Part shown: one piece after another, positions 1 through 64,000 of the stretch
How positions within the stretch are numbered: the first letter of the stretch is position 1
Layout: each line of letters starts with the position of its first letter
Source of the DNA: Candidatus Poribacteria bacterium
Lineage (GTDB): Bacteria > Poribacteria > WGA-4E > WGA-3G
Assembly: GCA_965214095.1 (NCBI GenBank)
Contig: OZ243938.1
Location: 206,482 to 270,481, forward strand
Length of the DNA stretch: 64,000 nt
Reading direction: 5' to 3'
Notes under the pieces: generated by a model
The model's input: only the letters and a program-made list of their open reading frames with translations
Told to the model about the DNA's origin: nothing
Database searches by the model: none
Program-made: the position numbers and the translations under genes

Positions 1-172
1 CTTTTCTTTAGTTATTTCACATTGCACGGTTCAATGCCAAACCGTTCAAATAAGACACGAAAGAGCGTTCTCGTACAGATGCATGCAGGTAACGATCAAA
101 TCATACCTGATAATAGGCACACAAATGTGAAATTAGTCCTCCGAGGGTTGAATCATTTTGCTACCCGTTCTT

Positions 173-195
173 CTGTTAGTCGTATAATCTAACAG
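173..195 (+). promoter_or_regulatory. Putative promoter/operator of mntA-hepT: TTGCTA (158-163), 19-nt spacer, TATAAT (183-188). The -10 lies in the loop of a 7-bp inverted repeat ctgttag...ctaacag.
   Basis: Hexamers and the palindrome read directly upstream of the 253 ATG. Spacer is longer than optimal. Confidence 0.25.
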
Positions 196-252
196 CAGAA
201 CTTATACATTGCTACTTACAGTCCCATTGATAAAAGGATTTAGGGAGTTAAT

Positions 253-564
253 ATGAAAAATCAAACGATTCTCAGCAAGGAATCAATTAAACAGAGTCTT
301 GTTGACAATCGAAAAACCTTGCAAAAATACGGTGTCAAGCGAATCGGCTTGTTCGGATCTTATGTACGAGGGACAGCATCCACCGAGAGCGACATTGATA
401 TCATTGTTGAACTTGAAAGACTGACCCTTCGCGACTACATGGGATTGGCTCTTTTTCTTGAAGACCTGTTTAAGAAGGACGTTGATCTAATGACTACTAC
501 CTCCATTAAACCGCGTCTAAAACCTTATATTGAAAAAGAGATAGAGTATGTCACGAATCTATAG
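253..564 (+). CDS. mntA: MntA-type nucleotidyltransferase antitoxin
   Basis: GLFGSYVRGTASTESDIDIIVEL matches the minimal nucleotidyltransferase GS-x(9-13)-DxD motif. ~100 aa. Overlaps the downstream HEPN gene by 17 nt. GGGAG SD. Confidence 0.7.
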   Translation: MKNQTILSKESIKQSLVDNRKTLQKYGVKRIGLFGSYVRGTASTESDIDIIVELERLTLRDYMGLALFLEDLFKKDVDLMTTTSIKPRLKPYIEKEIEYVTNL

Positions 565-892
565 TTTATATCTCGAAGATGTAGTTGAGGATGCTGAACG
601 TATTGCATCGTACGTTGAAAACGTTTCACAAAGTGAATTTGAAACGGATCAGATGCGGGTTGACGCGGTCATCAGAAACCTCCAAATCATCGGCGAAGCA
701 GTTAAAAAATTCCCAGATTCGATCCGAAAGGATAATACAGACATAGCCTGGAACGAAATTGCAGGTCTAAGAAACAGAGTAACTCACGTATATTTTAATG
801 TAGATACTAATATAATCTGGGACGTAGTGCAATTTGAACTTCCGATGTTAAAGACACAAATTCAACATATCCTTAATGAGATAAGTGAATGA
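548..892 (+). CDS. hepT: HepT-type HEPN toxin (DUF86)
   Basis: RNRVTHVY matches the HEPN R-x(4-6)-H-x-Y motif. 114 aa. Translationally coupled to mntA. Confidence 0.7.
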   Translation: MSRIYSLYLEDVVEDAERIASYVENVSQSEFETDQMRVDAVIRNLQIIGEAVKKFPDSIRKDNTDIAWNEIAGLRNRVTHVYFNVDTNIIWDVVQFELPMLKTQIQHILNEISE

Positions 893-1113
893 GAACATTT
901 CTCTTTGTACTTATGAACAATTAAGAAATTTGTGTTCACTTTCCTTATCATTTCTGATATACCATCAGGAGAATTGGAAGAACCATCTGTCAAAAACTCA
1001 GAGCCCGGACACTAAGGGGAATATAGAATACCAGATAATACGTAATCGTCATGAGATCAATCTGAAAACAAAGCATGATGAAGAATAAACTTACTTTAAA
1101 ATAGGAGTATTAA

Positions 1114-2109
1114 ATGATAAAAGTTGGAAAAATTAGTATGGCACATGTTCACGCAGGTGGATATGCACGACAAATTCACGAAAACCCTGAAACAGAACTC
1201 GTCGCAGTATGGGATGAGGAAGAATACGGAGGCAAAGATGCAGCAGAACAGTACGAAGTACCGTTCTATACAGACCTTGATGAGATGTTAAGCCGCGACG
1301 ATATTGATGCCGTTGCTGTTGATGCTATCACATCAGACCATCCTCGTGTGATGATTGCTGCTGCCGAAGCCGGCAAACATATCTTCACAGAGAAAGCACT
1401 TGCAATCACAGTTGAAGAATGCGATCCGATTATTGAAGCAGTTGAAAAAGCAGGTATAAAGTTCATGATTTCTCTGCCATCGCGTGCGAATGGCGAGATA
1501 CTATTCGCAAAAAAAGTAATTGATGATGGACTTCTCGGAGAAATTACTTTTGGCAGAGGTCGGATAGCACATTCCGCTGCCCTTGATAAATGGTTCGGTG
1601 GATCAAGTGCTTGGTTTGCAGACCCTGATCGCGCAGGTGGTGGTGCTCTCTTTGATTTAGGATGCCACCGTGTTGATGTCATACGATGGTTAATGGGTGA
1701 ACCCAAAAGTGCTATTGCTAAGATAAACAACTTCACTGGTAACTTCCCCATTGATGATAATAGTGTTTCAGTCGTAGAGTTTGCAAACAAGGCACTCGGT
1801 GTGATTGATGTTGCATGGACACACCGTTCCGGTCCGAATATGCTTGAGATATACGGTACTGAAGGTTCTTTTGCTGCAGGACACGGTGAGATGCATTTTC
1901 AGACGCGCAAACTGTCTGATGAAGAGAAGGCAAAATACATATCGGATGCTCCTGCAGCACCACCATCTCCATTGCAGCAGTGGATCAATGCAATCCTTCG
2001 CGACGAACCGATGACAATCACTATACAAGATGGACGAAACCTGACAGAACTGATGCAGGCGTTCTATATGTCCTCTGAACAGGGGAAAGCGATAGAATTT
2101 CCGCTTTAA
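1114..2109 (+). CDS. Gfo/Idh/MocA family NAD(P)-dependent oxidoreductase
   Basis: N-terminal Rossmann fold, EKA/EKP-like motif, typical ~330 aa length. AGGAG SD. Confidence 0.75.
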   Translation: MIKVGKISMAHVHAGGYARQIHENPETELVAVWDEEEYGGKDAAEQYEVPFYTDLDEMLSRDDIDAVAVDAITSDHPRVMIAAAEAGKHIFTEKALAITVEECDPIIEAVEKAGIKFMISLPSRANGEILFAKKVIDDGLLGEITFGRGRIAHSAALDKWFGGSSAWFADPDRAGGGALFDLGCHRVDVIRWLMGEPKSAIAKINNFTGNFPIDDNSVSVVEFANKALGVIDVAWTHRSGPNMLEIYGTEGSFAAGHGEMHFQTRKLSDEEKAKYISDAPAAPPSPLQQWINAILRDEPMTITIQDGRNLTELMQAFYMSSEQGKAIEFPL

Positions 2110-2153
2110 TACCTTCACGTAGGCGCGCTTTGTAAGCACGCTTAAAATTTTCA

Positions 2154-4661
2154 ATGAGATATGCTATGCAAGACTATCAACCAATCTCTCTCACCGATCT
2201 GTGTAACGTCAACGGAGAAATAATCGGCACAAACGCAAAACCAACATTAGGACTACAAACATTCCATGGACTCCCATTTCACATCTCTGAAGGTGAAAAG
2301 AGTTTTTTGGGTTTTGGTGATGGTGTCAATGTAGACGCGATAAATATTCCTGTGAATGCAAAACCGAAGCGGATCATCATAGCACACCGGCTGCTTGAAT
2401 CCCGTATCCATGAAGGCGAACCGATTGGAAAATGCATCGCTAACTATGTATTCCATTATGCAAATGGCGAACAGGAAAGTGTGCCAATCCGTGAACGTTT
2501 TGAGATCGGCAGCGTACCACAAGGATGGGGACAACAGACATTCATTGCTGTCCCTGATACAAAAGAAAGTTTGCATGCACGACATCAAGGACCGTGGGGT
2601 TCTGCAGGAAATCGACAAACAGAAGCACTGCAATGTGTTCCTCGCAACTACTACCTATGGATTTGGAAAAACCCGCATCCTGATGTTGAGGTGACTTCAA
2701 TAGAGATTCAACCACAAGAGCGCAAGTTTATCATTGCAGCAATCACACTTGGACATCTTGATGAAGACCCGATCCCACGTCATCCAAACCGTGAAGTTAA
2801 AATCACACTCCCACAACCAGAGGATGCAGATAAACCTTTTGACATGGAAGTCAATGTTGACCGCGGCACCGCAACCTATCCGTATCCTTTACCAGAGAAC
2901 CCAGTTGATGCATTTCTCAATGACGATTTCAAAGGTTGGGGAGAATACCAAAACAACAAAAGCAGTCCAGTCTACACTGAGATATCCGCCACACCTTCTG
3001 CAACCGTTGAAGTAAAGAATCAAGGTGAATCCCTCGGTGAAGTCAACTGGGGTGAACTCCAAGATAAAGGTATTGTTCAACCGAATGATCGTGTCAAAGT
3101 GGAAGTGATTGATACCGGTAGAAACTGGGTACATACCACCGTGATTGACGAAGAGACGAACAAACCTGTCCCCTGTCGCGTCCACTTCCGTTCACCGCAC
3201 GGTGTTCCGTACGCACCACATGGACACCACGCACATGTAAATTCAAACATGGGAACTTGGCACGTAGATATTGGCGGAGATGTGCGTTTAGGACAGATAA
3301 GTTATGCCTATATTGATGGCACTTGTCAGGGATGGTTACCTCGTGGCGATGTTATCGTCGATGTTGCCCGAGGATTTGAATATACGCCAATACGCACTAC
3401 CATCAGCATCAAACCAGGACAACGTGAGTTGACACTGCGAATAAAACGTTGGTGCAATATGAACACCGAACGCTACTTCAGCGGTGATACGCACGTCCAC
3501 TTCCTATCTACACAAGGTGCACATACCGAAGCACAAGGTGAAGACCTTGGTGTTGTCAATCTGCTCCTATCTCAATGGGGACATCTCTTTACCAATACTG
3601 AGGAATTCATCGGAAGACCCACAACATCTGCTGATGGTCAAAGCATCGTCTATGCAACGCAGGAGAACAGACAGCATGTTCTTGGACATCTCACACTTCT
3701 CGGATTAAAAGAACAGGTTTCACCGTGGTGCTCAGATGGACCTGGTGAAGCAGAACTCGGTGGAAACTTAGAGGTCACGCTATCTCACTGGGCAGATGCA
3801 TGTCATGCACAAGGTGGCACCGTCGTTTTGCCTCACATTCCAAATCCAAACTGTGAACCTGCAACACTCATTGCAACGGAACGCGTAGACGCTGTTGAAT
3901 ACCTTACCAACGCTATGTATGGACATATTGAATACTATCGCTACCTCAATTGTGGATATAAATTACCACTGGTCGGTGGGACAGATAAGATGACTGCTGA
4001 TGTACCTGTAGGTGTCTACAGAACATACACTCACATACCCGATGACGAAGAATTCAACTACGAGAACTGGTGCAAATATATGAGTGCAGGTAACACCTTC
4101 CTTAGCGGTGGACCGATAATTCGTATGACTGTAAACGGTCAACCCATCGGAAGCACGATCAACCTACCGGGGAATGGTGGCACAGTTGAAGTAGAGGCAT
4201 CAGCAGATTCTATCTTTCCTATTCATACCTTGCAAATTGTGCAAGCAGGAGGAGTTGTCGCTTCTACGGAGGAAAGCAACGGTTCTCATAATCTATCTAT
4301 CAAAGCAAAACTGAAGGTTGATAAACATTCGTGGATTGCTGCCCGATGCGGTGGACCGAACTATGCACAAGCAATTCCACATCACGATGGATGGAGACGT
4401 GGAATCATCGCACATACATCTCCAATTTATATCGCTGTCGGAGAGGAATGGTGGATGTTCGATCCAGAAACAGCAAACTATATGCTAACATTGATAGAAG
4501 GGGGACTGTCCTACATTCAACAATCCGCCAGACATCATGAACCGGGAACAGTAACGCATCATCACGGTGAAGACAATCATTTGGAATATCTCTCACGCCC
4601 TTTCCAAGAAGCACGCGAAGCGATACACAAACGAATGCATCAGTTAGGAATTCCACATTAA
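2154..4661 (+). CDS. Large (835 aa) hypothetical protein. Possible metallohydrolase (PHP/CehA-McbA-like), based on an SGDTHVHF motif and many His clusters.
   Basis: Long uninterrupted ORF. HxH-type motif GDTHVHF and His-rich segments. No confident family assignment by eye. Confidence 0.35.
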   Translation: MRYAMQDYQPISLTDLCNVNGEIIGTNAKPTLGLQTFHGLPFHISEGEKSFLGFGDGVNVDAINIPVNAKPKRIIIAHRLLESRIHEGEPIGKCIANYVFHYANGEQESVPIRERFEIGSVPQGWGQQTFIAVPDTKESLHARHQGPWGSAGNRQTEALQCVPRNYYLWIWKNPHPDVEVTSIEIQPQERKFIIAAITLGHLDEDPIPRHPNREVKITLPQPEDADKPFDMEVNVDRGTATYPYPLPENPVDAFLNDDFKGWGEYQNNKSSPVYTEISATPSATVEVKNQGESLGEVNWGELQDKGIVQPNDRVKVEVIDTGRNWVHTTVIDEETNKPVPCRVHFRSPHGVPYAPHGHHAHVNSNMGTWHVDIGGDVRLGQISYAYIDGTCQGWLPRGDVIVDVARGFEYTPIRTTISIKPGQRELTLRIKRWCNMNTERYFSGDTHVHFLSTQGAHTEAQGEDLGVVNLLLSQWGHLFTNTEEFIGRPTTSADGQSIVYATQENRQHVLGHLTLLGLKEQVSPWCSDGPGEAELGGNLEVTLSHWADACHAQGGTVVLPHIPNPNCEPATLIATERVDAVEYLTNAMYGHIEYYRYLNCGYKLPLVGGTDKMTADVPVGVYRTYTHIPDDEEFNYENWCKYMSAGNTFLSGGPIIRMTVNGQPIGSTINLPGNGGTVEVEASADSIFPIHTLQIVQAGGVVASTEESNGSHNLSIKAKLKVDKHSWIAARCGGPNYAQAIPHHDGWRRGIIAHTSPIYIAVGEEWWMFDPETANYMLTLIEGGLSYIQQSARHHEPGTVTHHHGEDNHLEYLSRPFQEAREAIHKRMHQLGIPH

Positions 4662-4679
4662 GAGACATAACATTCATTC

Positions 4680-4708
4680 ACGGCACACAGAGTATACTTA
4701 TTACTTTT
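4680..4708. repeat. REP2-family element, degenerate copy (acggcacacagagtatacttattactttt)
   Basis: Tandem partner of the 4728-4756 copy. Stem is degraded. Confidence 0.5.
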
Positions 4709-4727
4709 CATTCGTTGTATTATGTTT

Positions 4728-4756
4728 ACGGCACACGGAGTGTGCCTACTACTTTT
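4728..4756 (+). repeat. REP2-family hairpin ggcacac-gga-gtgtgcc followed by tactactttt. Possible terminator of the 2154-4661 gene.
   Basis: Perfect 7-bp GC-rich stem with a 3-nt loop and a short T-run. Same motif at 19811-19836 with compensatory stem changes. Confidence 0.5.
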
Positions 4757-4767
4757 AAGGAGAAAAT

Positions 4768-5739
4768 ATGCCAAAAGAATTAGTCGCAGTTGCCCCGCGG
4801 CAACCTGTGTTAAGAGACTATGAAGATGGACCTGTTCCTGATAATAGCGTCCGTGTCCAAATTGAATTCGGGGCACCAAAACGCGGTACCGAGATGACCA
4901 TGTATTATGGAAATAGAGGGGCAGGATTCCCTCACGGCCTCGGGAATATGTGTGTTGGAAAGATAATAGAAATCGGTGAAAATGTTGAAAACTGCGAAGT
5001 AGGAGAACTTGTTGCAGGACACGGACACCTCAAAGAAACACATACATGGAATGCGAACGGTGTGCTAAAGATGACAGACAAGATGACATGGAAAGATGCT
5101 GTCTGTTATGACCCCGCACACTTTGCATTATCCGCTATCCGTGATGGACAGGTGCGAGTTGGTGACCGTGTCGCAGTCTTCGGTCTCGGTGCAATCGGAT
5201 TGGTGACACAACAATATGCGAAAGAAGCAGGTGCTGATTTTATTGCTTGTGTTGACCCCATTGAGAGACGGCGCGCTGTCGCAGAAAAGACCGGTGCCGA
5301 TCTCGTCTTAGATCCAACTGCATGTAATGTCGGTGAAGTACTGAAAGAAGCAACAGGGGGATTAGGTCTTGATGTTGCAATTGAAACAAGTGCGAATTAT
5401 AATGCTCTTGACGATGCAATTCGGAGTGTCGCATTTGAAGGCACAGTCGTCGTGGCAGGTTGGGCAAAAGAGTGCACTGGTGGATTAGACCTCGGTGCTG
5501 TTGCACATTTCAACATACCAAACCTAATCTTTGCACGTGCTAATAGCGATCCAAACCGTGACCATCCACGTTGGAACTTCGGACGTATCAGAGAAACTTG
5601 TTGGAAATGGCTCGCTGAAGGTCGGTTTGACTGTGAAGATATTATTGACCCTGTTGTACCTTTTGAAGACTCCGTTGAGGCATACATTGAAATGGACAAT
5701 CATCCTGAACGTAGTGTCAAATTAGGTGTGTCATTCTAA
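4768..5739 (+). CDS. MDR-family (zinc-binding alcohol dehydrogenase-like) oxidoreductase
   Basis: VAVFGLGAIGL Rossmann motif in a ~320-aa dehydrogenase layout. AAGGAGA SD. Confidence 0.6.
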   Translation: MPKELVAVAPRQPVLRDYEDGPVPDNSVRVQIEFGAPKRGTEMTMYYGNRGAGFPHGLGNMCVGKIIEIGENVENCEVGELVAGHGHLKETHTWNANGVLKMTDKMTWKDAVCYDPAHFALSAIRDGQVRVGDRVAVFGLGAIGLVTQQYAKEAGADFIACVDPIERRRAVAEKTGADLVLDPTACNVGEVLKEATGGLGLDVAIETSANYNALDDAIRSVAFEGTVVVAGWAKECTGGLDLGAVAHFNIPNLIFARANSDPNRDHPRWNFGRIRETCWKWLAEGRFDCEDIIDPVVPFEDSVEAYIEMDNHPERSVKLGVSF

Positions 5740-5741
5740 AA

Positions 5742-5835
5742 GAGACAAACTAATACCATTTCAAATTGACCATCTAACATTAAGAAGACCTCGTTTGTAG
5801 TCGCGCAATTCATTGCGCCTCTTATGAGGTCTCTG
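5742..5835 (-). repeat. Family-3 post-stop repeat, inverted orientation. The 28-nt core at 5797-5824 is the exact reverse complement of 12154-12181.
   Basis: gtagtcgcgcaattcattgcgcctctta equals the reverse complement of taagaggcgcaatgaattgcgcgactac. Flanked by agacctc/gaggtct. Sits between convergent stops. Confidence 0.6.
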
Positions 5836-5874
5836 TGCCTCGCCATTGTATATCATAGATAATACCATGTAAAT

Positions 5875-6426
5875 TTATGCAGCAGTCAGTATTTCAACCG
5901 CCTTCTCCAAAGCCTTTTCCTCAACTTTCAATTTCGCATTTTCAACTTCACGCTTAACATACGTCACAGTATGTTCAAGGTTCATCGGTGTCGCAATATC
6001 CTCGATTATTTTATGGAGACGTTTAACATCTGTTTTCTTTATTCCTGTCTGTTCTTCTACGCGAGCGTGTAATTCTGCAGGCGTTTCAAGTTCCTCTACT
6101 TTCTTATCCGATTTTTTTGTCGTAGGTTTCGCTGTTTTAGTGGATCTTGTCCGTTTACGCGGCGTAGATTTCTGTATTTTACCAACACCTAACGCTTTAA
6201 CACCACATTCCTTACATAATTTTGCCGTAACGTCCGCCAATGTCATAGTAACAATCACTTCACTAATAGCACCACACAATTCACACTCCGTAAGACCTTC
6301 AATTCCTGCAAGGATATCAGTATGAAGTGCTAACATCTTCTGTTTATCAGTCTTTGTCGGTTTCTCTTTCTGACATAATACAATCAGTTTCTGGGCAGAT
6401 TTCTCAATATTGTCTAATTTTCCCAT
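5875..6426 (-). CDS. Hypothetical Lys-rich protein with a CxxC...CxxC zinc-ribbon-like motif
   Basis: Start moved to the MGKLDN Met, which is preceded by GGAGGTG; the longer ORF would overlap cimA. Contains CELCG...CKECG and a KSTPRKRTRSTKTAKPTTKKSDKK basic linker. Confidence 0.45.
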   Translation of the reverse strand: MGKLDNIEKSAQKLIVLCQKEKPTKTDKQKMLALHTDILAGIEGLTECELCGAISEVIVTMTLADVTAKLCKECGVKALGVGKIQKSTPRKRTRSTKTAKPTTKKSDKKVEELETPAELHARVEEQTGIKKTDVKRLHKIIEDIATPMNLEHTVTYVKREVENAKLKVEEKALEKAVEILTAA

Positions 6427-6508
6427 GTCACACCTCCAATATATGTTATAATTAGTATAACATATATGAAAATATCTGTCAAGGAAGTTTAGAGGAAATC
6501 CATCCAAT

Positions 6509-8080
6509 TCAACTGATTGAATGTTTATCTTTATGCAGCTTATATTCAAAACTATCAATCAGTGCTTCAAAACTTGCCGAGATGATATTCTCTGAAACAC
6601 CGACCGTCCGCCAACTATTTTTGCCATCCCCCGCTTCAATCAGGACACGCACTTTTGAACCAGTACCTGCTTTGGTATCCAAAACTCGAACCTTGTAATC
6701 TATCAATCGCACTTTCTGCAATACGGGATAATATTGCTCCAATGCCTTTCTTAACGCAGTATCCAATGCATTGACCGGACCATCACCATCTGCTGCGGTA
6801 TGCGTTGTGCTATCATCTGGCGTTGTTATTTTAACTGTAGCTTCTGAACGCATTGTTAGGTCTGAGAACTTTTCAATAATTACACGGAAACCGAGATGCT
6901 CAAAAAACGATTCATAATCATTAAATACGCTATGCGTTAGTAACTCAAACGATGCTTCCGCGGCTTCATACTGATATCCTTCACTCTCTGCCTCTTTCAA
7001 CCGATTAAAGAGTTCTAACACCTGTGGAGAGTTCTTATCATAATCGGGATATTCCTTCTCAATCTTCTTCATGATAGTTCCACGACCTGCTTGATCAGAG
7101 ACGAGAATACGTTGTGTATTCCCAACTTTTTCTGGTTCAATATGTTCGTAAGTCAGACGGTTTTTTCGGATTGCATCTGTGTGTAATCCACCTTTGTGCG
7201 CAAACGCAGAACGACCAACATACGGCTGTCGTTCATCATGTGGAAGGTTCGCTAACTCACTTACTAATCTGGATACTCTTGTAATTGACTGTAGTTGCGT
7301 TTCACTGATACATTCTATACCCAGTTTCAATTGGATCGTAGGAATAATTGATGCAAGATTTGCGTTTCCACAACGTTCTCCATATCCGTTGAATGTTCCT
7401 TGAACATGATTAGCTCCTGCTTGAACTGCTAAAACGGAGTTTGCTGCCCCCATACCTGCGTCGTTATGTGCATGAATGCCGATTGGTAAAGAAAAAGAAG
7501 ACATCGCAGTTTTCACACCTTCTTGTATTTCTATAGGCAACCTGCCACCATTTGTATCGCATAAAACTAAACATTTTGCCCCGCCAGAAGTAGCAGCCTG
7601 AAGTGTTTCAATAGCATATTCTGGGTCATCAGCATACCCATCAAAAAAGTGTTCGGCGTCGTATATGACTTCGCGTCCATTCTCCACAAGATACCGAACA
7701 GAACTCTCAATTATATTTAAGTTCTCTTCCGCTGAAACACGTAGGACATCAGTCGCATGCAAACGCCATGTCTTACCAAAAATCGTAACTATTCTGGCAC
7801 CAGTATCCAACAATGCTAATAGATTGGGATCTTCATGAGGTTCAAAGGTGGGATAACGAGTACTACCGAATGGTACAATAGTTGCTGTTTCTAATCTCAT
7901 ACCTTTGGCACGTTTGAAGAACTCTATATCTTTGGGATTGGAACCGGGATATCCACCCTCAATGTAGCGGATACCTAATTTATCAAGTTTTTCTATTATA
8001 ATAAGTTTATCTTCTACAGAAAAGGCAACTCCTTCTGCTTGGCTTCCATCGCGAAGTGTTGTATCGTAAAATTCAACCAT
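6509..8080 (-). CDS. cimA: (R)-citramalate synthase (2-isopropylmalate synthase family, CimA type)
   Basis: N-terminus YDTTLRDGSQAEGVAFSVEDKLIIIEKLDKLGIRYIEGGYPGSNPKD is typical of CimA/LeuA. ~520 aa with a C-terminal regulatory domain. Confidence 0.7.
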   Translation of the reverse strand: MVEFYDTTLRDGSQAEGVAFSVEDKLIIIEKLDKLGIRYIEGGYPGSNPKDIEFFKRAKGMRLETATIVPFGSTRYPTFEPHEDPNLLALLDTGARIVTIFGKTWRLHATDVLRVSAEENLNIIESSVRYLVENGREVIYDAEHFFDGYADDPEYAIETLQAATSGGAKCLVLCDTNGGRLPIEIQEGVKTAMSSFSLPIGIHAHNDAGMGAANSVLAVQAGANHVQGTFNGYGERCGNANLASIIPTIQLKLGIECISETQLQSITRVSRLVSELANLPHDERQPYVGRSAFAHKGGLHTDAIRKNRLTYEHIEPEKVGNTQRILVSDQAGRGTIMKKIEKEYPDYDKNSPQVLELFNRLKEAESEGYQYEAAEASFELLTHSVFNDYESFFEHLGFRVIIEKFSDLTMRSEATVKITTPDDSTTHTAADGDGPVNALDTALRKALEQYYPVLQKVRLIDYKVRVLDTKAGTGSKVRVLIEAGDGKNSWRTVGVSENIISASFEALIDSFEYKLHKDKHSIS

Positions 8081-8191
8081 GTTTTTTTAACAGTATGTTT
8101 TGCTTTAAGTTATTTTTGGATAGAAAATAACAACTTTGAACGCAAAAATCCGTGTCTCCTTAATGTGGTGGTACCCTTTTTTCTAAACAAA

Positions 8192-8220
8192 ATTTTATCA
8201 TAAACCTCCTCAAAAGTCAA
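8192..8220 (-). promoter_or_regulatory. Near-consensus sigma70-like promoter for cimA: TTGACT-N17-TAAAAT on the minus strand
   Basis: Read on the reverse complement ~110 nt upstream of the cimA ATG. The cimA ATG itself has no SD; upstream is A-rich. Confidence 0.3.
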
Positions 8221-8407
8221 GAATATTGTGATTTGCAATACGAACCATCAAACGAACTAAGGAGTATTTGTTTGGAGTGATTCCAAGACCGAAAAGCCTG
8301 GTTAAGACAAATACCAAAGACTTCAACACTACGCACACAATTCTAATTGGACAAACAAACAAATATATGGTAATCTGCATATCAAGATAATTTGGAAAAA
8401 GGAAAAT

Positions 8408-9844
8408 ATGATGGACCATAAGGAACAACTCATTCAAGAACTTACTGACATACTCGGAAAAAGAAATGTTTTAACAGACCCAACTGCTCTGTCAGTTTAT
8501 GAATGTGATGCCGCACCTTCATTCAAGGCACTACCGGATGTAGTCGTTTTTGGTGATACTACGCAACAGGTGTCGGATATAGTAAAAATAGCGAATAAAT
8601 TCAACACACCCTTCATCGCACGAGGCGGAGGAACGGGATTGAGTGGAGGTATGCTTTCTGTTCAAGGTGGTATTATTATTGCTCTCAACCGAATGGATCG
8701 CATCTTGGAAATTGATATTGAAAACGAAAGAGCAGTTGTAGAACCCGGTGTTGTCAATCTTCTCCTGTCTCAAGCTGTACAAAGTCAAGGTTACCATTAT
8801 GCACCCGACCCGTCAAGCCAGAAGGCATGCACCATCGGTGGCAACATCGCTGAAAACTCAGGTGGTCCACATACTTTAAAATACGGTGTTACTTCTGACC
8901 ATATTATCGGGATGGAAGTGGTGATGCCTGATGGTGAGATAATGGAGTTAGGTGGCGAAGTTGAAGAGGCACTTGGATATGACCTACGCGGCTTGTTCAT
9001 CGCATCCGAAGGAACTTTTGGTATCGTGACCAAAGCTACAGTCCGACTTACGCGGAATCCACAAGCATATCAAACTGCACTTGCAGTATTTGACAGAATG
9101 GATGATGCATCTAACGCTGTTTCAACGATAATCGGTGCCGGTATAATTCCAGCAGCCCTTGAAATGATGGATACACTTGTTATCCAAGCATTGGAGGAGG
9201 CGTTCCAGTTCGGTTTTCCACTTGATGCTGAGGCAATCCTTATCGTGGAACTTGACGGAATAGAAACCGGCATGCAGAATCAGACTGATAGGATTCTGGA
9301 AATATTCAATCAACATAATGCGCGTGAGGTGAACTATGCTAAAGATGATGCTGAACGTCAAGAACTGTGGAAAGCACGCAAAAGCGCATTCGGTTCATTC
9401 GGTAGACTTGCTCCGAACTACATTACTCAAGATGGTGTCGTGCCTCGCACAACGTTACCAAAGGTGTTAAGACGAATATCTGAGATCTCAGAGAAATATC
9501 AGATTGCAATAGCAAATGTATTCCATGCTGGTGATGGTAATATACATCCGATTGTACTGTTTGATGAACGTGATGCCGACCAATGTGAACGTGTGGAACA
9601 TGTGAACAAAGAAATACTAACTGTCTGTGCGGAAGTCGGAGGAACTATCACTGGGGAACACGGAATAGGCGTTGAAAAGCTGGATTATATGCCACTTATC
9701 TTCAGTCCTGCAGATTTGCAGGTGATGTCAAATGTAAAAGACATCTTCAATCCAACAGGACTCTGTAATCCCGGTAAAATCTTTCCAACTCCTGAATCCT
9801 ATCAAAAACTCGGTCTGTCAAAAGATAACCTTATTCAAAACTAA
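8408..9844 (+). CDS. FAD-linked oxidase (GlcD / D-lactate dehydrogenase family)
   Basis: FAD-binding PCMH-type N-terminus (ARGGGTGLSGG), ~480 aa, C-terminal FAD-oxidase domain. Confidence 0.75.
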   Translation: MMDHKEQLIQELTDILGKRNVLTDPTALSVYECDAAPSFKALPDVVVFGDTTQQVSDIVKIANKFNTPFIARGGGTGLSGGMLSVQGGIIIALNRMDRILEIDIENERAVVEPGVVNLLLSQAVQSQGYHYAPDPSSQKACTIGGNIAENSGGPHTLKYGVTSDHIIGMEVVMPDGEIMELGGEVEEALGYDLRGLFIASEGTFGIVTKATVRLTRNPQAYQTALAVFDRMDDASNAVSTIIGAGIIPAALEMMDTLVIQALEEAFQFGFPLDAEAILIVELDGIETGMQNQTDRILEIFNQHNAREVNYAKDDAERQELWKARKSAFGSFGRLAPNYITQDGVVPRTTLPKVLRRISEISEKYQIAIANVFHAGDGNIHPIVLFDERDADQCERVEHVNKEILTVCAEVGGTITGEHGIGVEKLDYMPLIFSPADLQVMSNVKDIFNPTGLCNPGKIFPTPESYQKLGLSKDNLIQN

Positions 9845-10113
9845 TTCCGAATTGGATAGGGTATACGATAATGAAATACGACAAAACCAACCGAACTTAT
9901 GACTGTGAACCGACACTCACAGATATACAAGTGCTGCAGTATTACCATGATGGATTCCTATAACTAAGAAGCAGCAGATGAAGCTGCGAAAGCAGGTATG
10001 AGTTTATACGCACTTGTCGCAAAGAAATTGAATACAATAGTTCCAATTGTTAAAGAAGATACAAAATAATGATATGTAATATCTAAACTCATGATTCTAT
10101 ATCGGAGTACAAA

Positions 10114-11130
10114 TTGAAAATAGCAGTTCTTTCCTATAGCCACCACGGACGGAGTATGGCACAAACAGCACAATCACTCGGACACGAAATCGTTGGTGTA
10201 ATGGATGCTGAACATTCACCCCGCGAACAGTTAGCACATCACTTTCAATCACCAGCATTTGATACTGCTGACAACTGTCTTGATGCTACTAAACCTGACG
10301 CGGCACTTGTCGCAGGGAAGCATACCGAGATGCCATCTCACGTGCAGGCTTGTGTTGACAGACGTATTCCATATCTGCTTGATAAGCCGTTTGCTGATAG
10401 TGCAGAAAGTCTACGTCCTGTGGCAGAAGCATCCGAAGAGCATGGGGTAATCAGTGCGCTTGTGTTGCCGAATCGAGTTAGCAGAATTGTGAGTGTTGTC
10501 AAAGAATTGCTTGAGGATGGCAGCTTAGGTGAACTTGTACTATACAACAGCAGACTAAACAACGGTCCTCCTACACGTTATGATCCCACACCATCCTATT
10601 GGCACAACGATCCGAGCATTTCTGGTGGCGGGTGTTGGGCAGTTGAAGCTGCACACGGTATTGATACATTCCTCCAGTTTGTTGGTGATCAGGAAATCAC
10701 GGTTGTCGGTTCGGTGATGTCAAACGCAATGTATGGTCGCGTTGTAGAAGATAACGGAATTGGTGTATTAAGAACAGAAAACGGTATCACTGGTATCATA
10801 GAATCAGGTTATACATATCCATCAGGTAAACGTGGTGGTGATCACTTCTTCCGATTTATCGGTACAAAGGCATCAGTATTTGAACAGTATGGCAAAGACG
10901 GTGAACCGCTGATTGAAGTGCATACCACAGAAGGAGTACAGTTCAGCGAGGACATATCACACGGTGCGAGAATAAAAGGGATTATGGCAAATGCATTTGA
11001 TGCTATTCGTGATGGCAACTCCTTTGATCCATCTGTTGTTGATGCTGTGCGAATACTTGAAGTTCAGGATGCTGTTTATACGCATGCCCGACAAAGTGAG
11101 GCATCGAACGGTCCCTATCCTTTGGGATAA
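10114..11130 (+). CDS. Gfo/Idh/MocA-like oxidoreductase with a degenerate N-terminal dinucleotide motif
   Basis: Length and domain order are typical, with a DKPFA motif in the EKP position. Confidence 0.55.
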   Translation: MKIAVLSYSHHGRSMAQTAQSLGHEIVGVMDAEHSPREQLAHHFQSPAFDTADNCLDATKPDAALVAGKHTEMPSHVQACVDRRIPYLLDKPFADSAESLRPVAEASEEHGVISALVLPNRVSRIVSVVKELLEDGSLGELVLYNSRLNNGPPTRYDPTPSYWHNDPSISGGGCWAVEAAHGIDTFLQFVGDQEITVVGSVMSNAMYGRVVEDNGIGVLRTENGITGIIESGYTYPSGKRGGDHFFRFIGTKASVFEQYGKDGEPLIEVHTTEGVQFSEDISHGARIKGIMANAFDAIRDGNSFDPSVVDAVRILEVQDAVYTHARQSEASNGPYPLG

Positions 11131-11162
11131 TCTAATCCAAAAAAGTTATAAAGGATTCAAAA

Positions 11163-12116
11163 ATGGCAAAATCAAAAAATATAGAAATACTACCTCCAGA
11201 ATCAGAATTAGAAGAGGTCTATGGTAATGCACATTTCACTGAAGGACCAACCGTTGCACCAGATGGGTCGGTCTTTTTCAGTGACATCACCTTCACACAT
11301 CAAGCTGATATGCAAGCCGGACATATTATGAGATACGATCCTGCGACTAACGAGACAACTGTATTCCGTTCGCCGAGTGGCATGTCAAACGGGATGAAGT
11401 TTGATGCGCACGGACGATTGGTTGTTGCAGAAGGTGCAGATTTCGGTGGCAGACGGATTACCCGAACCGATATGAAAACGGGTAAAAGCGACATCATTGC
11501 TGGACTATACGAAGGCAGACCATTCAACTCCCCAAATGACCTTACGATAGATGAACAGGGACGAATCTATTTCACTGATCCGCGTTACGTTGGCAATGAA
11601 CCGGTTGAACAACCTGTTATGGGTGTTTATAGAATTGACCTTGATGGTTCTGTGCACCTCCTTATTGCTGATTCTGGGAAACCTAACGGTATTGCGGTAT
11701 CACCTGACCAGAAAACGCTTTATGTCGGTAGTAATGACAGCGGTTCGTTTCGTGAGTTGCCAGATGAAATGCCAACCTATACGGGTCGCATGGCTCTCCT
11801 TGCTTATGATTTGTCATCTGATGGTACTGCTACATACCGAGAAACACTCGTTGATTATCATCCAGAACACGGACCTGATGGATTTGAAGTTGATGTTGAA
11901 GGCAATCTTTATGTTGCTGTTCGTGATGCCACTCGGTTTGGTATCTGTGTCTATTCTCCAGACGGAACAGAATTGGCATATATTAAGACACCTGAATTGC
12001 CTACCAATGTTGCCTTTGGTCGTGGTGATGCAAGTAAGATACTTTATATCACCGCGGGTGGTAGCCTCCATAGAATTCGTGTTGCGAAAGATGGGTATCA
12101 TCTTCCGCAGAAATAA
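11163..12116 (+). CDS. SMP-30/gluconolactonase/LRE family protein
   Basis: Six-bladed propeller signature (NG.A.SPDG..LYV), ~315 aa. Confidence 0.7.
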   Translation: MAKSKNIEILPPESELEEVYGNAHFTEGPTVAPDGSVFFSDITFTHQADMQAGHIMRYDPATNETTVFRSPSGMSNGMKFDAHGRLVVAEGADFGGRRITRTDMKTGKSDIIAGLYEGRPFNSPNDLTIDEQGRIYFTDPRYVGNEPVEQPVMGVYRIDLDGSVHLLIADSGKPNGIAVSPDQKTLYVGSNDSGSFRELPDEMPTYTGRMALLAYDLSSDGTATYRETLVDYHPEHGPDGFEVDVEGNLYVAVRDATRFGICVYSPDGTELAYIKTPELPTNVAFGRGDASKILYITAGGSLHRIRVAKDGYHLPQK

Positions 12117-12200
12117 TACCAATTCGATACGGATTCCCTAATGAAATGTAATTTAAGAGGCGCAATGAATTGCGCGACTACGAACCAGTTCTTTCTTATA
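12117..12200 (+). repeat. Family-3 post-stop repeat (taataccaattc ... taagaggcgcaatgaattgcgcgactac gaaccagtt)
   Basis: Shares 5' and 3' modules with 31649-31775. Its core is identical in reverse to 5797-5824. Lies between convergent stops. Confidence 0.6.
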
Positions 12201-13626
12201 CATCTGGATGTAGCGTGTGCCATGTTGTTGCATTTTCATAAGCGTGACCGACTTGTAACAATAACGGTTCACTCAAATCCTTGCCAATAAACTGAATACT
12301 CAATGGCAATCCTTCACTGTTCATGCCACACGGAACAGATAACGTTGGGGTGCCGTTGTAGTTAAACGGGACAGTAAATCTTTGAAACTTTGCTGGTCTT
12401 GGTTCCATTGGTCCATACAACATCTCCGGTGTAACTGGATGTGGTGGGGCAGACATTGACGGACATACCAACACATCTATATCTTGAAACACACGACTGA
12501 AATGTTTAGTGCATTCAGTTCGTAATTTATGTGCTTTTTCATATTCTGCTGGTGTAACATTTGCTCCCATGTCAAGCCATCCTTGGAACCAAGGACCGTA
12601 ATGCTCACGATGTGAAGGATAACACTTTACATGTGCTTTCACAGCCTCCCAAGAACAGATTGTTGGCCACGCCAAGACATATTCATCTATATCTGGCACT
12701 TCAACATCAATTATCTCAGCGCCCAATTCTTGTAATAGTTTCACACCATCTGATACCGCTAAAGCAAGTTCTGCATCCACATCCTTAGTAGCGTAGTTTT
12801 CGTCATAACCGATACGAACACCATTGATTCCCTGATCAATCTTTTCAAGCATATTCGGTACAGAAGCCCTTAGGGCCCACTTATCATTTCTGTCCCTACC
12901 AGAGATTGCTTCAAGTATGATCCCTGAATCTGCCACACTACGTGTCATCGGACCGACATGATCCATAGATAACGCAAGCTCCAACACACCGTATCTACTC
13001 ACTCTACCGTAAGTTGGTTTTAAACCTACGATGCCACAAGCTGCCGATGGAAAACGGATTGAACCACCCGTATCGCTTCCAATTGAACCTGAGCACAATC
13101 CCGCTGCGGTTGCTACACCTGATCCACTTGAAGATGAACCTGTCCATCTATCTGGATTCCAAGGGTTTATGGGAATATCAAATTCTGGATGGTATCCACC
13201 CATTGCACCTTCTGTTAGGTTCAATTTACCGAGTATAACCGCACCAGAATCCTTGAGTTTTTTGACAACTGTGCTGTCGTGTTTAGGGATGTGAGCTGCC
13301 ATGACATAAGCCCCACCCATCGTGCGAATGCCATTTGTAAACAATAGATCCTTTACCCCAATAGGCACACCGTGAAGTGGACCTCGGTAGTTACCGGCAG
13401 TAATTTCCTGCTCAGCTTGTTGAGCTACTGCCATTGCTTGTTCAGCAGTTACAGTAGCATAACTTTTTAGATGACCATCATGGTGTTCAATCCGATCAAG
13501 CATTACCTTTGTCAATTCAACAGGTGATAACTTTTTGGAAGAGAGTAATTCTGCTATTTGTGATATAGTCTTGTAATAAAGCGGAGTTTCTGACATGACA
13601 TTTTCCCCTAATTCTCTATTATTCAT
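12196..13626 (-). CDS. Amidase-signature family amidase (GatA-like)
   Basis: Amidase signature [36 protein letters not shown]. Confidence 0.8.
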   Translation of the reverse strand: [476 protein letters not shown]

Positions 13627-14476
13627 TTGGACGGCTGCGACCTAATAGATTTAATAGACGTTTATCTGCAGTTTGGAGAGTATCATCAGGTACGGGGACA
13701 TCGTTACACAGACTGAACCGCCAATATGCCCAATATGCAGCATACTGAGATTGAATAATATAACGCGTTTTGTTTGATGTATTAGGTGCACCGCGATGCC
13801 AACATTGTGGGTCTTGTAGATAGATATCTCCTGCTTTGCAATAGATTGAAACAGGTTTGTTTCCTTCAAATTCGGGATTTTCTTGACTGTTGGGTCCTCT
13901 TCCAGAATAATGACTCCCACGCACATACTGCGTTGGTCCTTCCTCAAGCGTATTTATGTCATTTAGTGCCATCTGCACTGTGAACCACATCACAGGCATC
14001 CTCAGTCGTGGGTCGTGCCGTGGCATCTCTTCAGTAACGGGGAAGTGCACAGAACCGTCTACATGCCAGCTGCTTATGGAAAGACCGGGTAGATTTCTGA
14101 GTACATTCTGTCCACAAAATTTGCAGTTTTGTCCAACGATTGCTTCAGCAAGACTTAGGATCGGTTCACGGAGAAGCATATCTCGGAAAATTGGATCAAG
14201 TTCAATCGTGTTTCGTAGAATGAAGGGTAACTCTTCTCCTGTCTCCGCATGTCTACCCATTTGGATATATCGGACATCTGCAAGGTGTGGATTTGTTCTG
14301 TCGGCAAGTTGTGGATCGGCGAAAAACGAATCTGTTTTGTCTCGTAGTGCGATTACCTCTTCCTCAGTGAGGATTCCTGGAAGATGTACAAAACCATCTT
14401 GAAAGAATTGCTCTGCAATCTGTTTTGTTTTCTCTTCACTGAAAGGTTCACCTTTTAGGATTGGACTGTTTGACAT
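13619..14476 (-). CDS. Phytanoyl-CoA dioxygenase (PhyH) family Fe(II)/2OG oxygenase
   Basis: PhyH-like layout with an H-x-D...H pattern. 8-nt overlap with the amidase start. Confidence 0.65.
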   Translation of the reverse strand: MSNSPILKGEPFSEEKTKQIAEQFFQDGFVHLPGILTEEEVIALRDKTDSFFADPQLADRTNPHLADVRYIQMGRHAETGEELPFILRNTIELDPIFRDMLLREPILSLAEAIVGQNCKFCGQNVLRNLPGLSISSWHVDGSVHFPVTEEMPRHDPRLRMPVMWFTVQMALNDINTLEEGPTQYVRGSHYSGRGPNSQENPEFEGNKPVSIYCKAGDIYLQDPQCWHRGAPNTSNKTRYIIQSQYAAYWAYWRFSLCNDVPVPDDTLQTADKRLLNLLGRSRPNE

Positions 14477-14539
14477 ATCTATCTCCTATTATACCAGTAG
14501 TTCTTTAGGTTTTTGAGGTAAATCGGGCAAGCGAATTCC

Positions 14540-17500
14540 TTATAGATTCCCAAATTTCAAATCAGAAAAGGGTTTGCCATCTGAGTCAGTAATTCGCATA
14601 AAAAATGCCCATCCACCTTCTTCATTACACACCTTCGTGAGGATACTGTTTTTACCTTGTTTGAGTGTCACAGGGATAGTGTATGTATCAACAATTGCCA
14701 TAAAGGCTTTCGTATGTGAAAATGCTTCTTTCCCATTTAACCACACTTTTCCTTGGTCGTCACTATCAAATCGGATTTCAACTTTCCTTTCATCAGGAGA
14801 ATAAACGGTTGTGAATGCATAAGAGACATGCCACTCAACATTATCCTCACCGAGATGAATATAACCATCAAATTCTTCATCAATGAACTGTTTCCAACTC
14901 ACCTTTCCATTTCGTCCATCATATTTTGCTGTCAGATCAATCTCCGTGATGTTTTCAGGAATGTATGCTGTATCGTAGCCGATTCCGTCTGTATTATCAA
15001 ATGGACCGAGAACCTTCCATACATCTTCTGTGAGAAGTCCAGTCTTCTGTATATGCTTTTCTGCTTTATCAGACAGACCAAATTGACGATAGTACTCTGC
15101 TAAAGCAAAGTTTGCATTTAATTCGCTTTGCAGACTGTCAGAGTAATTGTTTTCAAGAATGGATTCAAATTTCTGTATATAATTTTCTGCTTTTTCAAGT
15201 TGACCATATTCTCGATTGTATTCTGCCAATCTAATGTAAATATGTTTAGAGAAATCTGAATTATCTGAGAGACTGTCTTCAATTCTGGATTCAGTCTTCC
15301 GAATATGCTCTTTTGCCTTCTCAAACATACCATTTGCTGCATAGAATTTTGCCAAAATCATGTATGAATTTAACTGGATGTTGATCCTATCAGGTGCTAT
15401 ATCAATCAATTGATTCAACATATTGATGTAACCATCTTTGTCCTTAACGTTTTTGCAAGATCTGGTAATCTGTGCAAACAACTTGCGTACTAAGATTGGT
15501 GAAGATATGAGCTTTAAGTCTCCTTCACGTGATGGAAAAGTTTCTGGTGTTGTAATATATAGGTTTCTGTTGTACCTTTGCAATGCCTCTTCGTACCATT
15601 CGTTTGCGAGATATACCTCTGCTAACGTCAAAGGATGATTAGAACTTTTCGCTATCGGTGATGATTTCTCAACAAATTGCAACACATTTTCTTTGGATTG
15701 TTCTTCCGTAGAAAGCTTCCTCTCAGACTCAGGTTCTTGCTTCTCTTTGCGTGCATTTGCGATAACTTTGTCCCAATTCCAAAATAGAATTGTACCCCCT
15801 CCAAAACTAATAAGCGTTTTGCCATCAGGTGAAAGTGCCAACGTTTCAATCCTGTATGTATGCTTATCAAGTGTTGCGAGTATGTCTCCTGTAGAAATAT
15901 CCAGTAATTGAATTACACCATCAAAATGACCACAAATAAGCACGGAATCATCTGGTGAAAACAATAATCCTTCGTAACTTATATTATCATCGGACACATC
16001 CCAATAGTATGTTTCTTTCGTTATTCCTATTAAACGGATCCGTTTCGTACTTCCCACAGCAAGTAGAGAACCGTCTGCCGAGAAAGCGAAATTTAAAATA
16101 CGTTCTCGGTAGCTATTACCATCCGTATGCTGCACTTCAAAGTAAGAACATAGCTCATCTCCAGTTTCCACATCCCACATCTGAACCTGTCCGCCCTCGT
16201 TTCCACTAACAATCTTTTTGCTATCTGGTGAGAATGCCAGAGTATAAATAAAAGATTTGTCATCATCGGAATCTTCATCATGATCTGAGGTAATTATTTT
16301 CTGCTTTTCACCGGTTTCCATATTCAATATGTAGATTCTATTTCCTCGACTACCGGCAATAGTTTTCCCATCTGGTGAAAAAACATCTTCATTATCATGT
16401 GGAAAAGAATCCAACTCTCGTCCAGTGTTGACATCAGTGATCCGAAGTACATAATTGTCAGAGTCAGAATTCCTCGAATGTACCTCTAAACCCATAGTCC
16501 TGAGTTTTGTTCCATCAGCTGAAAATACAAGGGTCGCAGCTGTCCCCCAATGTCTTGGCATCTCAACCGTCTTTTTCGTTTTATTAGTAGTTTTTTGAAA
16601 AGTTTCCAGATCCCAAACAGTGACTATTCCATCCGATGAAACACTTGAAAGTTTGGAATTACTTTTCATGAAAGACGCGGATCTTATCCACTCGTGCCCA
16701 GTAATTCTGGTTTTTCGAGGTGCTTTCGTCCTAATATTCCAAAATCGGACAGTACCATCTGTACTTCCACTTGCGAGCGTGTTCCCATCTGGTGAAAAAG
16801 CTAATCTGTTTACATTACTGGTGTGCCCCGTAAAAGTGGCGATAAATTCACTTGTAGCAAGGTTCCACAGTTGAATAGAACTATCAATATTTCCAATAGC
16901 AAGAATATTCCCATCTGGTGAGAATTTTAATGCTGTTGGTCTACTGATATTTTCCTTATACCATGGTTCATGTGTGATTAATTTGTCATCCGGAGTATGA
17001 AACAAAATTCTCATTTTGTCCACTTTCCTATTTAGGATAATGAGTTCTTCCCCACTTGTAGTATCCCACATTTGCACCGTTCCATCCAGATTTCCACTTG
17101 CAAGTATTGACCCATCTGGTGAGAATTCTAACGCAACAGAATGGTTCTTTTCCGACGTCCCCAAACGAAAATTAACTGTCTTCTCTGTTTGTTCTCTGAT
17201 CGTGATTAATTTCTTACCAGTTCTTATGTCCAATAACTCAAGCCTGCCATCTCTGCTGCCTATTGCCATTTTATCTTCTGTTAGCGCATAGTGTTCAAGA
17301 TGAGCATAACCTGGTCTTTCTCCAATTTCTGTGGTAGTTGTCTGTCTGGTCTCAATATTTAGAATGGTTATTGTGTCTCTGTCTTTTCCCATGCTTACAA
17401 ACGTATTATGGTCTTTCAAAAACCATGCTACACCAACATCGGGAAGGGACTCGTGTTGTGAAACTCTACGTCCTGTACCTATTTCCCATACACCTTCATC

Positions 17501-17893
17501 TTTTATAAGAAAACGACTATCTTTAGAAAAAACAAATGTTCCATGTATTTCTGGGAATAAGGAAATTTCATCGCATGTATCTACATCGTATATCCACACA
17601 CCGGTTGTACTGCTTACCGCGAGTTGATTGCCATCAGGAGAGAACTGAATTCCTCTAAGTCCACCTTTTCCCAAGCGCATTTTCGCCTCATTCGGCAGTT
17701 CCCATTGTGGGTAATTTTCAATTGATCCTTCTTCAGGATTTCCTTCAACGGTAGGTGGTGCACAATTGGGTTGTTGTTCAGTCATTGGTTTCTTGTTCCA
17801 TGTGTTTTCACTTCCAAATTCTTTCAGTACATCCGACTTCAACTCAAAAGATGTCATGATAGGTCCTCCAAAATATCTATTTGCATCTATCAA
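14540..17893 (-). CDS. 1117-aa WD40 (beta-propeller) plus TPR protein with a C-terminal jelly-roll (PA14 / sugar-binding-like) domain
   Basis: Many FSPDG..LASGS...VWD repeats, then TPR-like helical repeats, then a C-terminal ...VWLNGKE...KVCNEEGGWAFFMRITD... domain. Confidence 0.7.
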   Translation of the reverse strand: MIDANRYFGGPIMTSFELKSDVLKEFGSENTWNKKPMTEQQPNCAPPTVEGNPEEGSIENYPQWELPNEAKMRLGKGGLRGIQFSPDGNQLAVSSTTGVWIYDVDTCDEISLFPEIHGTFVFSKDSRFLIKDEGVWEIGTGRRVSQHESLPDVGVAWFLKDHNTFVSMGKDRDTITILNIETRQTTTTEIGERPGYAHLEHYALTEDKMAIGSRDGRLELLDIRTGKKLITIREQTEKTVNFRLGTSEKNHSVALEFSPDGSILASGNLDGTVQMWDTTSGEELIILNRKVDKMRILFHTPDDKLITHEPWYKENISRPTALKFSPDGNILAIGNIDSSIQLWNLATSEFIATFTGHTSNVNRLAFSPDGNTLASGSTDGTVRFWNIRTKAPRKTRITGHEWIRSASFMKSNSKLSSVSSDGIVTVWDLETFQKTTNKTKKTVEMPRHWGTAATLVFSADGTKLRTMGLEVHSRNSDSDNYVLRITDVNTGRELDSFPHDNEDVFSPDGKTIAGSRGNRIYILNMETGEKQKIITSDHDEDSDDDKSFIYTLAFSPDSKKIVSGNEGGQVQMWDVETGDELCSYFEVQHTDGNSYRERILNFAFSADGSLLAVGSTKRIRLIGITKETYYWDVSDDNISYEGLLFSPDDSVLICGHFDGVIQLLDISTGDILATLDKHTYRIETLALSPDGKTLISFGGGTILFWNWDKVIANARKEKQEPESERKLSTEEQSKENVLQFVEKSSPIAKSSNHPLTLAEVYLANEWYEEALQRYNRNLYITTPETFPSREGDLKLISSPILVRKLFAQITRSCKNVKDKDGYINMLNQLIDIAPDRINIQLNSYMILAKFYAANGMFEKAKEHIRKTESRIEDSLSDNSDFSKHIYIRLAEYNREYGQLEKAENYIQKFESILENNYSDSLQSELNANFALAEYYRQFGLSDKAEKHIQKTGLLTEDVWKVLGPFDNTDGIGYDTAYIPENITEIDLTAKYDGRNGKVSWKQFIDEEFDGYIHLGEDNVEWHVSYAFTTVYSPDERKVEIRFDSDDQGKVWLNGKEAFSHTKAFMAIVDTYTIPVTLKQGKNSILTKVCNEEGGWAFFMRITDSDGKPFSDLKFGNL

Positions 17894-17942
17894 TCTAAAT
17901 AACCTAAGTTGCTACATATTGAATTTTATAGTAAAAACCATA

Positions 17943-18040
17943 ATTATTTACACACTGCGGTAGGTTCGGTTTCCTAACCGAACCGGTGTTTGTTCAGTCT
18001 CATAGATGCGGTTAGGAAACCGCATCTACCGCGGAGTGTG
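17943..18040. repeat. Composite ~98-bp inverted-repeat element with two REP1 hairpins in opposite orientation: ggttcgg-tttcctaa-ccgaacc and gatgcgg-ttaggaaa-ccgcatc
   Basis: Outer flanks cactgcggtagg / cctaccgcggagtg are themselves inverted. Lies between the sulfatase stop and the WD40 start. Confidence 0.6.
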
Positions 18041-18173
18041 CACGTGTTTTTACATTTCACTATAATCATCAAATTACTTTATCAAACGAGGAAACAAAGG
18101 AATTCTGCATATTTTGGTGGCACTCCTTATAAATCGGGGTTACAAACCTCTCCAACAAATGATAAGTGGCAAC

Positions 18174-19679
18174 TTAGGTTAAATAATCCATTTCGGGTAA
18201 CAAATTCCACCTGTATTGGTCAGGTGGATGCGTGTTGCGTGTCCAATTACCAAGTATTCGTGTATCCTCACGTTTTGCTTGCATCTGTAGGGCAATTTTT
18301 TCTGGGTCCCAGCCATCCAATACCTTTTCTGTCAATTCTGACAAAATGTCCTGACAATCTGGATCATCTGCTCTATCGTGCAATTCATTCGGGTCATCGT
18401 ATATATTATAGAGTTGCGAAGGTTGCAAATGATAGTAATTTAATTTCCAATCTCCGTTGCGAATCATCCTGTGGTAACACCCGTCGTCAGTGCAAAATTC
18501 AGAGAATGCGATATCTTCCCAATGTGTGTCTTTTCCATTGAACAAAGGTAGGACACTTCTGCCGCGAGTATTTGGCAACGGTGGTGCATCAAGTGCATCA
18601 AGCATCGTTGCATTTAAATCGAGCGCACTTATCACTCTGGCACAACGGACACCTTCTGGTAGGTTTCCACGCCATGATAGAATTGCTGGTACTTTTACTG
18701 AATGTTCATAGAAAGTCTGTTTCCACCAGAGTCCATGTTCTCCTACCTGCTCACCGTGATCTGAAGAATAGAGTATAATTGTGTTTTGATCTAACCCATT
18801 TTCTTGAAGTGCGGTTAGGATTTGTCCAATCATGATGTCCATACGCGTAACTAATGCCCAATATGCTGTACGTGCCCGTATAATCTCTTCATCTGATACT
18901 TCTTTGATTCCACACTTTTCACGCCACCATTGGAAATATGGATGTAATTTTTCAGAATAAGGTTCAGGATTTGCAGGCATCGTCATTCGTCCATCATATA
19001 TTTTATAATCTTCCTGCCTTGCTACAAAGGGTTGATGGGGTAACATAAATCCGACAGAGATTGAGAATGGTTCGTCAAGCAGTCCTGCTCTATTCTGAAC
19101 TCCAAGTCGATTGAGATAATCTACTGTGGCAGCGGTTACATCTTCGTCATGCACCTGATATGCGCTTTGTCCTGCCCCAGATTTCTGTAGACTCACTCGC
19201 GCTGGTCCTGCTGTTCCTGACAGTTCGCCATGGTCAATACCACGACCTCCTGGATGATTCGGTCCGTGGTCTCCTACAAGTCTGTCTGAATAGCCATGCA
19301 GTTGATCAGGTCCCAAAGCATGCATTCGTCCGATAAGAACAGGTTTATATCCTGCTGCTCCCATTGCGTGTGCGAAGGTTGGAATCCCAGAGTTTAGTAT
19401 GTGGCTGTTCGTCCAAACTTCGTTTTCATAAGGAAACCGTCCGCTCAACATAGACATACGGGATGGCACGCAGATTGGTGACGGACAGTAGACATTTTCA
19501 AATGTTATCCCTTCTGATGCGAGTCTGTCTAAGTTTGGCGTTTGCACCAATTTGTCACCGTAGCATCCTGTGACATAGGGATTGTGTTGGTCTGAATGGA
19601 TGTAGAGTAAATTTGGTTGTGGTTTTTGCATTAAATTCTGTTCCTTTATGTTTTTGCTATGTTTCATTATATTTGACAA
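18174..19679 (-). CDS. Sulfatase (formylglycine-dependent arylsulfatase family)
   Basis: CVPSR (C-x-P-x-R) formylglycine motif within PSPICVPSRMSMLSGRFP. Confidence 0.85.
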   Translation of the reverse strand: MSNIMKHSKNIKEQNLMQKPQPNLLYIHSDQHNPYVTGCYGDKLVQTPNLDRLASEGITFENVYCPSPICVPSRMSMLSGRFPYENEVWTNSHILNSGIPTFAHAMGAAGYKPVLIGRMHALGPDQLHGYSDRLVGDHGPNHPGGRGIDHGELSGTAGPARVSLQKSGAGQSAYQVHDEDVTAATVDYLNRLGVQNRAGLLDEPFSISVGFMLPHQPFVARQEDYKIYDGRMTMPANPEPYSEKLHPYFQWWREKCGIKEVSDEEIIRARTAYWALVTRMDIMIGQILTALQENGLDQNTIILYSSDHGEQVGEHGLWWKQTFYEHSVKVPAILSWRGNLPEGVRCARVISALDLNATMLDALDAPPLPNTRGRSVLPLFNGKDTHWEDIAFSEFCTDDGCYHRMIRNGDWKLNYYHLQPSQLYNIYDDPNELHDRADDPDCQDILSELTEKVLDGWDPEKIALQMQAKREDTRILGNWTRNTHPPDQYRWNLLPEMDYLT

Positions 19680-19810
19680 GTGTTTGGTGTCAAGGAAAAT
19701 ATAATGATTGACTTCTTTCTGAATCTCGAATTCTTGTCTGAGCCAGGATTTGCAGGATTAGTAGATTTCAGGATAAGAGGTTGATGTTTCAAGGTGGTAT
19801 TTGAAAGATA

Positions 19811-19836
19811 GACGGCACGCGGAGCGTGCCTACTAC
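19811..19836. repeat. REP2-family hairpin ggcacgc-gga-gcgtgcc + tactacc
   Basis: Same architecture as 4728-4756, with two compensatory stem substitutions. Confidence 0.55.
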
Positions 19837-20021
19837 CATGAATGTAAGAAGTGGAATGAGTTGCACGATTACAAGAGCGTTTTACGTGAATGTAAAGTGT
19901 ATTGTTAATCTCAAAGTTCACTATAGATGTGATATTTTGTGGACATCATAAACTGACTATGATACTATATCTCAACACTAATAGAATTTCAATCTTCATG
20001 AGAACATAGGGAGACGAAGAC

Positions 20022-20837
20022 GTGAATTTTGTTCAGTTGACAGATGCACAACGAAATGAATTTGAAGAAAACGGGTTTTTTATTGTCCGTTCAGTGCTTG
20101 ACGAAGATATGGTTGCACGTCTGACTGAAGCGGCTGATCGTATCGTTAAAGAACGAGAGACAGATGCACAATATGTACATATACGTGATGGGTTGGTTCA
20201 AGAACCTGCATTCGCAGAATTGACATCACAGACTCATGCGATTCCATTAGTCATTCAACTACTGGGTACTAATCTCCACATTACCAATACTGCCCTTCTC
20301 TACAAACGTCCGCAGCCACGCGAACTACCAGAGAATCGTGGATGGCACCGCGATGTCGGTTTACATTTAGATCTTGGACACAGAGATTGTCCACGGGTTG
20401 GTTTGAAAGTGGCATATTGTCTAACGGATTGTAATGTTCCAAATTCTGGTGCAACATTATTTATACCAAAGAGCCACGTATCTGGTGAACCTTTGGGTAT
20501 TCCAGAAGGTAAACTTGACCCTGTTGAACCTTATGCCGAACCATTACTCCGGGCAGGGGATGCGTATTTTTTTGAAAACCGAATTTACCATACCACTGGA
20601 CTAAACTTCACGGATCAGACAGCGAAAATAGTAATATACGGTTATCATTATTCTTGGATAAAGCCTGAAGGATATTTATTGTATTACAACGACAGACAAC
20701 AACCAGACGAAGATGTATTGAATAAGGTTGATGACCTTGGTAAACAGTTTCTCGGTGGAGGTGGCGGGGCAGTTGCACAATGGGCAACGGAACATAATCT
20801 CACATTGGAACAAGCACCGCAGTCTATTACTATATGA
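20022..20837 (+). CDS. PhyH-family dioxygenase
   Basis: GTG start with GGGAGA SD. PhyH-like HRD...H layout. Confidence 0.65.
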   Translation: MNFVQLTDAQRNEFEENGFFIVRSVLDEDMVARLTEAADRIVKERETDAQYVHIRDGLVQEPAFAELTSQTHAIPLVIQLLGTNLHITNTALLYKRPQPRELPENRGWHRDVGLHLDLGHRDCPRVGLKVAYCLTDCNVPNSGATLFIPKSHVSGEPLGIPEGKLDPVEPYAEPLLRAGDAYFFENRIYHTTGLNFTDQTAKIVIYGYHYSWIKPEGYLLYYNDRQQPDEDVLNKVDDLGKQFLGGGGGAVAQWATEHNLTLEQAPQSITI

Positions 20838-20902
20838 ACTAAGTAGCTACTTACTGAATCTGACATACTCCCTCACCTAATGAAGTTTGACGTTCAGGGT
20901 AT

Positions 20903-20954
20903 CCGTAGGGGCGATTTAGAAAGGTCCAGAGGGTTGAGAAACCCAACCCCTACG
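20903..20954. terminator. Nested GC-rich hairpin (ccgtagggg ... gggtt-gaga-aaccc ... cccctacg) between convergent stops. Possible bidirectional terminator or structured RNA.
   Basis: 9-bp outer stem enclosing a 5-bp inner stem, read directly. Confidence 0.3.
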
Positions 20955-21005
20955 TTTACATTACCGAATTTGAATATCAAACTTCATAAGGTACCAACAT
21001 AGATT

Positions 21006-21401
21006 TTATTCTTTCAGATAACTTGTCTGAACAATAGTTTTCATCCCGCCGCGTATGTTAAAATCACCGACTATTTCTGCTGTTCTCGGTTGACATGCAG
21101 TCACAAAATCCTCAAGAACTTTATTTACTAAATGTTCATGAAAGATACCTATATCTCTGAAGGATACGAAATACTCTTTCAATGATTTTAGTTCAATGCA
21201 GTACTTGTCTGGAACATAGGTAATAGTGATTGTTGCGAAGTCTGGTAATCCTGTTTTTGGACAGACAGTAGTAAATTCTAAATTGGTAATTTCAATGGTG
21301 TAATCTCTATCGCTATATTGGTTTTTCCATGTTTCAATTGTAGGTGTTTTTAGATCGCGTATATGTGATTGTAAATCGTCATAATCTGAATGTATGCTCA
21401 T
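21006..21401 (-). CDS. queF: NADPH-dependent 7-cyano-7-deazaguanine (preQ0) reductase
   Basis: CPKTGLPDFATITITYVPDKYCIELKSLKEYFVSFRDIGIFHE matches the QueF type-I core. 131 aa. Confidence 0.8.
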   Translation of the reverse strand: MSIHSDYDDLQSHIRDLKTPTIETWKNQYSDRDYTIEITNLEFTTVCPKTGLPDFATITITYVPDKYCIELKSLKEYFVSFRDIGIFHEHLVNKVLEDFVTACQPRTAEIVGDFNIRGGMKTIVQTSYLKE

Positions 21402-21683
21402 TCGACCATCCTTAAGATGTTTGTGCTGTTTATATCTTGGCCTTTATAGTATCTCATATATTTAGAAGAATATCTCATTAATGATTGATACATTATACCG
21501 TATATCAGCAATTTGATGCAATGATGTTTGAAGATATGAGGTAAAGAACTTCTCACAATCGGGAGCATAAACCCCTTCACTCATGTGTGTATTTATCTGA
21601 TTAATCTTGACAACCGACATTCTAATTGCTATTGTATTCACATCTAACAATTATCCTTTTCATACAATTTTGAAGGTGTCTAT

Positions 21684-22502
21684 ATGAAATTAACCGAGAA
21701 ACAGGTCAATTACTTTAACACATTTGGATTCCTTTTTATTTCAAACATGTTCTCATCAAGTGAAATTGAGTGGATAACAGAAGAGTTTGAAATTACAATC
21801 CAAGAATTTGGTGGTGGAAAGAACCATGATGGTTCACAACGTACGATGTTTGGTGGTCCTATAGAACATCGTCCTCGCCTCTGCACACTGCTTGATGATG
21901 AACGTATAAGGGGTTTGATAGGCGGTGTCATCGGGGAAGATTTCAACTATGCAGGTGGAGATGGAAACTATTACGCAGGTGATACAGGGTGGCATCCTGA
22001 TGGAAGTTGGGGCAGACTCTTCTCCATTAAAGTTGCTTTCTACCTTGATGAATTGACGCGAGATACTGGATGTTTACGCATTTTACCCGGTAGTCAGAAT
22101 CCAGCACATTTTGTTAGGGCACAACAGATAGATCCAAATCAATCCGAAACCTTATTTGGAGTTCCACCTGAGGACTTCCCAACCAGTATTGCGTTGGAAA
22201 GTTCTCCAGGAGATGTGGTAATATTCAATCACGATACTTACCATGCATCTTTTGGTGGTGGGACACGACGACGGATGTTTACGATGAACTGTACACAACA
22301 TTGCACATCGACAGAAGATTTGGAAACTTTGAACCAATATTTGAGTGTCCATTCAGCAGGTGGATACAATATTGACACAGGTGCGGGTATGTTCTTTCCG
22401 ACTATGATTGACACAGCAGATGAGACACGTAGGAAACATCTACAACAATGTAGTGATATTCATGATGTGTTATTTCCTCAATATGCGCGTAAATCTAAAT
22501 GA
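21684..22502 (+). CDS. PhyH-family dioxygenase
   Basis: WHPDGSW ... HDTYHAS pattern. Confidence 0.65.
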   Translation: MKLTEKQVNYFNTFGFLFISNMFSSSEIEWITEEFEITIQEFGGGKNHDGSQRTMFGGPIEHRPRLCTLLDDERIRGLIGGVIGEDFNYAGGDGNYYAGDTGWHPDGSWGRLFSIKVAFYLDELTRDTGCLRILPGSQNPAHFVRAQQIDPNQSETLFGVPPEDFPTSIALESSPGDVVIFNHDTYHASFGGGTRRRMFTMNCTQHCTSTEDLETLNQYLSVHSAGGYNIDTGAGMFFPTMIDTADETRRKHLQQCSDIHDVLFPQYARKSK

Positions 22503-22578
22503 TACATTTCTCTTGTCATTTGATTGGATATATGTTATTTTAACATGTATTCCATCCAACACCAACAAGGACAATTCA

Positions 22579-24954
22579 TTGAAGTTTCGAACTACATTTC
22601 TCTGTTTCATTTTATTCTGTAGCATGATTTCCTTTAAAGCTACAGCGAATCCTCAAAAGGTGCATACCCAACTCCCAACGAACTCAGTAGCAATGAGCGA
22701 TGATGCACTTTCCACATTTTTTAATCCCGCCGGCTTAGGAACCAGTCGCGCACTCAACTTATATTATCTAAGAACTTACCATAGTGATTATCCAGGTGAT
22801 GATGCGTTCTTTGTATCTGCCCCGGGTGGTGGATTTGGTATGGAATTCGCAAACGCACCAAACGATATAGATTTCACACGTTATAGTCTCTCGGCAGGAC
22901 GACATTTCGGTAGTTCCTTGTATTGGGGAACTTCTTATAGTTGGATAAACTCTGATGACACTGAGTATGATAAATTCAAATCGGTGTCTGTCGGTATGAT
23001 GTATCGCCGCAGGTTTTTCTCAATCGGTGCGATTGGCAGGGATCTAAATCGTCCCAAAATAGAGAATCAGAAGATAGGCAGAACGTATGATGTAGGAATT
23101 GCACTACGGCCGGGAACATGGCGAACAACGTTGTCTGTAGATATGCGAAAAGTACAGGATATTCCTGGATTAGACTTTAGCTATGGTGTGGAAATTCGTC
23201 CAATTCGGGAATTAATGTTTCGCGGAACATATAACAGTGATAATAGTTTTGATATTCGATTCGGCATTAATATCGGCAACTATGGTATTGGAAGTGCAAA
23301 CTACTATGAAGAAAGTAGAAAATCAAATGCAGGAGTGGGGTACTTCCATTTTTCTACAGCCGCAATTACAAAATCCATAATGCGTAAACGTCATTTTGTC
23401 AGAATGAAATTGGCGGAAGTAGATAGCGTATTACGGATTGCGAAATGGGATAAAGATGTTGCTGGGGCACTCATAGAAATTTCCGGTAGCAACTACGGCA
23501 TGGGTAGGTATCAGGAATTCCGTGATGCTATTTTGGATTTCAAGAAATCAGGTAAAGTTGTCATCTCCTATCTCACCGGTTGCACCTCTGGAGAATATAT
23601 CGTTGCTTCAGCATGTGATTCTATTCTCATGCATCCGAGTACTGATTTGCGATTAATTGGAATACGCAGCGAACCCATGTTCTATAAAGGTTTGTTGGAT
23701 AAGATTGGAATCAGGGCGCTTCTTGAGAATATTGGTGAGTATAAATCTGCAACAGAAGCATTTACACGAAGTAAAATGTCAGAACCGTATCTCGAAAACA
23801 TGAATGCTATCCTTGATGATCTGTATGATCAATTGACGAATGAAATTGCATCGGCGCGTGGTTGGACACAAGATTTCGTGAAACAGTTGATAGACAATGG
23901 TCCATATACTGCGAATGAAGCCATCAGAAATAACCTTGTTGATGAAATCACATATTCAGACGGTTTGCATCATAGAGCAGAAAAACTATCTGGTACAGAT
24001 GTTAATTTTGTGGATGTCAATGATTATATTAGAAGTGGTTTATTTCCACAGGAATGGTCTGTACCAAAACCCAAAATCGCGGTCATTGAAGCAGAAGGTA
24101 TGATGATGACAGGAGAAAGTTTTACAGACCCATTCACAGGTACAAAAGTGATGGGTGCTGATACGATTGTTCGTGCAGTCAACTATACACGTTATGATGA
24201 TTCAATCAAAGCCGTGGTCTTAAGGGTTGATACTGGTGGCGGACTGGTCATTGCTGCAGATGTTATTTGGAATGAACTTGTGGAACTCACTGTAAAGAAA
24301 CCGCTTATCATTTCTATGGGGGACATTGCTGCATCTGGTGGATATTATATAGCTGCCCCCGCGGATGTAATTGTTGCTGAACCTGGGACAATAACAGGTT
24401 CTATAGGCGTTATTGGTGGGAAGTATAGTTATAAAGGACTATTTGAAAAACTTGGCATACACAGAGAGATATTAAAACGAGGAAAAAATGCAGATTTTTA
24501 TAGTAATTTTTCAGATTACCCACCAGAAGAACAAGCGATCATAAAAAAACAAATTAAAGAGATATACAATGATTTTGTAGCTAAAGTAACTCGCGGTAGA
24601 AGACTCTTAAACAGAACTGAGGTGGAAAAGGTCGCACAAGGACTTATTTGGACTGGAAAGCAAGCGAAAAAGAACGGGTTGGTTGACGAACTGGGTGGAC
24701 TCAGTAAAGCACTATCTATCGCGCAAATAAGAGCAGGACTGGAGAATAGACATGTTGAGATTGTCCGATTACCAAGACCATCAGCATTAATTCAATTATT
24801 GGGAAACATCCAGATGATGTCTACAAATAGAACATCACAAATACATAATATCCTTCAATCCACTGGGCAAAACGATAGTTTAAATCTGATTGATATATTG
24901 AGAAAACATCGGATTTTTCTGTTAGCACCCTTTGATATAAATGTTGGTATGTGA
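22579..24954 (+). CDS. sppA: Signal peptide peptidase SppA (two S49 domains) with an N-terminal ~290-aa NPAGL-motif domain
   Basis: TTG start chosen (AAGGA SD 7 nt upstream); it yields signal peptide MKFRTTFLCFILFCSMISFKATA. The longer listed ORF overlaps the upstream gene. Two ClpP/crotonase-like S49 domains. N-terminal FFNPAGLG motif. Confidence 0.65.
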   Translation: MKFRTTFLCFILFCSMISFKATANPQKVHTQLPTNSVAMSDDALSTFFNPAGLGTSRALNLYYLRTYHSDYPGDDAFFVSAPGGGFGMEFANAPNDIDFTRYSLSAGRHFGSSLYWGTSYSWINSDDTEYDKFKSVSVGMMYRRRFFSIGAIGRDLNRPKIENQKIGRTYDVGIALRPGTWRTTLSVDMRKVQDIPGLDFSYGVEIRPIRELMFRGTYNSDNSFDIRFGINIGNYGIGSANYYEESRKSNAGVGYFHFSTAAITKSIMRKRHFVRMKLAEVDSVLRIAKWDKDVAGALIEISGSNYGMGRYQEFRDAILDFKKSGKVVISYLTGCTSGEYIVASACDSILMHPSTDLRLIGIRSEPMFYKGLLDKIGIRALLENIGEYKSATEAFTRSKMSEPYLENMNAILDDLYDQLTNEIASARGWTQDFVKQLIDNGPYTANEAIRNNLVDEITYSDGLHHRAEKLSGTDVNFVDVNDYIRSGLFPQEWSVPKPKIAVIEAEGMMMTGESFTDPFTGTKVMGADTIVRAVNYTRYDDSIKAVVLRVDTGGGLVIAADVIWNELVELTVKKPLIISMGDIAASGGYYIAAPADVIVAEPGTITGSIGVIGGKYSYKGLFEKLGIHREILKRGKNADFYSNFSDYPPEEQAIIKKQIKEIYNDFVAKVTRGRRLLNRTEVEKVAQGLIWTGKQAKKNGLVDELGGLSKALSIAQIRAGLENRHVEIVRLPRPSALIQLLGNIQMMSTNRTSQIHNILQSTGQNDSLNLIDILRKHRIFLLAPFDINVGM

Positions 24955-24977
24955 GCATAATCTTAGGTTTAAAATGA

Positions 24978-25640
24978 ATGTGGAATTCAAGGCAGCTTAT
25001 GATGTCACCTTCTGATGCATTTGTTAGAGCACGTCAGAATATGGTTAGAAGACAGATTAAAGGACGTGGTGTTCGTGATCGGAATATTCTCGCTGCGATG
25101 GAAAAAATTGAGAGACATCGGTTTGTTTCATCAGAATATCATAAATCAGCATATCAAGATAGACCACTTTCAATAGAGTATGGACAAACGATTTCACAAC
25201 CCTATATTGTGGCATTGATGACAGAATTGCTTAAATTGAATAGCGGATCTAAAGTGCTTGAAATTGGAACAGGTTGTGGCTACCAAACCGCTGTTTTAGC
25301 AGAAGTTGCCAATGAAGTTTATTCGGTTGAAATCCTACCTGAACTTGCAAAAATTGCGAAGAAAAGATTAGCTGCACTCAACTATCATAACATAAAACTA
25401 AAACAGGGTAACGGTCATTTTGGATGGATTGAACAGGCACCCTATGATGGCGTGCTGGTGTCTGCAGCACCAGATCGGATACCTTTTCGTCTAACACAGC
25501 AGCTTGATGAAGGTGGACGAATGGTTATTCCAGTTGGTTCCAATATACAAGAACTCTTATTAATCAAGAAGGTTTCTGGTAAAGTAGAAACGACATCTAT
25601 CACAGGAGTTAGTTTTGTTCCAATGACTGGTGCCACGTAG
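24978..25640 (+). CDS. pcm: Protein-L-isoaspartate O-methyltransferase
   Basis: LEIGTGCGYQTAVLAE SAM motif. ~220 aa. Confidence 0.8.
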   Translation: MWNSRQLMMSPSDAFVRARQNMVRRQIKGRGVRDRNILAAMEKIERHRFVSSEYHKSAYQDRPLSIEYGQTISQPYIVALMTELLKLNSGSKVLEIGTGCGYQTAVLAEVANEVYSVEILPELAKIAKKRLAALNYHNIKLKQGNGHFGWIEQAPYDGVLVSAAPDRIPFRLTQQLDEGGRMVIPVGSNIQELLLIKKVSGKVETTSITGVSFVPMTGAT

Positions 25641-25648
25641 GAGAAATA

Positions 25649-26605
25649 ATGTTAAGTATAAAATTGAAAAGTTGCTTTTTCCTGTTAATAATAGCGATAT
25701 CCACAACATCTGCCAATGCAGCATTTAATGACATTGGTGTGGGGGCGCGTCCCCTCGGTCTTGGTGGTGCATTTGTTGCCCTCGCGGATGATAGCAATGC
25801 TGCAAACTATAATGCAGCAGGATTGGCTTATATTGACGAGAGTCAGATTGGGGTAACATACTCTCAGCGATTTAGCGGATTGATTAACTACATTGGGATT
25901 AGTGGAATTGTTCCCATCGGAGCCATCGGTACACTTGGTGCAAATATAGGTATCCTATCTGAAAGCTCAGACATATATAAAGAACAATCCATACGGATAA
26001 CGTATGCACGCAAACTATTTCAGCAATTGGGATTGGGGTTAAACATTAAGCACTACAGTACCAATTATGATTCAGAAAACGAGTTCGTTGCTTCAAACCC
26101 ATATTTCACTGAGACATCAAGCTCGGCAGTGTCACTCGATGTAGGTCTATTAGCAAAACCGGTGAAGAGCCTAAATCTCGGTTTATCATTAGAGAATTTG
26201 GTGCCTGCGGATGTCAGTATTTCTGAAGAAGAAACGGATACGGTCCCAATGAGTATCAGAACAGGTATTGCTTACAAACTGGAATCTATCGCTGAGATGA
26301 GTGTGCAGGGTGCTGCTATTACAAATATATTACGAGAAACCCTAGCAACAGTGGATATACTTTCTCGCAATGGTGAACTCTACACACGAATTGGTGTAGA
26401 AATGTGGGTGAATCCATCCATTGGTGTGCGAGGTGGGTACAGTATAAAAATTAGTGGGAATTCAGCAAACACACTCAACCTTGGTGGCAGTGCCAAGATA
26501 CCGATAGGTGGTACAGCACTGCAGCTTGATTACGGTTTTCAGCTGCTGACAGGAGACCTACAGGACAACACAACACAACGATTCTCAGTTAATCTTTTGT
26601 TCTAA
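25649..26605 (+). CDS. PorV/PorQ (FadL-like) family outer-membrane beta-barrel protein
   Basis: Signal peptide. GARPLGLGGAFVALADDSNAANYNAAGLA motif. C-terminal aromatic residue. Confidence 0.5.
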   Translation: MLSIKLKSCFFLLIIAISTTSANAAFNDIGVGARPLGLGGAFVALADDSNAANYNAAGLAYIDESQIGVTYSQRFSGLINYIGISGIVPIGAIGTLGANIGILSESSDIYKEQSIRITYARKLFQQLGLGLNIKHYSTNYDSENEFVASNPYFTETSSSAVSLDVGLLAKPVKSLNLGLSLENLVPADVSISEEETDTVPMSIRTGIAYKLESIAEMSVQGAAITNILRETLATVDILSRNGELYTRIGVEMWVNPSIGVRGGYSIKISGNSANTLNLGGSAKIPIGGTALQLDYGFQLLTGDLQDNTTQRFSVNLLF

Positions 26606-26622
26606 AGAAAGGAATATATACC

Positions 26623-28026
26623 ATGAAAAATACCCTCCTAAATACTCTCTTCATCATCTGGATAATAGTAGTACCACAGAGCTATAGTGCAGTAACTTCT
26701 ATCGGTGAGATTAACGTCGTTGGAGAAACCAAAGGAATTGTCCCGGCAAGTTCTACTGTGCCATTGCTTGTTACACTTTCAATTGATAGGTCTTTGGCAG
26801 AACCCGGTGAAGAAATCAAGACTATTGAAATTACGATGCCAAAAGGTTTTCAAACCAGCGTAACAGATTTTAAAGGCATCACGCGCGATGGAGAAAAACT
26901 ACTGGCTTCTGTCAACATTTCTGGTGGAAATGTCATACGTGTGGAACTTGCACAGGACATTAGAGATTTCCAAAATTCAATATATGACATTTTATTTGAT
27001 GCACGTACACCTAACACCATTTTTTTAGCAGAATTCAAAGTCATATTACGTAATAATGAAGATACACCAATTGGTGAATTTATACGTGCAGGACAAGCAG
27101 ATTCAAAACTGAATAATGACGATTTTACACTGCAGATCATTCCAAATGTTCCGCCTGCACCTGTTACTTCTTTCACTGCTGCAGCCGATACAACCGGTGA
27201 AAATGATGTAACACTCCGTTGGCAAAAATCAGAAGACCCTGATGTCAATGGATACATTATTTATAGAGACGTTGAAACCGTAATTAATGTAGAGAACCGT
27301 GCTGCTACAACATATCGGGATGTCAATGTTCCTCCAGGAGAACATACATATCAGATTGCTGCATACAAGTCTATATATTTACAATCTGAGCGTTCTACTG
27401 AACAGAAAGTGGTTGTGTCAGAAGATTCTGCTGCGCCGCTTCCCCCGACCGCAATCAAAATTGAAGCAAAAATGGAAGGTGTAGAATTAACTTGGAATGC
27501 TAGTGTCAGTCGTGATGTTACTAAGTATAAGATATGGTTCGGTTCGTCTGAAGCAACGACGCTTGAACCGCTTATGGAAGGTGAGATTACTGTTAATGAC
27601 ACCTCAAATGGATCATCGGAATATATGTACTTTGATCAAAGAACAATACCGAAAGGTAGTTTTACATTTACATATTCAGTGACGGCTATAGATGAGGCAG
27701 GAAATGAATCTGCACCTACGAAGAAAAGACTTAGAGTATTTGATAGACCATTCCCAAATCCATTTACTCCCCTTTCTGGTGATTCTGACTTTAACACCGT
27801 AGTTTTTCCAAAACGGACAATTGAAGACAGTGAAGGAGAATTCAATGTACTTCTCTTTAACCTAAATGGTGTTCTTGTAAAATCTCTAACAGCACAACTT
27901 GATGAAGACGAACTTCGTTGGGATGGTAAGAATGAAAGCGGTGAGGTAGTTGAGAGTGGTATTTATATCTATCAATTGCAAGTTGGGGATAGTTTTGCAA
28001 CAGGGACAATAATTGTAGCAAAATAA
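26623..28026 (+). CDS. Secreted Fn3-repeat protein with a T9SS-type (Por secretion tail / FlgD-Ig-like) C-terminal domain
   Basis: Signal peptide. Two Fn3-like modules (TLRWQKSEDPDVNGYIIYR, ELTWNASVSRDVTKYKIWFG). C-terminus NPFTP...LFNLNGVLV...SGIYIYQL...IIVAK. Confidence 0.55.
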   Translation: MKNTLLNTLFIIWIIVVPQSYSAVTSIGEINVVGETKGIVPASSTVPLLVTLSIDRSLAEPGEEIKTIEITMPKGFQTSVTDFKGITRDGEKLLASVNISGGNVIRVELAQDIRDFQNSIYDILFDARTPNTIFLAEFKVILRNNEDTPIGEFIRAGQADSKLNNDDFTLQIIPNVPPAPVTSFTAAADTTGENDVTLRWQKSEDPDVNGYIIYRDVETVINVENRAATTYRDVNVPPGEHTYQIAAYKSIYLQSERSTEQKVVVSEDSAAPLPPTAIKIEAKMEGVELTWNASVSRDVTKYKIWFGSSEATTLEPLMEGEITVNDTSNGSSEYMYFDQRTIPKGSFTFTYSVTAIDEAGNESAPTKKRLRVFDRPFPNPFTPLSGDSDFNTVVFPKRTIEDSEGEFNVLLFNLNGVLVKSLTAQLDEDELRWDGKNESGEVVESGIYIYQLQVGDSFATGTIIVAK

Positions 28027-28044
28027 GTCAGCCATTTCAAAGCC

Positions 28045-28073
28045 TCGGTAGATGCGGTTTCCTAACCACATCA
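28045..28073. repeat. REP1-family degenerate copy (ctcggtagatgcggtttcctaaccacatc)
   Basis: Shares cggtagatgcggtttcctaacc with the 18005-18034 copy, in reverse orientation. Confidence 0.45.
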
Positions 28074-28307
28074 TAAGTAGCAATTTAGGAATCATGCCAA
28101 TTGTTGGAGGGTTTAAAACTCGTATTATACAGGTTAATACTTACAAAACCTATTAACAAGAGACTCCGACACTTATGTTGTTAATACCGATCTCACACAG
28201 ATAAAATTATAGAGTGTTTCTTATCAACCTATTGACTTAATTACAATATAACAAGTATACTATATTTCATATTCTTATCTAAGAAAACAATTTGTAAAGG
28301 AGCAAGC

Positions 28308-29336
28308 ATGAAAAGATTAAAGACAGTTTTATTTCCATCACACATAATTGCATTAACTATTATTTTTAGTTTATTGATTTCCTTACCAGCTATGGCAGGG
28401 TGGCTTGTCTTGCAAGAAAATGATCCCGCTATCAGAGATTATATGTCAATCTTTTTTACTGGTGAAAAAACAGGGTGGGTTGTAGGTTCAGCTGCATTTG
28501 AAGATTATGAAAATCCAGGATTCATTGGATTTACGTTGAATGGCGGAAAAACTTGGAATAGATCCGAACTCAGGCTGGAATCTGATTTAACTGATTTATA
28601 CTTTTTTGATGAAAAACACGGTTGGGCAGTAGGACAAAATGGCTTAATCGCCAATACAACTAACGGCAAAGATTGGGAACTTCAAGTCAGTAAGGTTCCT
28701 GGTTTAGCACTTACAAACGTCAATTTTGTCAATGAAAAAGTTGGATACGCAGTTGGCGAGAACGAAACTATTCTTTCAACGAAGAATGGCGGACGACAAT
28801 GGAAAATCATAAAAGGTGGACAGCTCGGTTCTGGTATTGGTGATGATGAGACAACTATGTTTAACTCAGTTCAGTTTCTTGATGAAAAGACTGGATTTGT
28901 TGCTGGCATACGCGTTTTCCCCAACGAGAAAACACAGAAAAGCGTTATCATGAAAACCGAAGATGGTGCACAAACGTGGATTTCTCAAGAGACTGGTCAA
29001 GAAGATATTCTTGAAGACATATACATGCTAAATAAGGATACAGGTTGGGCAGTCGGTGAAAACGGTATTATTCTCCATACAAAAGACGGTGGAGCAACGT
29101 GGAAGAAACAGGTAAGTGGAACTGAAGAGACACTCCGTAGTGTCCATTTTGCAAGTGAAAAAGTTGGACTTACCGTTGGCGGCGAACTCGGTGTCGGTGT
29201 CTATATCACTACTACCGACGGTGGTCAGACATGGACTATTGAAAGTACAAAACAGAAAATGATGAAGGCACATTTTCTTAACATCAATCATGTTTGGTTA
29301 GCAGGTTCAACAGGGTTGATCATGAAGAAAGAATAA
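28308..29336 (+). CDS. BNR-repeat / Ycf48-like beta-propeller protein (secreted)
   Basis: Signal peptide. Repeated T.[DN]GG.TW BNR motifs (TNGGKTW, TKNGGRQW, TEDGAQTW, TKDGGATW, TTDGGQTW). Confidence 0.55.
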   Translation: MKRLKTVLFPSHIIALTIIFSLLISLPAMAGWLVLQENDPAIRDYMSIFFTGEKTGWVVGSAAFEDYENPGFIGFTLNGGKTWNRSELRLESDLTDLYFFDEKHGWAVGQNGLIANTTNGKDWELQVSKVPGLALTNVNFVNEKVGYAVGENETILSTKNGGRQWKIIKGGQLGSGIGDDETTMFNSVQFLDEKTGFVAGIRVFPNEKTQKSVIMKTEDGAQTWISQETGQEDILEDIYMLNKDTGWAVGENGIILHTKDGGATWKKQVSGTEETLRSVHFASEKVGLTVGGELGVGVYITTTDGGQTWTIESTKQKMMKAHFLNINHVWLAGSTGLIMKKE

Positions 29337-29549
29337 ACCGAATCAGATTTTGTTACATTGAAGATGGGTGTTAATCGCATAAACTGAACGAGTCTTGTTT
29401 GCGTCTAATACGATTGAGTAGTGCTATCAGACCAGTTATGCAACACACTTCTCTATTCCCAAAACACAATTACAATCATCATATAAAATTGTAATTTAAG
29501 GGCATTCTCACTATATTGAAACAAATAGTGAGAAGAAAAGGAGGTCATT

Positions 29550-30722
29550 TTGGACAGCCCTATATTCGCCAAGCGTATGAGCCGCTTGGGAACAGAATCG
29601 GCATTTGAGGTGTTAGCCAAAGCCAAGAGTTTAGAAGCACAAGGTAAAGACATTATACATTTAGAAATTGGTCAACCTGACTTTACGACCCCAATGAATG
29701 TATGTGAAGCAGCATTCAAGGCAATGAAAGATGGGCACACAGGTTATTGTCCATCCGCTGGAATACCTGAATTCCGTGAAGTTGTCGCACAACATATCGG
29801 TGAAACTCGTAATATTGATATTCACCCAGACGAAGTTACAGTAACACCTGGCGCAAAACCGATCATCTTTTTTACTATCTTAGCATTAGTGGATGATGGT
29901 GATGAAGTAATCTATCCGGAACCAGGTTTTCCTGTTTATGAATCAGTGATTGATTTTATCGGTGGTAAAGCAATTCCTCTTCCACTCCGTGAAGAAGTTG
30001 ATTTTCGATTCCGAATTGAAGATCTTATAGACAGAATCACAGACCGAACAAAACTATTGATCCTCAATTCTCCCCAAAATCCTACCGGTGGCATCCTAAC
30101 AGAATCTGACCTAACTGATATAGCAGAACTTGCACAGAAACATAACTTTTATATTCTTACCGATGAAGTTTACTCGCGTTTACTCTATGAAGGAACGCAT
30201 CAAAGCATCATAAGCCTACCAGGTTTGAAAGAGAAGACAATATTAATTGATGGACATTCAAAGACTTATGCTATGACTGGTTGGCGATTAGGATACGGTG
30301 TTGCCCCTCGCGAGATTGCAGATAAGATAACACGATTGACCATCAACTCAAATTCATGCACAGCCACTTTCACACAATATGCAGGTATAGAAGCATTGGT
30401 AGGACCTCAGACGTTCGTAACACAGATGGTAGCAGAGTTTAGAAAACGCCGTGATGTCATTGTAGATGGATTAAATGCTATTGACGGTATTTCCTGTGTC
30501 AAACCACTCGGTTCATTTTATGTTTTTCCGAATGTATCAAAACTACCACTTTCATGTGAAGAACTTGCTGATTATATAATGAATGAGGTAGGCGTTGCGT
30601 TATTACCCGGCACAGCATTTGGGAAGTACGGTGATGGGTATCTTAGACTTTCTTATGCAAATTCTTTAGAAAATATAGAAGATGCCCTCAACAGAATACA
30701 AACTGCTGTTTCCAAGTTGTAG
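29550..30722 (+). CDS. Class I/II PLP-dependent aminotransferase (aspartate aminotransferase-like)
   Basis: TTG start with AAAGGAGGT SD. PLP-lysine motif HSKTYAMTGWRLGY. Confidence 0.75.
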   Translation: MDSPIFAKRMSRLGTESAFEVLAKAKSLEAQGKDIIHLEIGQPDFTTPMNVCEAAFKAMKDGHTGYCPSAGIPEFREVVAQHIGETRNIDIHPDEVTVTPGAKPIIFFTILALVDDGDEVIYPEPGFPVYESVIDFIGGKAIPLPLREEVDFRFRIEDLIDRITDRTKLLILNSPQNPTGGILTESDLTDIAELAQKHNFYILTDEVYSRLLYEGTHQSIISLPGLKEKTILIDGHSKTYAMTGWRLGYGVAPREIADKITRLTINSNSCTATFTQYAGIEALVGPQTFVTQMVAEFRKRRDVIVDGLNAIDGISCVKPLGSFYVFPNVSKLPLSCEELADYIMNEVGVALLPGTAFGKYGDGYLRLSYANSLENIEDALNRIQTAVSKL

Positions 30723-30742
30723 ACAGATTTAGGATATATAAA

Positions 30743-31651
30743 ATGTCTCAGAAAGCGACAGCGCGAATTCCCGCAAGCACAACAAATCTTGGACCCGGGT
30801 TTGATGTACTGGGATTAGCACTGCAACTTTATAGCACCGTTTCATTGGAAATCACAAAAAATGAAACAGATGTTATTGTCAGTGGTGTAGATGTTGATAA
30901 GATACCAAGCACAACGGAACACATTGCTTTTCGTGCGGTAGAATACGTTTTTCAAAGTTGCGGACAACAACTACCTAATGGCTTAATATTGAACATTGCT
31001 AACGGTATTCCTGCTATACGGGGTTTAGGCGGCAGTGGTACTGCTATCCTTGGCGGGTTGTTAACAGCAAATGTTTTATGTGGTAATCCGTTTTCTCGTT
31101 CAGAACTACTCAATTTTGCCTCAGCAATTGAAGGGCATCCAGACAATGTTGCTGCTTCTTTGCTTGGAGGTCTGGTTATATCGGTACAAGAAAATGACCA
31201 TATCCATACAATAAAGATACCATGCGATCCTACTTTACACATTGTACTCGCTATCCCTGAATTCACATTGTCTACTCAGAAAGCGCGTGACATTTTACCC
31301 AAAAAAGTAGAATTTGCAGATGCTATATATAACATAAGTCGAAGTTCACTACTTGTGGCAAGTATAGCATCTGGAAAATTAGACATTCTTTCAACTGCGA
31401 TGTCTGATAAACTTCATCAACCATATCGCAGCAGAATTATCCCTGGATTTAATGATGTCGTTGATGCAGCAACTTCTGCAGGAGCTCTGAGCACTGCATT
31501 AAGTGGCGCGGGACCAACAATTGCGGCCTACTGCATTGATAACATGCAGGAAGTTGGTATTAGCATGCAGGAAGCATTTAGTGATAACGACATCCGTTGT
31601 GAAATAAAGATATTGAGTGCAGATCTGGATGGGGCAAAAGTGTGGACATAA
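30743..31651 (+). CDS. thrB: Homoserine kinase-like GHMP kinase
   Basis: PASTTNLGPGFD GHMP motif. ~300 aa. Confidence 0.6.
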   Translation: MSQKATARIPASTTNLGPGFDVLGLALQLYSTVSLEITKNETDVIVSGVDVDKIPSTTEHIAFRAVEYVFQSCGQQLPNGLILNIANGIPAIRGLGGSGTAILGGLLTANVLCGNPFSRSELLNFASAIEGHPDNVAASLLGGLVISVQENDHIHTIKIPCDPTLHIVLAIPEFTLSTQKARDILPKKVEFADAIYNISRSSLLVASIASGKLDILSTAMSDKLHQPYRSRIIPGFNDVVDAATSAGALSTALSGAGPTIAAYCIDNMQEVGISMQEAFSDNDIRCEIKILSADLDGAKVWT

Positions 31652-31775
31652 TACCAATTCTGAAAGTTAAAGTCGCATTAGGAGTTTATTAGTCGTTGTA
31701 AATGTACGAGACGCAATGGATTGCGCTTGGTGAATGTGCTTATGACATTACATTGAACCAGTTATTTCTCTAAGG
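31649..31775 (+). repeat. Family-3 post-stop repeat, long form (taataccaattctgaaagttaaagtcgcattagga ... gagacgcaatggattgcgc ... gaaccagtt)
   Basis: The 5' module matches 51759-51808. The palindrome core and 3' module match 12117-12200. Confidence 0.55.
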
Positions 31776-31841
31776 GTATGTTCTCAATTACAAACACTAT
31801 AAGATGACAGTATCATAATTTGAAATCATAAGAAACAAGCA

Positions 31842-34583
31842 TTGTTAGGAAAAAATATGTCTAATTTCTATGCAGAAACAATTTCTTTTCTGCAGAACCA
31901 GTTCAATACAGATTTAGAATCTGGCTTGAGTCACGCTGAAGTTGAAAAGTTAAGAGTAGAACACGGTGAAAATGTCTCAATGTCCAAATTCAAATCTTGG
32001 AATATGTCATCTTATCTTGAGCAGGTATTCAACTGGAGATTATTATTACTGGTACTTACCTCAGTACTTTTCGGTATTGCTGGTGACTTATATGGTACAA
32101 TTCTCATTGGTACAATTGCAATTATTTCACTATTGTGGGCAACAGTTGTGGCAATTAGTTCTCAGATTAGACAAAAACACCTTCAAAAGCAATTCAACTA
32201 CAAAGTATCTGTAATCCGGCAAGGCAAGCAAGAACAGTGTCATCCATCAGACATTGTTCCGGGGGACCTTCTTGTACTTAGGCAGGGGAACTATATTCCC
32301 GCTGATGCCCGAATAATACAAGCGGATGGACTATTTGTTGATGAGTCAAGTTTGTTTGGAAGTAGTGGTGCTGCGAAAAAAGATGTTAAAGAAATAACTG
32401 AAACTGGTATCCCACCTGAACAACAGACAAACATGGTTTTTGGTGGTACTTTTGTTGACGCAGGAGTTGGGAATGCAATTGTCGTCAGAACGGCTGATGA
32501 GATGGAAATGTATAAGATAAATACAGAAAACCGTCAGATGCCTAAAGAAATGACTGGTGATGAAAACCAATTAAAGTTTTGTAAAGACATATTGATATTT
32601 GCTGGTCTGGTCGTCGGGACAATTGCTGTCGCAATCTCATGGTGGCAACAATCCTCGCTAAATCCCACTACCAATTGGATACAATATGTTCAAATCGTGT
32701 TGATATTTGCTTTAGCTGCGACACCCTATAACTTATCTTTACTATTGAATACCATTATAGATCGTAGATCTTTTGGCTTGACCAAAAGAGGATTGGTGTT
32801 ACGAAATAGCAAAGATTTTGAGAAGTTAAACCGGCTCACTGCTTTCTGTTCTGATGAACAAGGCATTGTAAGTACACAATCTCTGACAATTTCCAATATC
32901 TTTGTGGATGAACAAATTGTTAATCGGTCAACATGGGAAAAATGGTTGACATCACTTGAATCACATCCATCGGATGAAATAAGTGAACGTGTTAGTAATA
33001 TATCACCTGGATTTCATATTCCGCAAGGTGCCCCAGGTTTGGTATTGACCGCCGGTTTGGGTACATCTGGGGAACGATACTATGATAGGAATAACACAGA
33101 ACAATCACATCAACAAGTTATACATGCTGCTGTGGAAAAACTCGGATACCAATTGAATACTATAAAATCTAATATGCAGCTTGTTACAGAATACCCTTGG
33201 ACTGCAAACTTTGGATTTGAACTTCATGTATTTAAATCTGGGGATGATGAGTATTTGAATATTATAGTTGGTGATGCAGGCGATGTCTTGGAAGCAAGTG
33301 ATTCTATCCTTGTTAATGGGGAAATAACGGAGTTTTCTTACGAACAATTTGAAAATTGTAATGAAATCCTAAAATACATGAAAAACTCCAGAGAACATGT
33401 CTTCGGTATAGCCTCTGTACATTCTGAAATGCCATTGTCCCCTCCTGAAGTTCAGGGAGTATCAACTTTTTTAGGGTTCATCAGTTTTTCTGCTACAGAT
33501 AAGAAAGAGACTATTTCGGTGATTAAGTCTTTCCTTGACACCGGCATTAAGGTCATTCTGATTAGCGAAGTAGATGAACAGACAACCACAGATTTGGCAA
33601 GAGAACTTGGACTTGCACACACCCGAAACGCCGTTGCAACAAGAGAAGAACTCATAAATCTTACAACACAAGAGTTTGATCGTGAAGTGCCAAATTTGAG
33701 CGCATATTCTCAACCGACGCAAGAACAGAGACGTAACATTGTTCGCAGTTTGAAGCGGCATGATAATTCGGTAGGATATTTAGGTCAAAGTTCTATTGAT
33801 CAACGGGCAATGATTGCAGCGGATATCGCATTTGCTGATACAAGATATGCAACACATTACGCACAAGACCACGCGGATTGTCTGATAATTGACAAAGGTT
33901 TTAAGTCAGTAAAAGAATGTATGATATATGCGCGTGAAGTATATCTAAACCTTTCAGGAACATTGCGGTGGTGTCTTTCTTGCACAATCGCTCAATTCTT
34001 AGTAGTGATTTTCGGTTTGATCTTACACACTGGGTTTAATTATGAAATGCCACTCTCACTGAAACAGGTCGTTTGGGTGCAATTCTTGACAACACTGCTG
34101 CCAGCCATCGGGTTAGGCTATGAGAAACTGTTTGTAGATTCTAAACATTACAATACCAGTAGAACGACTTCTTTACTACCGAAGACTGCAGTGTTTGATA
34201 TTGTGTGCAGAAGTGTTGTTATCAGTTTGATGACAATTATACATTTCTTAGTAATTACATTTACATCGGAAGAATTTAATCTATTAGAGGCACAATCAGC
34301 AACATGCACAACGCTTTTCTTTACACAAGTGGTTTCCTACTTCCAATGTATGCGCTATCCGTGGGAGTCACTCTTCAAAAGGATGTTTGTCAACATTCGG
34401 CTATTATTTGTTTTTATACTGGTAATTGGACTTTATATGGCTGGTATGTATATTGAATTCATACATTCTATAATTGGTATCGTTCCACTTCAAAAGGATT
34501 GGATAATCACTGGTTTGTGTAGTATTATTTTGCTGTTATTACCACTAAATTTGGCTATTAATCCTCGTAAAGATATGATTTAA
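31842..34583 (+). CDS. P-type (E1-E2) ATPase homolog with degenerate catalytic motifs; likely a pseudo-ATPase
   Basis: N-terminal cation-ATPase domain and the M4 region align to SERCA-type pumps, but PEGL is PYNL, DKTGT is DEQGI, DPPR is TDKK, TGD is SEVD, and GDGVND is GQSSID. Confidence 0.65.
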   Translation: MLGKNMSNFYAETISFLQNQFNTDLESGLSHAEVEKLRVEHGENVSMSKFKSWNMSSYLEQVFNWRLLLLVLTSVLFGIAGDLYGTILIGTIAIISLLWATVVAISSQIRQKHLQKQFNYKVSVIRQGKQEQCHPSDIVPGDLLVLRQGNYIPADARIIQADGLFVDESSLFGSSGAAKKDVKEITETGIPPEQQTNMVFGGTFVDAGVGNAIVVRTADEMEMYKINTENRQMPKEMTGDENQLKFCKDILIFAGLVVGTIAVAISWWQQSSLNPTTNWIQYVQIVLIFALAATPYNLSLLLNTIIDRRSFGLTKRGLVLRNSKDFEKLNRLTAFCSDEQGIVSTQSLTISNIFVDEQIVNRSTWEKWLTSLESHPSDEISERVSNISPGFHIPQGAPGLVLTAGLGTSGERYYDRNNTEQSHQQVIHAAVEKLGYQLNTIKSNMQLVTEYPWTANFGFELHVFKSGDDEYLNIIVGDAGDVLEASDSILVNGEITEFSYEQFENCNEILKYMKNSREHVFGIASVHSEMPLSPPEVQGVSTFLGFISFSATDKKETISVIKSFLDTGIKVILISEVDEQTTTDLARELGLAHTRNAVATREELINLTTQEFDREVPNLSAYSQPTQEQRRNIVRSLKRHDNSVGYLGQSSIDQRAMIAADIAFADTRYATHYAQDHADCLIIDKGFKSVKECMIYAREVYLNLSGTLRWCLSCTIAQFLVVIFGLILHTGFNYEMPLSLKQVVWVQFLTTLLPAIGLGYEKLFVDSKHYNTSRTTSLLPKTAVFDIVCRSVVISLMTIIHFLVITFTSEEFNLLEAQSATCTTLFFTQVVSYFQCMRYPWESLFKRMFVNIRLLFVFILVIGLYMAGMYIEFIHSIIGIVPLQKDWIITGLCSIILLLLPLNLAINPRKDMI

Positions 34584-36529
34584 ACCCAGAACCCGTAGGT
34601 CGGTATTCCACCGATAATTCCGATAATTGTCCAGATACTTCCAATTGTGAACTCACCAAGGATTAAACCTAAAAAGAATGGGGCTACCTTCCGATACCTT
34701 ACGGGTCCACCATATTTTAGAATGATTAATTTGATAAGCCAACTCATGAATAAACAACCCCAAGTAACGTTCATACCCCAACTTGTTGAAATGGCAAATC
34801 CTGCTGGATGAAAGGGCCACCAAACAAACCGCATTCTAAATAGCATCAAAAAGGTTGTCATCAAATACCCGAACACTGTAAAAGCAGTTTCAGGAACAAG
34901 TGTCCCAGTTGGTGATTGTAACCAACCTGTGAGTCTTCTGTAAGGTTCAATACCGAAAGCACTCAAGGATGGTGAAGGGGCACGAACTTCCATACCTAAC
35001 TGATAACCTCGGTCAATTAATGCCCAGAATCCTGCTAAAGAACCTAATGCAGCTGCAAACATCAATGCAAAAACAATGCGTCGCATTGACATATTCGTCC
35101 GTTCTATTATCTTGAAACCTTCCAATTGATGGGGCATCGGGTGGCTGCGGTAGGCACGGTTGATAAACCAAAACAGTGAGAACATCACAAGGTTTTCTCT
35201 GCCTAACTTACGGGTACCCACAACTCTTGTTAGGATCTGATCAGGGCCCGCATAATGAAGATCGTGAACAGGTGTTCCTAACTCAGCACGCATGCGTGTG
35301 ATAGCAATAGAAATCATATAATAAATTACAAAGAAAACAAACATAATACCGATGTTTGCACCACCGTAGTAACAAAATACGACCAAGAATAATATTGCCA
35401 TGATCAATCCGAATACTGCACCTCTATACGAAAGTGGGCCCTCTTTTGCTTGTGAGTTGTCTCTACTAAAAATCATCCGCCCAACCCAAAGCAGATGTCG
35501 TCTACTTGCCCAAATAGCAAGAACGCACAATGCAAGATACCCACCAGACGCTTGCTCGTTAAGATATGGGAATCTTGGTAGACTTCTAAATCCGAACATC
35601 GCTCCAACGACACGCAATATCCGCCAATACCAGAAGAAAAACCAACAGGAAAATGAAAGGTCAAGAGGAATAAAAAAACCGAGTCCAATTGCAAATGGAT
35701 ATAGTGAAAAAGGGATATTACCCATCGCATTCCAAGGACTGTCAGTGAAAATTCGGTAACTCCGATTCCGGGTAGGTAACTCCGGAAAAAAAGGATACAA
35801 GAAACTTAACCCATTCCACAAGGCTAAACCACCTGCAATACAGAATCCCACCCACATAACCTTATTCTTAAAGAAGTTGTTATGGGCAGCACCAGTCAAT
35901 TGAAGCGGAAGATGGATTATCGGGTAGCTTAGTTTTTCATACTCTATCCACTGTTTTCTAATGATGATGTTGATGCAGAGCATACCAAATACTAATACAC
36001 CGATGAAGACTGTCCACCACAGAACGGGTGTTGCCCAACCGAGTAGCGTTTGATATGTATAGAGCGGTAAGTCACCTTCATAGTAACCCCGTAGTAATTC
36101 ACTGTTACGGACAGTAAGCCATTCCGGTAGATAAGGAAGGAACAGCTGCTGCCATTCATTCTCTGGAGTTGCGAAGCGAAACGCATGTCCCAACATCGGC
36201 ACTAATATCTCAAGCATATCGTGACCAGTAATTCCGGATGCAATAGAAAGCATCAAATAGACAACTACCAATTCACTCTGTGCTAATGCTAAAGGAGGGA
36301 GGACTCGTTTCAACAGTTGGTTGAGACCTATTATAACAAACAGAGAAAATATTACATTGAAAAAGAGGGAAATCGTGACAGGATGTCCTGAATAACGGAT
36401 TACCTCCATCTCAATCACCCAATAACAGTTGATCGGTATGAGGATGGCAGCGATAAGGATAGATTTGATAGTAACCCCGTGGGGAGGAATCTGTGAAGGA
36501 TTAAATGCCGGGGTCTGTTGTATTTCCAT
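34580..36529 (-). CDS. Polytopic integral membrane protein (649 aa), unknown family
   Basis: Many hydrophobic helices. Stop shares the TTAA tetranucleotide with the convergent ATPase-homolog stop. Confidence 0.6.
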   Translation of the reverse strand: MEIQQTPAFNPSQIPPHGVTIKSILIAAILIPINCYWVIEMEVIRYSGHPVTISLFFNVIFSLFVIIGLNQLLKRVLPPLALAQSELVVVYLMLSIASGITGHDMLEILVPMLGHAFRFATPENEWQQLFLPYLPEWLTVRNSELLRGYYEGDLPLYTYQTLLGWATPVLWWTVFIGVLVFGMLCINIIIRKQWIEYEKLSYPIIHLPLQLTGAAHNNFFKNKVMWVGFCIAGGLALWNGLSFLYPFFPELPTRNRSYRIFTDSPWNAMGNIPFSLYPFAIGLGFFIPLDLSFSCWFFFWYWRILRVVGAMFGFRSLPRFPYLNEQASGGYLALCVLAIWASRRHLLWVGRMIFSRDNSQAKEGPLSYRGAVFGLIMAILFLVVFCYYGGANIGIMFVFFVIYYMISIAITRMRAELGTPVHDLHYAGPDQILTRVVGTRKLGRENLVMFSLFWFINRAYRSHPMPHQLEGFKIIERTNMSMRRIVFALMFAAALGSLAGFWALIDRGYQLGMEVRAPSPSLSAFGIEPYRRLTGWLQSPTGTLVPETAFTVFGYLMTTFLMLFRMRFVWWPFHPAGFAISTSWGMNVTWGCLFMSWLIKLIILKYGGPVRYRKVAPFFLGLILGEFTIGSIWTIIGIIGGIPTYGFWV

Positions 36530-36819
36530 GTAGTTTTAGATTCAATAGTTATACAAGTTTTATGTAGTCTACAGTATTATGAGTAGCTTGTCAACACCTT
36601 TATGTGTGTAGCCAGAGGCATTTAACGTTAGTGAATAATATTAAACAGAAAGCCGAAAACTAAATAATCTTGCTCCTATACTTTATCTTTTTCTTAACAA
36701 TGTAATTGTGGTATAATTGAGATATTCACAAATAGTGACAATCTATAACAACAAAAGTCCTAAAACAAACCTATTTGACTATAGGAACAATATAAAGAAA
36801 CACCATCTCAAGAAAATCA

Positions 36820-37623
36820 ATGAATCCTTTCAAATATCTAAAACATCAAGCGGAAAGACGTTTCTATAGAGCGTATCAAAAACAGCTGGAGGCAGAAGCA
36901 GGTACGTGGAATATCCCACGTCATATCGGTGTTATTCTCGATGGAAACAGACGGTACGCTAAAGCAACGGGGTTAGATAATGTGATTAAGGGACATTACG
37001 AAGGGGCAGATAAACTTGAGGAAGTACTTAGCTGGTGCGATGAACTTGGTGTAGAAATCTTTTCAATATGGATTTTTTCTCTTGATAACTTCAACCGCGC
37101 TGATGATGAGGTAGAAGGAATTTTGGGATTAATTGAAAGGAAAATGCGTGAGTTAGTTACAATCAAGGGACTTCACAAAAATAAAATTAAGGTGCGTGCA
37201 ATGGGACAGATTGAACGTCTACCGCAAAGTCTTCAAGAAGCAATTCGTCAAGCAGAGGAAGCGACTAAAGATTATGACAAATTTATCCTGAATGTCGCTG
37301 TTGCCTACGGAGGACGTGAGGAGATAATTGATGCAGTCAGAGGACACTTAAAGGCGGAAATACAAAAAGGAAAAGATGCCCTTCAAATTGCTGATGAATT
37401 AAGTGTTGATACAATTGCACCATATCTATACACCTCAAATCTTCCGGATCCTGAGTTAATCATCCGGACAAGTGGAGAGGTGCGGCTATCTGGATTTTTG
37501 TTATGGCAGAGCGTATATTCCGAATTTTATTTCTGCGATACCTATTGGCCCTCATTTAGGAAGATTGACTTTCTACGTGCAATACGAGACTATAGCCATC
37601 GTAAACGACGATTTGGGAAATAA
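36820..37623 (+). CDS. uppS: Isoprenyl transferase (UppS / cis-prenyltransferase family)
   Basis: HIGVILDGNRRYA and the C-terminal RFG motif. Confidence 0.75.
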   Translation: MNPFKYLKHQAERRFYRAYQKQLEAEAGTWNIPRHIGVILDGNRRYAKATGLDNVIKGHYEGADKLEEVLSWCDELGVEIFSIWIFSLDNFNRADDEVEGILGLIERKMRELVTIKGLHKNKIKVRAMGQIERLPQSLQEAIRQAEEATKDYDKFILNVAVAYGGREEIIDAVRGHLKAEIQKGKDALQIADELSVDTIAPYLYTSNLPDPELIIRTSGEVRLSGFLLWQSVYSEFYFCDTYWPSFRKIDFLRAIRDYSHRKRRFGK

Positions 37624-37697
37624 GGAGGAACCAGATTTGGATAGATTATTAATTGTGATTGGCGAATATGCTTTACATCTAATAATATAAGGAGCGT

Positions 37698-38468
37698 TTG
37701 ATGCGGTTTGGAATATGCACAGGTTTAGATAATGTGAATCGTCTTGCTGAAGTCGGATATGATTATATTGAATTGGGTGTGAGAAGTGCGTTGATGCCCG
37801 AAGCAGATGAGACAGAATTTGAAAAAATAAGAGAACGTGTAACTAATGCACCTATAAAACCTGAAGCTTATGCAGGTTTTATTCCCAGAGATATTCGGGT
37901 CGTCGGGGACTCCGTGGATTTTACAAGACTTTCTCGGTATGTAGAAAATGCATGTCGCAGAGCAAAACAAATTGGTGGTAAAGTTATCGTATACGGTAGC
38001 AGTGGTTCTCGGAATGTTGAAGATGGATATTCTGAAGAACGTGCATTAACACAGATCGCAGAATTCCTTGATATGTCAGCAGATCATGCTGAAGACAACG
38101 ATATGATAATTGCTATCGAACCGATTTGTATGAAAGAGGGGAACATATTACGGACGGTTGCTGACGGTCTTGCAATGGCGAAACGGGTCAATAGGTATGG
38201 AATAAAGGTATTGGCAGATCTCTATCACGTTTGGCAAGAGGACGAACCTATGCAGAACATCGTTGATGCGGCATCATATTTGGCACATGTCCATATTGCT
38301 GAACCCGTCAAAAGATCATATCCCGGTAGCGATGATTTTGATTTTTCAGAGTTCTTTGCCGCATTAAAGAATGCGGGATACAACGGTCGGGTCTCATGTG
38401 AATGCAAATTTGACGATTTTGAGGCTGACATTGAAACTGCTTTGAAAACGATGAAGAGTTATACATGA
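37698..38468 (+). CDS. Sugar phosphate isomerase/epimerase (xylose isomerase-like TIM barrel)
   Basis: AP-endonuclease-2 / TIM-barrel pattern with conserved E...H...E. Confidence 0.55.
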   Translation: MMRFGICTGLDNVNRLAEVGYDYIELGVRSALMPEADETEFEKIRERVTNAPIKPEAYAGFIPRDIRVVGDSVDFTRLSRYVENACRRAKQIGGKVIVYGSSGSRNVEDGYSEERALTQIAEFLDMSADHAEDNDMIIAIEPICMKEGNILRTVADGLAMAKRVNRYGIKVLADLYHVWQEDEPMQNIVDAASYLAHVHIAEPVKRSYPGSDDFDFSEFFAALKNAGYNGRVSCECKFDDFEADIETALKTMKSYT

Positions 38469-38477
38469 GAATCACAT

Positions 38478-39440
38478 TTGGAGGTGGCGTTTATTCTCAG
38501 AAGTGAAGAAGGCAGAGTGATTCGTGCACGAGCAGGGTTTTATGATGTTCAGCACGGTGAGCTTGTGCTACGATGCACAATGCGAGGCACATTAAAGAAG
38601 AGACGACGGTCTGAATCTGGTCGGAGGCTATATGCGGATCCGGTCGCAGTCGGTGATCGTGTTGTTTTCTCTCAACTTGATCACGAAGAAGGTGTTGTAG
38701 AGGAGATCCTTCCCCGACAGACAAAGTTTTCACGGCGATACGCTGGAAGGCAAGAAGAAATAGAACAACTGATCGTTGCAAATGCAGACCAAGTTGTTGC
38801 GGTTGTTTCAGCACGCATGCCACCGCTCAACTTTCGCACGTTAGATCGATTTCTTATTTTAGCGGAAGCAGGAGAAATGAAAGCCATAATCTGCTTAAAT
38901 AAAATTGACTTGATGGATTCAGCACAGCGTGACCATATCACCGCAACTTTTGAAATCTATGAGAAACTCGGATATAAAGTCTTCTATACGAGTATCAAAA
39001 AACCTGAAAGTGTTGATTCCTTACAGAATGTCTTAAAAGATAAATTCAGTGTAATAGTAGGTGCGTCAGGGGTAGGAAAATCAAGTATTCTAAATGCTAT
39101 TCAACCTGATCTTGAATTACGGACAGGTGAGGTCGGTGAAAAAACACGAAAAGGAAGACACACAACGACATTGGTTGAGTTGTTCACACTTGATATTGGA
39201 GGGGAAGTTGCAGACACACCCGGAATCCGAGAAGTCGGTTTGTGGGGTGTTGATACAGAATATCTTGAATACTATTTCCCAGAGATGGAACCGTTTATTG
39301 GGAAATGTAGATACAACGACTGTGCCCATGTCAAAGAGTCTGATTGTGCTATTCAGACAGCAGTTGAATCAGGAGATATACATCCTGAACGTTATCGGAG
39401 TTACGTCGTCCTAAAAACAGATGATACTATAACAAATTGA
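38478..39440 (+). CDS. rsgA: Ribosome small-subunit-dependent GTPase A
   Basis: Circularly permuted GTPase (NKIDL, GASGVGKSS) and a C-terminal zinc finger (CRYNDCAHVKESDC). TTG start; alternative GTG 6 nt downstream. Confidence 0.7.
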   Translation: MEVAFILRSEEGRVIRARAGFYDVQHGELVLRCTMRGTLKKRRRSESGRRLYADPVAVGDRVVFSQLDHEEGVVEEILPRQTKFSRRYAGRQEEIEQLIVANADQVVAVVSARMPPLNFRTLDRFLILAEAGEMKAIICLNKIDLMDSAQRDHITATFEIYEKLGYKVFYTSIKKPESVDSLQNVLKDKFSVIVGASGVGKSSILNAIQPDLELRTGEVGEKTRKGRHTTTLVELFTLDIGGEVADTPGIREVGLWGVDTEYLEYYFPEMEPFIGKCRYNDCAHVKESDCAIQTAVESGDIHPERYRSYVVLKTDDTITN

Positions 39441-39449
39441 GGAGAACAA

Positions 39450-39881
39450 ATGAAACATCATATAAGCGTTTTCAGCATAGTAATGCTTTTCATTTTCACA
39501 TTCTATCTTATCGGTTGTGGTACTGACGATGAAGATACTGAACCAGCTAATAGTTCACCTATAGTTGACAGTTTTATAGTCCCAGAAGAATTCAATCCAG
39601 GGGATGTACTTGAATTTAAGGTGATTGCTCATGACGAAGATGGAGATACACTTAGTTACACTTGGGAAGTAGATGGTGAAATATTGGAATCTACCGGCAC
39701 AAGTGCAAAATGGACAGCACCTGAAGATGTTGAATCAGTTAAAGTCACAGTGCATATCAGTGATGGAGTAAGTAAAACCGTAAAAAGAGTTAAAACGGTC
39801 ACAAATAAAGAATTTGTTCCTCCCGATCCGGTTGATATCCGACTGATGGAGAAATTGATACAGTGCCGGATCCACCCTTAA
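39450..39881 (+). CDS. Lipoprotein with an Ig/PKD-like module
   Basis: Lipobox YLIGC. TLSYTWEVDGE PKD-like motif. May continue into the next ORF after a +1 shift. Confidence 0.45.
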   Translation: MKHHISVFSIVMLFIFTFYLIGCGTDDEDTEPANSSPIVDSFIVPEEFNPGDVLEFKVIAHDEDGDTLSYTWEVDGEILESTGTSAKWTAPEDVESVKVTVHISDGVSKTVKRVKTVTNKEFVPPDPVDIRLMEKLIQCRIHP

Positions 39882-40384
39882 ACCTTATAGTACCAGGTAA
39901 GGGTGCATTTGGCGTAAAATTAGGGGATCCGTTCAAGAAAGTTGAAGCAATTCATGGAGATGCGGATGGTCCTATTGGAGTAGTTCGGATCTTTACATAT
40001 TGGGAGGATCCTGACATAGGTTTTTCAGGTTTTGTTGATGGCATCGGTCTTGTAGACAGTTTATTTTTGGACCGTCCAAATAAAGCCAAGACAACTGGGG
40101 GTAATGGAATTGGAAGTGCACTTGAAAATGTTGAAAGAGAATTTGCGGATGCACAGGAAATTGACGAAGATGAATTTGGTGGAATTAGACATTGGTACTG
40201 GAAAAGAGGAATTGAATTTACTGTAGATGAGGATGAGAAAGTAGAAAGTATATATGTCTTTAAACCGATTGCAGGAGCACCAGCAGCTGTTGGAATTCAA
40301 GACCAACAGAACCGTGATGCCGAGAAAAACGATGCAATGGAACTTCAACGTCGCAGAATACAGCAATCATCATCAAAGAATTGA
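39863..40384 (+). CDS. Hypothetical protein; possible frameshifted continuation of 39450-39881
   Basis: GTG start inside the previous ORF. This frame is open from 39836 and encodes DGEIDTVPDPPLNL. Confidence 0.4.
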   Translation: MPDPPLNLIVPGKGAFGVKLGDPFKKVEAIHGDADGPIGVVRIFTYWEDPDIGFSGFVDGIGLVDSLFLDRPNKAKTTGGNGIGSALENVEREFADAQEIDEDEFGGIRHWYWKRGIEFTVDEDEKVESIYVFKPIAGAPAAVGIQDQQNRDAEKNDAMELQRRRIQQSSSKN

Positions 40385-40436
40385 TTGAATGTGCTAACAC
40401 AACTGCAATGAATTTTATTGATTCCAAACCAATCTA

Positions 40437-41288
40437 TTATATGAATCGATTTTTGTGCGGACTTGTATTCCATTGTCTTTGCCATTCCTTCCATGATGTC
40501 GGACATTGTTTATTGTCCTTTTCTCGGACAGGACAGGCAATCGCCTCATGCCAAAGTCCATCTAACGATGTACCTGTGCGGCTATAGCGAAAGTCAACAG
40601 ACCAACGTATCGTCCCACTAATGTTCAGCAAAGAGCGGTGAAACACAAGATTGTTGAAAATCAGGAGATCACCTTTATTCATCTCTAATGTGTCAATGTC
40701 AATATTTGATGAAGTGGGAGAGATAACCGGTACAGCAAATGCCTCACCTTCAACGCGATGGTAGGATTTTAGTCCTTCTTTATGGCTTTTTGGCAAAAAT
40801 TGCAATGCACCGTTTTCGGTTTTCACATCGACTAATGGAAGCCATACTGTAAGGTGCATATCGTGTTCAGTGTGTGGCATGTAGGCACTGTCTTGGTGCC
40901 ACGGGAGGGTCGTAAGTTTTTCATTGGGTAATTTTGGACGCACCCAAAAATCACCGTTGAATTGAATCTCATTTCCAATCAGTGTTTCAATTATATCCAA
41001 CACTTTTCGGTTTGTTATCAGGTTGAAAAGTGCTTCACTATATACAAACGTATGCCACCCGAATACCTCGTTTTCTTTGCCACAATCCTGAAGAACAGCA
41101 TACCATCGTTTATCAAACGGCATATCTTCATATACGGTTGTGATGGTTCCAGTACTATACTTTTCACGTGTGCGTTTGTCAACAACTTCATCAATGATAT
41201 TGACTAATGGATCCAAATCTTCTGAGTTCAGTGCAGCAGGCACAACAAGATAACCATTCTCGACGAATATGTCTAAATGTGATTTCAT
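40437..41288 (-). CDS. PhyH-family dioxygenase
   Basis: LPWHQDSAY...H pattern. Confidence 0.7.
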   Translation of the reverse strand: MKSHLDIFVENGYLVVPAALNSEDLDPLVNIIDEVVDKRTREKYSTGTITTVYEDMPFDKRWYAVLQDCGKENEVFGWHTFVYSEALFNLITNRKVLDIIETLIGNEIQFNGDFWVRPKLPNEKLTTLPWHQDSAYMPHTEHDMHLTVWLPLVDVKTENGALQFLPKSHKEGLKSYHRVEGEAFAVPVISPTSSNIDIDTLEMNKGDLLIFNNLVFHRSLLNISGTIRWSVDFRYSRTGTSLDGLWHEAIACPVREKDNKQCPTSWKEWQRQWNTSPHKNRFI

Positions 41289-41449
41289 ATATTAGTAATG
41301 AGTCTTTATGCTGCTCCAAGTAGTTGTGAGTTTGCCACTCGGCTTGACTGACAATGGATCCATAGAATCTTCAATCGATATCACATCGTTCCAAAGGACA
41401 ACTACATCAACAACACCGGCATAGAAGTTCTGACCATTTCTATAAGTAT

Positions 41450-41477
41450 CCATAGCCAAATAAGCAATTGGCTATGG
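41450..41477 (-). terminator. 11-bp perfect inverted repeat ccatagccaat / attggctatgg downstream of paralog 1
   Basis: Read directly. Weak U-tract. Confidence 0.3.
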
Positions 41478-41488
41478 ACTCATACTTG

Positions 41489-42526
41489 TTATAGACGTTC
41501 CCTCAACATATCCATGAGACCGTCAGGTGGATCAAATGGTAGTTCTACTACTTCGTTTGTAATTCCACTATAATATATGCCGAGTAGTAGATTGAATTCA
41601 GCCAACGATTGTTTTAGGTGTGTTGGATGTTCATTCTTTTCATCGTCTAGCCAATCAAAGACTGCATTCGTGAGATTACCTTGTGCCATAACATCTTGCT
41701 CTCCATAGCTGAGTGGTCCACCTTCATAACCTCCATCTCTTGTGGATCGTTCCCAACTACTAAATCGCCAATGAACATAGCCATCTTCACCGATTACAAA
41801 GACTCGTTTGTGGAAGAAAACCGTCTGATCATCGGATGCAGAAGGTGCGATTGCTGTGCCAAACGCAACTGAGACATGTATTCCGTTTTCATATTGAACA
41901 CGAGCGGCAGCGAATTGCGGTGATGGTTGCGCAGAATCTAAATGTGCTCCACCTGATATTTGTCCCAATACGCGTACCGGACGAGAGTTATCAATGTAAG
42001 ATGACACTAACTGAAGGACATGTGGACCTTGATCAACAGGTGTGCTCCGTGCACTTGCATCTATAAACTTGATTTCACCGATTTTTCCATCTGCGACATC
42101 TTTCTTTAGTTCCAAGTTTTGTGGGTGAAAGTTCAATTGGGTATTCACAACAAATTTGGTTGTTGTCTCTTCTGCCAAACCGGCGATCTGTTTCCAGTCT
42201 TCACTTTCAACAGCAATAGGTTTCTCAACGATTGCAGCTGGAACGCCATGGTCGGATGCTTGTTTCATGAGCGGATAACGGATACGTTCATTAGATCCGC
42301 GAAGAACTGGCGCGGTGACAATGTGGAGAACATCAGGTTTTTCTTTTTCAAGCATCTCATCTAAATCCGTGTAGCGAGATGAGATATTGAAATCGTCTCC
42401 AAATCGGTTGAGTAGTTCTTTGTTCATATCACAGACGGCAGCAAGTTTGCCACCTTTTACAAAACGGTATGCATCTGCATGTGCACGTGCACGACCTCCA
42501 CAACCTAATATCGCTGTCTTATACAT
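41489..42526 (-). CDS. Gfo/Idh/MocA-family oxidoreductase, tandem paralog 1 (variable loop TAIAPSASDDQTVFF)
   Basis: MYKTAILGCGGRARAHA Rossmann fold, EKP motif, VDQGPH. TAAGGAGAT SD. Confidence 0.75.
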   Translation of the reverse strand: MYKTAILGCGGRARAHADAYRFVKGGKLAAVCDMNKELLNRFGDDFNISSRYTDLDEMLEKEKPDVLHIVTAPVLRGSNERIRYPLMKQASDHGVPAAIVEKPIAVESEDWKQIAGLAEETTTKFVVNTQLNFHPQNLELKKDVADGKIGEIKFIDASARSTPVDQGPHVLQLVSSYIDNSRPVRVLGQISGGAHLDSAQPSPQFAAARVQYENGIHVSVAFGTAIAPSASDDQTVFFHKRVFVIGEDGYVHWRFSSWERSTRDGGYEGGPLSYGEQDVMAQGNLTNAVFDWLDDEKNEHPTHLKQSLAEFNLLLGIYYSGITNEVVELPFDPPDGLMDMLRERL

Positions 42527-42584
42527 TGATTATCTCCTTAAACTATTTATAAAGGGTTATGTGTTGTTTGAACTATAATAATTA

Positions 42585-42616
42585 ACGGCAGTTGTGTATA
42601 TATACTCAACTGCCGT
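42585..42616 (-). terminator. 10-bp inverted repeat acggcagttg / caactgccgt between paralogs 2 and 1
   Basis: Read directly. Confidence 0.3.
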
Positions 42617-42648
42617 ATAAACTATCAATTGCGTAGCAACAAGAGATA

Positions 42649-43686
42649 TTATAGATGTTCCTTCAGTGAAGCCATTAATCCATCCGGCGGATCAAATGGT
42701 AGGTCAATTATCTCATTGGTTATTCCACTGTAGTAAATGCCTAATAGCAAATTGAATTCTGCCAGTGATTGTTTGAGATGTGTTGGATGCTCTTTCTTCT
42801 CATCATCAAGCCAGTCAAATGCAGCCTCAGTGAGATTCCCTTGTGCTTGAATGTCCTGCTCACCGTAGTTGAGGGGTCCGCCTTCGTAGCCGCCATCATG
42901 AGTTGAACGTTCCCAACTGCTGAACCGCCAATGCACAAAACCTTTTGTACCAACAACGAAAACGCGTTTGTGAGCAACAGTACTACCACTGTCGGATGCC
43001 AACGTCCCCATACCCGTGCCAAACGCAAGAGAGACATGTAGACCATTGTCATAAATTGCCTGTCCTGCAGCATGCATCGGAGAGGGTTGTGCGGAATCTA
43101 ACTGCTCTCTCCCCGCAATTTGTCCTAACACTCTTGTCGGACGTGAGTTGTCAATATATGATGATACCAACTGCAATACATGCGGTGCTTGATCAACAGG
43201 GGTGCTGCGTGCACTTGCATCAATAAACTTGATCTCACCGATTTTCCCATCTGCAACATCTCGTTTCAGTTCAAGGTTTCTGGGGTGAAAGTTAAGCTGT
43301 GTGTTGACAATAAACTTCGTATTCGTTTCATCTGCCAATCCCGCAATCTGTTTCCAGTCTTCACTTTCAACGGCAATCGGTTTTTCAACGATTGCAGCAG
43401 GAACATTATGATCTGATGCTTGCTTCATCAATGGATAACGAATTCGTTGATTGGTTCCACGTAAAACTGGTGCGGTGACAATGTGAAGCAGGTCTGGTTT
43501 CTCTTTCTCAAGCATTTCATCAAAATCTGTGTAGCGAGAAGAGACATCAAAATCATCTCCGAACTTATTGAGTAACTCTTCGTTCATATCGCATATAGCA
43601 CCGATTTTACCGCCTTTTACAAAACGGTATGCACTTGCATGTGCACGTGCCCGACCACCACAACCTAAAAATGCACTTTTATACAT
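42649..43686 (-). CDS. Gfo/Idh/MocA paralog 2 (variable loop TGMGTLASDSGSTVA)
   Basis: Start trimmed to MYKSAF (AAGGAGAAATTCT-ATG). Otherwise collinear with paralog 1. Confidence 0.75.
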   Translation of the reverse strand: MYKSAFLGCGGRARAHASAYRFVKGGKIGAICDMNEELLNKFGDDFDVSSRYTDFDEMLEKEKPDLLHIVTAPVLRGTNQRIRYPLMKQASDHNVPAAIVEKPIAVESEDWKQIAGLADETNTKFIVNTQLNFHPRNLELKRDVADGKIGEIKFIDASARSTPVDQAPHVLQLVSSYIDNSRPTRVLGQIAGREQLDSAQPSPMHAAGQAIYDNGLHVSLAFGTGMGTLASDSGSTVAHKRVFVVGTKGFVHWRFSSWERSTHDGGYEGGPLNYGEQDIQAQGNLTEAAFDWLDDEKKEHPTHLKQSLAEFNLLLGIYYSGITNEIIDLPFDPPDGLMASLKEHL

Positions 43687-43812
43687 AGAATTTCTCCTTC
43701 TATAGTTTAATACCATGTGTAGTGAAATGTGTCTACACATATATGTGATAGATAGCGGTAGCGCGAGTATCTCTACTACTACCACTAAACCAATATGTTT
43801 GGTTTATTCATT

Positions 43813-44856
43813 CTACAACTTTTCTCTAAGTAAATCAATTAATCCATCAGGAGGTTCAAATGGGAGATCAACAACTTCATTCGTAACGCCGCTATAATAG
43901 ATCCCTAAGAGCAGATTGAATTCAGCGAGGGATTGCTTGAGATGTGTGGGATGCTGGTTCTTTTCATCATCTAACCAATCAAAAACAGCTTCTGTTAAGT
44001 TTCCTTGTGCTTGCACATCTTGTTCCCCATAATCAAGCGGACCATTCTCGTAACCACCATCATGCGTTGACCGTTCCCAACTACTAAATCGCCAATGCAC
44101 AAAACCTTTCGTCCCAACAACAAAAACGCGTTTGTGCGTATGATTACCCCCATCAGGTTCTCTCGGAACTTTCTGACCAACACTTGCACCAAATGCAAGT
44201 GAAACATGTAATCCGTTCTCGTATATAACTTGTGCAGCAGCGTGCATTGGAGAGGGTTGGGTGGAGTCCAAATCCTGAGCACCAGAAACCTGTCCGAGTA
44301 CTCTTACAGGACGAGAGTTGTCAATATACGATGACACGAGTTGTAGGACATGCGGTGCTTGGTCTACGGGTGTGCTTCTGGCACTTGCATCAATAAACTT
44401 GATATCTCCGATTTTACCTTCCGACACATCTCTCTTTAATTCTAAGTTCTTTGGATGAAAATTGAGTTGTGTATTGACAACAAACTTCGTTTGAGTTTCT
44501 TCTGCTAAACCTGCAAGCTGCTTCCAGTCTTCGCTTTCTACAGCAATCGGTTTCTCAACGATTGCAGCAGGTACACCGTGGTCAGATGCTTGTTTCATCA
44601 GAGGATAACGGATACGTTGATTTGTACCACGCAATACTGGTGCGGTGACAATATGGAGCAGATCAGGTTTCTCCTTATCCATCATTTCGTCTAAATCTGT
44701 ATAGCGCGAAGAAATATCAAGATCATCACCGAATCGATTTAGCAGTTCTTCATTCATGTCGCAGATGGCAGCTATCCTACCACCTTTAACGAAACGGTAT
44801 GCATCTGCATGAGCACGTGCACGACCACCACACCCTAAAAACGCACTTTTATACAT
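43813..44856 (-). CDS. Gfo/Idh/MocA paralog 3 (variable loop ASVGQKVPREPDGGNHT)
   Basis: Start at MYKSAF, preceded by GGGAG. Confidence 0.75.
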   Translation of the reverse strand: MYKSAFLGCGGRARAHADAYRFVKGGRIAAICDMNEELLNRFGDDLDISSRYTDLDEMMDKEKPDLLHIVTAPVLRGTNQRIRYPLMKQASDHGVPAAIVEKPIAVESEDWKQLAGLAEETQTKFVVNTQLNFHPKNLELKRDVSEGKIGDIKFIDASARSTPVDQAPHVLQLVSSYIDNSRPVRVLGQVSGAQDLDSTQPSPMHAAAQVIYENGLHVSLAFGASVGQKVPREPDGGNHTHKRVFVVGTKGFVHWRFSSWERSTHDGGYENGPLDYGEQDVQAQGNLTEAVFDWLDDEKNQHPTHLKQSLAEFNLLLGIYYSGVTNEVVDLPFEPPDGLIDLLREKL

Positions 44857-44963
44857 AGAAAAGACTCCCATCATGTTTTGTGATTTTTAAATTCAATGAT
44901 GATGTTACGGTATGTTCTGAATTTCATACACCTTATTTCGGTGAGGTTAGGAATCCTAACCGA

Positions 44964-45869
44964 TTATTCTGAGTATTCATCCAATATTTTTCTGAAGTCG
45001 TCAAGATTTTCAACAACAATTGCAGCACGATGCAAATTCTCAAGGATTTCCAGGTCCTCAATCTTTTCCAGTACAGACTTGAATGAATGTTCAGTATCGA
45101 TTTCTAATCGTAGTGAAAGTATTTCAAGAATGAGTTTTCGCGTTGTTTCCTGAGCACCTTGCTGTAAACCTTGCTGTTTTCCCTGTTCACGTGCTTGAGG
45201 TGCTACGTATTCTACAATTGGAGGCTGTTGCATGGTCTCCTCTCCTATGATATTGATAATAGTTTGTGAGTCGTGAACTAAATTCCCCAAAATTACAAGA
45301 CTTCCAAGATATTCCGTTTTGTTCCGAACATCCAAACTGTCTGCTGTCTGAATACACTTCCTAAGCCATTCCTCATCATTAATCTCTGGATCGTGTTTCA
45401 TGAGCGGTGTGAATGGTATTAAACCTACATTTTTCTGATCTAGTATCTGTTGTCCATCAACTTCACTTAAACGGAAGACTTGATATTCAATGAATATGTT
45501 GTGATTTTCCAGATTTTATTCAAATATTCCAGGATCGTTTCTCCCTGCATTAGGACCTAAGTAAATGACATTGGAATATACTGGAAGACGATGGATTTCT
45601 ATTGATCTGATAATATAGCCTGCCATCCTTAGTGGCATCTCTGGATCATAACTATCAGTAGTTTGAAACTCAAAATGAATCAGAATTTCTCTACCGTCAT
45701 GTAGTGCCTTAATAAGAGTATCTGCTTGATGCATTTCCACTTTAGGTTGTTCAGGTATAATTACCTCCAGAACATTGATGTCTGTTGTATCAAATTTAAA
45801 GCATAAGTCTACGAAATCTTGAGGATTTGTTTCAACCTGTTTTTTAGATGCAGTGTCAAAACTCGCCAT
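44964..45869 (-). pseudogene. Rpn/YhgA-like (PD-(D/E)XK, transposase_31 family) recombination-promoting nuclease, interrupted by a single in-frame TAA at 45516-45518
   Basis: ORFs 45516-45869 (…ILIHFEFQTTDSYDPEMPLRMAGYI…) and 44964-45401 (Gln/Gly-rich QGKQQGLQQGAQE then a DUF4351-like tail) share one frame. The 114 nt between them are open. Combined length ~301 codons. Confidence 0.5.
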
Positions 45870-45953
45870 CTTTCTCCTATCTCTATGATGTATATTATTT
45901 GAAATTATATCATGTGTATGTTTTATTTTCCAATTTTGGATATATTTGTCAGT

Positions 45954-46991
45954 TTACAATTTTTCTCTAAGTAAATCAATCAGTCCATCTGGTGGATTGA
46001 AAGGTAAATCTATAATCTGATTGGTGATGCCGCTATAGTACATTCCCAATAATAAATTAAACTCAGCAAGTGATTGTTTTAGGTGTGTTGGATGAACTTT
46101 GTTTTCATCGTCCAACCAATCAAATACTGCATCCGTAAGATTTCCTTGTGCCTGGACATCCTGCTCGGGGTAACTAAGATGACCTGATTCATAACCAGTG
46201 ATTTGTGTTGAGCGTTCCCAACTGCTGAACCGCCAATGCACAAAACCTTTTGTACCTACAACAAACACACGTTTATGTCTGAAATTCGCAGGTCTATCGG
46301 AAACTTTTGCACCCATTTCTGTGCCAAAAGCAACGGAGACGTGAAGACCATTTTCATACAGAACATGTGCTGCTGCGTGCAAAGGTGATGGTTCATCTGA
46401 ATCTAAACGATCTCCTCCTGAGATCTGTCCAAGTACACTCACAGGTCGAGCGTTATCAATATATGATGATACCAATTGAATTACATGAGGTCCTTGGTTT
46501 ACAGCGGTATTGCGAGCACTTGCATCAATGAATCTAATCTCACCAATTTTGCCATCTGCAACATCTTGCTTTAGTTCAATGTTTTTCGGATGGAAGTTCA
46601 GTTGTGTGTTGACAACAAATTTTGTATGAGTGACTTCTGCTAATCCGGCAATCTGATTCCAGTCACCGCTATCAACAGCAATCGGTTTTTCAACAATTGC
46701 AGCAGGGACTCCGTGGTCAGATACCTGTTTCATCAGAGGATAACGGATATATTGATTAGTGCCGCGTAATAGTGGAGCAGTGACAATATGAAGAAGATCA
46801 GGTTTTTCTCTTTCAAGCATCTCATCTAAATCGGTATAGCGTGCAGAGATATCAAAGCGATCACCAAAATCGTTCAGACGTTCTTCGTTCATATCGCAGA
46901 TGGCTGCGAGTTTACCATGTTTAACAAAACGATAAGCACCAGCATGTCCACGTGCCCGACCACCACACCCCAATATGGCACTCTTATACAT
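45954..46991 (-). CDS. Gfo/Idh/MocA paralog 4 (variable loop TEMGAKVSDRPANFR). DxxxH is NxxxH here.
   Basis: Collinear with the other paralogs. Reads VNQGPH where they read VDQ[GA]PH. Confidence 0.75.
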   Translation of the reverse strand: MYKSAILGCGGRARGHAGAYRFVKHGKLAAICDMNEERLNDFGDRFDISARYTDLDEMLEREKPDLLHIVTAPLLRGTNQYIRYPLMKQVSDHGVPAAIVEKPIAVDSGDWNQIAGLAEVTHTKFVVNTQLNFHPKNIELKQDVADGKIGEIRFIDASARNTAVNQGPHVIQLVSSYIDNARPVSVLGQISGGDRLDSDEPSPLHAAAHVLYENGLHVSVAFGTEMGAKVSDRPANFRHKRVFVVGTKGFVHWRFSSWERSTQITGYESGHLSYPEQDVQAQGNLTDAVFDWLDDENKVHPTHLKQSLAEFNLLLGMYYSGITNQIIDLPFNPPDGLIDLLREKL

Positions 46992-47038
46992 AGATGTGTC
47001 TCCTAATCATTCTATTCTGGACGTACATATAAATAATA

Positions 47039-47089
47039 ATTAGCGGTAGGTGTAAACAAACTCACTGCTACCGCTAATTCTTTTTTATT
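47039..47089 (+). terminator. 11-bp inverted repeat attagcggtag / ctaccgctaat followed by TCTTTTTTATT on the plus strand and preceded by an A-tract. Possible bidirectional terminator between paralogs 5 and 4.
   Basis: Hairpin plus T6 read directly. Flanking genes are minus-strand. Confidence 0.35.
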
Positions 47090-47106
47090 AGAAATCAAAA
47101 ATCGTT

Positions 47107-48144
47107 CTACAATTGCTCCCTGAGAGAATCAAATATATTATCAGGCGGATCAAAAGGTAAATCTATCATATTCTTCGTAATACCACTTTGATAAATACCT
47201 AAGAGTAGATTGAATTCTGCAAGTGATTGTTTGAGATGTGTTGGATGTACATTCTTCTCATCATCAAGCCAATCAAAGACGGCTTCAGTAAGGTTGCCTT
47301 GTGCCTCAACATCTTGTTCACCATAGTTGAGAGGACCACCCTCATATCCACCATCGTGTGTTGAACGTTCCCAACTACTAAAACGCCAATGCACAAACCC
47401 TTCTGTGCCGACTACAAAAACACGTTTATGACAATAAATTCCCTGATTATCAGATGCCATAGTACCCATTCCTTGTCCAAATGCGACAGAAACGTGTAAT
47501 CCATTTTCATATAAAACCTGTGCGGCAGCGTGCATTGGAGAAGGTTGAGCAGAATCTAAATGATCTCTCCCTGCGATTTGACCTAAGACACGCGTCGGAC
47601 GAGAATTATCAATATATGATGATACTAACTGTAACACATGTGGACCTTGATCTACAGGAGTGCTTCGTGCACTTGCATCTATAAACTTAATGTCTCCAAT
47701 CTTACCATCTGCAACATCGCGTTTTAGTTCAAGGTTCTTGGGATGAAAGTTGAGTTGTGTGTTGACGACAAACTTTGTATTCGTTTCTTCTGCCAATCCA
47801 GCGATCTGCTTCCAATCATCGCTTTCAACAGCAATCGGTTTCTCTACAATTGCTGCCGGCACTCCGTGGTCAGAAGCTTGCTTCATCAGAGAGTATCGTA
47901 TTCTTTCATTTGAACCGCGTAAAACGGGTGCGGTGACAATGTGTAGTAGATCCGGTTTCTCTTTATTGAGCATTTCATCCAAATCCGTGTATCTTGAAGA
48001 GATTTCAAATCTATCACCGTAGGCATTGAGTCGTTCCTCGTTCATATCACAGACGGCTGCAAGTTTTCCATTCTTAACAAAGCGATAGGCACTTGCGTGA
48101 CCACCTGCACGTCCGCCGCACCCTAACATCGCACTTTTATACAT
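47107..48144 (-). CDS. Gfo/Idh/MocA paralog 5 (variable loop QGMGTMASDNQGIYC)
   Basis: AAGGAGA SD. Collinear with the other paralogs. Confidence 0.75.
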   Translation of the reverse strand: MYKSAMLGCGGRAGGHASAYRFVKNGKLAAVCDMNEERLNAYGDRFEISSRYTDLDEMLNKEKPDLLHIVTAPVLRGSNERIRYSLMKQASDHGVPAAIVEKPIAVESDDWKQIAGLAEETNTKFVVNTQLNFHPKNLELKRDVADGKIGDIKFIDASARSTPVDQGPHVLQLVSSYIDNSRPTRVLGQIAGRDHLDSAQPSPMHAAAQVLYENGLHVSVAFGQGMGTMASDNQGIYCHKRVFVVGTEGFVHWRFSSWERSTHDGGYEGGPLNYGEQDVEAQGNLTEAVFDWLDDEKNVHPTHLKQSLAEFNLLLGIYQSGITKNMIDLPFDPPDNIFDSLREQL

Positions 48145-48207
48145 ATAATGTCTCCTTAGTTAGTCTATGTGAATATTGGAATAGATTATCAGATAGAGGT
48201 GATTTTG

Positions 48208-49242
48208 TCAAATGTAAACTTTCTCGCCACTCTTGGCACTATCGTAAAGAGCATCCAGTATCTGCATAAAAGTAAATGCATTAGAAGCGTTCACATCAGG
48301 AGCGACTTCACCCGCTATTGCCATAGCAAAATGATTGAGTTCATAGAAGAAAACAGGAACATTTTCGGGAAGTTCACCGTGGTCAATTTCTATATGTTCT
48401 TCAATCGACTCTCGGCTAAATTCTCCATCTTTAAAACGCGAGATACCGCCGCTTGTAATTGCCCCTGTTGTACCGTAGAGTTCCACAACACTCCCAGAAT
48501 CAGAATGGCTCATGCGGGAACAGTCTATCTGAATTGTTTTGCCATCTTCACATCCGAGAATACCTGTGAAATAGTCTTCAGATGCACCTTCTGGACCTTC
48601 ATATTGTGGGTACAACACATGCTTTGAAGCGAATGCCCACATCGGTTTTGGACATCCCATCCACCACCACGTCAGATTAAGTTCGTGTGAATAGTGCTGA
48701 CCTAATGAACCGCCCTTTTGACCGTAAACATGTAGCCATCTATTGTTCTCGTCAAGAGGAGGAATAAAGTTGAATTTTCCAAACACACGTGCATGGTATG
48801 GCGTTCCAATGGCACCGTTTTGAATTGCAGTACGAATCTGGCGATTATGTGGAAAGTGCCGCATAAAGTAACAGAATTGGAGTGTCATACCAGACTTCTC
48901 TGCTGCTGATTCCATTTCTAATATTTCTTGCGCACGGATAGCATGTGGTTTTTGGACTAAGACATGTTTACCTGAGTCTAAAGTATCCAAGACTTGTTGA
49001 AGTCTGACATCTGGAGATGTAGCAAGATAAACTGCATCAATAACTGGATTGTCAAGAAGTTCACGATAGTCATTGTAACGGTGTGGAACTGCATTGTCAT
49101 CACCTGCTTGTTTTAGTCTATTTGGATCGCGATCTGCGATTGCACTGACGTTGAGTCGTGATGTTGCATTTGCAGATTCTATCGCTCTACAACCTGCCCA
49201 TCCACATCCTACAACTCCAAGCTGGATTGTATCATTGTTCAT
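48208..49242 (-). CDS. Gfo/Idh/MocA family oxidoreductase (distinct from the array paralogs)
   Basis: Start trimmed to MNNDTIQLGVVGCGWAG, preceded by GTGGAGAT; the longer ORF overlaps the upstream SBP gene. Confidence 0.7.
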   Translation of the reverse strand: MNNDTIQLGVVGCGWAGCRAIESANATSRLNVSAIADRDPNRLKQAGDDNAVPHRYNDYRELLDNPVIDAVYLATSPDVRLQQVLDTLDSGKHVLVQKPHAIRAQEILEMESAAEKSGMTLQFCYFMRHFPHNRQIRTAIQNGAIGTPYHARVFGKFNFIPPLDENNRWLHVYGQKGGSLGQHYSHELNLTWWWMGCPKPMWAFASKHVLYPQYEGPEGASEDYFTGILGCEDGKTIQIDCSRMSHSDSGSVVELYGTTGAITSGGISRFKDGEFSRESIEEHIEIDHGELPENVPVFFYELNHFAMAIAGEVAPDVNASNAFTFMQILDALYDSAKSGEKVYI

Positions 49243-49270
49243 AAACATATCTCCACATTCACCCATGATA

Positions 49271-50461
49271 TTACGGTTCAACAACCTTGTAATGTTCAAC
49301 TTCCCCATTTTGGATTGTCTGAATTGCAAGACTTTTTACCGGATGTCGATTTTCATCATAATGGGATATAGATGTCGCACCTTTGTAATTTTGGACTGCT
49401 GCATAAGCATCACGAACAGTAACCGGATCAAGTGAACCTGCAGTCTCAATCGCACGGGCTAAGAGACGCATAGCATCATAACCGGAGGCTGCAATGCCAT
49501 CAGGTGGACTTTCATACAAAGCCATATAATCTTGGACAAATTCCTGCACATCTTCATCCTGAGTAGCAACAGAAAAATTGGTCGGATAATAACTACCATC
49601 CAAAACCATATTATCCTCTAAAATACCGAGGAATCGTTCTCTGTCATCCCAAGCACTACCACCGAGAAATGTGGCGTTGAGTCCGAGTTGACTCGCCTCA
49701 TTAATCAACTTTGGCACTTCTGGTTGGGAACCTGGACAAAAGATGACATCTGGCATTTCACTTTGTATATCAGCAAGTAGTTCAGTAAACGAAGTTTCAT
49801 CTGTTGCATAAGAACCGCTGTGAACGATTTGTCCACCAATTTCCGCAAATGCTGCCTCGAAGGCTTGAACGAGATCAATAGAATAATTGTCACCTTCTTC
49901 ATAGATTGTTGCTGCAGTTTGTGCACCAATTTCTTCAGAATTTATAGCAAAACTTGCCATGACTTTCCCTTGAAATGGATTAGGTACAGTGATTAAAAAG
50001 ACATAATCACCCGTTTCTGGTACACTTGAACCACTGGATCCGGGCAACATGAGTCTTTGAGTTTGCTGTGCTATTGGACCTACTTCTACAGCCATCGTTG
50101 AGCGGACAGGTCCGAGAAGTGCAAATACGTTCTCCATTTCAATCAGTTCTTTTGCGGCATTGATGCTTGATTCCGATGTTGGCTCTTCTCCTGCTACAGG
50201 TTGATTATTTCGTGATATGAATTCGACCTGCATACCTAATACGCCGCCATTTTCATTAATCTGGATACGAGCAGTTTCCGCACCTTGACTAAATGTGGTA
50301 TAACTATGAGCAGGCTGGATGACTCCAATTTTTACGGGGGTTTCCATCGTAGGAGTGGTATTGTCTGAGATTACTTTATTAACTCTTTCACATCCAAATA
50401 ATGCTACACTTAGCACTGCCAATAGTATGACCAAAATCAAGTTTTTCTTTATTGTATTCAT
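49271..50461 (-). CDS. ABC-transporter substrate-binding lipoprotein (LivK / Peripla_BP_6-like)
   Basis: Lipoprotein signal (ALFGC) and type-I periplasmic binding fold. No permease or ATPase genes adjacent. Confidence 0.65.
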   Translation of the reverse strand: MNTIKKNLILVILLAVLSVALFGCERVNKVISDNTTPTMETPVKIGVIQPAHSYTTFSQGAETARIQINENGGVLGMQVEFISRNNQPVAGEEPTSESSINAAKELIEMENVFALLGPVRSTMAVEVGPIAQQTQRLMLPGSSGSSVPETGDYVFLITVPNPFQGKVMASFAINSEEIGAQTAATIYEEGDNYSIDLVQAFEAAFAEIGGQIVHSGSYATDETSFTELLADIQSEMPDVIFCPGSQPEVPKLINEASQLGLNATFLGGSAWDDRERFLGILEDNMVLDGSYYPTNFSVATQDEDVQEFVQDYMALYESPPDGIAASGYDAMRLLARAIETAGSLDPVTVRDAYAAVQNYKGATSISHYDENRHPVKSLAIQTIQNGEVEHYKVVEP

Positions 50462-50702
50462 TTTGCAAAAATCCTTTCTGGGTAAAATGCTTGAAAAAAA
50501 GTGAGGTTAATGCTAACGTTTGAACAGAGTTATTTCTATCTGTAAACAATATCAGATTCCACTGAACTTGTCAAGAACTTGAAAGCACGTAAACATATTG
50601 TCATCACACTGTTAATTGTGTCAATAGACCTATTCTGCAATATATAACATTTTAAAAGCATATCACTACTCCACACATTTATGGCAATAAAGGAGTTTAT
50701 CT

Positions 50703-51761
50703 ATGGAACTCGGTTTTTTCACAATGCCACTACATCCACCTGGAAGCAATACCACAAAGACATTGGACGATGACCTTGAACAGATGGTGACCTTAGATAG
50801 ATTGGGTTATAGCGAGGCTTATGTAGGAGAACATTTTACGTTTACTTGGGAAAATATTCCATCGCCTGATCTCTTCATTGCAAAAGCACTTGCTATGACA
50901 GAGAATATTATATTTGGCACGGGTATAACGTGTATGCCGATTCATAATCCTGCAGTTGTTGCACACCGAATTGCCCAGTTGGACCACATGGCACACGGAC
51001 GTTTCCATTGGGGTGTTGGCTCAAGTTCAACGCCAAGCGATGCAGAAATGTTCATGGCATCTGCAGATAGACGGAAAGCGACACGCGAAGGTATTGATGC
51101 TGTTTTGAAACTATGGACAGATCCGGAACCGGGTCATTATAAAACCGATTCGTTTGAGTTTAAAATTCCTGGTGGACATCCAGATATTGTAAGTATTCAC
51201 ATGAAGCCGTATCAGAAACCACATCCACCTATTGCATTGGCAGGTTCTTCAACCAAGTCGGACACGTTAATATTTGCTGGTGAACGTGGATGGATTCCTA
51301 TGAGTATCAATCTTGCGCCAGTATCCGTGATTAAGACGCATTGGGATGCGGTAGAAGAAGGTGCTGCAAAGACTGGTCTGACTCCATCTCGGTCAACGTG
51401 GCGAATCGCACGTGAAGTTTATGTTGCTGATACGAATGAGCAAGCGAGAAAAGAGGCGATAGAAGGCACTCTCGGACGTGATTTTCGTGATTATTGGTTT
51501 CGACTTTGGGGTTGGGAGAAATTCAAAATGAAACCGGATATTCCCGACGTAGAATCATGTTTAGAAGGTCTGTTGGATACTTTGTGGATTGTTGGGAGTC
51601 CTGACCATGTTGCTAATCGTTTGCGTCAACTTTATGATGATGTCGGTGGATTTGGTGTATTGTTGGCGATGGGACACGAATGGGAACCAAGAGAGCAATG
51701 GGTGCATTCTATGGAACTGCTTAAGAATGAAGTCATGCCGCAACTTACTGATTTAGAATAA
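50703..51761 (+). CDS. LLM-class (luciferase-like) flavin-dependent oxidoreductase
   Basis: TIM-barrel LLM layout, ~350 aa. Confidence 0.6.
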   Translation: MELGFFTMPLHPPGSNTTKTLDDDLEQMVTLDRLGYSEAYVGEHFTFTWENIPSPDLFIAKALAMTENIIFGTGITCMPIHNPAVVAHRIAQLDHMAHGRFHWGVGSSSTPSDAEMFMASADRRKATREGIDAVLKLWTDPEPGHYKTDSFEFKIPGGHPDIVSIHMKPYQKPHPPIALAGSSTKSDTLIFAGERGWIPMSINLAPVSVIKTHWDAVEEGAAKTGLTPSRSTWRIAREVYVADTNEQARKEAIEGTLGRDFRDYWFRLWGWEKFKMKPDIPDVESCLEGLLDTLWIVGSPDHVANRLRQLYDDVGGFGVLLAMGHEWEPREQWVHSMELLKNEVMPQLTDLE

Positions 51762-51808
51762 TACCAACTCTGAAAGTTAAAGTTGCATTAGGAATTTCAT
51801 TAATCGTC
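51759..51808 (+). repeat. Family-3 post-stop repeat, short form (ataccaactctgaaagttaaagttgcattaggaatttcattaatcgtc)
   Basis: Near-identical to 31651-31700. Confidence 0.55.
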
Positions 51809-52564
51809 AAAAAACATTTCTAACTTAGCCCGTGCGTTTAAGACACCCTTTACAATCGGTTGGGGTGACTCCACCTTGAGTCCTAAATAAATCAACATAA
51901 TCTCCCGCTCGTAACCTATTCTTTGAATCTCCTTACAGATAGCATGAAAATCCATTTCTGGTGCCCAGAACGGCTCGCTTCCAGTCTCCGAATCGACACC
52001 GCAGTTGAAATAGACGTTATTTAACCGTTCTGACAAAGTTCTTAGTGCAATCACAGGATCATCTCCTGCCAAATGAAAATGAAATGGACTGTAGTAAAAT
52101 CCAAAATTATCTTCAGATATTGCATCAAAGATTTGCTGTGTGCGTTCAAGGTTGAACGCGAGACTCCCTTCATGTGCATATAACGAGAGCATCAAATTAC
52201 GAGATTTCGCTTCTATTGTGAGTGTTCTAAGCAGATCAATTATCTTATCAATCTCATTATCAGTGGCATCTTCCGTTCCACCACTTGCGACGCTAACTAT
52301 TGGAACAGACAATCTTTTTGCAATGTCAAGAATAGAGATTTGAGATTCAAATCCATCGACCGCGTCAATCTTAACTGTACTCAGTAAAGATTTGAAATAT
52401 AACCCAGTCTCTTCTTGGAGTGTACCGATTGTTTCTGCTTCAACATCTGAGAAATGGGTTTGTGAGAGTTCAATTGCAGATACACCGCCCTCGGATAATT
52501 CACCTACAAACTCTGTTAATGGATATGGGGAGAATGGTAATGTGCTTGCACAGTAAGTTCTCAT
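51800..52564 (-). CDS. Putative xylose-isomerase-like TIM-barrel protein
   Basis: Weak pattern similarity only. Confidence 0.35.
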   Translation of the reverse strand: MRTYCASTLPFSPYPLTEFVGELSEGGVSAIELSQTHFSDVEAETIGTLQEETGLYFKSLLSTVKIDAVDGFESQISILDIAKRLSVPIVSVASGGTEDATDNEIDKIIDLLRTLTIEAKSRNLMLSLYAHEGSLAFNLERTQQIFDAISEDNFGFYYSPFHFHLAGDDPVIALRTLSERLNNVYFNCGVDSETGSEPFWAPEMDFHAICKEIQRIGYEREIMLIYLGLKVESPQPIVKGVLNARAKLEMFFDD

Positions 52565-52680
52565 AGTATATATCTGTTTTGATCTAACTTCAAATTGAGA
52601 ATCATTAAAATTGAGTATTAGCGCGCTTAGATGAAGATTAAGAAATAAATTGGGTAATTTCCTTGAGGTGTCCGGTGCGG

Positions 52681-52712
52681 TTAGGAAACCGCACCTACCG
52701 GGTTTGGGAAAA
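52681..52712. repeat. REP1-family hairpin ggtgcgg-ttaggaaa-ccgcacc + taccgg
   Basis: Same loop as the 18005-18026 copy, with compensatory stem changes. Confidence 0.55.
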
Positions 52713-52795
52713 TGAGAATTACCCGTTTAATAAATTAATCTTCATGAAAGCAAGCCTGATTAATGTATCAAAGAATTTGTAAGGAGTATCTTAGT

Positions 52796-53572
52796 CTACT
52801 TACCCATTTCCTTGAGTGCTTTCAAACAACGTTCTACTGCTTCTAAAGGTGGAAATGCATCACTTTCATATTCCACAATATACCATTCTGTGCCACCGGT
52901 GGTTTCGCAGATATTAAAGATTTCAGTCCAAGGAACACTGTCTTCTCCAATAATGGGACGAAAACCAGCGTGTCTCTCAGATTCATCATCTGAGATTGTA
53001 TAAGGTTTGAGATGGACAGTGCCAGAACGTCCTGGATATCTTTCCAAAATGTCCACGAGATCAGCACCACCTGACATTGCATTTCCCATATCCAGCTGCA
53101 TCACAACACCTTCATTTGTGTTTCCAAAGAAGGTATCCCATTGGACTTCACCATCCATCGGTGAAAATTCTACGTGATGGTTATGGTATCCAGTAACCAT
53201 TCCGTGTGGTGCCAGCTTATCTGCGAGGTCATTAAAAAAATCTGCTAATTTTAACCAATCCGCGCGGGATTGACGTAGTTCACCCGGTATTCCTGGAATA
53301 ATGACATACCTATTCTCAAGTATTTTATTGAATTCAATCGTGTCTGCAAGTGAGTCTTCTTGTACAAGGTTGAATGGTGTATGCCATCCACAGCAGACTA
53401 TTCCGAATTCGTCAAGGTAACCTTTCAACTCCTCTGCAGGATGTTGTGGGGGACCAGCGAATTCTACACCTTCATATCCCATTTCTGCGACAGCTTTAAT
53501 CGTGCCGCGTGCATCATCAGCTAACTCATTTCGGACTGAAAATAGTTCTAAACCAATTGGTACTCGTGCCAT
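52796..53572 (-). CDS. Sugar phosphate isomerase/epimerase (xylose isomerase-like TIM barrel)
   Basis: LELFSVRNELADD...GYEGVEF N-terminus. Confidence 0.65.
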   Translation of the reverse strand: MARVPIGLELFSVRNELADDARGTIKAVAEMGYEGVEFAGPPQHPAEELKGYLDEFGIVCCGWHTPFNLVQEDSLADTIEFNKILENRYVIIPGIPGELRQSRADWLKLADFFNDLADKLAPHGMVTGYHNHHVEFSPMDGEVQWDTFFGNTNEGVVMQLDMGNAMSGGADLVDILERYPGRSGTVHLKPYTISDDESERHAGFRPIIGEDSVPWTEIFNICETTGGTEWYIVEYESDAFPPLEAVERCLKALKEMGK

Positions 53573-53667
53573 AATGTTCCTTTCTTGTTATTGTAGAGAT
53601 GTATTATCTCTGCTTATTTTTTATTGACTACTATAGAAAATGTACAAACCTTCACTTATTTTGTCAA

Positions 53668-55092
53668 TCATCGGGCATTGTAATTCGGTTCAAGAGGACA
53701 GATCTTGTGGTGCTGAATGAGTGCAATCCTTGCTAAACCGTGAATTAAAAACGCCGGACACAACTGTGATTCATACCAGTCAATTCCCGATGCACCGAAC
53801 GGTAGGTTCTCTTTAAAATATACTTCTAATGCAGTTTCAGCAAGTTTGATCCCACCTTCTAACCAGATTGACTCTTCTGTGATGTCATATAGATCAGCAA
53901 AGAGTTCAAGTGCTAACCCTATATCAGTCACTGGAATCTTAAAACCTTCACTGAGAACACGTTCAACAGGGAATTCCTCATCAAGATATGTATTACCAAC
54001 TGCCTGCGCATAATCCATCAATCTGTGATCATGTGTCAACCGCCATGCACAGAGAGAAAGCACGCCACTTCCACATGAAGTTCCAGCACCATAGACGCTA
54101 CCCCACGCCAACATTCTCTCAACAACCTGATTTGTTTCACATTGGCATAAACTCACAAACTCGCGAGTCTCAAGATTATGTGGAGCTGCAAGAAAACCTT
54201 CAATATAAACTCTCCCGTATTGGCACATCTTGCTTGCTAAATTTGGAAGGTAAGATTCTAACAAGGCCGCAGATTCAATAAGACTAATTCCTAATGAAAG
54301 CGTTTGCGTTGGGGCATTTATATTGAAAAACCTTTCATTTTCTAATGGTGAACGGCTTTCAATACACAATAAACCTTGTTCGTCTCGTTTCTCCCACCAG
54401 TATTCTGTATACTTCTGTATCTGTTGTAGAGTTTCAGAACGTTGATTCTTGGTATACGCGAATGCTAAATCAAAGATGTAGAAGCCAGAATGTCGGGGAA
54501 AATCACATGAACGACCTCCGCGGATAAGATGTTCCTTCTTGTCAATGTTCGCATGACGTATGTATTCAAGCTCATCACCCTCTGTCCAATGATAATCCAG
54601 ACCATCAGCAAAACTTTGGACACATGAGGCGTTGAATGTGTTCAGTTTTTCCCACATCCACAATGGTACCTTGCGAAGATGATCGTGAATCGCTGAACCA
54701 CCATCAGGATTGCGCGAACATCCTACACGTTCTTCAATCAAATGCCAAAACGAATGTTCTCCCCATGGGAATAGACCGGTCTCTGTCTGTGTGCAATTCA
54801 GTGCAAAGTACTCAAAATATCGATCCACTGCATCCTTATATATTGATTTCGATTCAGTTTCTGAAAGGACATTCATCGTGGCAAGTAATGGTTCATCATG
54901 TATTAGATTGCATCCCAAATGTGCACGATCACCATTTCGTTGACCTGGAATCTTTGAAGGCTTATCCAAAAGCATTCGACCTGATTTTGCATTCAGTATT
55001 GATGGGAATAGTCCATTGTATTCAATACTGCATTCTATTATCAGATCAATTGCATTACATGTTTTAGTGATGATGACATCTGGAGTTATCAC
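53668..55092 (-). CDS. Hypothetical protein, possibly (alpha/alpha)6 six-hairpin glycosidase-like
   Basis: Trp-rich repeated helical hairpin pattern. No confident family. Confidence 0.3.
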   Translation of the reverse strand: MITPDVIITKTCNAIDLIIECSIEYNGLFPSILNAKSGRMLLDKPSKIPGQRNGDRAHLGCNLIHDEPLLATMNVLSETESKSIYKDAVDRYFEYFALNCTQTETGLFPWGEHSFWHLIEERVGCSRNPDGGSAIHDHLRKVPLWMWEKLNTFNASCVQSFADGLDYHWTEGDELEYIRHANIDKKEHLIRGGRSCDFPRHSGFYIFDLAFAYTKNQRSETLQQIQKYTEYWWEKRDEQGLLCIESRSPLENERFFNINAPTQTLSLGISLIESAALLESYLPNLASKMCQYGRVYIEGFLAAPHNLETREFVSLCQCETNQVVERMLAWGSVYGAGTSCGSGVLSLCAWRLTHDHRLMDYAQAVGNTYLDEEFPVERVLSEGFKIPVTDIGLALELFADLYDITEESIWLEGGIKLAETALEVYFKENLPFGASGIDWYESQLCPAFLIHGLARIALIQHHKICPLEPNYNAR

Positions 55093-55208
55093 AAAATTCC
55101 TCCATCTATGATGATTGAAAATATGGTATCATGTATCTAATTTATGGTCAAGTTATGATTATTTTTCAATGACTTCACGCAAAACCATTTACACCCTGAA
55201 TATTTGAT

Positions 55209-56021
55209 ATGGAGATAGTTATGTACATTGGTCTTATGGAGGGAACGATTCGACGTGACACACTTGGAGAAACATTGGATGCTACGGTTGAATATGGAAT
55301 TTACCATTTACAATACCATATTAACCCCGCGATATCTGTCAATGATGTACGTCAAGAAATGGATGAACGACAGTTACAGATTGTGGCACTCTCGGGGACA
55401 TATAATATGATTGATCCTGATATTCAAAAACGTGACGCTGGATTGCAAATGTTACGTTATGTCGCTTCCCAATGTGAATCCCTTGGAACATCTGTGATTA
55501 CACTCTGCACTGGTTCTCGGGATCCGCATAGTATGTGGCGGGCACATCCTGATAATAACTCTGAGTCTGCTTGGCAAGACCTTGTGCAGTCCATGCAAAA
55601 GGCATTGAAAATTGCTGAAGAATTCAGTGTGACATTGGCATTTGAACCTGAGATATCTAATGTGATTGACTCCGCACAAAAGGCACGTCGTTTACTGGAT
55701 GAGATGAGTTCTCCGTACCTAAAAGTTGTTATGGATGGTGCCAACATATTTCATAAAGGTGAGTTACCAAAGATGCGCGAAATTCTAGACGAAGCATTCG
55801 CATTACTTGGTGATGACATTGCACTTGCCCATGCTAAGGACTTAGACCGAGATGGTCATGCAGGTAATCTTGCTGCAGGTACTGGTCTACTGGATTTCAA
55901 TCAATATATCGGTTTGTTAAATGAAGTTGGTTATGACGGTGCTGTCGTGTTACACGGTTTGTCTGAAGAACAAGTCCCATTTTGTGTTAACTTCCTACAA
56001 GGGAAAATTGATGCGTTGTAA
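55209..56021 (+). CDS. Sugar phosphate isomerase/epimerase (xylose isomerase-like TIM barrel)
   Basis: AFEPE...D...H pattern. Confidence 0.6.
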   Translation: MEIVMYIGLMEGTIRRDTLGETLDATVEYGIYHLQYHINPAISVNDVRQEMDERQLQIVALSGTYNMIDPDIQKRDAGLQMLRYVASQCESLGTSVITLCTGSRDPHSMWRAHPDNNSESAWQDLVQSMQKALKIAEEFSVTLAFEPEISNVIDSAQKARRLLDEMSSPYLKVVMDGANIFHKGELPKMREILDEAFALLGDDIALAHAKDLDRDGHAGNLAAGTGLLDFNQYIGLLNEVGYDGAVVLHGLSEEQVPFCVNFLQGKIDAL

Positions 56022-56035
56022 TAGGTGGACTATTA

Positions 56036-57676
56036 TTACACAGTTTCAGACATCCGTTCAGCTAACCGGGCGAGGGCAGGGGATCTGTCCAATTTCTCAA
56101 GTTCAATCTCTATTAGCGTGAAGTGTTGGGTTTCGTTTAGTGCAGTTTTCATAGCATCATCAAATTCACCCTCGGTATGAACATGAAACCCGCGGCCTGA
56201 ACCAAAAAGTGATGTAATGCTGCTATAGTTCCAACATCCAATATCGTTGAATTCTCCTTCCAAGAGATGTCTTTCTGTTCCATAGCCGTGATTGTTTAGC
56301 AGAAGAACGATTGGGTTTAATCCGTAGCGAACGACAGTTGAGAGTTCTGTGCCTGTCATTTGAAATGCACCATCTCCGACGATGACGAGTGGACGTGAAT
56401 TCGGTGTGCCGAGTTGTGCGCCGACAGATGCGGGAACAGCAAATCCCATTGATGTGTAGTATGCGGGACTAAGGAAATTCGTATGTTGTTGTATTCGCAA
56501 TTCAGCTGCACCGAATAGGCTATCCCCAACATCTGCTATCACAGTAATTTCATCAGTAATGAATTCGTTGAGATGTTGAAATAGACGTTCAACTGTCAAT
56601 TGTGCTTTTGGATTAACTTCAAAAGGTGTTGTCTCAGTGGTTGCCCAATCTAAGTTCGGTTTTCTTCGCCGACGGAGTTTCGATGCATTGATACCATCTA
56701 TAAAATCTACAAACAGGACATTTTCATAGGTATGGAATCCGACATTAATTTTTTCTGATGTAGCATAGATTGAACGTGAACGGTCAAGGTTTGCAGTGTA
56801 TATTCCAAGGTTCACATCAGTCATGAACGCACCGAGAATGATGACACAATCTGAACTCTCAACAAACTCCCTTATCTCCTCTCTACCCATTGCTCCCTCA
56901 TAAATTCCTAAGTAAAGAGGATGTGATTCTGGAATAACTGATTTACCAAGTAACGTGGCAACCACAGGTATTCGCTTTTCCTCAACGAGTTTGAGTAATT
57001 TGTCCTGAAAACCGAATCTATGTAATTCTACGCCTGCAAGAATAACAGGATTCTTGCTCTGATTTATAAAGGTGATTGCATCTTCAATAGCAGCATTTAA
57101 TGTATCAGGGTCACTTAAATGGTTTCCGTCTGATGGACTTTTATAGTGGGTGCCACGAACATCTACCATATCTCGTGGGAGTTCAATGTATCCTGGACGT
57201 TTATAATGATAAACAGCATCTAATACACGGTCAATCTCGTTGAATGCAGTGAAAGGATCATCAAGGAGTGCTGTTGCAACGGTAATCTCGTCAAATATTC
57301 GTTGCTGCGTATGGAAATCTCTGACTTTATGGTGAAGGAGTGCATCTTTGTCACGTTCTTTGATACCCGGTGCACCGCTAATCACAACAACAGGCGATTT
57401 TTCTGCATAAGCACCCGCGATAGCGTTTACTGTTGATAATCCACCAACACAGTAAGTAATACAGACTGCTCCCATACCTTTTGTGCGTGCGTAGGCATCT
57501 GCTGCATAACCTGCGGCATCTTCGCGGGTCATACCGATGTGTTGTATATCGCTTTCCTCAATGAGTTTGTAGAATCGGAGTACATAATCCCCGGGAATGC
57601 CGAAGATGTGTTTTATGTCGTAACTTTTGAGTTTCTTGAGTAGGTATTCACCAATGGATGTTGGGATGTTACGCAT
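56036..57676 (-). CDS. Thiamine-diphosphate-dependent 2-keto-acid decarboxylase (IPDC/PDC family)
   Basis: N-terminal PYR domain (GIPGDY) and C-terminal TPP motif GDGAFQMTGTEL...NN. Confidence 0.75.
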   Translation of the reverse strand: MRNIPTSIGEYLLKKLKSYDIKHIFGIPGDYVLRFYKLIEESDIQHIGMTREDAAGYAADAYARTKGMGAVCITYCVGGLSTVNAIAGAYAEKSPVVVISGAPGIKERDKDALLHHKVRDFHTQQRIFDEITVATALLDDPFTAFNEIDRVLDAVYHYKRPGYIELPRDMVDVRGTHYKSPSDGNHLSDPDTLNAAIEDAITFINQSKNPVILAGVELHRFGFQDKLLKLVEEKRIPVVATLLGKSVIPESHPLYLGIYEGAMGREEIREFVESSDCVIILGAFMTDVNLGIYTANLDRSRSIYATSEKINVGFHTYENVLFVDFIDGINASKLRRRRKPNLDWATTETTPFEVNPKAQLTVERLFQHLNEFITDEITVIADVGDSLFGAAELRIQQHTNFLSPAYYTSMGFAVPASVGAQLGTPNSRPLVIVGDGAFQMTGTELSTVVRYGLNPIVLLLNNHGYGTERHLLEGEFNDIGCWNYSSITSLFGSGRGFHVHTEGEFDDAMKTALNETQHFTLIEIELEKLDRSPALARLAERMSETV

Positions 57677-57752
57677 GGTGGCACCTCGTTTTAACGAGGA
57701 AAAAGTTGATAGTTAAGCACATCAATGTTCTCAAAGTTAGTTTCTGGTTACA

Positions 57753-58202
57753 TCAAAACTGTTTATCACTATCTAATAGAATAGTAACAGGTCCGTCATT
57801 TATGAGTTGAACATCCATCATGGCTTGGAAAGTGCCACCTACTGTTGGAATGTTCAACTCTTTTAGTAGAGAGATAAACTGTTCATATAAAGCATTGGCA
57901 ACTTCAGGTCGTGCAGCACCAATAAAACTTGGCCGTCTCCCCTTCCGACAATCTCCATAGAGTGTGAATTGAGATACGACCAGTGCTGAACCACCTGTAT
58001 CAAGCAAGGAAAGGTTCATTTTGCCATCTGAATCTTCAAAAATACGCAAATTAGCAACTTTGTTGGCAATATATTGTAATTCAGTTTCAGTGTCGTTATG
58101 GGCAACGCCGAGGAATATCAGCAATCCTGTACCGATTTCCGACACAAGTTCGCCATCAACCTTCACACTTGCAGATTTGACGCGCTGGATAACTGCTCTC
58201 AT
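57753..58202 (-). CDS. dtd: D-aminoacyl-tRNA deacylase
   Basis: MRAVIQRV N-terminus and SQFTLYGD motif. 149 aa. Confidence 0.85.
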
Positions 58203-58252
58203 ATTAGATTGTTGTTAGTAAAAGCAAAGAAAGCAATCATAGACTCTACGAT

Positions 58253-59194
58253 CTAAAATAACAACTGAGTGCCTTCCATTTCCTTAGATCTTTCGCCACC
58301 AAGTGTGAGATTAAACTGGAAACCGGGATTGTTGTTTATTCCAATCTGAAATGCTAATGTACTGGAAACTTCATAACGGAATGCCAGACCCATCACGTTT
58401 GACACACTCACCCCAGAATATAATAGTTCACGAGAGTAATCTGCTGCAAACCACATATTATCTGCGATAGAGATTTCACCACCGCCGAAATAACTAAAAT
58501 TAAATGAGTCTGACGTGCGGACAGATTTTGATGAAAGGAGTACTCCCGCCCCACCGTGTAATTTAATAGCTGCACCAACTCTCTGCGTGCCTACAAAATA
58601 AGTGTTTATACCGGCAAATGGATATCCGTCAATTGGATCAGGATCAAGAAATTCGTCATTAGAATTAAGGCGATCATCAGCAGTATAACCGGAAAAGAAT
58701 TCTGCACCAATAGAGATACTTGGTAAACCATCATTTTTTTCAGGTTTGAGATTATATTTGAGTCCAATTAATCCTTCATTTAAGGGTTGGTCATATACAC
58801 GGGCTGGATTGACATCTGCATCAGCCGTATCGTAAAAATCATCAACCACTTTGTGGACATTTCCTACAGAGAGCGTAGCACCAAGATGAAGGTCAACTTG
58901 ATTACTCAATCCATAAGTGAACCGGACAGGAATGAAGAAAGTTTCTATTTCAAGTGAAGCGTGTGTCTGTCGTTCAAATCCACCGATAAAGACAGTCTGT
59001 GTCTCTTCAGGTTCTAATGTCTGTTTTGAATACTGAAACAACCCGAAAGTTGTCATTGAACCACCTTTACCTAACGGTTCAGCGGTTTGTATGCTTGTCA
59101 GTTGTGAAACGGGTGGGGTTTGGGCATAGATTACTGTATTTAATGCAGTGAATAGAAATAATGCTAAAGTTGCAATTCGTTTTATATAGAACAT
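58253..59194 (-). CDS. Putative outer-membrane beta-barrel protein
   Basis: Signal peptide and a C-terminal Phe. Confidence 0.4.
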   Translation of the reverse strand: MFYIKRIATLALFLFTALNTVIYAQTPPVSQLTSIQTAEPLGKGGSMTTFGLFQYSKQTLEPEETQTVFIGGFERQTHASLEIETFFIPVRFTYGLSNQVDLHLGATLSVGNVHKVVDDFYDTADADVNPARVYDQPLNEGLIGLKYNLKPEKNDGLPSISIGAEFFSGYTADDRLNSNDEFLDPDPIDGYPFAGINTYFVGTQRVGAAIKLHGGAGVLLSSKSVRTSDSFNFSYFGGGEISIADNMWFAADYSRELLYSGVSVSNVMGLAFRYEVSSTLAFQIGINNNPGFQFNLTLGGERSKEMEGTQLLF

Positions 59195-59229
59195 AATAAT
59201 TCCTTTAATCTTATCTCAAATTTTGTTTA

Positions 59230-60387
59230 TCAATATATTGCTTGTGCTTCCACTAAAATACTTTCGTCTCGTTCACCTTCAAGTGTTGGCGTGTCATCGA
59301 ATGCAGAGATGAAGTAGACTCTTAAGAAGAATTCACCGCCGATAACAATTGGGTCTTCACCAGAAAGTGTAACACTTGTTTCACCCGGTTTCAACAGTCG
59401 CCGTGGCACGTAATTTTCATCTTTATCTATGGAATATATCTGATATCCCACGAGGTCATTCTCTTTGTTGTTGTCATCCCATGTCATTAACACATCATAT
59501 TTATTATTAAATAATGATCGACCAAAATAACTTGCTCGAAAATTTTCTGGAGGTGCAGGAGGCAGATTCGGTGAAGTAGCAGTAATTTCTGTAATTCCTT
59601 CAACACCAAATTCATCCACTGCAGCTATACGGTAAACTTTGGTAATATTATCGTGACGAAAACTTCCATCAACATAGAAGCTTTGTTCTCGTGTGAGTTC
59701 AATTGCTTCTCTAAATTTTAATGGAACATCAACACCTTCATAAAATGCTATATATATTCGAAATGAATCAAAATCGTTAGGAAAAGGATAGTTTTCCCAA
59801 AATAGATTGACTCTGAGATCAGCAGGTTCTCCGAGTGTTACAACTGGCTGTGGTGGGGCTATGCTTGGCGTTACAATTACTGTCGGCCATACACGAATTG
59901 GGTCTGCAGATACGTCTGGTGGATTTTCTGGATTTGGTGTTTCAACGTCATTTATATCAACATAGGAAATTCTATATTCATAAGCTACATTTGTTCCATC
60001 TGCAGCTTTACGATCATTTTCTATATTTTGGTTATCCACAAATTCACTTTCTGTTGCATCCACAGTACCGATTAACTCAAAAGGTTCATCTGATTTGTTA
60101 TCTGTACGACGGTAGATTTTGTACGATTTTACACCTTCAGATTCTATCTTATTCCAAGTTATTCGCACCTCTCTGTCACCTGGAAATAACGTCAATCCAT
60201 CAGGTGATCCAGAGGTCCGCAAGTTTTCTGAGTCCAGTGGATTGGCATAATCCTCAGTATTTGTGCATGCCCCTATCATCGTTATTATTAAGAACAAAGG
60301 TAATAGGAACAGGATTGTTTTTATTTGATATGAAAAATTAGATTGAGTTCTATTTAAACAACACAATGAAAACATTTTTTCCTCCAC
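59230..60387 (-). CDS. Fn3-repeat lipoprotein
   Basis: Lipobox MIGAC. Fn3-like modules RITWNKIESEGVKSYKIYRR and LMTWDDNNKENDLVGYQIY. True start may be an internal Met. Confidence 0.5.
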   Translation of the reverse strand: MEEKMFSLCCLNRTQSNFSYQIKTILFLLPLFLIITMIGACTNTEDYANPLDSENLRTSGSPDGLTLFPGDREVRITWNKIESEGVKSYKIYRRTDNKSDEPFELIGTVDATESEFVDNQNIENDRKAADGTNVAYEYRISYVDINDVETPNPENPPDVSADPIRVWPTVIVTPSIAPPQPVVTLGEPADLRVNLFWENYPFPNDFDSFRIYIAFYEGVDVPLKFREAIELTREQSFYVDGSFRHDNITKVYRIAAVDEFGVEGITEITATSPNLPPAPPENFRASYFGRSLFNNKYDVLMTWDDNNKENDLVGYQIYSIDKDENYVPRRLLKPGETSVTLSGEDPIVIGGEFFLRVYFISAFDDTPTLEGERDESILVEAQAIY

Positions 60388-60406
60388 AGATTATTTGTCT
60401 TGTGAA

Positions 60407-60943
60407 TCAGAAACGGTACAAAAATTGTAGGCTTGCGCGTTGTGTTTGAAAATCGTAATTCGGTTGAACACTAAATAACTGTGACCTACCGTAAATCTGA
60501 TTATTTGTTGTTCTGGGTGAAGATGATATGTTCAATGGATATTGATTATTCAGGAATGCATTTCCTGGATTGTCCGATGTTGAAGCAGTATCAACTGTAG
60601 CATTATGAAATTGGTTCATAATGGAAAATAAAACAGCAAATCCAATACAACCATACCCAACACGAGACATGATTGTCGTTGCATTTTCTCTGAGAACTGT
60701 TTCATCTTTTAGGCTTTGTATATCAGCTTGCGTTGTAGCAGAAAGATATTCTTCATATTTGTTTTCTGCAGAAGTGTTCAAAAATGTACTACCAACCTGA
60801 AAACCTATACCAGATATTAGGAGTGTTATCGCAAGTCCATTTGATCGTTTCTTTGCGTGAACTGGTGATATTGTTAAACAAAGTAAAACAATACACAATA
60901 TTCCAATTATTAAACGGTTCGGTTTCAAACCCAAATGTATCAT
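60407..60943 (-). CDS. Hypothetical secreted/membrane protein
   Basis: N-terminal hydrophobic segment. Confidence 0.4.
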   Translation of the reverse strand: MIHLGLKPNRLIIGILCIVLLCLTISPVHAKKRSNGLAITLLISGIGFQVGSTFLNTSAENKYEEYLSATTQADIQSLKDETVLRENATTIMSRVGYGCIGFAVLFSIMNQFHNATVDTASTSDNPGNAFLNNQYPLNISSSPRTTNNQIYGRSQLFSVQPNYDFQTQRASLQFLYRF

Positions 60944-61267
60944 TATTCTGTATATTCCTTTCAGATGTGTTTGATATAATTAATAGTTAAGTGTATCTGA
61001 TTATTTTTTGAAAGTCAATGTAAAATGAAATGAAGGGAGAATTCTTCAATCGTTCAAATTCAATATTTCCTGTTTAGGTAAGAAGTTAGTGCCAAGAACT
61101 TTACACACCATCCAGAACAACTTCAATTTGACAAATTGACTATAAAGTGTTAAAATTGTTTAGTTTTGTTAGCAACATAGCGTGTTTGCAGACTAATGCC
61201 AATGATAGATGAAATTAATATATCGAACTCACGTTAATAAATATGTTAATATAAGGAATACAGACAT

Positions 61268-62014
61268 TTGACATCAGAAAGTGTTCTGCAATACCTCCAC
61301 GGGGTAATACAAAAAAAGAAGGCTGGTTATCTGGTTCTCATTGATCCCGATGTATATGAGATTGAGAGATGTGCTAATCTTGCTTGTGAGATTGAACGAG
61401 CTGGTGCTGATGCGATCTTACTTGGTGGTAGTCTTTTGACCAATGACCTTCGTCCGATTGCAGAACACTTGAAAGCATCCACAACTCTACCTATAATCCT
61501 GTTCCCTGGTGATTCTATGCATCTGACACCTTATGCAGATGCCATTCTTTATATGAGCTTAATTAGTGGTCGAAACCCAAATTATCTTATTGGTGAACAG
61601 GTCAAAGCTGCTCCGTGGATACAACAGTATAATCTGGAGCCAATTCCAACAGGTTATATGTTGATTGATGGTGGTAATAGAACTACAGTTGAATTTATGA
61701 GTGGCACTGTACCAATCCCGCGTAATAAACCAGATATTGCTGGTACACACGCTTTGGCAGCACAATACCTTGGAATGAAAATGGTCTACTTAGAAGCGGG
61801 AAGTGGTGCTGAACTTCCTGTGCCTGACGACTTAATTGCAAAGGTTCATGCCCAAATTAATATACCACTGATAGTTGGTGGCGGTATCCGATCCCCCCAA
61901 ATGGCTTCTCAGAAAGTTAATGCTGGTGCAGATTTCATTGTCACTGGTAATATCCTTGAAGAAAATCACTCCTATCATTTTATGAAACAATTTGCCGATG
62001 CAATACACGGATGA
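61268..62014 (+). CDS. pcrB: Geranylgeranylglyceryl / heptaprenylglyceryl phosphate synthase family protein (PcrB/GGGPS)
   Basis: TTG start. LVLIDPD ... GGGIRSPQMASQKVNAGADFIVTGN aligns with the PcrB motifs KLDP...GGGI...GAD.IVVGN. Confidence 0.6.
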   Translation: MTSESVLQYLHGVIQKKKAGYLVLIDPDVYEIERCANLACEIERAGADAILLGGSLLTNDLRPIAEHLKASTTLPIILFPGDSMHLTPYADAILYMSLISGRNPNYLIGEQVKAAPWIQQYNLEPIPTGYMLIDGGNRTTVEFMSGTVPIPRNKPDIAGTHALAAQYLGMKMVYLEAGSGAELPVPDDLIAKVHAQINIPLIVGGGIRSPQMASQKVNAGADFIVTGNILEENHSYHFMKQFADAIHG

Positions 62015-62090
62015 ACTTGACACGAGATATTCTCAAAATTCAGTACTCAGTATTATATTGATAATAATAACGAAAGAGAGGTAATTCATC

Positions 62091-62822
62091 ATGTCTGAAA
62101 ATAATGAAAATGAGGTAGTTATAGAAATAGAAACGGAAGAAAACGATAAACCGGATTTTCTAATTGATGAATCAAAAGAAGAAACAGAAACATCTAATGA
62201 AACAGAAGAACGCACAATAGAAACTGTTGAAGCAGAACTTGAAGCACTTAAGGAAGATTTTAAAAATAAACTGGAAGCAGTCGCAGAAATAGAACGTGAG
62301 CAGTATCAAGCTGAACGGGAACGTTTACTTCGTACTGCCGCTGAAGCAGAAAATTCAAAAAAACGTATAGAAATAGATGCTCAGAAGCAGCTAAAATATG
62401 CCAATAAGACCCTTGTTGAAGGTTTGATTCCAGTATTAGATAGTATTGAAGCAGCGATAAAGAGCCTATCGGATAAAAAAGATGAAAGCGAGACATCTAC
62501 AGATGTTACACACTTCAGTGATGGAGTCCAGTTAGTTCAGAAACAACTGTTAGATGTGTTGAAAACAAATGGACTCACTACAATAGAAGCAGTTGGTGGA
62601 CCTTTTGATCCTAATCAACATGAAGCGGTATTTGCAACTGAATCAGATGATGTCCCGGAAGGAGAGGTAATTGAGGAATTTAGATGTGGCTACCAATTAC
62701 ACGATCAGATTCTTCGTGCTGCACAAGTAATTGTTTCAAAAGGTAGACCTAAAGAAGAAGCTGAAACTGAAGACACTGAAACACAACAAGAGGATAACAC
62801 TACCAAGAATAGTGATGAGTAA
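62091..62822 (+). CDS. grpE: Nucleotide exchange factor GrpE (long acidic N-terminal extension)
   Basis: GrpE C-terminal signature. Confidence 0.8.
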   Translation: MSENNENEVVIEIETEENDKPDFLIDESKEETETSNETEERTIETVEAELEALKEDFKNKLEAVAEIEREQYQAERERLLRTAAEAENSKKRIEIDAQKQLKYANKTLVEGLIPVLDSIEAAIKSLSDKKDESETSTDVTHFSDGVQLVQKQLLDVLKTNGLTTIEAVGGPFDPNQHEAVFATESDDVPEGEVIEEFRCGYQLHDQILRAAQVIVSKGRPKEEAETEDTETQQEDNTTKNSDE

Positions 62823-62845
62823 TCTCAATTTAGGTAGAAAATGCT

Positions 62846-63952
62846 ATGATGCAAAAGCGGGATTATTACGATATACTAGATGTGAGCAGAGATGCTAACG
62901 AGGACGAAATAAAGAAAGCATATCGAAAGTTAGCAATCAAGTATCATCCTGATAAAAATCCGGATGACAAAGAAGCAGAAGCAAAGTTTATTGAAGCAGC
63001 CGAAGCTTACGATGTCTTGTTGACTCCAGAAAAACGTCAACGTTATGATCAATATGGTCATGCTGGTTTAGAAGGTATGTCATCAGGACATGGTGTAGGG
63101 ATAAATATAGACGAAATAATTAATGATGTGTTTGGTGAGATGTTTGGTGGATTTCGTAGAAGTAGAACCAGACAAGGTCGAAGTCTGCAAACAAATCTTG
63201 AGATTACACTTGAAGATGCCTATAGTGGAAAAGAAGTGGCAATTGAAGTTCCACGAGTAGAATCATGTCCTGATTGTGATGGAAGTGGTGCGGAAAAAGG
63301 TTCAACTGTTGATACTTGTCCGCAGTGCTATGGACGTGGACAAGTGACGCAATCACAAGGATTCTTTACGCTGCAACGCACTTGCCATCGTTGTCATGGT
63401 AGTGGTGAAGTGATACAGAAACCGTGTAGAAATTGTAATGGACAAGGACGCGTTAGAGTTAAACGTGAGATTAAACTAAAAATTGACAAGGGTGTAGATA
63501 CCGGTTTTGAGTATCGTCTACAGGGACAAGGAGAAGTAGGAGCATCGGGAGGTGTTCCCGGAGACCTCCTTGTTGTCCTTCATGTTGCCCCACACGATAG
63601 ATTTAAACGGAGTGGGAATGATCTAATTACTTCAACAAAAGTTTCGTTTGTACAGGCAGCACTTGGATGTACTATTGAGGTTAATGGTATTGATGGATCA
63701 CACCAATTGGTTATTCCGGCGGGAACACAATATGGAGACCAATTGCGTATACAAGGCAAAGGGATGCCAAAATATCGTAGTTCCAGTTTTGGTGACCTTG
63801 TGGTACATGTGGGTATTGAAACACCGAGGAATATTACTGATGAACAACGTAAACTATTAGAGAACTTTGATGAACTGCATGAAGGCACATCAGATTCTAG
63901 CAATGGTGGATTTTGGGATAAACTGTTTAGCCTAATAGATGATAAAGATTGA
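62846..63952 (+). CDS. dnaJ: Molecular chaperone DnaJ
   Basis: J domain with HPD, G/F region, four CxxCxGxG zinc-finger repeats. Confidence 0.9.
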
Positions 63953-64000
63953 GAATATTTCATTTCAAACTCAAGTTGTCACTCGTTTCTAATTTTTATG

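Follow-up and report, generated by a model that had tools for sequence, protein, structure and literature searches.

What does a cation-pump homologue do once the signatures of its catalytic cycle have degenerated? The question is raised by a gene in a 64,000-nucleotide stretch of a Candidatus Poribacteria contig (OZ243938.1; hereafter the window), whose product an initial annotation had described as a pseudo-ATPase. P-type ATPases are defined by aspartyl-phosphate chemistry and, to our knowledge, DKTGT is taken as universal in reviews and classification schemes.

Gene, family and fold of the pseudo-pump

The pseudo-pump ORF (31842..34583, + strand) encodes 913 aa when read from a TTG codon. 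An ATG at 31857 (MSNFYAE..., 908 aa) corresponds to the start of all 70+ homologues, and AGGA lies 9-12 nt 5' of it. Because the homologue starts agree and AGGA is found at this distance, we consider ATG 31857 the likelier start. As the 900-aa ORF has matches at E<1e-40, chance resemblance is of no concern.

Pfam models for E1-E2_ATPase (2.4e-26), Cation_ATPase_C (1.3e-15) and Cation_ATPase_N (4.3e-7) matched the protein, upholding its initial assignment to the P-type ATPases. The window protein had no Pfam match to Hydrolase (PF00702) or to the N-domain family PF13246, even at E<=1. Its top NCBIfam model was TIGR01522 (PMR1-type Ca-ATPase) with 216 bits versus a cut-off of 798, and the closest solved structures were SPCA1 (4e-48) and Listeria LMCA1. 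With a score below the cut-off and the Ca2+ ligands of M4, M5 and M6 replaced, the protein falls outside TIGR01522 and the P2A Ca2+-ATPases.

An AF2 model (pLDDT 78.7) contained ten TM helices. Foldseek aligned it over ~1000 columns with Na,K-ATPase, SERCA and SPCA1 (E 2.5e-40, TM-score <=0.72), and the maximum of 0.72 was reached with E1-state Na,K-ATPase and SERCA. The model was weak (pLDDT 37-66) over P-domain residues ~547-620, which leaves uncertain how the region under the strongest constraint is folded. The A, P and N domains are set in canonical order in a 6+4-helix membrane domain, which places the protein in the P-type ATPase superfamily as a fold; it has the full P2-type architecture, with a complete 10-helix membrane domain and all three cytoplasmic domains.

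Catalytic, nucleotide and cation sites

We scored residue losses in 67 clade sequences against 150 canonical pumps, and in 77 Candidatus Poribacteria species genomes. K492, K515, R560 and the other residue numbers are given in the SERCA numbering established in the literature. Residue-level alignment reproduced the replacements that had been proposed for PEGL (PYNL), DKTGT (DEQGI), MITGD (LISEV) and GDGVND (GQSSID; Table 1). TGES had been called absent: the motif is degenerate, but the loop is present as FGSS. DPPR is likewise replaced, but the aligned segment is ATDK (551-554), one residue off the TDKK given in the initial annotation. No intact DKTGT or GDGxND was found elsewhere in the protein or in any frame of the 64-kb window.

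In the A-domain loop, T181 was replaced by Phe in 76/77 species, and Glu at the E183 position occurred in none. The phospho-acceptor position was Asn in 40 species, Asp in 35, Ser in one and His in one, with repeated flips between Asp and Asn within subclade A. The claim that the phosphorylated Asp is kept is therefore correct for the window copy but not for the 77 species as a whole. Both Thr of DKTGT are gone, and K352 is replaced by Glu in 77/77 species. In the N-domain, the K515 equivalent is Val in the window copy and Phe in most species, and that of K492 is Gly in the window and Gly or Pro in the clade; neither is ever canonical. The R560 equivalent, a further ATP-binding residue of this domain, is Gln, Thr or His in the clade.

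HAD motif II keeps T625 as Ser or Thr (70/77), G626 is replaced by Glu or Asp, and the D627 equivalent is Asp in 6/77 species only. At the K684 position of motif III, 73 species have Arg and four have Lys. In motif IV, D703 is replaced by Gln and the canonical Asp occurs in 0 species, N706 is variable, and all 77 species retain the D707 equivalent. Judged by DKTGT, TGE(S), HAD motifs II-IV and the ATP-binding residues of the N-domain, the protein would not belong to the P-type ATPases as an enzyme class. The old active site may still bind some phosphate or metal, because Ser/Thr in motif II, Arg/Lys in motif III and the second Asp in motif IV have survived.

The cation site in the membrane was remodelled as well. 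The E309 equivalent is mostly Tyr, His or Gln (Tyr in the window), with the canonical Glu in 4/77 species. N768 is replaced by Thr in 73/77 species and N796 by Gln or His; the E771 equivalent is Gln or Leu, and that of D800 is Thr, Ser or Asn and never canonical. Thus, apart from E309 in the four species, none of these five ligands is canonical in the clade, and zero acidic residues are left at the canonical site of the window copy. A channel was one of the roles initially envisaged, but a cation site without charged ligands makes a simple cation channel through the old site less plausible. The residue after the former E309 position is Asp or Asn in 69/77 species, and the Asp found there in 50/77 could still help to bind a cation or proton.

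Taken together, essentially every residue for the Post-Albers chemistry appears to be gone, namely those that bind ATP, form the aspartyl phosphate, coordinate Mg2+, drive dephosphorylation through Glu and coordinate the cation. Since all these functions are missing, the protein cannot, as far as sequence allows a judgement, be an ATP-driven pump. A conventional E1-E2 phosphoenzyme cycle, against which the initial annotation had argued, is excluded to the same extent.

Table 1. Features of the pseudo-pump gene and its neighbours (positions in the window)
Feature	Position	Strand	Residues (aa)	Basis or remark
Ycf48-like BNR beta-propeller protein, first gene of the conserved block	28308..29336	+
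Aspartate-aminotransferase-like PLP enzyme, in the conserved upstream block	29550..30722	+
thrB (homoserine kinase), directly 5' of the pseudo-pump gene, same strand	30743..31651	+
CDS of the pseudo-P-type ATPase, 908 aa	31857..34583	+		mechanical ORF starts at TTG 31842
A-domain loop FGSS replacing TGES	32355..32366	+	172-175	alignment
M4 unwound segment PYNL replacing PEGL	32724..32735	+	295-298	alignment
P-domain loop DEQGI replacing DKTGT	32853..32867	+	338-342	alignment
N-domain VGDAG replacing KGAPE (ATP-binding Lys lost)	33267..33281	+		alignment
Hinge ATDK replacing DPPR	33492..33503	+	551-554	alignment
LISEV replacing MITGD	33558..33572	+	573-577	alignment
EQRRN, K684 equivalent is Arg	33723..33737	+		alignment
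GQSSID replacing GDGVND	33783..33800	+	648-653	alignment
M5 SCTIAQ, cation ligands N768 to T, E771 to Q	33978..33995	+		alignment
M6 WVQFLTT, cation ligands N796 to Q, D800 to T	34074..34094	+		alignment
C-terminal tail PLNLAINPR, clade-specific, without counterpart in canonical pumps	34542..34568	+		clade conservation
DUF6785/DUF6784 membrane protein, 649 aa, convergent	34580..36529	-		stop codon overlaps pseudo-pump stop by 4 bp

Distribution, selection and gene neighbourhood

The degeneracy was common to a single clade, which comprises about 70 protein clusters, and in a neighbour-joining tree (computed without support values) all degenerate sequences formed one group. The best 80 genome loci were all from Candidatus Poribacteria (80/80), and each Poribacteria species found carried one copy of the gene, at a conserved locus. 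An exhaustive search of 1.84 billion representatives returned four clade representatives and four further degenerate outliers, followed by canonical pumps. The Poribacteria are a sponge-associated phylum.

All 85 complete copies (~907-959 aa) were free of internal stops at phylum-level divergence. The dN/dS of the pseudo-pump gene was 0.09-0.12, compared with 0.07-0.15 for the adjoining thrB. By domain, the lowest values were found in the C-terminal half of the P-domain (0.05-0.08) and in M5-M6 (0.03-0.09), and the highest in M1-M2 (0.23-0.36). We identified 78 positions that were at least 90% conserved in the clade yet rare in canonical pumps, and these were densest in the C-terminal half of the P-domain, in M7-M10 and in the N-domain. 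Together with the new C-terminal motif, they point to new constraint and not to decay. On sequence grounds, the protein thus fits the operational definition of a pseudoenzyme, a clear homologue of an enzyme family without the catalytic residues that is kept by selection and is not a pseudogene. That the same degeneracy is conserved clade-wide under purifying selection supports the repurposed transporter scaffold proposed in the initial annotation.

The pseudo-pump gene nearly always comes after the aminotransferase-like gene and thrB, and this order was found in 81 loci. The much deeper lineage L090 has it too, there with a gap of 7 bp and outer flanks that differ, and in one sublineage the pseudo-pump gene has been relocated and now lies downstream of rplU-rpmA. 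The linkage to thrB may be no more than inherited synteny that carries no functional meaning. No riboswitch or known RNA was detected 5' of the gene (Rfam, E<=1, 31500-32000), and a promoter and terminator scan from thrB to the pseudo-pump gene gave nothing informative, with terminator-like sites no more frequent than in shuffled sequences.

The convergent DUF6785/DUF6784 protein, which has an OPT/Yellow-Stripe-like transporter fold, had been named as a possible partner. Its gene adjoins the pseudo-pump gene in 72 loci, but was missing or fragmentary beside it in loci L017, L018, L028 and L029, in all of subclade C and in the L090/L091 loci. As the pseudo-pump is kept in these cases, we rejected the DUF6785 protein as an obligate partner. 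The DUF6785 family is also much wider than the pseudo-pump clade (2504 matches).

Possible functions and related systems

We consider it probable, on sequence grounds, that the protein is an ancient, phylum-restricted and neofunctionalised non-catalytic paralogue of P2-type (PMR1/SERCA-like) cation pumps. By elimination, it would work through its fold, without catalysis, as a structural or regulatory module embedded in the membrane. A partner or small ligand may be bound by the remodelled surface of the P- and N-domains, the spine from the P-domain to M5/M6 and the new C-terminal tail, and the uncharged, repacked old ion site may just stabilise an ion-free helix bundle. Expression would probably be linked to the preceding aspartate-aminotransferase-like and thrB genes. 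We suggest, only tentatively, that neofunctionalisation brought a new ATP-independent activity, as a passive conduit or carrier or as a membrane regulator gated by a metabolite through the gutted phosphorylation pocket; such an activity would be essential enough for retention in every species of the phylum.

The constraint on M5-M6, among the most constrained regions (omega 0.03-0.09), would suit a pump fold turned ATP-independent channel or uniporter for a proton, monovalent cation or small polar solute, with the remodelled M4-M5-M6 site as its path. Conserved polar residues now occupy the old ion site (T710, Q742, T746 and the Asp or Asn after the M4 Pro). The model also superposes on palytoxin-opened Na,K-ATPase (PDB 9vj0, TMq 0.70), but no better than on closed E1 states. 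9vj0 is among the structural matches and demonstrates that a P2 pump fold is able to conduct ions passively; however, this state is induced by the toxin in an active pump whose charged ion site is intact, and the likeness is one of fold superposition only. Against passive conduction, the window copy is without any charged ligand, and Gln/Leu for E771 and Thr/Ser/Asn for D800 across species are the pattern expected once a buried site has ceased to hold an ion. Moreover, M1-M2, the cytoplasmic entry gate, is the least constrained part. We therefore regard passive conduction as unlikely. The conserved remnants of the phosphorylation pocket could instead suggest a sensor, in which the pocket binds a phospho-metabolite, phosphate or Mg2+ without turnover and occupancy is relayed to the membrane domain or a partner, much as in a substrate-trapping D-to-N mutant of a HAD enzyme. 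The pocket keeps Asp or Asn at the nucleophile position and, in 70/77 species, Ser/Thr in motif II; Arg/Lys in motif III and the last Asp of motif IV persist in 77/77, and the new Glu at the K352 position is invariant. The C-terminal half of the P-domain combines the lowest dN/dS with the densest clade-specific conserved residues, and the upstream thrB and aminotransferase make or use phosphorylated and amino-acid intermediates. However, the Mg2+ ligand D703 and the backbone cage of T353, G626 and D627 are lost, the conserved neighbourhood is without an output domain or known signalling partner, and the idea is purely inferential. A sensor of this kind seems improbable to us.

Residual ATPase or phosphatase activity by unconventional residues would be consistent with the Asp in the window copy and in 35/77 species, and with the conserved remnants of motifs II, III and IV. 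Yet the nucleophile is Asn, Ser or His in more than half of the species and switches repeatedly between Asp and Asn in subclade A; neither the ATP-binding lysines and Arg nor the Mg2+ ligand nor the dephosphorylation Glu is left, and the hydrolase-domain HMM is unmatched. These findings make an active enzyme very unlikely. Finally, the pseudo-pump gene is the fastest-evolving of its neighbourhood, as might be expected of a functionless relic in slow decay: between locus L004 and the window its product is 41% identical, compared with 65-82% for the aminotransferase-like, thrB, DUF6785 and UppS products and 52% for the Ycf48-like one. We give almost no credence to a relic or an annotation artefact; the 85/85 intact complete copies, dN/dS of ~0.12 and the 78 clade-specific conserved positions effectively refute both.

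The favoured reading, a non-catalytic paralogue that works by its fold, can be set against several known systems. P2A/PMR1-type Ca2+-ATPases (human SPCA1, Listeria LMCA1, SERCA) share its domain order and fold, are its best sequence, profile and structure matches, and have many structural A-domain residues in common with it. In contrast to these pumps, the pseudo-pump has all catalytic and ion-binding signatures replaced and carries an additional conserved motif at its C terminus. Pseudoenzymes of phospho-aspartate folds, bacterial pseudo-receiver domains among them, likewise keep a fold that normally works by way of a transient aspartyl phosphate but is without phosphotransfer residues. Receiver domains, however, are small, soluble and act in signalling, whereas the pseudo-pump has the architecture of a ~100-kDa ten-helix transporter; the resemblance is one of analogy and not of family-level homology.

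The literature, TCDB and the prokaryotic survey of Chan/Saier 2010 aside, was searched for a bacterial non-catalytic P-type ATPase, and no published description was found. In eukaryotes, some lineages of the P4-ATPase-guanylate cyclase fusions (P4GC) of alveolates and stramenopiles, namely Cryptosporidium, Plasmodium P4GC-beta, gregarines and Tetrahymena, are described as lacking the DKTGT Asp and the A-domain Glu; in these accounts the degenerate ATPase module is still kept and a supporting non-ATPase role is proposed for it (PMC13466520, PMC6592433). As portrayed there, the P4GC module is a eukaryotic, P4-type (lipid flippase) protein covalently fused to a cyclase output, and its degeneracy is partial and lineage-specific. 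The pseudo-pump, in contrast, is a stand-alone bacterial protein of P2 type, and its degeneracy extends to all members and all motifs, the substrate site among them. It is no P4GC-like pseudo-flippase, as the 908-aa chain stops after M10 without any added domain and its best matches are P2-type, not P4.

The loss of chemistry, nucleotide site and ion site from a ~100-kDa architecture that is kept phylum-wide would mean that the pump fold alone can carry a selectable function. The family adds a membrane-transporter case to the pseudoenzyme catalogue, and structural and mechanistic studies of pump conformations gain from it a naturally occurring control with "all motifs off". If it does have a new ATP-independent activity, no natural stand-alone family of P-type pseudo-pumps would have had a defined function before it. 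About 70 database entries now named "cation-transporting P-type ATPase" are thereby flagged as mis-annotated, an error that would distort metabolic reconstructions of sponge symbionts.

Gene model, family assignment and loss of catalytic residues

The ORF of the degenerate P2-type ATPase homologue (pseudo-pump) was confirmed in the window (see table). Because all homologues start at an internal ATG (31857; MSNFYAE...) and AGGA precedes it, the likeliest length of the protein is 908 aa. Pfam recognized Cation_ATPase_N, E1-E2_ATPase and Cation_ATPase_C, but the HAD-type Hydrolase domain and the N-domain model had no match even at E≤1. The best NCBIfam model was a PMR1-type Ca2+-ATPase (216 bits; curated cut-off: 798), and the nearest solved structures by sequence were human SPCA1 (4e-48), Listeria LMCA1, MgtA, SERCA and Na,K-ATPase. 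A sub-threshold DUF7747 match in the C-terminal part of the N-domain (E 2.7e-4; 21.3 bits, cut-off 25) is probably noise.

Coordinates of features (window positions unless another contig is named)
Feature	Position	Strand	Length	Remark
Pseudo-pump ORF	31842..34583	+	913 aa	
DUF7747 match	33342..33506		aa 501-555 of 913-aa ORF	
DUF6785/DUF6784 gene	34580..36529	-	649 aa	membrane protein
Stop-codon overlap	34580..34583		4 bp	
Palindrome	31712..31725			CGCAAT-GG-ATTGCG; in 205-bp thrB/pseudo-pump spacer
WD40-repeat protein	14540..17893	-	1117 aa	
GFO_IDH_MocA oxidoreductase	41489..42526	-	345 aa	
GFO_IDH_MocA oxidoreductase	45954..46991	-	345 aa	
GFO_IDH_MocA oxidoreductase	47107..48144	-	345 aa	
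ORF	2154..4661	+	835 aa	no Pfam match at E≤1e-5
ORF	25649..26605	+	318 aa	no Pfam match at E≤1e-5
ORF	26623..28026	+	467 aa	no Pfam match at E≤1e-5
Divergent homologue (L090)	8001..10736			GCA_024278235.1, JAJRTO010000157.1 (NCBI)

Canonical motifs were matched to window residues by HMMER and MAFFT alignments. TGES, PEGL, DKTGT, KGAPE, DPPR, MITGD and GDGVND read FGSS, PYNL, DEQGI, VGDAG, ATDK, LISEV and GQSSID, respectively, and the 64-kb window nowhere encodes an intact DKTGT or GDGxND. The initial annotation had described every catalytic signature as degenerate, which holds apart from trivial register details; the loss of function residues exceeds what it described.

Alignment columns were compared between 67 members of the clade and 150 canonical P2 pumps, and 77 species-level genomic copies were examined next, with the SERCA1a residue numbering of the established literature assigned via the motif alignment. 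At the dephosphorylation site, T181 is Phe in 76 of 77 species and Glu never occurs at position 183. At the phosphorylation site, K352 is Glu in 77/77, T353 and T355 are lost, and position 351 is Asn in 40 species, Asp in 35, Ser in one and His in one. The window copy retains the nucleophilic Asp; since Asn replaces it in more than half of the species and D/N switches recur inside the closest subclade, the carboxylate is not under selection. Also replaced are the nucleotide site (K492 by G/P, K515 by F/V, R560 by Q/T/H) and the membrane cation site (E309 by H/Y/Q, N768 by T, E771 by Q/L, N796 by Q/H, D800 by T/S/N), and D601, R604, G626, D627, T701 and D703 of the hinge and Mg2+ site are lost. 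Of the HAD core, motif II still has S/T, motif III R/K and motif IV its last Asp.

By descent the pseudo-pump belongs to the P-type ATPase superfamily, closest to P2A/PMR1-type Ca2+ pumps, and it lacks every enzymatic property by which membership of the class was tested. Judged from its residues, it is a pseudoenzyme that descends from a P2-type pump and would be unable to run a Post-Albers cycle. The database names of clade members, 'cation-transporting P-type ATPase' or 'cation transporting ATPase C-terminal domain-containing protein', are misleading.

Distribution, selection and precedent

The degenerate pumps are a family, not an accident. A first homology search returned 72 proteins (33-100% identity, 528-2046 bits), separated by a gap from canonical pumps at ≤208 bits; all proteins above the gap were degenerate and all sequences below it canonical. 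A profile search of all 1.84 billion cluster representatives gave four clade representatives at ≥1097 bits, four remoter sequences degenerate in different ways (541-612 bits), and canonical pumps from ~437 bits down. In a distance tree without support values, all degenerate sequences clustered together among P2 pumps, at the end of a long stem. When one genome per GTDB species was scanned, the best 80 loci were all from Candidatus Poribacteria; the carriers are uncultured organisms. A divergent degenerate P2-type tier (locus L090 and proteins P0123-P0126) is ~24% identical to the window protein, with other replacements (TGRA/FLES/TNTI/TDKI and EHTGG/DETSN/EQESS/EARGY).

The reading frame, 907-959 aa long, is unbroken in each of the 85 complete copies. 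Pairwise Nei-Gojobori dN/dS of the window copy against four orthologues (dS 0.57-1.2) was 0.114-0.120, similar to the adjoining thrB (0.07-0.15) and Ycf48-like gene (0.15-0.22) and above the aminotransferase-like gene, DUF6785 and uppS (0.02-0.08); the protein diverges faster than every neighbour's. Conserved degeneracy, which the initial annotation had proposed as a sign of function, is thus borne out by motif loss throughout the clade together with these intact ORFs and low ratios. Among domains, the lowest dN/dS values were those of the P-domain C-half (0.05-0.08) and M5-M6 (0.03-0.09), and the highest those of M1-M2 (0.23-0.36). The clade has 78 positions whose residue is ≥90% conserved but rare in canonical pumps; they make up 14% of positions in the P-domain C-half, 11% in M7-M10, 10% in the N-domain and 3% in the A-domain core. 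Several coincide exactly with ex-catalytic positions (908 numbering: F167, E334, R625, L642 and Q742, at ≥90%); at two more of these, Q644 and T746, conservation is ≥80%. The clade also keeps a C-terminal tail, PLNLAINPR, without counterpart in canonical pumps. Such a pattern speaks for new constraint and against decay, and the comparisons show a selected, ancient, phylum-wide gene.

An AlphaFold2 model from the 67-sequence alignment (pLDDT 78.7, pTM 0.66) has ten membrane helices and recognizable A, P and N domains, with low confidence near the DEQGI loop and residues ~547-620. Foldseek aligned ~1000 columns to Na,K-ATPase, SERCA, SPCA1 and LMCA1; the top TM-scores (0.70-0.72) were against open E1-type states, which we do not take to indicate a conformational state.

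The finding is real, and the full-text literature searched gave no earlier account of a non-catalytic P-type ATPase that is bacterial or stand-alone. In a 2023 open-questions review of the field, 'inactive' and 'degenerat' are absent and the sole 'pseudo' is a species name. Among published cases, the flippase-like module of alveolate P4-ATPase-guanylate cyclases comes nearest; in some lineages it has lost the DKTGT Asp and A-domain Glu, and a supporting role was proposed for it (PMC13466520; PMC6592433). Unlike the pseudo-pump, that module comes from eukaryotes, is of the P4 type, has an output enzyme fused to it and is degenerate only in part.

Possible roles of the protein

That the protein is catalytically dead but selected is very probable. 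An unconventional ATPase, for which the HAD remnants might speak, is highly improbable given the losses at the phosphorylation, nucleotide and Mg2+ sites, and a functionless relic is the least credible reading beside 85 intact frames and new conserved positions. We consider it reasonably likely that the pseudo-pump is a membrane module, structural or regulatory but non-catalytic, which acts through its fold. The buried ion site carries neutral polar residues in place of its charged ligands, as expected once it holds no cation; weak constraint on the M1-M2 gate speaks against gated transport; and the position of the strongest constraint and the new invariant residues on the P/N domains, the P-domain-M5/M6 spine and the C-terminal tail points to these as a putative binding or regulatory surface. 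A passive conduit through the remodelled membrane site is unlikely, and a sensor that binds a ligand in the remnant HAD pocket without hydrolysing it is somewhat less likely still.

Genomic neighbourhood

Subclades A and B share the window's gene order: PCMT, PorP-like, 465-aa protein, Ycf48-like propeller, aspartate-aminotransferase-like, thrB (TIGR00191, 296 bits; cut-off 168), pseudo-pump, convergent DUF6785/DUF6784, uppS. At 81 loci thrB lies immediately upstream of the pseudo-pump (median gap 111 bp, minimum 5 bp). L090 (P0123), a much deeper lineage, also has the four-gene block from propeller to pseudo-pump, its genes overlapping or 7 bp apart (7 bp in front of P0123) and its outer flanks unrelated; identities to the window are 65% (aminotransferase-like), 44% (ThrB) and 24% (pseudo-pump). 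This linkage is the only one that outlasts general synteny. In one subclade C sublineage (L081, L083, L086, L087, L091) the pseudo-pump is relocated from the thrB-linked site to behind rne/rng-rplU-rpmA, with a convergent Aminotran_5 gene downstream. The perfect palindrome in the thrB/pseudo-pump spacer looks more like a putative protein-binding site than a hairpin, since the 2 nt between its arms cannot form a loop.

The DUF6785 gene abuts or overlaps the pseudo-pump 3' end at 72 loci. Stop codons overlap in 34, by 4 bp in 28 (at the same position as the window in L001, L003, L004 and others) and 19 bp in six; in the other 38 the distance is ≤80 bp in 33 and at most 192 bp. Because this leaves separate terminators no room, the transcripts should be antisense at their 3' ends. 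The 649-aa protein, which the initial annotation had suggested as a possible partner, is not an obligate one, because the gene is missing in L017, L028, all subclade C loci and L090/L091 and fragmentary in L018 and L029, and its family is large and broadly distributed.

Elsewhere in the window, the 318- and 467-aa ORFs are syntenic across Poribacteria, with weak matches (PorP_SprF-like; a ~465-aa protein with weak FlgD_ig in related loci). Three oxidoreductase paralogues lie within 7 kb. The WD40 protein is rich in beta-propeller repeats, and its top Pfam matches are eukaryotic propeller families; eukaryote-like repeat proteins are of a kind reported for sponge symbionts.

Follow-up and report, generated by a model that had tools for sequence, protein, structure and literature searches.

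An ancient tandem array of Gfo/Idh/MocA dehydrogenase paralogs in Poribacteria with conserved, paralog-specific loops

Five tandem Gfo/Idh/MocA dehydrogenase genes of a Candidatus Poribacteria genome are best explained as an ancient array, conserved across the phylum, that is specialized paralog by paralog through one short loop and is predicted to act on distinct substrates—a reading that we hold with moderate confidence. The genes lie in a stretch of 64,000 nucleotides of contig OZ243938.1, hereafter the window. Candidatus Poribacteria are sponge symbionts. The array is lineage-specific and subfunctionalized, a case of classical sub- or neofunctionalization after tandem duplication with no active diversification mechanism. 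Since each loop version is ancient and has been strongly preserved throughout the phylum, it represents ordinary enzyme-family specialization and not a hypervariable system. No published description of a Poribacteria tandem dehydrogenase array was found in the literature searched.

All five genes lie on the minus strand (Table 1) and encode proteins of 345–347 residues; g5 is transcribed first, and g1 stands at the end. An initial sequence-only reading had described them as consecutive, which holds except for an inserted ORF between g3 and g4. It had also assigned an AAGGAG-type Shine–Dalgarno sequence to each gene; this applies to g1, g2, and g5 only, with TAGGAG in g4 and GGGAG in g3. The true start of g2 is the MYK ATG with its AAGGAG, and an upstream GTG is discounted. 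The MYK start of g3 was chosen by homology, and an alternative ORF start 18 nucleotides upstream is possible. The alignment confirms the shared start MYK[ST]A[ILFM]LGCGGRA in all five copies, and the five loop sequences had been transcribed correctly.

Table 1. Positions in the window of the array genes, their loops, and the neighboring genes
Feature	Position	Strand	Basis
g5, Gfo/Idh/MocA paralog, loop class A1 (QGMGTMASDNQGIYC)	47107..48144	-	ORF, alignment, Pfam PF01408 E 2.5e-15
g4, paralog, loop class E (TEMGAKVSDRPANFR)	45954..46991	-	ORF, alignment
g3, paralog, loop class C (ASVGQKVPREPDGGNHT), loop 2 residues longer	43813..44856	-	ORF, alignment
g2, paralog, loop class B (TGMGTLASDSGSTVA)	42649..43686	-	ORF, alignment
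g1, paralog, loop class D (TAIAPSASDDQTVFF)	41489..42526	-	ORF, alignment
g5 signature loop DNA (residues 224-238)	47431..47475	-	
g4 signature loop DNA	46278..46322	-	
g3 signature loop DNA (17 residues)	44137..44187	-	
g2 signature loop DNA	42973..43017	-	
g1 signature loop DNA	41813..41857	-	
PhyH-family 2OG/Fe(II) dioxygenase	40437..41288	-	Pfam PF05721 E 3.5e-24
Gfo2, canonical Gfo/Idh/MocA dehydrogenase	48208..49329	-	Pfam PF01408, PF02894, PF22725
Peripla_BP_6 solute-binding lipoprotein	49271..50461	-	Pfam PF13458 E 2.5e-46
Inserted ORF, ~301 codons, one in-frame stop at codon 118	44964..45869	-	translations

The five genes are members of the Gfo/Idh/MocA superfamily and probably encode NAD-dependent enzymes of a sugar or cyclitol dehydrogenase type. 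Matches to PF01408 lie above the gathering score (E 7.8e-16 and 2.5e-15), and the proteins feature the two-domain fold with a C-terminal α/β domain on a large open sheet. The Rossmann motif G8-C-G10-G11-R-A13 is invariant in the five copies; strands and helices are modeled by AF2 at pLDDT >90, and the g5 model has a pLDDT of 96. The EKP motif (E101-K102-P103), already reported as kept, does not vary among the five copies, 46 clade members, or the 143 sequences of an alignment including distant relatives. The motif D165-Q-G/A-P-H169 opens helix 163–177. It had been given as VDQ[GA]PH in all copies, which is true of g1, g2, g3, and g5. The Asp-x3-His pattern is thus present in four copies and modified in g4, which reads VNQGPH, with N165 instead of D165 and with H169 kept. 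The same D165N exchange is carried by 20 of 21 class E orthologs, and class A2 carries D165E. Because this Asp belongs to the Lys-Asp-His triad, its replacement by Asn predicts altered catalysis for g4, the most divergent of the five copies.

Pairwise amino acid identity of the five paralogs is 77–83%, and 226 of the 347 columns of their alignment are invariant. The strongest divergence falls on residues 224–238. This loop had been named as the chief site of difference, and it stands out as such: it is the top 15-column window with a score of 32, no permutation out of 20,000 scored above 25 (p<5e-5), and the runner-up window, 192–209, scores 15. Paralogs of the same locus share about 30% identity in the loop versus about 84% in the rest of the protein. 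The C-terminal ends of the loops read IYC, VFF, TVA, NHT, or NFR and are followed by HKR, with no YGY; the loop of g1 is the nearest to the outgroup consensus xxAP[KR]A.D.ESIY. Eight of 17 class-specific positions lie within 225–238 and another five within 199–211, the latter forming a second paralog-specific cluster outside the loop. Between classes, there is near identity at the cofactor site, at the EKP lysine, and over most of the fold.

Same-strand arrays of two to five genes with the same loop classes occur at 76 loci in about 70 Poribacteria genomes. The window contains five loop classes and the phylum at least eight; many genomes have only two or three. The class order is partly conserved, with A2-B-C-D, A2-C-B-D, A2-A3-C-B-D, and A1-E-C-B-D recurring. 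Identity in the rest of the protein is 0.92–0.93 within a class and 0.82–0.88 between classes; hence, the loop classes track the remainder of the protein. With the loop masked, the nearest neighbor in another genome shares 92% loop identity on average. Identical 15-residue loops, e.g., TAIAPTASDDPVVFF and TGMGTLASDSESTVA, are found in dozens of species, and orthologs with the same loop as g5 occur in many Poribacteria genomes. There are also rare chimeric loops, such as that of L068 (TAIAPTASD+NPGIYG). Relatives beyond the Poribacteria clade are 50–57% identical and single-copy. These outgroup genes adjoin fucosidases, GH130, sulfatases, ABC sugar transporters, and a LacI regulator—that is, glycan-utilization clusters—and this gene context is suggestive of NAD(P)-dependent sugar or cyclitol oxidoreduction.

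In the AF2 model, the loop is a coil between strands 217–222 and 241–246 with a pLDDT of 93–95 and is therefore ordered, not a floppy linker. It was placed in two steps, by hhalign of the family with Gfo2 and by an alignment of Gfo2 to 3ezy (...AVYGYDQRIEVFGSKG). Together, these put the loop on motif V (YGY) of the inositol dehydrogenases, in a register with an uncertainty of several residues owing to the 7–8 extra residues of the array loop. In BsIolG, Y235 of the Y233-G-Y235 motif binds the substrate, and this position discriminates between inositol dehydrogenase specificities and predicts them (PMC9603128). We infer that the loop corresponds, in elongated form, to the motif V loop, the source of a substrate-contacting residue; the idea of a specificity loop is plausible on these grounds. 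IolG of B. subtilis and the seven IDH paralogs of Corynebacterium glutamicum resemble the array in fold, in the catalytic Lys (EKP), and in Asp/His (DxxxH). Inositol dehydrogenases likewise occur as several paralogs per genome, and their substrate preferences differ. However, they are only 15–19% identical to the array proteins, and the longer array loop is closed by an invariant H-K-R. The array paralogs are about 80% identical, tandem, and form a Poribacteria-specific clade, whereas the C. glutamicum IDHs are mutually distant. An assignment of the array genes as IolG (TIGR04380) was rejected: their 48.3 bits fall far short of the cutoff of 355, with only residues 2–160 aligned and no YGY. 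Nor do they reach any other NCBIfam equivalog.

[quoted passage not shown] The loop and residues 207/209/211 would then lie between subunits, where their divergence would insulate the ~80%-identical paralogs or set a defined hetero-oligomer, and substrate specificity would be secondary. This fits with oligomerization mainly via the C-terminal eight-stranded sheet and with loops that can extend into neighboring subunits (PMC5969746), as well as with the pocket of DgpA, which is occupied by a loop of the neighboring subunit (PMC9939296). The class-specific residues 207, 209, and 211 alternate on one strand face, and the conservation of the loop within classes is compatible with any functional role. 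Nevertheless, motif V is a known substrate-contacting segment, the changed catalytic motif of g4 points to divergent chemistry, and the many genomes with only two or three classes make a fixed hetero-oligomer unlikely. We regard the interface explanation as rather unlikely overall.

The neighborhood is conserved together with the array. The PhyH gene directly downstream is kept there in 54 of 76 loci; Gfo2 directly upstream is present in 53 and the upstream Peripla_BP_6 gene in 47, and the synteny LLM / SBP-Gfo2-array-PhyH is found in about 50 loci. Around the array, Pfam searches bear out the PhyH, Gfo/Idh/MocA, and binding-protein genes described earlier. Gfo2 shares about 22% identity with the array genes (21–25% by tblastn). 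In addition, the window holds several xylose-isomerase-like TIM-barrel genes. The neighborhood is rich in them, and DgpBC, levoglucosan, and sulfoquinovosidase-type systems pair a dehydrogenase with TIM-barrel lyases of this kind.

Sequence-profile matches of the array proteins to solved structures cover mostly the N-terminal domain only. The best are 5uhw and DgpA/glycoside 3-dehydrogenases (9m3d, E 6e-11; 7xr9), the latter with a similar fold. With DgpA, the match is essentially limited to the N-terminal domain and the DxxxH helix, and identity is 21–23%; pocket residues of DgpA come from this helix and the following strands (PMC9939296). The closest solved structure, 5uhw, is an Agrobacterium radiobacter oxidoreductase; it is 20–21% identical, aligns with residues 2–144 only, and gives no functional transfer. 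Candidate assignments as glycoside, levoglucosan, or disaccharide 3-dehydrogenase (NF052479, NF058561, NF058563) were rejected at 17–18 bits against 650-bit cutoffs. No DgpB/C-like pair lies next to the array, and the sequence analysis yielded no evidence for C3 regiochemistry of the array enzymes.

These neighbors bear on a further explanation, by which the loop docks each dehydrogenase to its own downstream enzyme or regulator—e.g., the PhyH dioxygenase or a TIM-barrel lyase—and the substrate is unchanged. The sequence-only reading had already named "substrates or partners," the loop has an ordered conformation and is kept within each class, and both the several TIM-barrel genes of the window and the very large, diverse PhyH complement of Poribacteria (PMC3909097) are in line with it. 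Against this, the array has only one syntenic PhyH gene irrespective of paralog number, the literature searched offered no precedent, and the motif V homology favors a role in the pocket; docking is thus improbable. The PhyH family of Poribacteria is greatly expanded, with mostly unknown functions (PMC3909097), but this expansion is of another kind: It is dispersed and highly divergent, with 305 sequences in 193 clusters at 60% identity, whereas the dehydrogenase genes stand in tandem, are few, and share about 80% identity.

Pairwise dS between the paralogs is 1.9–3.3. Synonymous sites are thus saturated between copies, the duplications are therefore ancient, and by sequence comparison they are shown to be older than the divergence of the sampled Poribacteria. 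The copies had been called purifying-selected, in agreement with an ω of about 0.03–0.08 between them. An excess of nonsynonymous change in the loop cannot be demonstrated between the paralogs because loop pN (0.37–0.75) is close to loop pS (0.41–0.78) and both are saturated. Within classes, the loop has an ω of 0.012–0.25 (loop pS 0.32–0.50) versus 0.026–0.107 for the rest. In a noncircular version with pairs of ≥94% identity outside the loop, the values are 0.03–0.07 versus 0.02–0.03, and between the window and the closest genome, pN is 0.017 in the loop and 0.015 in the rest. As judged by these rates, constraint on the loop within orthologous groups is about as strong as on the remainder of the protein. 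This supports the view that each loop version is conserved, as would be expected of a functional, paralog-specific element. The labels "hypervariable" and "focal diversification" do not survive these values; the apparent hypervariability is an effect of comparing old paralogs inside one genome.

Neutral drift—divergence between old paralogs in a surface loop that tolerates change, without functional meaning—would agree with the similar loop pN and pS of the window paralogs, as without constraint. Equally variable segments in the family, which the sequence-only reading had listed as speaking against its own interpretation, are partly found: In distant relatives, the loop segment ranks second among 331 windows in variability, so that part of the difference between paralogs could reflect a generally tolerant region. 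Yet, drift is contradicted by the loop ω of 0.01–0.25 within orthogroups at a normal synonymous rate, and the identical loops in dozens of species and the high pLDDT of the modeled loop also stand against it; it is very unlikely. Least probable, and likewise contradicted, is active hypervariation, in which ongoing diversifying selection or a targeted-mutagenesis or cassette mechanism of the DGR or gene-conversion type keeps altering the loop, since—despite the same-locus contrast between loop and rest and the rare chimeric loops (L068)—a nonsynonymous excess is absent within classes and versus the closest genome, the 64-kb window holds no second copy or template of the loop DNA (best off-target match, 17 nt), no conversion tracts were found between copies, and same-locus pS (0.66–0.70) is only marginally below between-genome pS (0.71–0.77). 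The longest nucleotide run identical between copies is ≤44 nt. Loops that are near-identical across species, low ω, and a lack of donor DNA set the array apart from hypervariable or diversity-generating loci.

Tandem duplication preceded the divergence of the sampled Poribacteria, and each paralog class has its own fixed 15–17-residue version of the loop (residues 224–238). The loop and strand 205–212 may shape the outer substrate pocket; the five enzymes would therefore oxidize related yet distinct compounds, for which sugars or glycosides released from the glycans of sponges or algae are the most likely candidates. Their products may feed the neighboring PhyH dioxygenase, the second dehydrogenase, and the TIM-barrel enzymes, with g4 probably differing in catalysis through its Asn. 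A more far-reaching and doubtful extension is that the array, the binding protein, the second dehydrogenase, and PhyH form a Poribacteria-specific catabolic module of an undescribed pathway family. Each class would recognize a sugar of sponge-matrix or algal glycans in a different state of substitution (e.g., methylated, sulfated, or deoxy), with the elongated motif V loop as a swappable "specificity cassette," and D165N (class E) and D165E (class A2) would confer different chemistry.

The array reveals no new genetic mechanism. If the loop sets specificity, however, it is a natural experiment with five to eight ~80%-identical enzymes whose differences are nearly confined to one ordered loop and an adjacent strand, each variant being fixed across a phylum of uncultivated sponge symbionts. 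It would then provide a compact series for loop swaps and engineering in the very large, poorly annotated Gfo/Idh/MocA superfamily and a handle for sponge-microbiome work on the host- or algal-derived sugars eaten by Poribacteria.

The inserted ORF between g3 and g4 lies outside the dehydrogenase family and has no match in Pfam or NCBIfam except a sub-threshold one to the Rpn family (E 0.02). Judged by its single in-frame stop, it is a pseudogene in the window. It is intact elsewhere, e.g., in L025 (9027-9905), and occupies varying intergenic slots of the array from genome to genome.

The array at 41489-48144 consists of five Gfo/Idh/MocA dehydrogenase paralogs, g1 to g5, which encode proteins of 345-347 aa. 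All five copies carry the common start MYK[ST]A[ILFM]LGCGGRA, match the Rossmann domain PF01408 (E about 1e-15) and keep the EKP motif (E101-K102-P103) invariant. Between any two copies, 77-83% of the amino acids and 73-76% of the nucleotides are identical, and 226 of the 347 alignment columns are invariant. The sequence-only reading had the genes consecutive, each preceded by an AAGGAG-type Shine-Dalgarno sequence and each carrying VDQ[GA]PH. The five same-strand paralogs stand; however, an ORF of ~301 codons with one in-frame stop separates g3 from g4, AAGGAG is present for g1, g2, and g5 only (g4 has TAGGAG and g3 GGGAG), and g4 features VNQGPH where the remaining copies have VDQ[GA]PH. The five loop sequences quoted in that reading are correct, and the differences between copies are indeed concentrated in residues 224-238, the signature loop: the best 15-column window scores 32, while 20,000 column permutations reached 25 at most (p<5e-5). 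The second-best window, 192-209, scores 15.

Features of the array and its surroundings in the window
Feature	Position	Strand	Remark
g1	41489-42526	minus	Gfo/Idh/MocA ORF
g2	42649-43686	minus	Gfo/Idh/MocA ORF
g3	43813-44856	minus	Gfo/Idh/MocA ORF
Inserted ORF	44964-45869	minus	interrupted, ~301 codons; one in-frame stop, codon 118
g4	45954-46991	minus	Gfo/Idh/MocA ORF
g5	47107-48144	minus	Gfo/Idh/MocA ORF
Spacer inverted repeats	41449-41478, 42585-42616, 43715-43740, 44945-44961, 47029-47088		arms 8-21 nt
Canonical (second) dehydrogenase	48208-49329		longest ORF opens at TTG
Binding-protein gene	49271-50461		59-nt overlap of its end with the canonical dehydrogenase ORF
Xylose-isomerase-like TIM-barrel genes	37698-38468, 51800-52564, 52796-53572, 55209-56021		four further genes
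Pectate-lyase-2-like protein	53668-55092
TPP-dependent enzyme	56036-57676
649-aa protein	34580-36529	minus	matches DUF6785 (E 1e-166) and DUF6784

Seventy-six related loci were fetched from GTDB species genomes, and 269 family genes were extracted from them. All 76 loci and the best database proteins belong to Poribacteria MAGs or single-cell genomes, the closest locus to the window being L001 (OY282386.1). The loops of these genes fall into a small set of discrete classes that recur in about 70 genomes, and some identical 15-residue loops are shared by dozens of species. The arrays hold one to five genes, in every case on a single strand, in the recurring orders A2-B-C-D, A2-C-B-D, A2-A3-C-B-D, and A1-E-C-B-D—the last being that of the window. 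The synteny is conserved: a luciferase-like monooxygenase, a binding protein, the second dehydrogenase, the array, and a PhyH dioxygenase gene follow one another in about 50 of the 76 loci. The loop class follows the remainder of the protein, with identities outside the loop of 0.92-0.93 within and 0.82-0.88 between classes; when the nearest neighbor from another genome is chosen with the loop masked, the loops are still 92% identical on average. In at least one complete genome (OZ244889.1), the family is split into two loci about 2 Mb apart (L055 and L072), one with B and C and the other with A1 and E, so the array can be broken up.

Loop classes among the Poribacteria family genes
Class	Loop consensus	Window gene
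D	TAIAP[TS]ASDD.[VT]V[FY]F	g1
B	TGMGTLAS[DE]..[SG]TV[AT]	g2
C	..GQ[KR]VPKEPD.GNHT	g3
E	..GAKVS.RPANFR	g4
A1	QGMGTMASD.QGIYC	g5
A2	TEMAQ.ASDDPGIYG	none
A3	TGMGT[MT]ASDNPGIYG	none
F	ADIAPRASDSDS.VA	none

The five copies are ancient duplicates. Synonymous divergence between them is saturated (dS 1.9-3.3) at an omega of 0.04-0.08, and the protein identity of ~80% hence reflects strong purifying selection on old genes rather than recent duplication. Gene conversion was rejected as the reason for the high flank identity. Against it stand the lack of long identical tracts—no two copies share an exact run of more than 44 nt, and no 90-nt stretch exceeds an identity of 0.89—and a paralog pS of 0.66-0.70 in the same genome versus 0.71-0.77 across genomes, which is only ~0.05 lower. 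Two loops at the last array position deviate from their class: in L068 (10001-11038), the class D segment TAIAPTASD is joined to the class A3 segment NPGIYG, and in L076 (9980-11038), an A3-like loop occupies the place where class D is expected. These loops indicate occasional, rare recombination between paralogs inside the loop.

An AF2 model built on a shallow alignment of 46 sequences had a poor C-terminal domain (pLDDT 64). The alignment was then enlarged to 143 sequences, among them relatives from other phyla, 50-57% identical, that a profile search had located; the rebuilt model reached a pLDDT of 96 and a pTM of 0.92. The model features the canonical Gfo/Idh/MocA fold, with all fold-search matches at most 23% identical. 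Between the strands 217-222 and 241-246, residues 223-240 run as a long coil that includes a single short helical turn; the loop pLDDT of 93-95 points to an ordered element rather than a floppy linker. In a profile search against PDB sequences, most matches are limited to residues 1-155, and only 3ip3 spans the loop, weakly. The loop was placed in two steps. By hhalign, the family segment '...HVSVAFG-[loop]-HKRVFVVGTEG' pairs with '...IQIDCS-RMSHSDSGS-VVELYGTTG' of the canonical dehydrogenase next to the array, relative to which the array family carries a 7-residue insertion. The canonical dehydrogenase in turn aligns to 3ezy '...IDNSRRAVYGYDQRIEVFGSKG', whose YGY is motif V of the inositol dehydrogenases. 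In B. subtilis IolG, Y235 of Y233-G-Y235 binds substrate, and inositol dehydrogenases of different substrate specificity can be told apart by whether they have Tyr there or His, Arg, or Lys (PMC9603128). The pocket residues F223 and E264 of DgpA, downstream of the DxxxH helix, likewise contribute (PMC9939296), and the pocket of scyllo-inositol dehydrogenase is gated and completed by loops of the C-terminal domain (PMC5969746). By this chain of homology, the variable loop would be an elongated counterpart of the pocket-forming, specificity-marking motif V loop, in a register uncertain by several residues.

The copies differ beyond the loop. Seventeen columns are constant within but different between classes: eight lie in 225-238, five in 199-211, and the others at 6, 18, 273, and 317. 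Positions 207, 209, and 211 alternate on strand 205-212, which neighbors the loop-flanking strands in the AF2 model. In the Asp-x3-His motif, g4 and 20 of its 21 orthologs have Asn for Asp at residue 165, and class A2 often has Glu there (AEQGGH, e.g., L026 4995-6038). At least one class has thus changed a catalytic-motif residue, and these sequence variants suggest altered catalysis in some classes. Taken together, we consider it reasonably probable that the array is a subfunctionalized tandem set of NAD-dependent sugar- or cyclitol-type dehydrogenases, in which the paralog-specific motif V loops would, with strand 205-212, adjust the outer substrate pocket, and which would act on related but distinct substrates from glycan breakdown. 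The evolutionary part of this explanation is shown by the ancient duplicates, the conserved loop classes with their purifying selection, and the conserved synteny; the structural and functional part is what we infer, with a specificity-determining loop, as the sequence-only reading proposed, as the most likely reading. [quoted passage not shown] Class-specific docking of a partner by the loop is less probable still.

The loop had also been called hypervariable, and this description fails: its classes are discrete and recur across species, and selection on it within classes is purifying. The dN/dS among the five copies, proposed earlier as the check, is uninformative because dS is saturated; loop pN about equals loop pS. 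Within-orthogroup dN/dS over the 76 loci was used in its place. Within classes, omega is 0.012-0.25 in the loop and 0.026-0.107 in the remaining protein, at a pS of 0.32-0.50 and 0.44-0.47, respectively. In a non-circular set, restricted to pairs with 94% identity or more in the remaining protein, the omega values are 0.03-0.07 and 0.02-0.03. Between the window and its closest genome (overall pS 0.30), pN amounts to 0.017 in the loop and 0.015 in the remaining protein, and the loops of three of the five genes are unchanged. Neutral drift of the loop, contradicted by the within-class omega, is accordingly very improbable. Active hypervariation is the least credible alternative, since the loops are conserved across species and a donor copy is absent: neither a second copy of any loop-coding DNA nor a DGR-like template was found within the window. 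Class recurrence and purifying selection show that each loop version marks one ancient paralog, in which it is fixed and maintained by selection. The loop difference between copies is real; the apparent hypervariability, seen in a single genome, consists of old signatures that are each conserved—the classical course in which duplicates first change and are then conserved.

The array proteins miss the cutoffs of curated equivalogs, with 48 bits versus 355 for IolG and 17-18 bits versus 650 for the 3-dehydrogenase models. Relatives outside the Poribacteria clade are at most 57% identical. In both of the two examined, the gene is single-copy and part of a glycan-utilization cluster: one with a LacI regulator, an ABC transporter, GH130, GHL6, and two alpha-L-fucosidases, the other with two sulfatases, a sugar-binding protein, and an alcohol dehydrogenase. 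The loop of the outside relatives has 14 residues (consensus xxAP[KR]A.D.ESIY.HKR), is closest to that of g1 (class D), and is the second most variable window there also. The TIM-barrel, pectate-lyase-2-like, and TPP-dependent enzyme genes flanking the array fit a dense carbohydrate or cyclitol catabolic neighborhood; a luciferase-like monooxygenase is also encoded around the array. In Poribacteria, PhyH proteins are numerous and diverse, most of them without a known function (PMC3909097). Enzyme paralogs diverging at a substrate-pocket loop are a known phenomenon; the lineage-specific Poribacteria case is new, and a literature search found no earlier description of this dehydrogenase array. 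Its moderate interest lies in the loop-swap series that nature provides and in the lead it gives into the carbohydrate metabolism of Poribacteria.

The inserted ORF is intact elsewhere in Poribacteria (293 aa, L025 9027-9905). Its intergenic slot varies by genome, at times with two copies (L020). Pfam and NCBIfam gave no match, intact ortholog included, and the lone hit, to the Rpn family of recombination-promoting nucleases, is sub-threshold (E 0.02). The ORF may be mobile or recombination-related, and tied to array rearrangement. Promoter and terminator scans over the array showed no enrichment relative to shuffled sequence. Every spacer after an array gene holds an inverted repeat shortly past the stop codon, with AT-rich sequence behind it on the coding strand, and a simple terminator scan did not flag the repeats on the minus strand; these repeats may be intercistronic hairpins, acting as weak terminators or mRNA-stability elements. 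The canonical dehydrogenase probably starts at an internal ATG (MFMNNDT... or MNNDT...), as its Rossmann domain begins at ~residue 36 of the longest ORF. By tblastn, a weak Gfo/Idh/MocA-like stretch (about 1204-1707, plus strand, 25% identity to the canonical neighbor) and a weak PhyH-like stretch (about 20061-20645, plus strand, 21% identity) also occur in the window.

Follow-up and report, generated by a model that had tools for sequence, protein, structure and literature searches.

In the Rpn family, the long form (RpnL) is a PD-(D/E)XK DNA endonuclease toxin, and an in-frame internal product (RpnS) is the antitoxin (PMC10400941). The pair is also described as a phage-defence system. The PD-(D/E)XK fold consists of an alpha-beta-beta-beta-alpha-beta core that bears its acidic residues on strands 2 and 3. 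The E. coli proteins RpnA-RpnD (PF04754/TIGR01784/COG5464; Kingston et al. 2017, PMC5350276; Zhong et al. 2023, PMC10400941) are ~300 aa long; their PD-(D/E)XK core is followed by a helical middle part that is conserved and by a helical tail that varies. Residues D11, D63, E82, Q84 and R94 of RpnA are experimentally essential (PMC5350276). When RpnL is expressed without RpnS, there is strong selection for inactivating mutations, and in some species the stand-alone RpnS genes are DUF4351 genes, as reported by Zhong et al. (PMC10400941). E. coli RpnE/YpaA (RpnE-Ss) is a precedent for an inactive long Rpn protein with persisting S-type products: RefSeq names RpnE an 'inactive recombination-promoting nuclease-like protein', ypaA lies directly downstream, and both RpnE-S and YpaA were detected by Zhong et al. 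(PMC10400941).

We analysed a locus in a stretch of 64,000 nucleotides from a Candidatus Poribacteria bacterium (contig OZ243938.1), which we call the window. The locus resembles RpnA-RpnD in length, in the predicted order of core, helical middle and helical tail, in the D...ExQ signature with all five RpnA-essential residues, and in an in-frame internal Shine-Dalgarno sequence with ATG. Further shared traits are four-residue repeats of variable number that start 8-20 residues past the internal Met, stand-alone downstream S genes and the lack of transposon ends. It differs in its low identity (~15%), in scoring below both curated family cut-offs, in the PDDEI motif, which was not identified, and in the interruption of the long frame in the window; moreover, no members of the family were found outside Candidatus Poribacteria. 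Its repeats, QQG[I/L/K/A], are rich in Gln and Gly, whereas those of E. coli Rpn proteins are charged, and the predicted S product has ~85-113 aa and four helices, compared with 49 aa and three helices in RpnA-S.

The locus is probably a divergent Rpn gene in which a recent nonsense C>T change has knocked out the long toxin frame and left the nested antitoxin-like cistron intact. The window copy is a recent, fairly ordinary gene knock-out and not a new kind of system; taken alone, this recently inactivated member of a known family has little wider consequence.

A reading frame interrupted by one TAA

The minus strand of positions 44964-45869 was translated as a single frame of 302 codons that is interrupted once, by a stop at codon 118, before its terminal stop. 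The features of this frame are:

44964..45869, minus strand: whole disrupted Rpn-like frame, 301 sense-or-stop codons and a terminal TAA, equivalent to the long form RpnL
45516..45518, minus strand: premature TAA in place of Gln118 CAA, from DNA alignment A3 with L001, L002 and L003
45519..45869, minus strand: the 117 N-terminal codons that are still translatable, which hold D5, D50, E67, Q69 and R81

A first-pass annotation had described one frame split by a single in-frame TAA, with no further stop between the pieces. Both points were confirmed: the ORFs 45516-45869 (117 aa) and 44964-45401 (145 aa) are in frame with each other, the intervening 114 nt are free of stops, and intact homologs span the break. 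The joined frame was 95-97% identical over the full length to intact 297-aa proteins (P0001-P0004) and had 393 homologs at E<=1e-3, which indicates that the broken-frame arrangement is not due to chance. Both halves belong to one family rather than to unrelated ones. No second copy of the gene was found within the window by tblastn.

Intact orthologs are present at the same position in related genomes, with CAA at the site of the stop. In alignment A3, codon 118 and its neighbours read GAA-TAA-AAT in the window and GAA-CAA-AAT in all three syntenic orthologs (L001, L002, L003). Gln118 is invariant in alignment A2 (30 homologs) and nearly invariant in A1, the first row of which is the window copy. 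We conclude from the orthologous CAA codons and the invariant Gln118 that the stop arose by a single C>T nonsense change. The dN/dS ratio of the N-terminal part (0.13-0.22) was equal for broken and intact copies, suggesting that the stop is recent.

It is unlikely, in our assessment, that the TAA stems from an error of sequencing or assembly and that the real gene is an intact, functional Rpn-like gene. The codon is a single base away from CAA with everything else intact, the dN/dS is as low as in intact orthologs, and exact look-ups placed neither broken ORF product on record in other public assemblies, so that the TAA allele is without independent confirmation. All this would suit an error, but stop-creating substitution errors are rare in consensus assemblies. 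Comparable single nonsense codons also occur in at least five other copies from independent assemblies, some of them at chromosome level, and a window-specific deletion of ~610 bp in a neighbouring gene of the same locus argues that real decay is under way. The TAA thus appears to be real.

Placement in the Rpn family

On sequence evidence, the locus belongs to the Rpn family (YhgA-like, COG5464), as a strongly diverged member specific to Poribacteria. Profile models supported this in part. NCBIfam TIGR01784 matched the window protein with 27.9 bits (E=1.9e-6), residues 30-258 being aligned with profile positions 32-257 of 273, but the curated cut-off of 52.1 bits was not reached, nor was it among the listed scores of relatives (27.9 and 25.3 bits). 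The same model matched 12 of the 20 close relatives and 23 of the 44 distant ones (best E 3.5e-11). Pfam PF04754 (Transposase_31) was matched neither by either half or the joined protein nor by the 20 close relatives; three of the 44 distant relatives matched it (best E 1.8e-4), and a few relatives match PF04754, PF12784 or PF14261. PADLOC-DB holds no Rpn model, and E. coli RpnA itself was also unmatched there.

The relationship was clearer when alignments were compared. With hhalign, the alignment of the 44 distant sequences (A4) matched that of E. coli RpnA/B/C/E (A5) with a probability of 92.5% and E=4.8e-7; the 235 aligned columns begin at the N-terminus, reach into the repeats and show ~15% identity to the E. 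coli proteins. The comparison of the single sequence with RpnA only gave 7.5%; the value rose to 92.5% once the four E. coli paralogs were aligned. The proposal of an Rpn/YhgA-type PD-(D/E)XK protein is thereby supported, with a distant relationship. It places at least 393 Poribacteria homologs, which are mostly unnamed or 'hypothetical', in the Rpn nuclease family.

For the tail, a likeness to DUF4351 (PF14261) had been proposed. Its helical pattern, IL..L..R(F/L)...L..I.DL..L..L..A, agrees with that domain and three of the 44 distant relatives matched PF14261 (E<=8.8e-6), but the tail of the window protein and those of its close relatives obtained no Pfam score.

The name 'predicted transposase YdaD', given to a homolog by one source, raises the question of whether the gene is the transposase gene of a mobile element inserted in the surrounding array, as 'transposase_31' would also imply. 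Several family copies can indeed occur in one genome, and three members were found on one 6.2-Mb contig. However, the gene is flanked by neither terminal inverted repeats nor a target-site duplication; the only repeats found were short ones at chance level, none of them flanking the gene. Its position is stable among genomes ~8% apart in DNA. Autonomous PD-(D/E)XK transposases are not known, and rpn genes lack defined ends (PMC10400941). We rejected the mobile-element reading for want of terminal repeats and target duplication, and give it almost no credence. The sequences around the gene are the following:

45904..45933, minus strand: promoter-like site TTGGAA, 18 nt, TATAAT with upstream TG (consensus scan 10/12 plus the TG extension), a putative promoter
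~45874-45878, minus strand: Shine-Dalgarno sequence of the gene, AGGAG, identical in intact orthologs
44945..44961, no strand assigned: short hairpin GGTTAGG-ATT-CCTAACC directly after the stop codon, imperfectly conserved in orthologs

The -10 element is identical in the intact orthologs; the -35 element is identical in L001 and L002 and one base off in L003. The spacers on both sides of the gene, when compared with the other inter-paralog spacers, revealed no insertion boundaries.

Catalytic residues and predicted fold

The window copy holds counterparts of all five essential RpnA residues. Three of them are invariant in the 44 distant homologs, which span 22-58% identity:

45720-45722, minus strand: D50, aligned with RpnA D63
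45669-45671, minus strand: E67, aligned with RpnA E82
45663-45665, minus strand: Q69, aligned with RpnA Q84

The other two, D5 and R81, align with RpnA D11 and R94 and are at least 90% conserved in the same homologs. The HFEFQ motif (residues 65-69), the Gln/Gly-rich repeat and the helical tail that had been read from the sequence are all present.

An AF2 model built from the 44 diverse sequences (pLDDT 91.3) showed an alpha-beta-beta-beta-alpha-beta core followed by a helical C-terminus; an earlier shallow run (30 sequences, >=68% identity) gave a pLDDT of 58 and was discarded. The top Foldseek matches in the PDB were PD-(D/E)XK nucleases, all of them weak (E >= 9e-3), and profile searches of the PDB by sequence with A1 and A4 returned nothing meaningful. 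No full-length Rpn structure exists, RpnA-S (7TH0, 49 aa) being the only part solved. As an Rpn protein, the intact long form would be an active and toxic nuclease. In the model, the 117-aa fragment retains the minimal alpha-beta-beta-beta-alpha-beta core with all catalytic residues, and Q118 lies inside the strand formed by residues 115-120; we infer that the fragment has lost nuclease activity.

Internal start and predicted antitoxin cistron

The first-pass annotation missed that Rpn genes are toxin genes with an intragenic antitoxin (PMC10400941), and that a predicted antitoxin cistron is intact downstream of the TAA. This part of the locus contains:

45237..45245, minus strand: internal Shine-Dalgarno sequence GGAGAGGAG, preceding the internal start codon M213
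45231-45233, minus strand: internal ATG (M213), start of the predicted small cistron
44964..45233, minus strand: predicted RpnS-like antitoxin cistron, M213 to E301, 89 aa and stop, intact
45147..45185, minus strand: four-residue repeats Q-GKQQ-GLQQ-GAQE, with one extra 12-nt unit (~45165-45176) relative to L001, L002 and L003

The internal ribosome-binding site is conserved beyond what the protein sequence demands. The motif IIxEETM213 is invariant in the homolog alignments A1 and A2, and of 78 family copies, 77 use GAG for codon 210 (the gene-wide GAG share is 36%) and 72 have G at the third position of codon 209. Together, the two codons yield GGAGG 5 nt before the ATG, and their bias indicates that GGAGG is preserved through the choice among synonymous codons. 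Stand-alone S genes in L053, L039, L012 and L006 begin exactly at M213 (MQQPPIVEYVAPQA...), each with a Shine-Dalgarno sequence of its own, and differ in repeat number from the parent gene.

The Gln/Gly-rich repeat GKQQGLQQGAQE occupies residues 230-241, and the QQGx repeats begin 16 residues after M213; in RpnS the repeats begin 8-20 residues after the internal Met (PMC10400941). The length of homologs follows 293+4n in 112 of 120 cases, i.e. it changes in steps of four residues, and related paired R and S genes carry from ~1 to ~10 units. The 12-nt indel in A3 makes the window copy one unit longer than L001, L002 and L003. In the AF2 model, the repeat units lie inside a long helix (residues 216-251), after which three short helices follow.

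The internal Shine-Dalgarno sequence and ATG, the varying repeats and the stand-alone S genes match, as predicted features, the RpnL/RpnS model (PMC10400941). An internal start with its own ribosome-binding site, as in RpnL/RpnS, is evident at the level of the sequence; translation would initiate at M213, and the 89-aa product may function as an antitoxin. On this sequence evidence, the arrangement of an antitoxin gene within a toxin gene, known from E. coli since 2023, would be conserved in a distant, uncultivated phylum.

Proposed loss of the long form

We propose that a recent C>T transition turned the Gln118 codon CAA into TAA. A protein expressed from the gene's own promoter and Shine-Dalgarno sequence would then break off at 117 residues, within a beta-strand of the nuclease domain. 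Since the truncated product would lack the remainder of this domain, the helical segment in the middle and the dimerisation domain at the C-terminus, which binds RpnS, the long toxin form would be lost. The nested small cistron would be untouched by the stop and would be translated with one QQGx unit more than in its orthologs. The locus would now lack the toxin and keep the antitoxin, the state in which the decay of a toxin-antitoxin gene usually begins.

The alternative that a full or split nuclease is still made, with the stop bypassed through read-through, through decoding of TAA as Gln or through a protein in two pieces, seems very improbable. Every TAA allele seen in the family replaces a conserved Gln, as recoding would have it, but CAA>TAA is also the commonest one-step route to a stop in this CAA-rich genome (417 CAA vs 230 CAG). 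As contexts for termination, TAA-A here and TAA-C at codon 41 count as weaker; however, TAA terminates 27 of the 46 long ORFs in the window, this gene included, and no suppressor tRNA was found within the window. Reassignment of TAA to sense was rejected, as TAA is the commonest genuine stop codon there. A two-piece nuclease could draw on the minimal core in the 117-aa fragment, but the break lies inside a beta-strand and not in a loop of the AF2 model, and the next Met (M157) is 39 codons past codon 118 and lacks a Shine-Dalgarno sequence.

The proposed loss of the toxin with retention of the antitoxin resembles the toxin-first decay of type II toxin-antitoxin loci, where the toxin frame is inactivated and the antitoxin coding capacity is kept. 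Unlike in those loci, both products are encoded in one frame, and only mutations upstream of the internal start separate their fates. The window copy would be a natural example of decay in such a one-frame system, in which a stop ahead of the internal start abolishes the toxin and leaves the antitoxin in place. It also differs from the RpnE precedent: RpnE is full-length without an inactivating stop and its S copy is a separate downstream gene, whereas the window copy has one recent nonsense codon and a nested S cistron.

Nonsense codons in other family copies

Six otherwise intact copies in different genomes carry exactly one stop each, upstream of the internal antitoxin start. Such single nonsense codons in other copies, chromosome-level assemblies included, suggest that real nonsense alleles are common in the family. 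In four of the six, all of them copies other than that of the window, the stop is at codon 40 or 41 (three Q41 CAA>TAA, one E40 GAG>TAG), five or six codons before the invariant Met46 and in a loop that the model predicts with low confidence. Under a uniform one-step-to-stop model, such clustering has a probability of ~1e-4, in a test chosen after seeing the data. When metagenomes were scanned for the frequency of stops at codons 40/41 by means of a degenerate pattern for codons 39-50, one copy was obtained, and it was intact.

The clustering at codons 40/41 is the one item with the potential to lead somewhere new. The nuclease could be split or re-initiated, a hot spot of mutation could serve as an off switch, or selection could maintain an orphan antitoxin against incoming or paralogous Rpn toxins. 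That nonsense inactivation of the long frame is a recurrent, selected state instead of random decay, with the Q118 stop of the window as one instance, is improbable.

The paralog array

The gene sits between the second and the third of five tandem oxidoreductase paralogs of the GFO/IDH/MocA type, which are mutually 77-84% identical in amino acids:

45954..48144, minus strand: upstream paralogs A (47107-48144) and B (45954-46991), in an order shared with L001, L003 and L004
41489..44856, minus strand: downstream GFO/IDH/MocA paralogs C (43813-44856), D (42649-43689) and E (41489-42526)

Paralog C matched Pfam PF01408.

It had been suggested that an intact Rpn-like nuclease promotes duplication or shuffling of this array by RecA-independent recombination. 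We regard this as improbable. The association is widespread: of the 83 family loci, 24 are located within this array, in many species of Poribacteria, and the array-borne copies occupy two different slots while paralog number and order vary. However, the tree has two main branches and these copies all fall in just one of them, with copies from other contexts nested among them, so that the association looks inherited and not repeatedly created; the other 59 of the 83 loci lie in different contexts, mostly without flanking paralogs. L018 has two copies in one array, but there the duplicated unit consists of the GFO gene, the spacer and the Rpn-like gene at a uniform identity of ~82%, as expected of a segmental tandem duplication with the Rpn-like gene as passenger.

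Zhong et al. speculated that RpnL may start local duplications (PMC10400941), and dS along the array forms a mosaic, as such activity might produce. Against this, the number and order of paralogs are the same with broken copies (window, L004) and with the intact copy of L003, and the array of the intact L001 differs only by insertion-sequence insertions and a split G0; the arrays compared all carry a copy of the Rpn-like gene. The proposed role as driver of array expansion found no positive evidence; in related genomes the gene was co-duplicated with its upstream paralog, as a passenger would be, and the window copy is broken.

The dS of the gene itself (0.05-0.11) was lower than that of the flanking paralogs B and D (0.43-0.57). 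Together with the co-duplications of the GFO and Rpn-like genes, this could reflect a nuclease that shapes recombination in the array.

A single premature stop codon in an otherwise intact gene

R, an Rpn-like gene lying among five tandem GFO/IDH/MocA paralogs (A–E), occupies one broken frame.

45869–44964, minus strand: R frame, 302 codons including one internal stop and the terminal TAA
45516–45518, minus strand: premature stop, TAA, codon 118

The first-pass annotation had described two ORFs in one frame split by a single TAA. This was correct as written: the ORFs of 117 and 145 aa share the R frame, with 114 stop-free nt separating them. A protein search with the joined R protein yielded 393 homologs (E≤1e-3). 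The best 120 of these were 292–321 aa long, with query coverage of 97–100 % and identity of 64–95 %, and those bearing an organism name were from Candidatus Poribacteria. The stop replaces Gln118, which is invariant in one alignment of R homologs (A2, 30 sequences) and is Gln in 19 of 19 homologs in another (A1).

The proteins nearest to R, P0001 and P0002 (297 aa, intact), come from genes in the equivalent position on three related contigs (L001, L002 and L003). There, the R ortholog lies between the same paralogs, and the array ends with the same periplasmic-binding-protein (PBP) gene and PhyH gene. These genomes are ~92 % identical to the window across the locus and represent related species or strains rather than one and the same assembly. 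In a DNA alignment, the context of codon 118 was GAA-TAA-AAT in the window versus GAA-CAA-AAT in all three, each of which has an intact ortholog at this position with CAA at codon 118. The R stop amounts to one C>T change, and the gene is intact in other respects.

In the N-terminal 212 codons of R, dN/dS was 0.13–0.22 in every pair, whether or not the broken copy was included. With no visible relaxation of constraint, the stop is either recent or an error. A sequencing error is the formal alternative, and neither the 117-aa nor the 145-aa product is on record outside the window. Its probability is low: single nonsense alleles are common in the R family in independent assemblies, and a neighbouring gene at this locus is also missing ~610 bp in the window.

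Reassignment of TAA as a sense codon was excluded: 27 of the window's 46 long ORFs end in TAA, and the window contains no tRNA genes.

R is a divergent Rpn-family protein

Pfam gave no match for either half of R, the joined protein or 20 relatives. The NCBIfam model TIGR01784 ('Rpn family recombination-promoting nuclease/putative transposase') matched joined R (E=1.9e-6; residues 30–258 against profile positions 32–257 of 273), at 27.9 bits, short of the curated 52.1-bit cut-off. Because the single match spans the stop, both halves belong to the same family, as the first-pass annotation implied. Twelve of 20 close relatives also matched TIGR01784. A profile search of 1.84 billion representatives recovered 2235 relatives; among 44 full-length ones (22–58 % identity), TIGR01784 matched 23 (best E 3.5e-11), PF04754 three, PF12784 one and DUF4351 three.

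We aligned these 44 sequences by hhalign with RpnA, RpnB, RpnC and RpnE of Escherichia coli MG1655 (92.5 % probability, E=4.8e-7, 235 columns). R residues D5, D50, E67, Q69 and R81 align with RpnA D11, D63, E82, Q84 and R94, mutation of which abolished or altered activity (PMC5350276); D50, E67 and Q69 are invariant in all 44 homologs. An AlphaFold2 model from a deep alignment (pLDDT 91.3) comprises helices 3–23, strands 31–37, 51–57 and 60–69, helix 78–93, strand 97–103 and more strands up to residue 133, followed by an all-helical C-terminal half. Its best Foldseek matches in the PDB were the PD-(D/E)XK nucleases PaqCI, NucS, XisH, Cap4, EcoO109I, Hjc and McrC, all weak (E≥9e-3). Among solved Rpn structures there is no full-length one, only RpnA-S (49 aa, 7TH0). 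The Rpn/YhgA-type identification made earlier was thus right, and R is a genuine, very divergent Rpn-family protein missed by current curated models.

Predicted gene-within-gene organization

The long product of Rpn genes, RpnL, is a toxic endonuclease, and the small C-terminal product from an internal start, RpnS, is the antitoxin (Zhong et al. 2023, PMC10400941). Their shared region carries four-residue repeats of variable number, starting 8–20 residues past the internal Met, and stand-alone S genes may occur downstream of Rpn genes (PMC10400941).

Judged by sequence, all hallmarks of such toxin/intragenic-antitoxin genes are present in the R family. The motif I-I-x-E-E-T-M213 is invariant in the R-family protein alignments. 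In 77 of 78 copies GAG is used at codon 210, versus 36 % GAG among the Glu codons of these genes, and in 72 of 78 the third base of codon 209 is G; together they form GGAGG five bases 5′ of the M213 ATG. Synonymous sites are therefore constrained so as to preserve a Shine–Dalgarno sequence. In the window, the internal start site reads GGAGAGGAGACC-ATG. QQGx units start 16 residues past M213, and 112 of the best 120 of the 393 homologs have lengths of 293+4n; window R exceeds L001, L002 and L003 by a single 12-nt unit. In the AlphaFold2 model, the repeats lie in a long helix (216–251) followed by three short helices, a C-terminus resembling the helical bundle of RpnA-S, which likewise has a long first helix bearing repeats.

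About ten related loci carry one to three stand-alone S genes after a full-length R gene, including the following directly downstream of it:

L053, 7074–8157: stand-alone S genes
L039, 7024–7662: stand-alone S gene(s)
L012, 6960–7217: stand-alone S gene(s)
L006, 6948–7193: stand-alone S gene(s)
L005, 6933–7226: stand-alone S gene

Most of those read out begin exactly at MQQPPIVEYVAPQA with their own Shine–Dalgarno sequence and differ from the parent mainly in QQGx repeat number (in L053, ~10 units in the parent and 3, 6 and 8 in its S genes). In L005, the S gene encodes six additional residues at its N-terminus. The family identity proposed earlier stands; the interpretation as a recombination-promoting nuclease needs updating to the toxin/intragenic-antitoxin model.

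Predicted state of the window copy

45933–45904, minus strand: promoter-like site (TTGGAA, 18 nt, TGATATAAT)
45233–44964, minus strand: nested cistron, 89 aa, intact, as is its Shine–Dalgarno sequence

The promoter-like site and the Shine–Dalgarno sequence of R match those of the intact orthologs, except that the −35 hexamer of L003 differs at a single base. Translation of R would end after residue 117, within strand 115–120 of the model. Missing from the product would be the final strands of the domain, the conserved middle helical part and the C-terminal domain; for RpnD, shortening the tail was by itself enough to lower activity. The fragment still contains the minimal core and all catalytic residues. 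We infer that the fragment is inactive and that, most likely, window R has lost the toxin and retained the coding capacity for the antitoxin. When toxin and antitoxin share one frame, no other kind of mutation can uncouple the two. A loose precedent is E. coli RpnE, whose annotation is that of an inactive Rpn-like protein and which has the S-type gene ypaA next to it. R adds a divergent new member to a known family, and its toxin frame acquired the nonsense mutation only a short time ago.

Other nonsense alleles

Six otherwise intact copies have one stop each: window R (Q118) and five others.

L004, 6001–6894: Q41, CAA>TAA
L025, 6001–6906: Q41, CAA>TAA
L031, 6001–6906: Q41, CAA>TAA
L085, 2366–3259: E40, GAG>TAG
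L078, 6001–6903: Q174, TAA

L004 is the syntenic ortholog of window R broken at a different codon, and two of the five genomes carrying the ortholog in this array slot (slot 1, below) have independent stops. Codons 40/41 account for four of the six stops; they precede the invariant M46 by five or six codons and adjoin the only low-confidence loop of the model (residues 43–46). The simulated probability of this clustering was ~1e-4, for a test chosen after seeing the data. No other lead is as promising as this family-wide clustering.

R as a possible passenger of the paralog array

The window order is PBP, G0, A, B, R, C, D, E, PhyH, all on the minus strand; A–E are 77–84 % identical. A scan of one genome per species found 80 R-family loci, all in Poribacteria, and with L001–L003 added, 24 of 83 lie in the same GFO array. 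R occupies slot 1, before a C-type paralog, in the window, L001–L004 and L041. Slot 2, used in most other species, precedes the last E-type paralog. Both slots are filled by an intact copy in L018; in L005, slot 1 contains a degraded remnant (3406–3591; residues 158–219, with a stop) and slot 2 a full R plus S gene. Neighbour joining placed every array copy in just one of the two major clades, with copies from outside the array nested between them; this points to an old inherited association, not repeated targeting.

The nuclease had been proposed as a driver of array expansion or shuffling, and Zhong et al. likewise speculate on nuclease-driven rearrangements (PMC10400941). For this array the idea is possible but unsupported. 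In L018, a 2.1-kb block of GFO gene, spacer and R occurs twice (1409–3481 and 4827–6887) at uniform ~82 % identity, and similarity stops at the R stop codon. The duplication is segmental and in tandem, and its unit includes R; it matches those reported for rpn arrays (PMC10400941) and is compatible with R as a passenger. Paralog number and order are the same in the window and L004 (broken R) as in L003 (intact R); in L001 (intact R), the sole differences are two IS630-like insertions and a split G0. R has neither terminal repeats nor target duplications at its flanks.

Divergence and neighbouring features

Against L001, L003 and L004, dS was 0.05–0.11 for R, 0.12–0.26 for A and C, 0.31–0.35 for E, 0.43–0.53 for D and 0.51–0.57 for B, immediately upstream of R. 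This mosaic over window 41489–48144 could stem from certain segments having been exchanged recently by recombination, or from constrained synonymous sites.

The ~610 bp absent from the window comprise most of a Laminin_G_3-domain gene (~244 codons) between E and PhyH in L001, L003 and L004. The 200-bp spacer at 41289–41488 is its residue, and a 55-aa ORF at 41292–41459 is probably its C-terminal remnant. In L001 (a closely related 6.4-Mb genome), two DDE_3 (IS630-like) transposase genes absent from the window lie in the locus (6376–6951 and 15575–16651), one between G0 and A and the other interrupting the Laminin_G_3/PhyH end.

A GC-containing hairpin of 10–14 bp occurs in spacers A–B (46992–47106), C–D (43690–43812) and D–E (42527–42648), is absent from both spacers adjoining R, and may be a terminator or repeat element. 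Paralog D was listed as 42649–43785 (378 aa, GTG start); since all paralogs begin MYK(S/T)A, this ORF is probably over-extended by 32 codons, with the likely start at 43689. Paralog C probably starts at 44856, not 44874.
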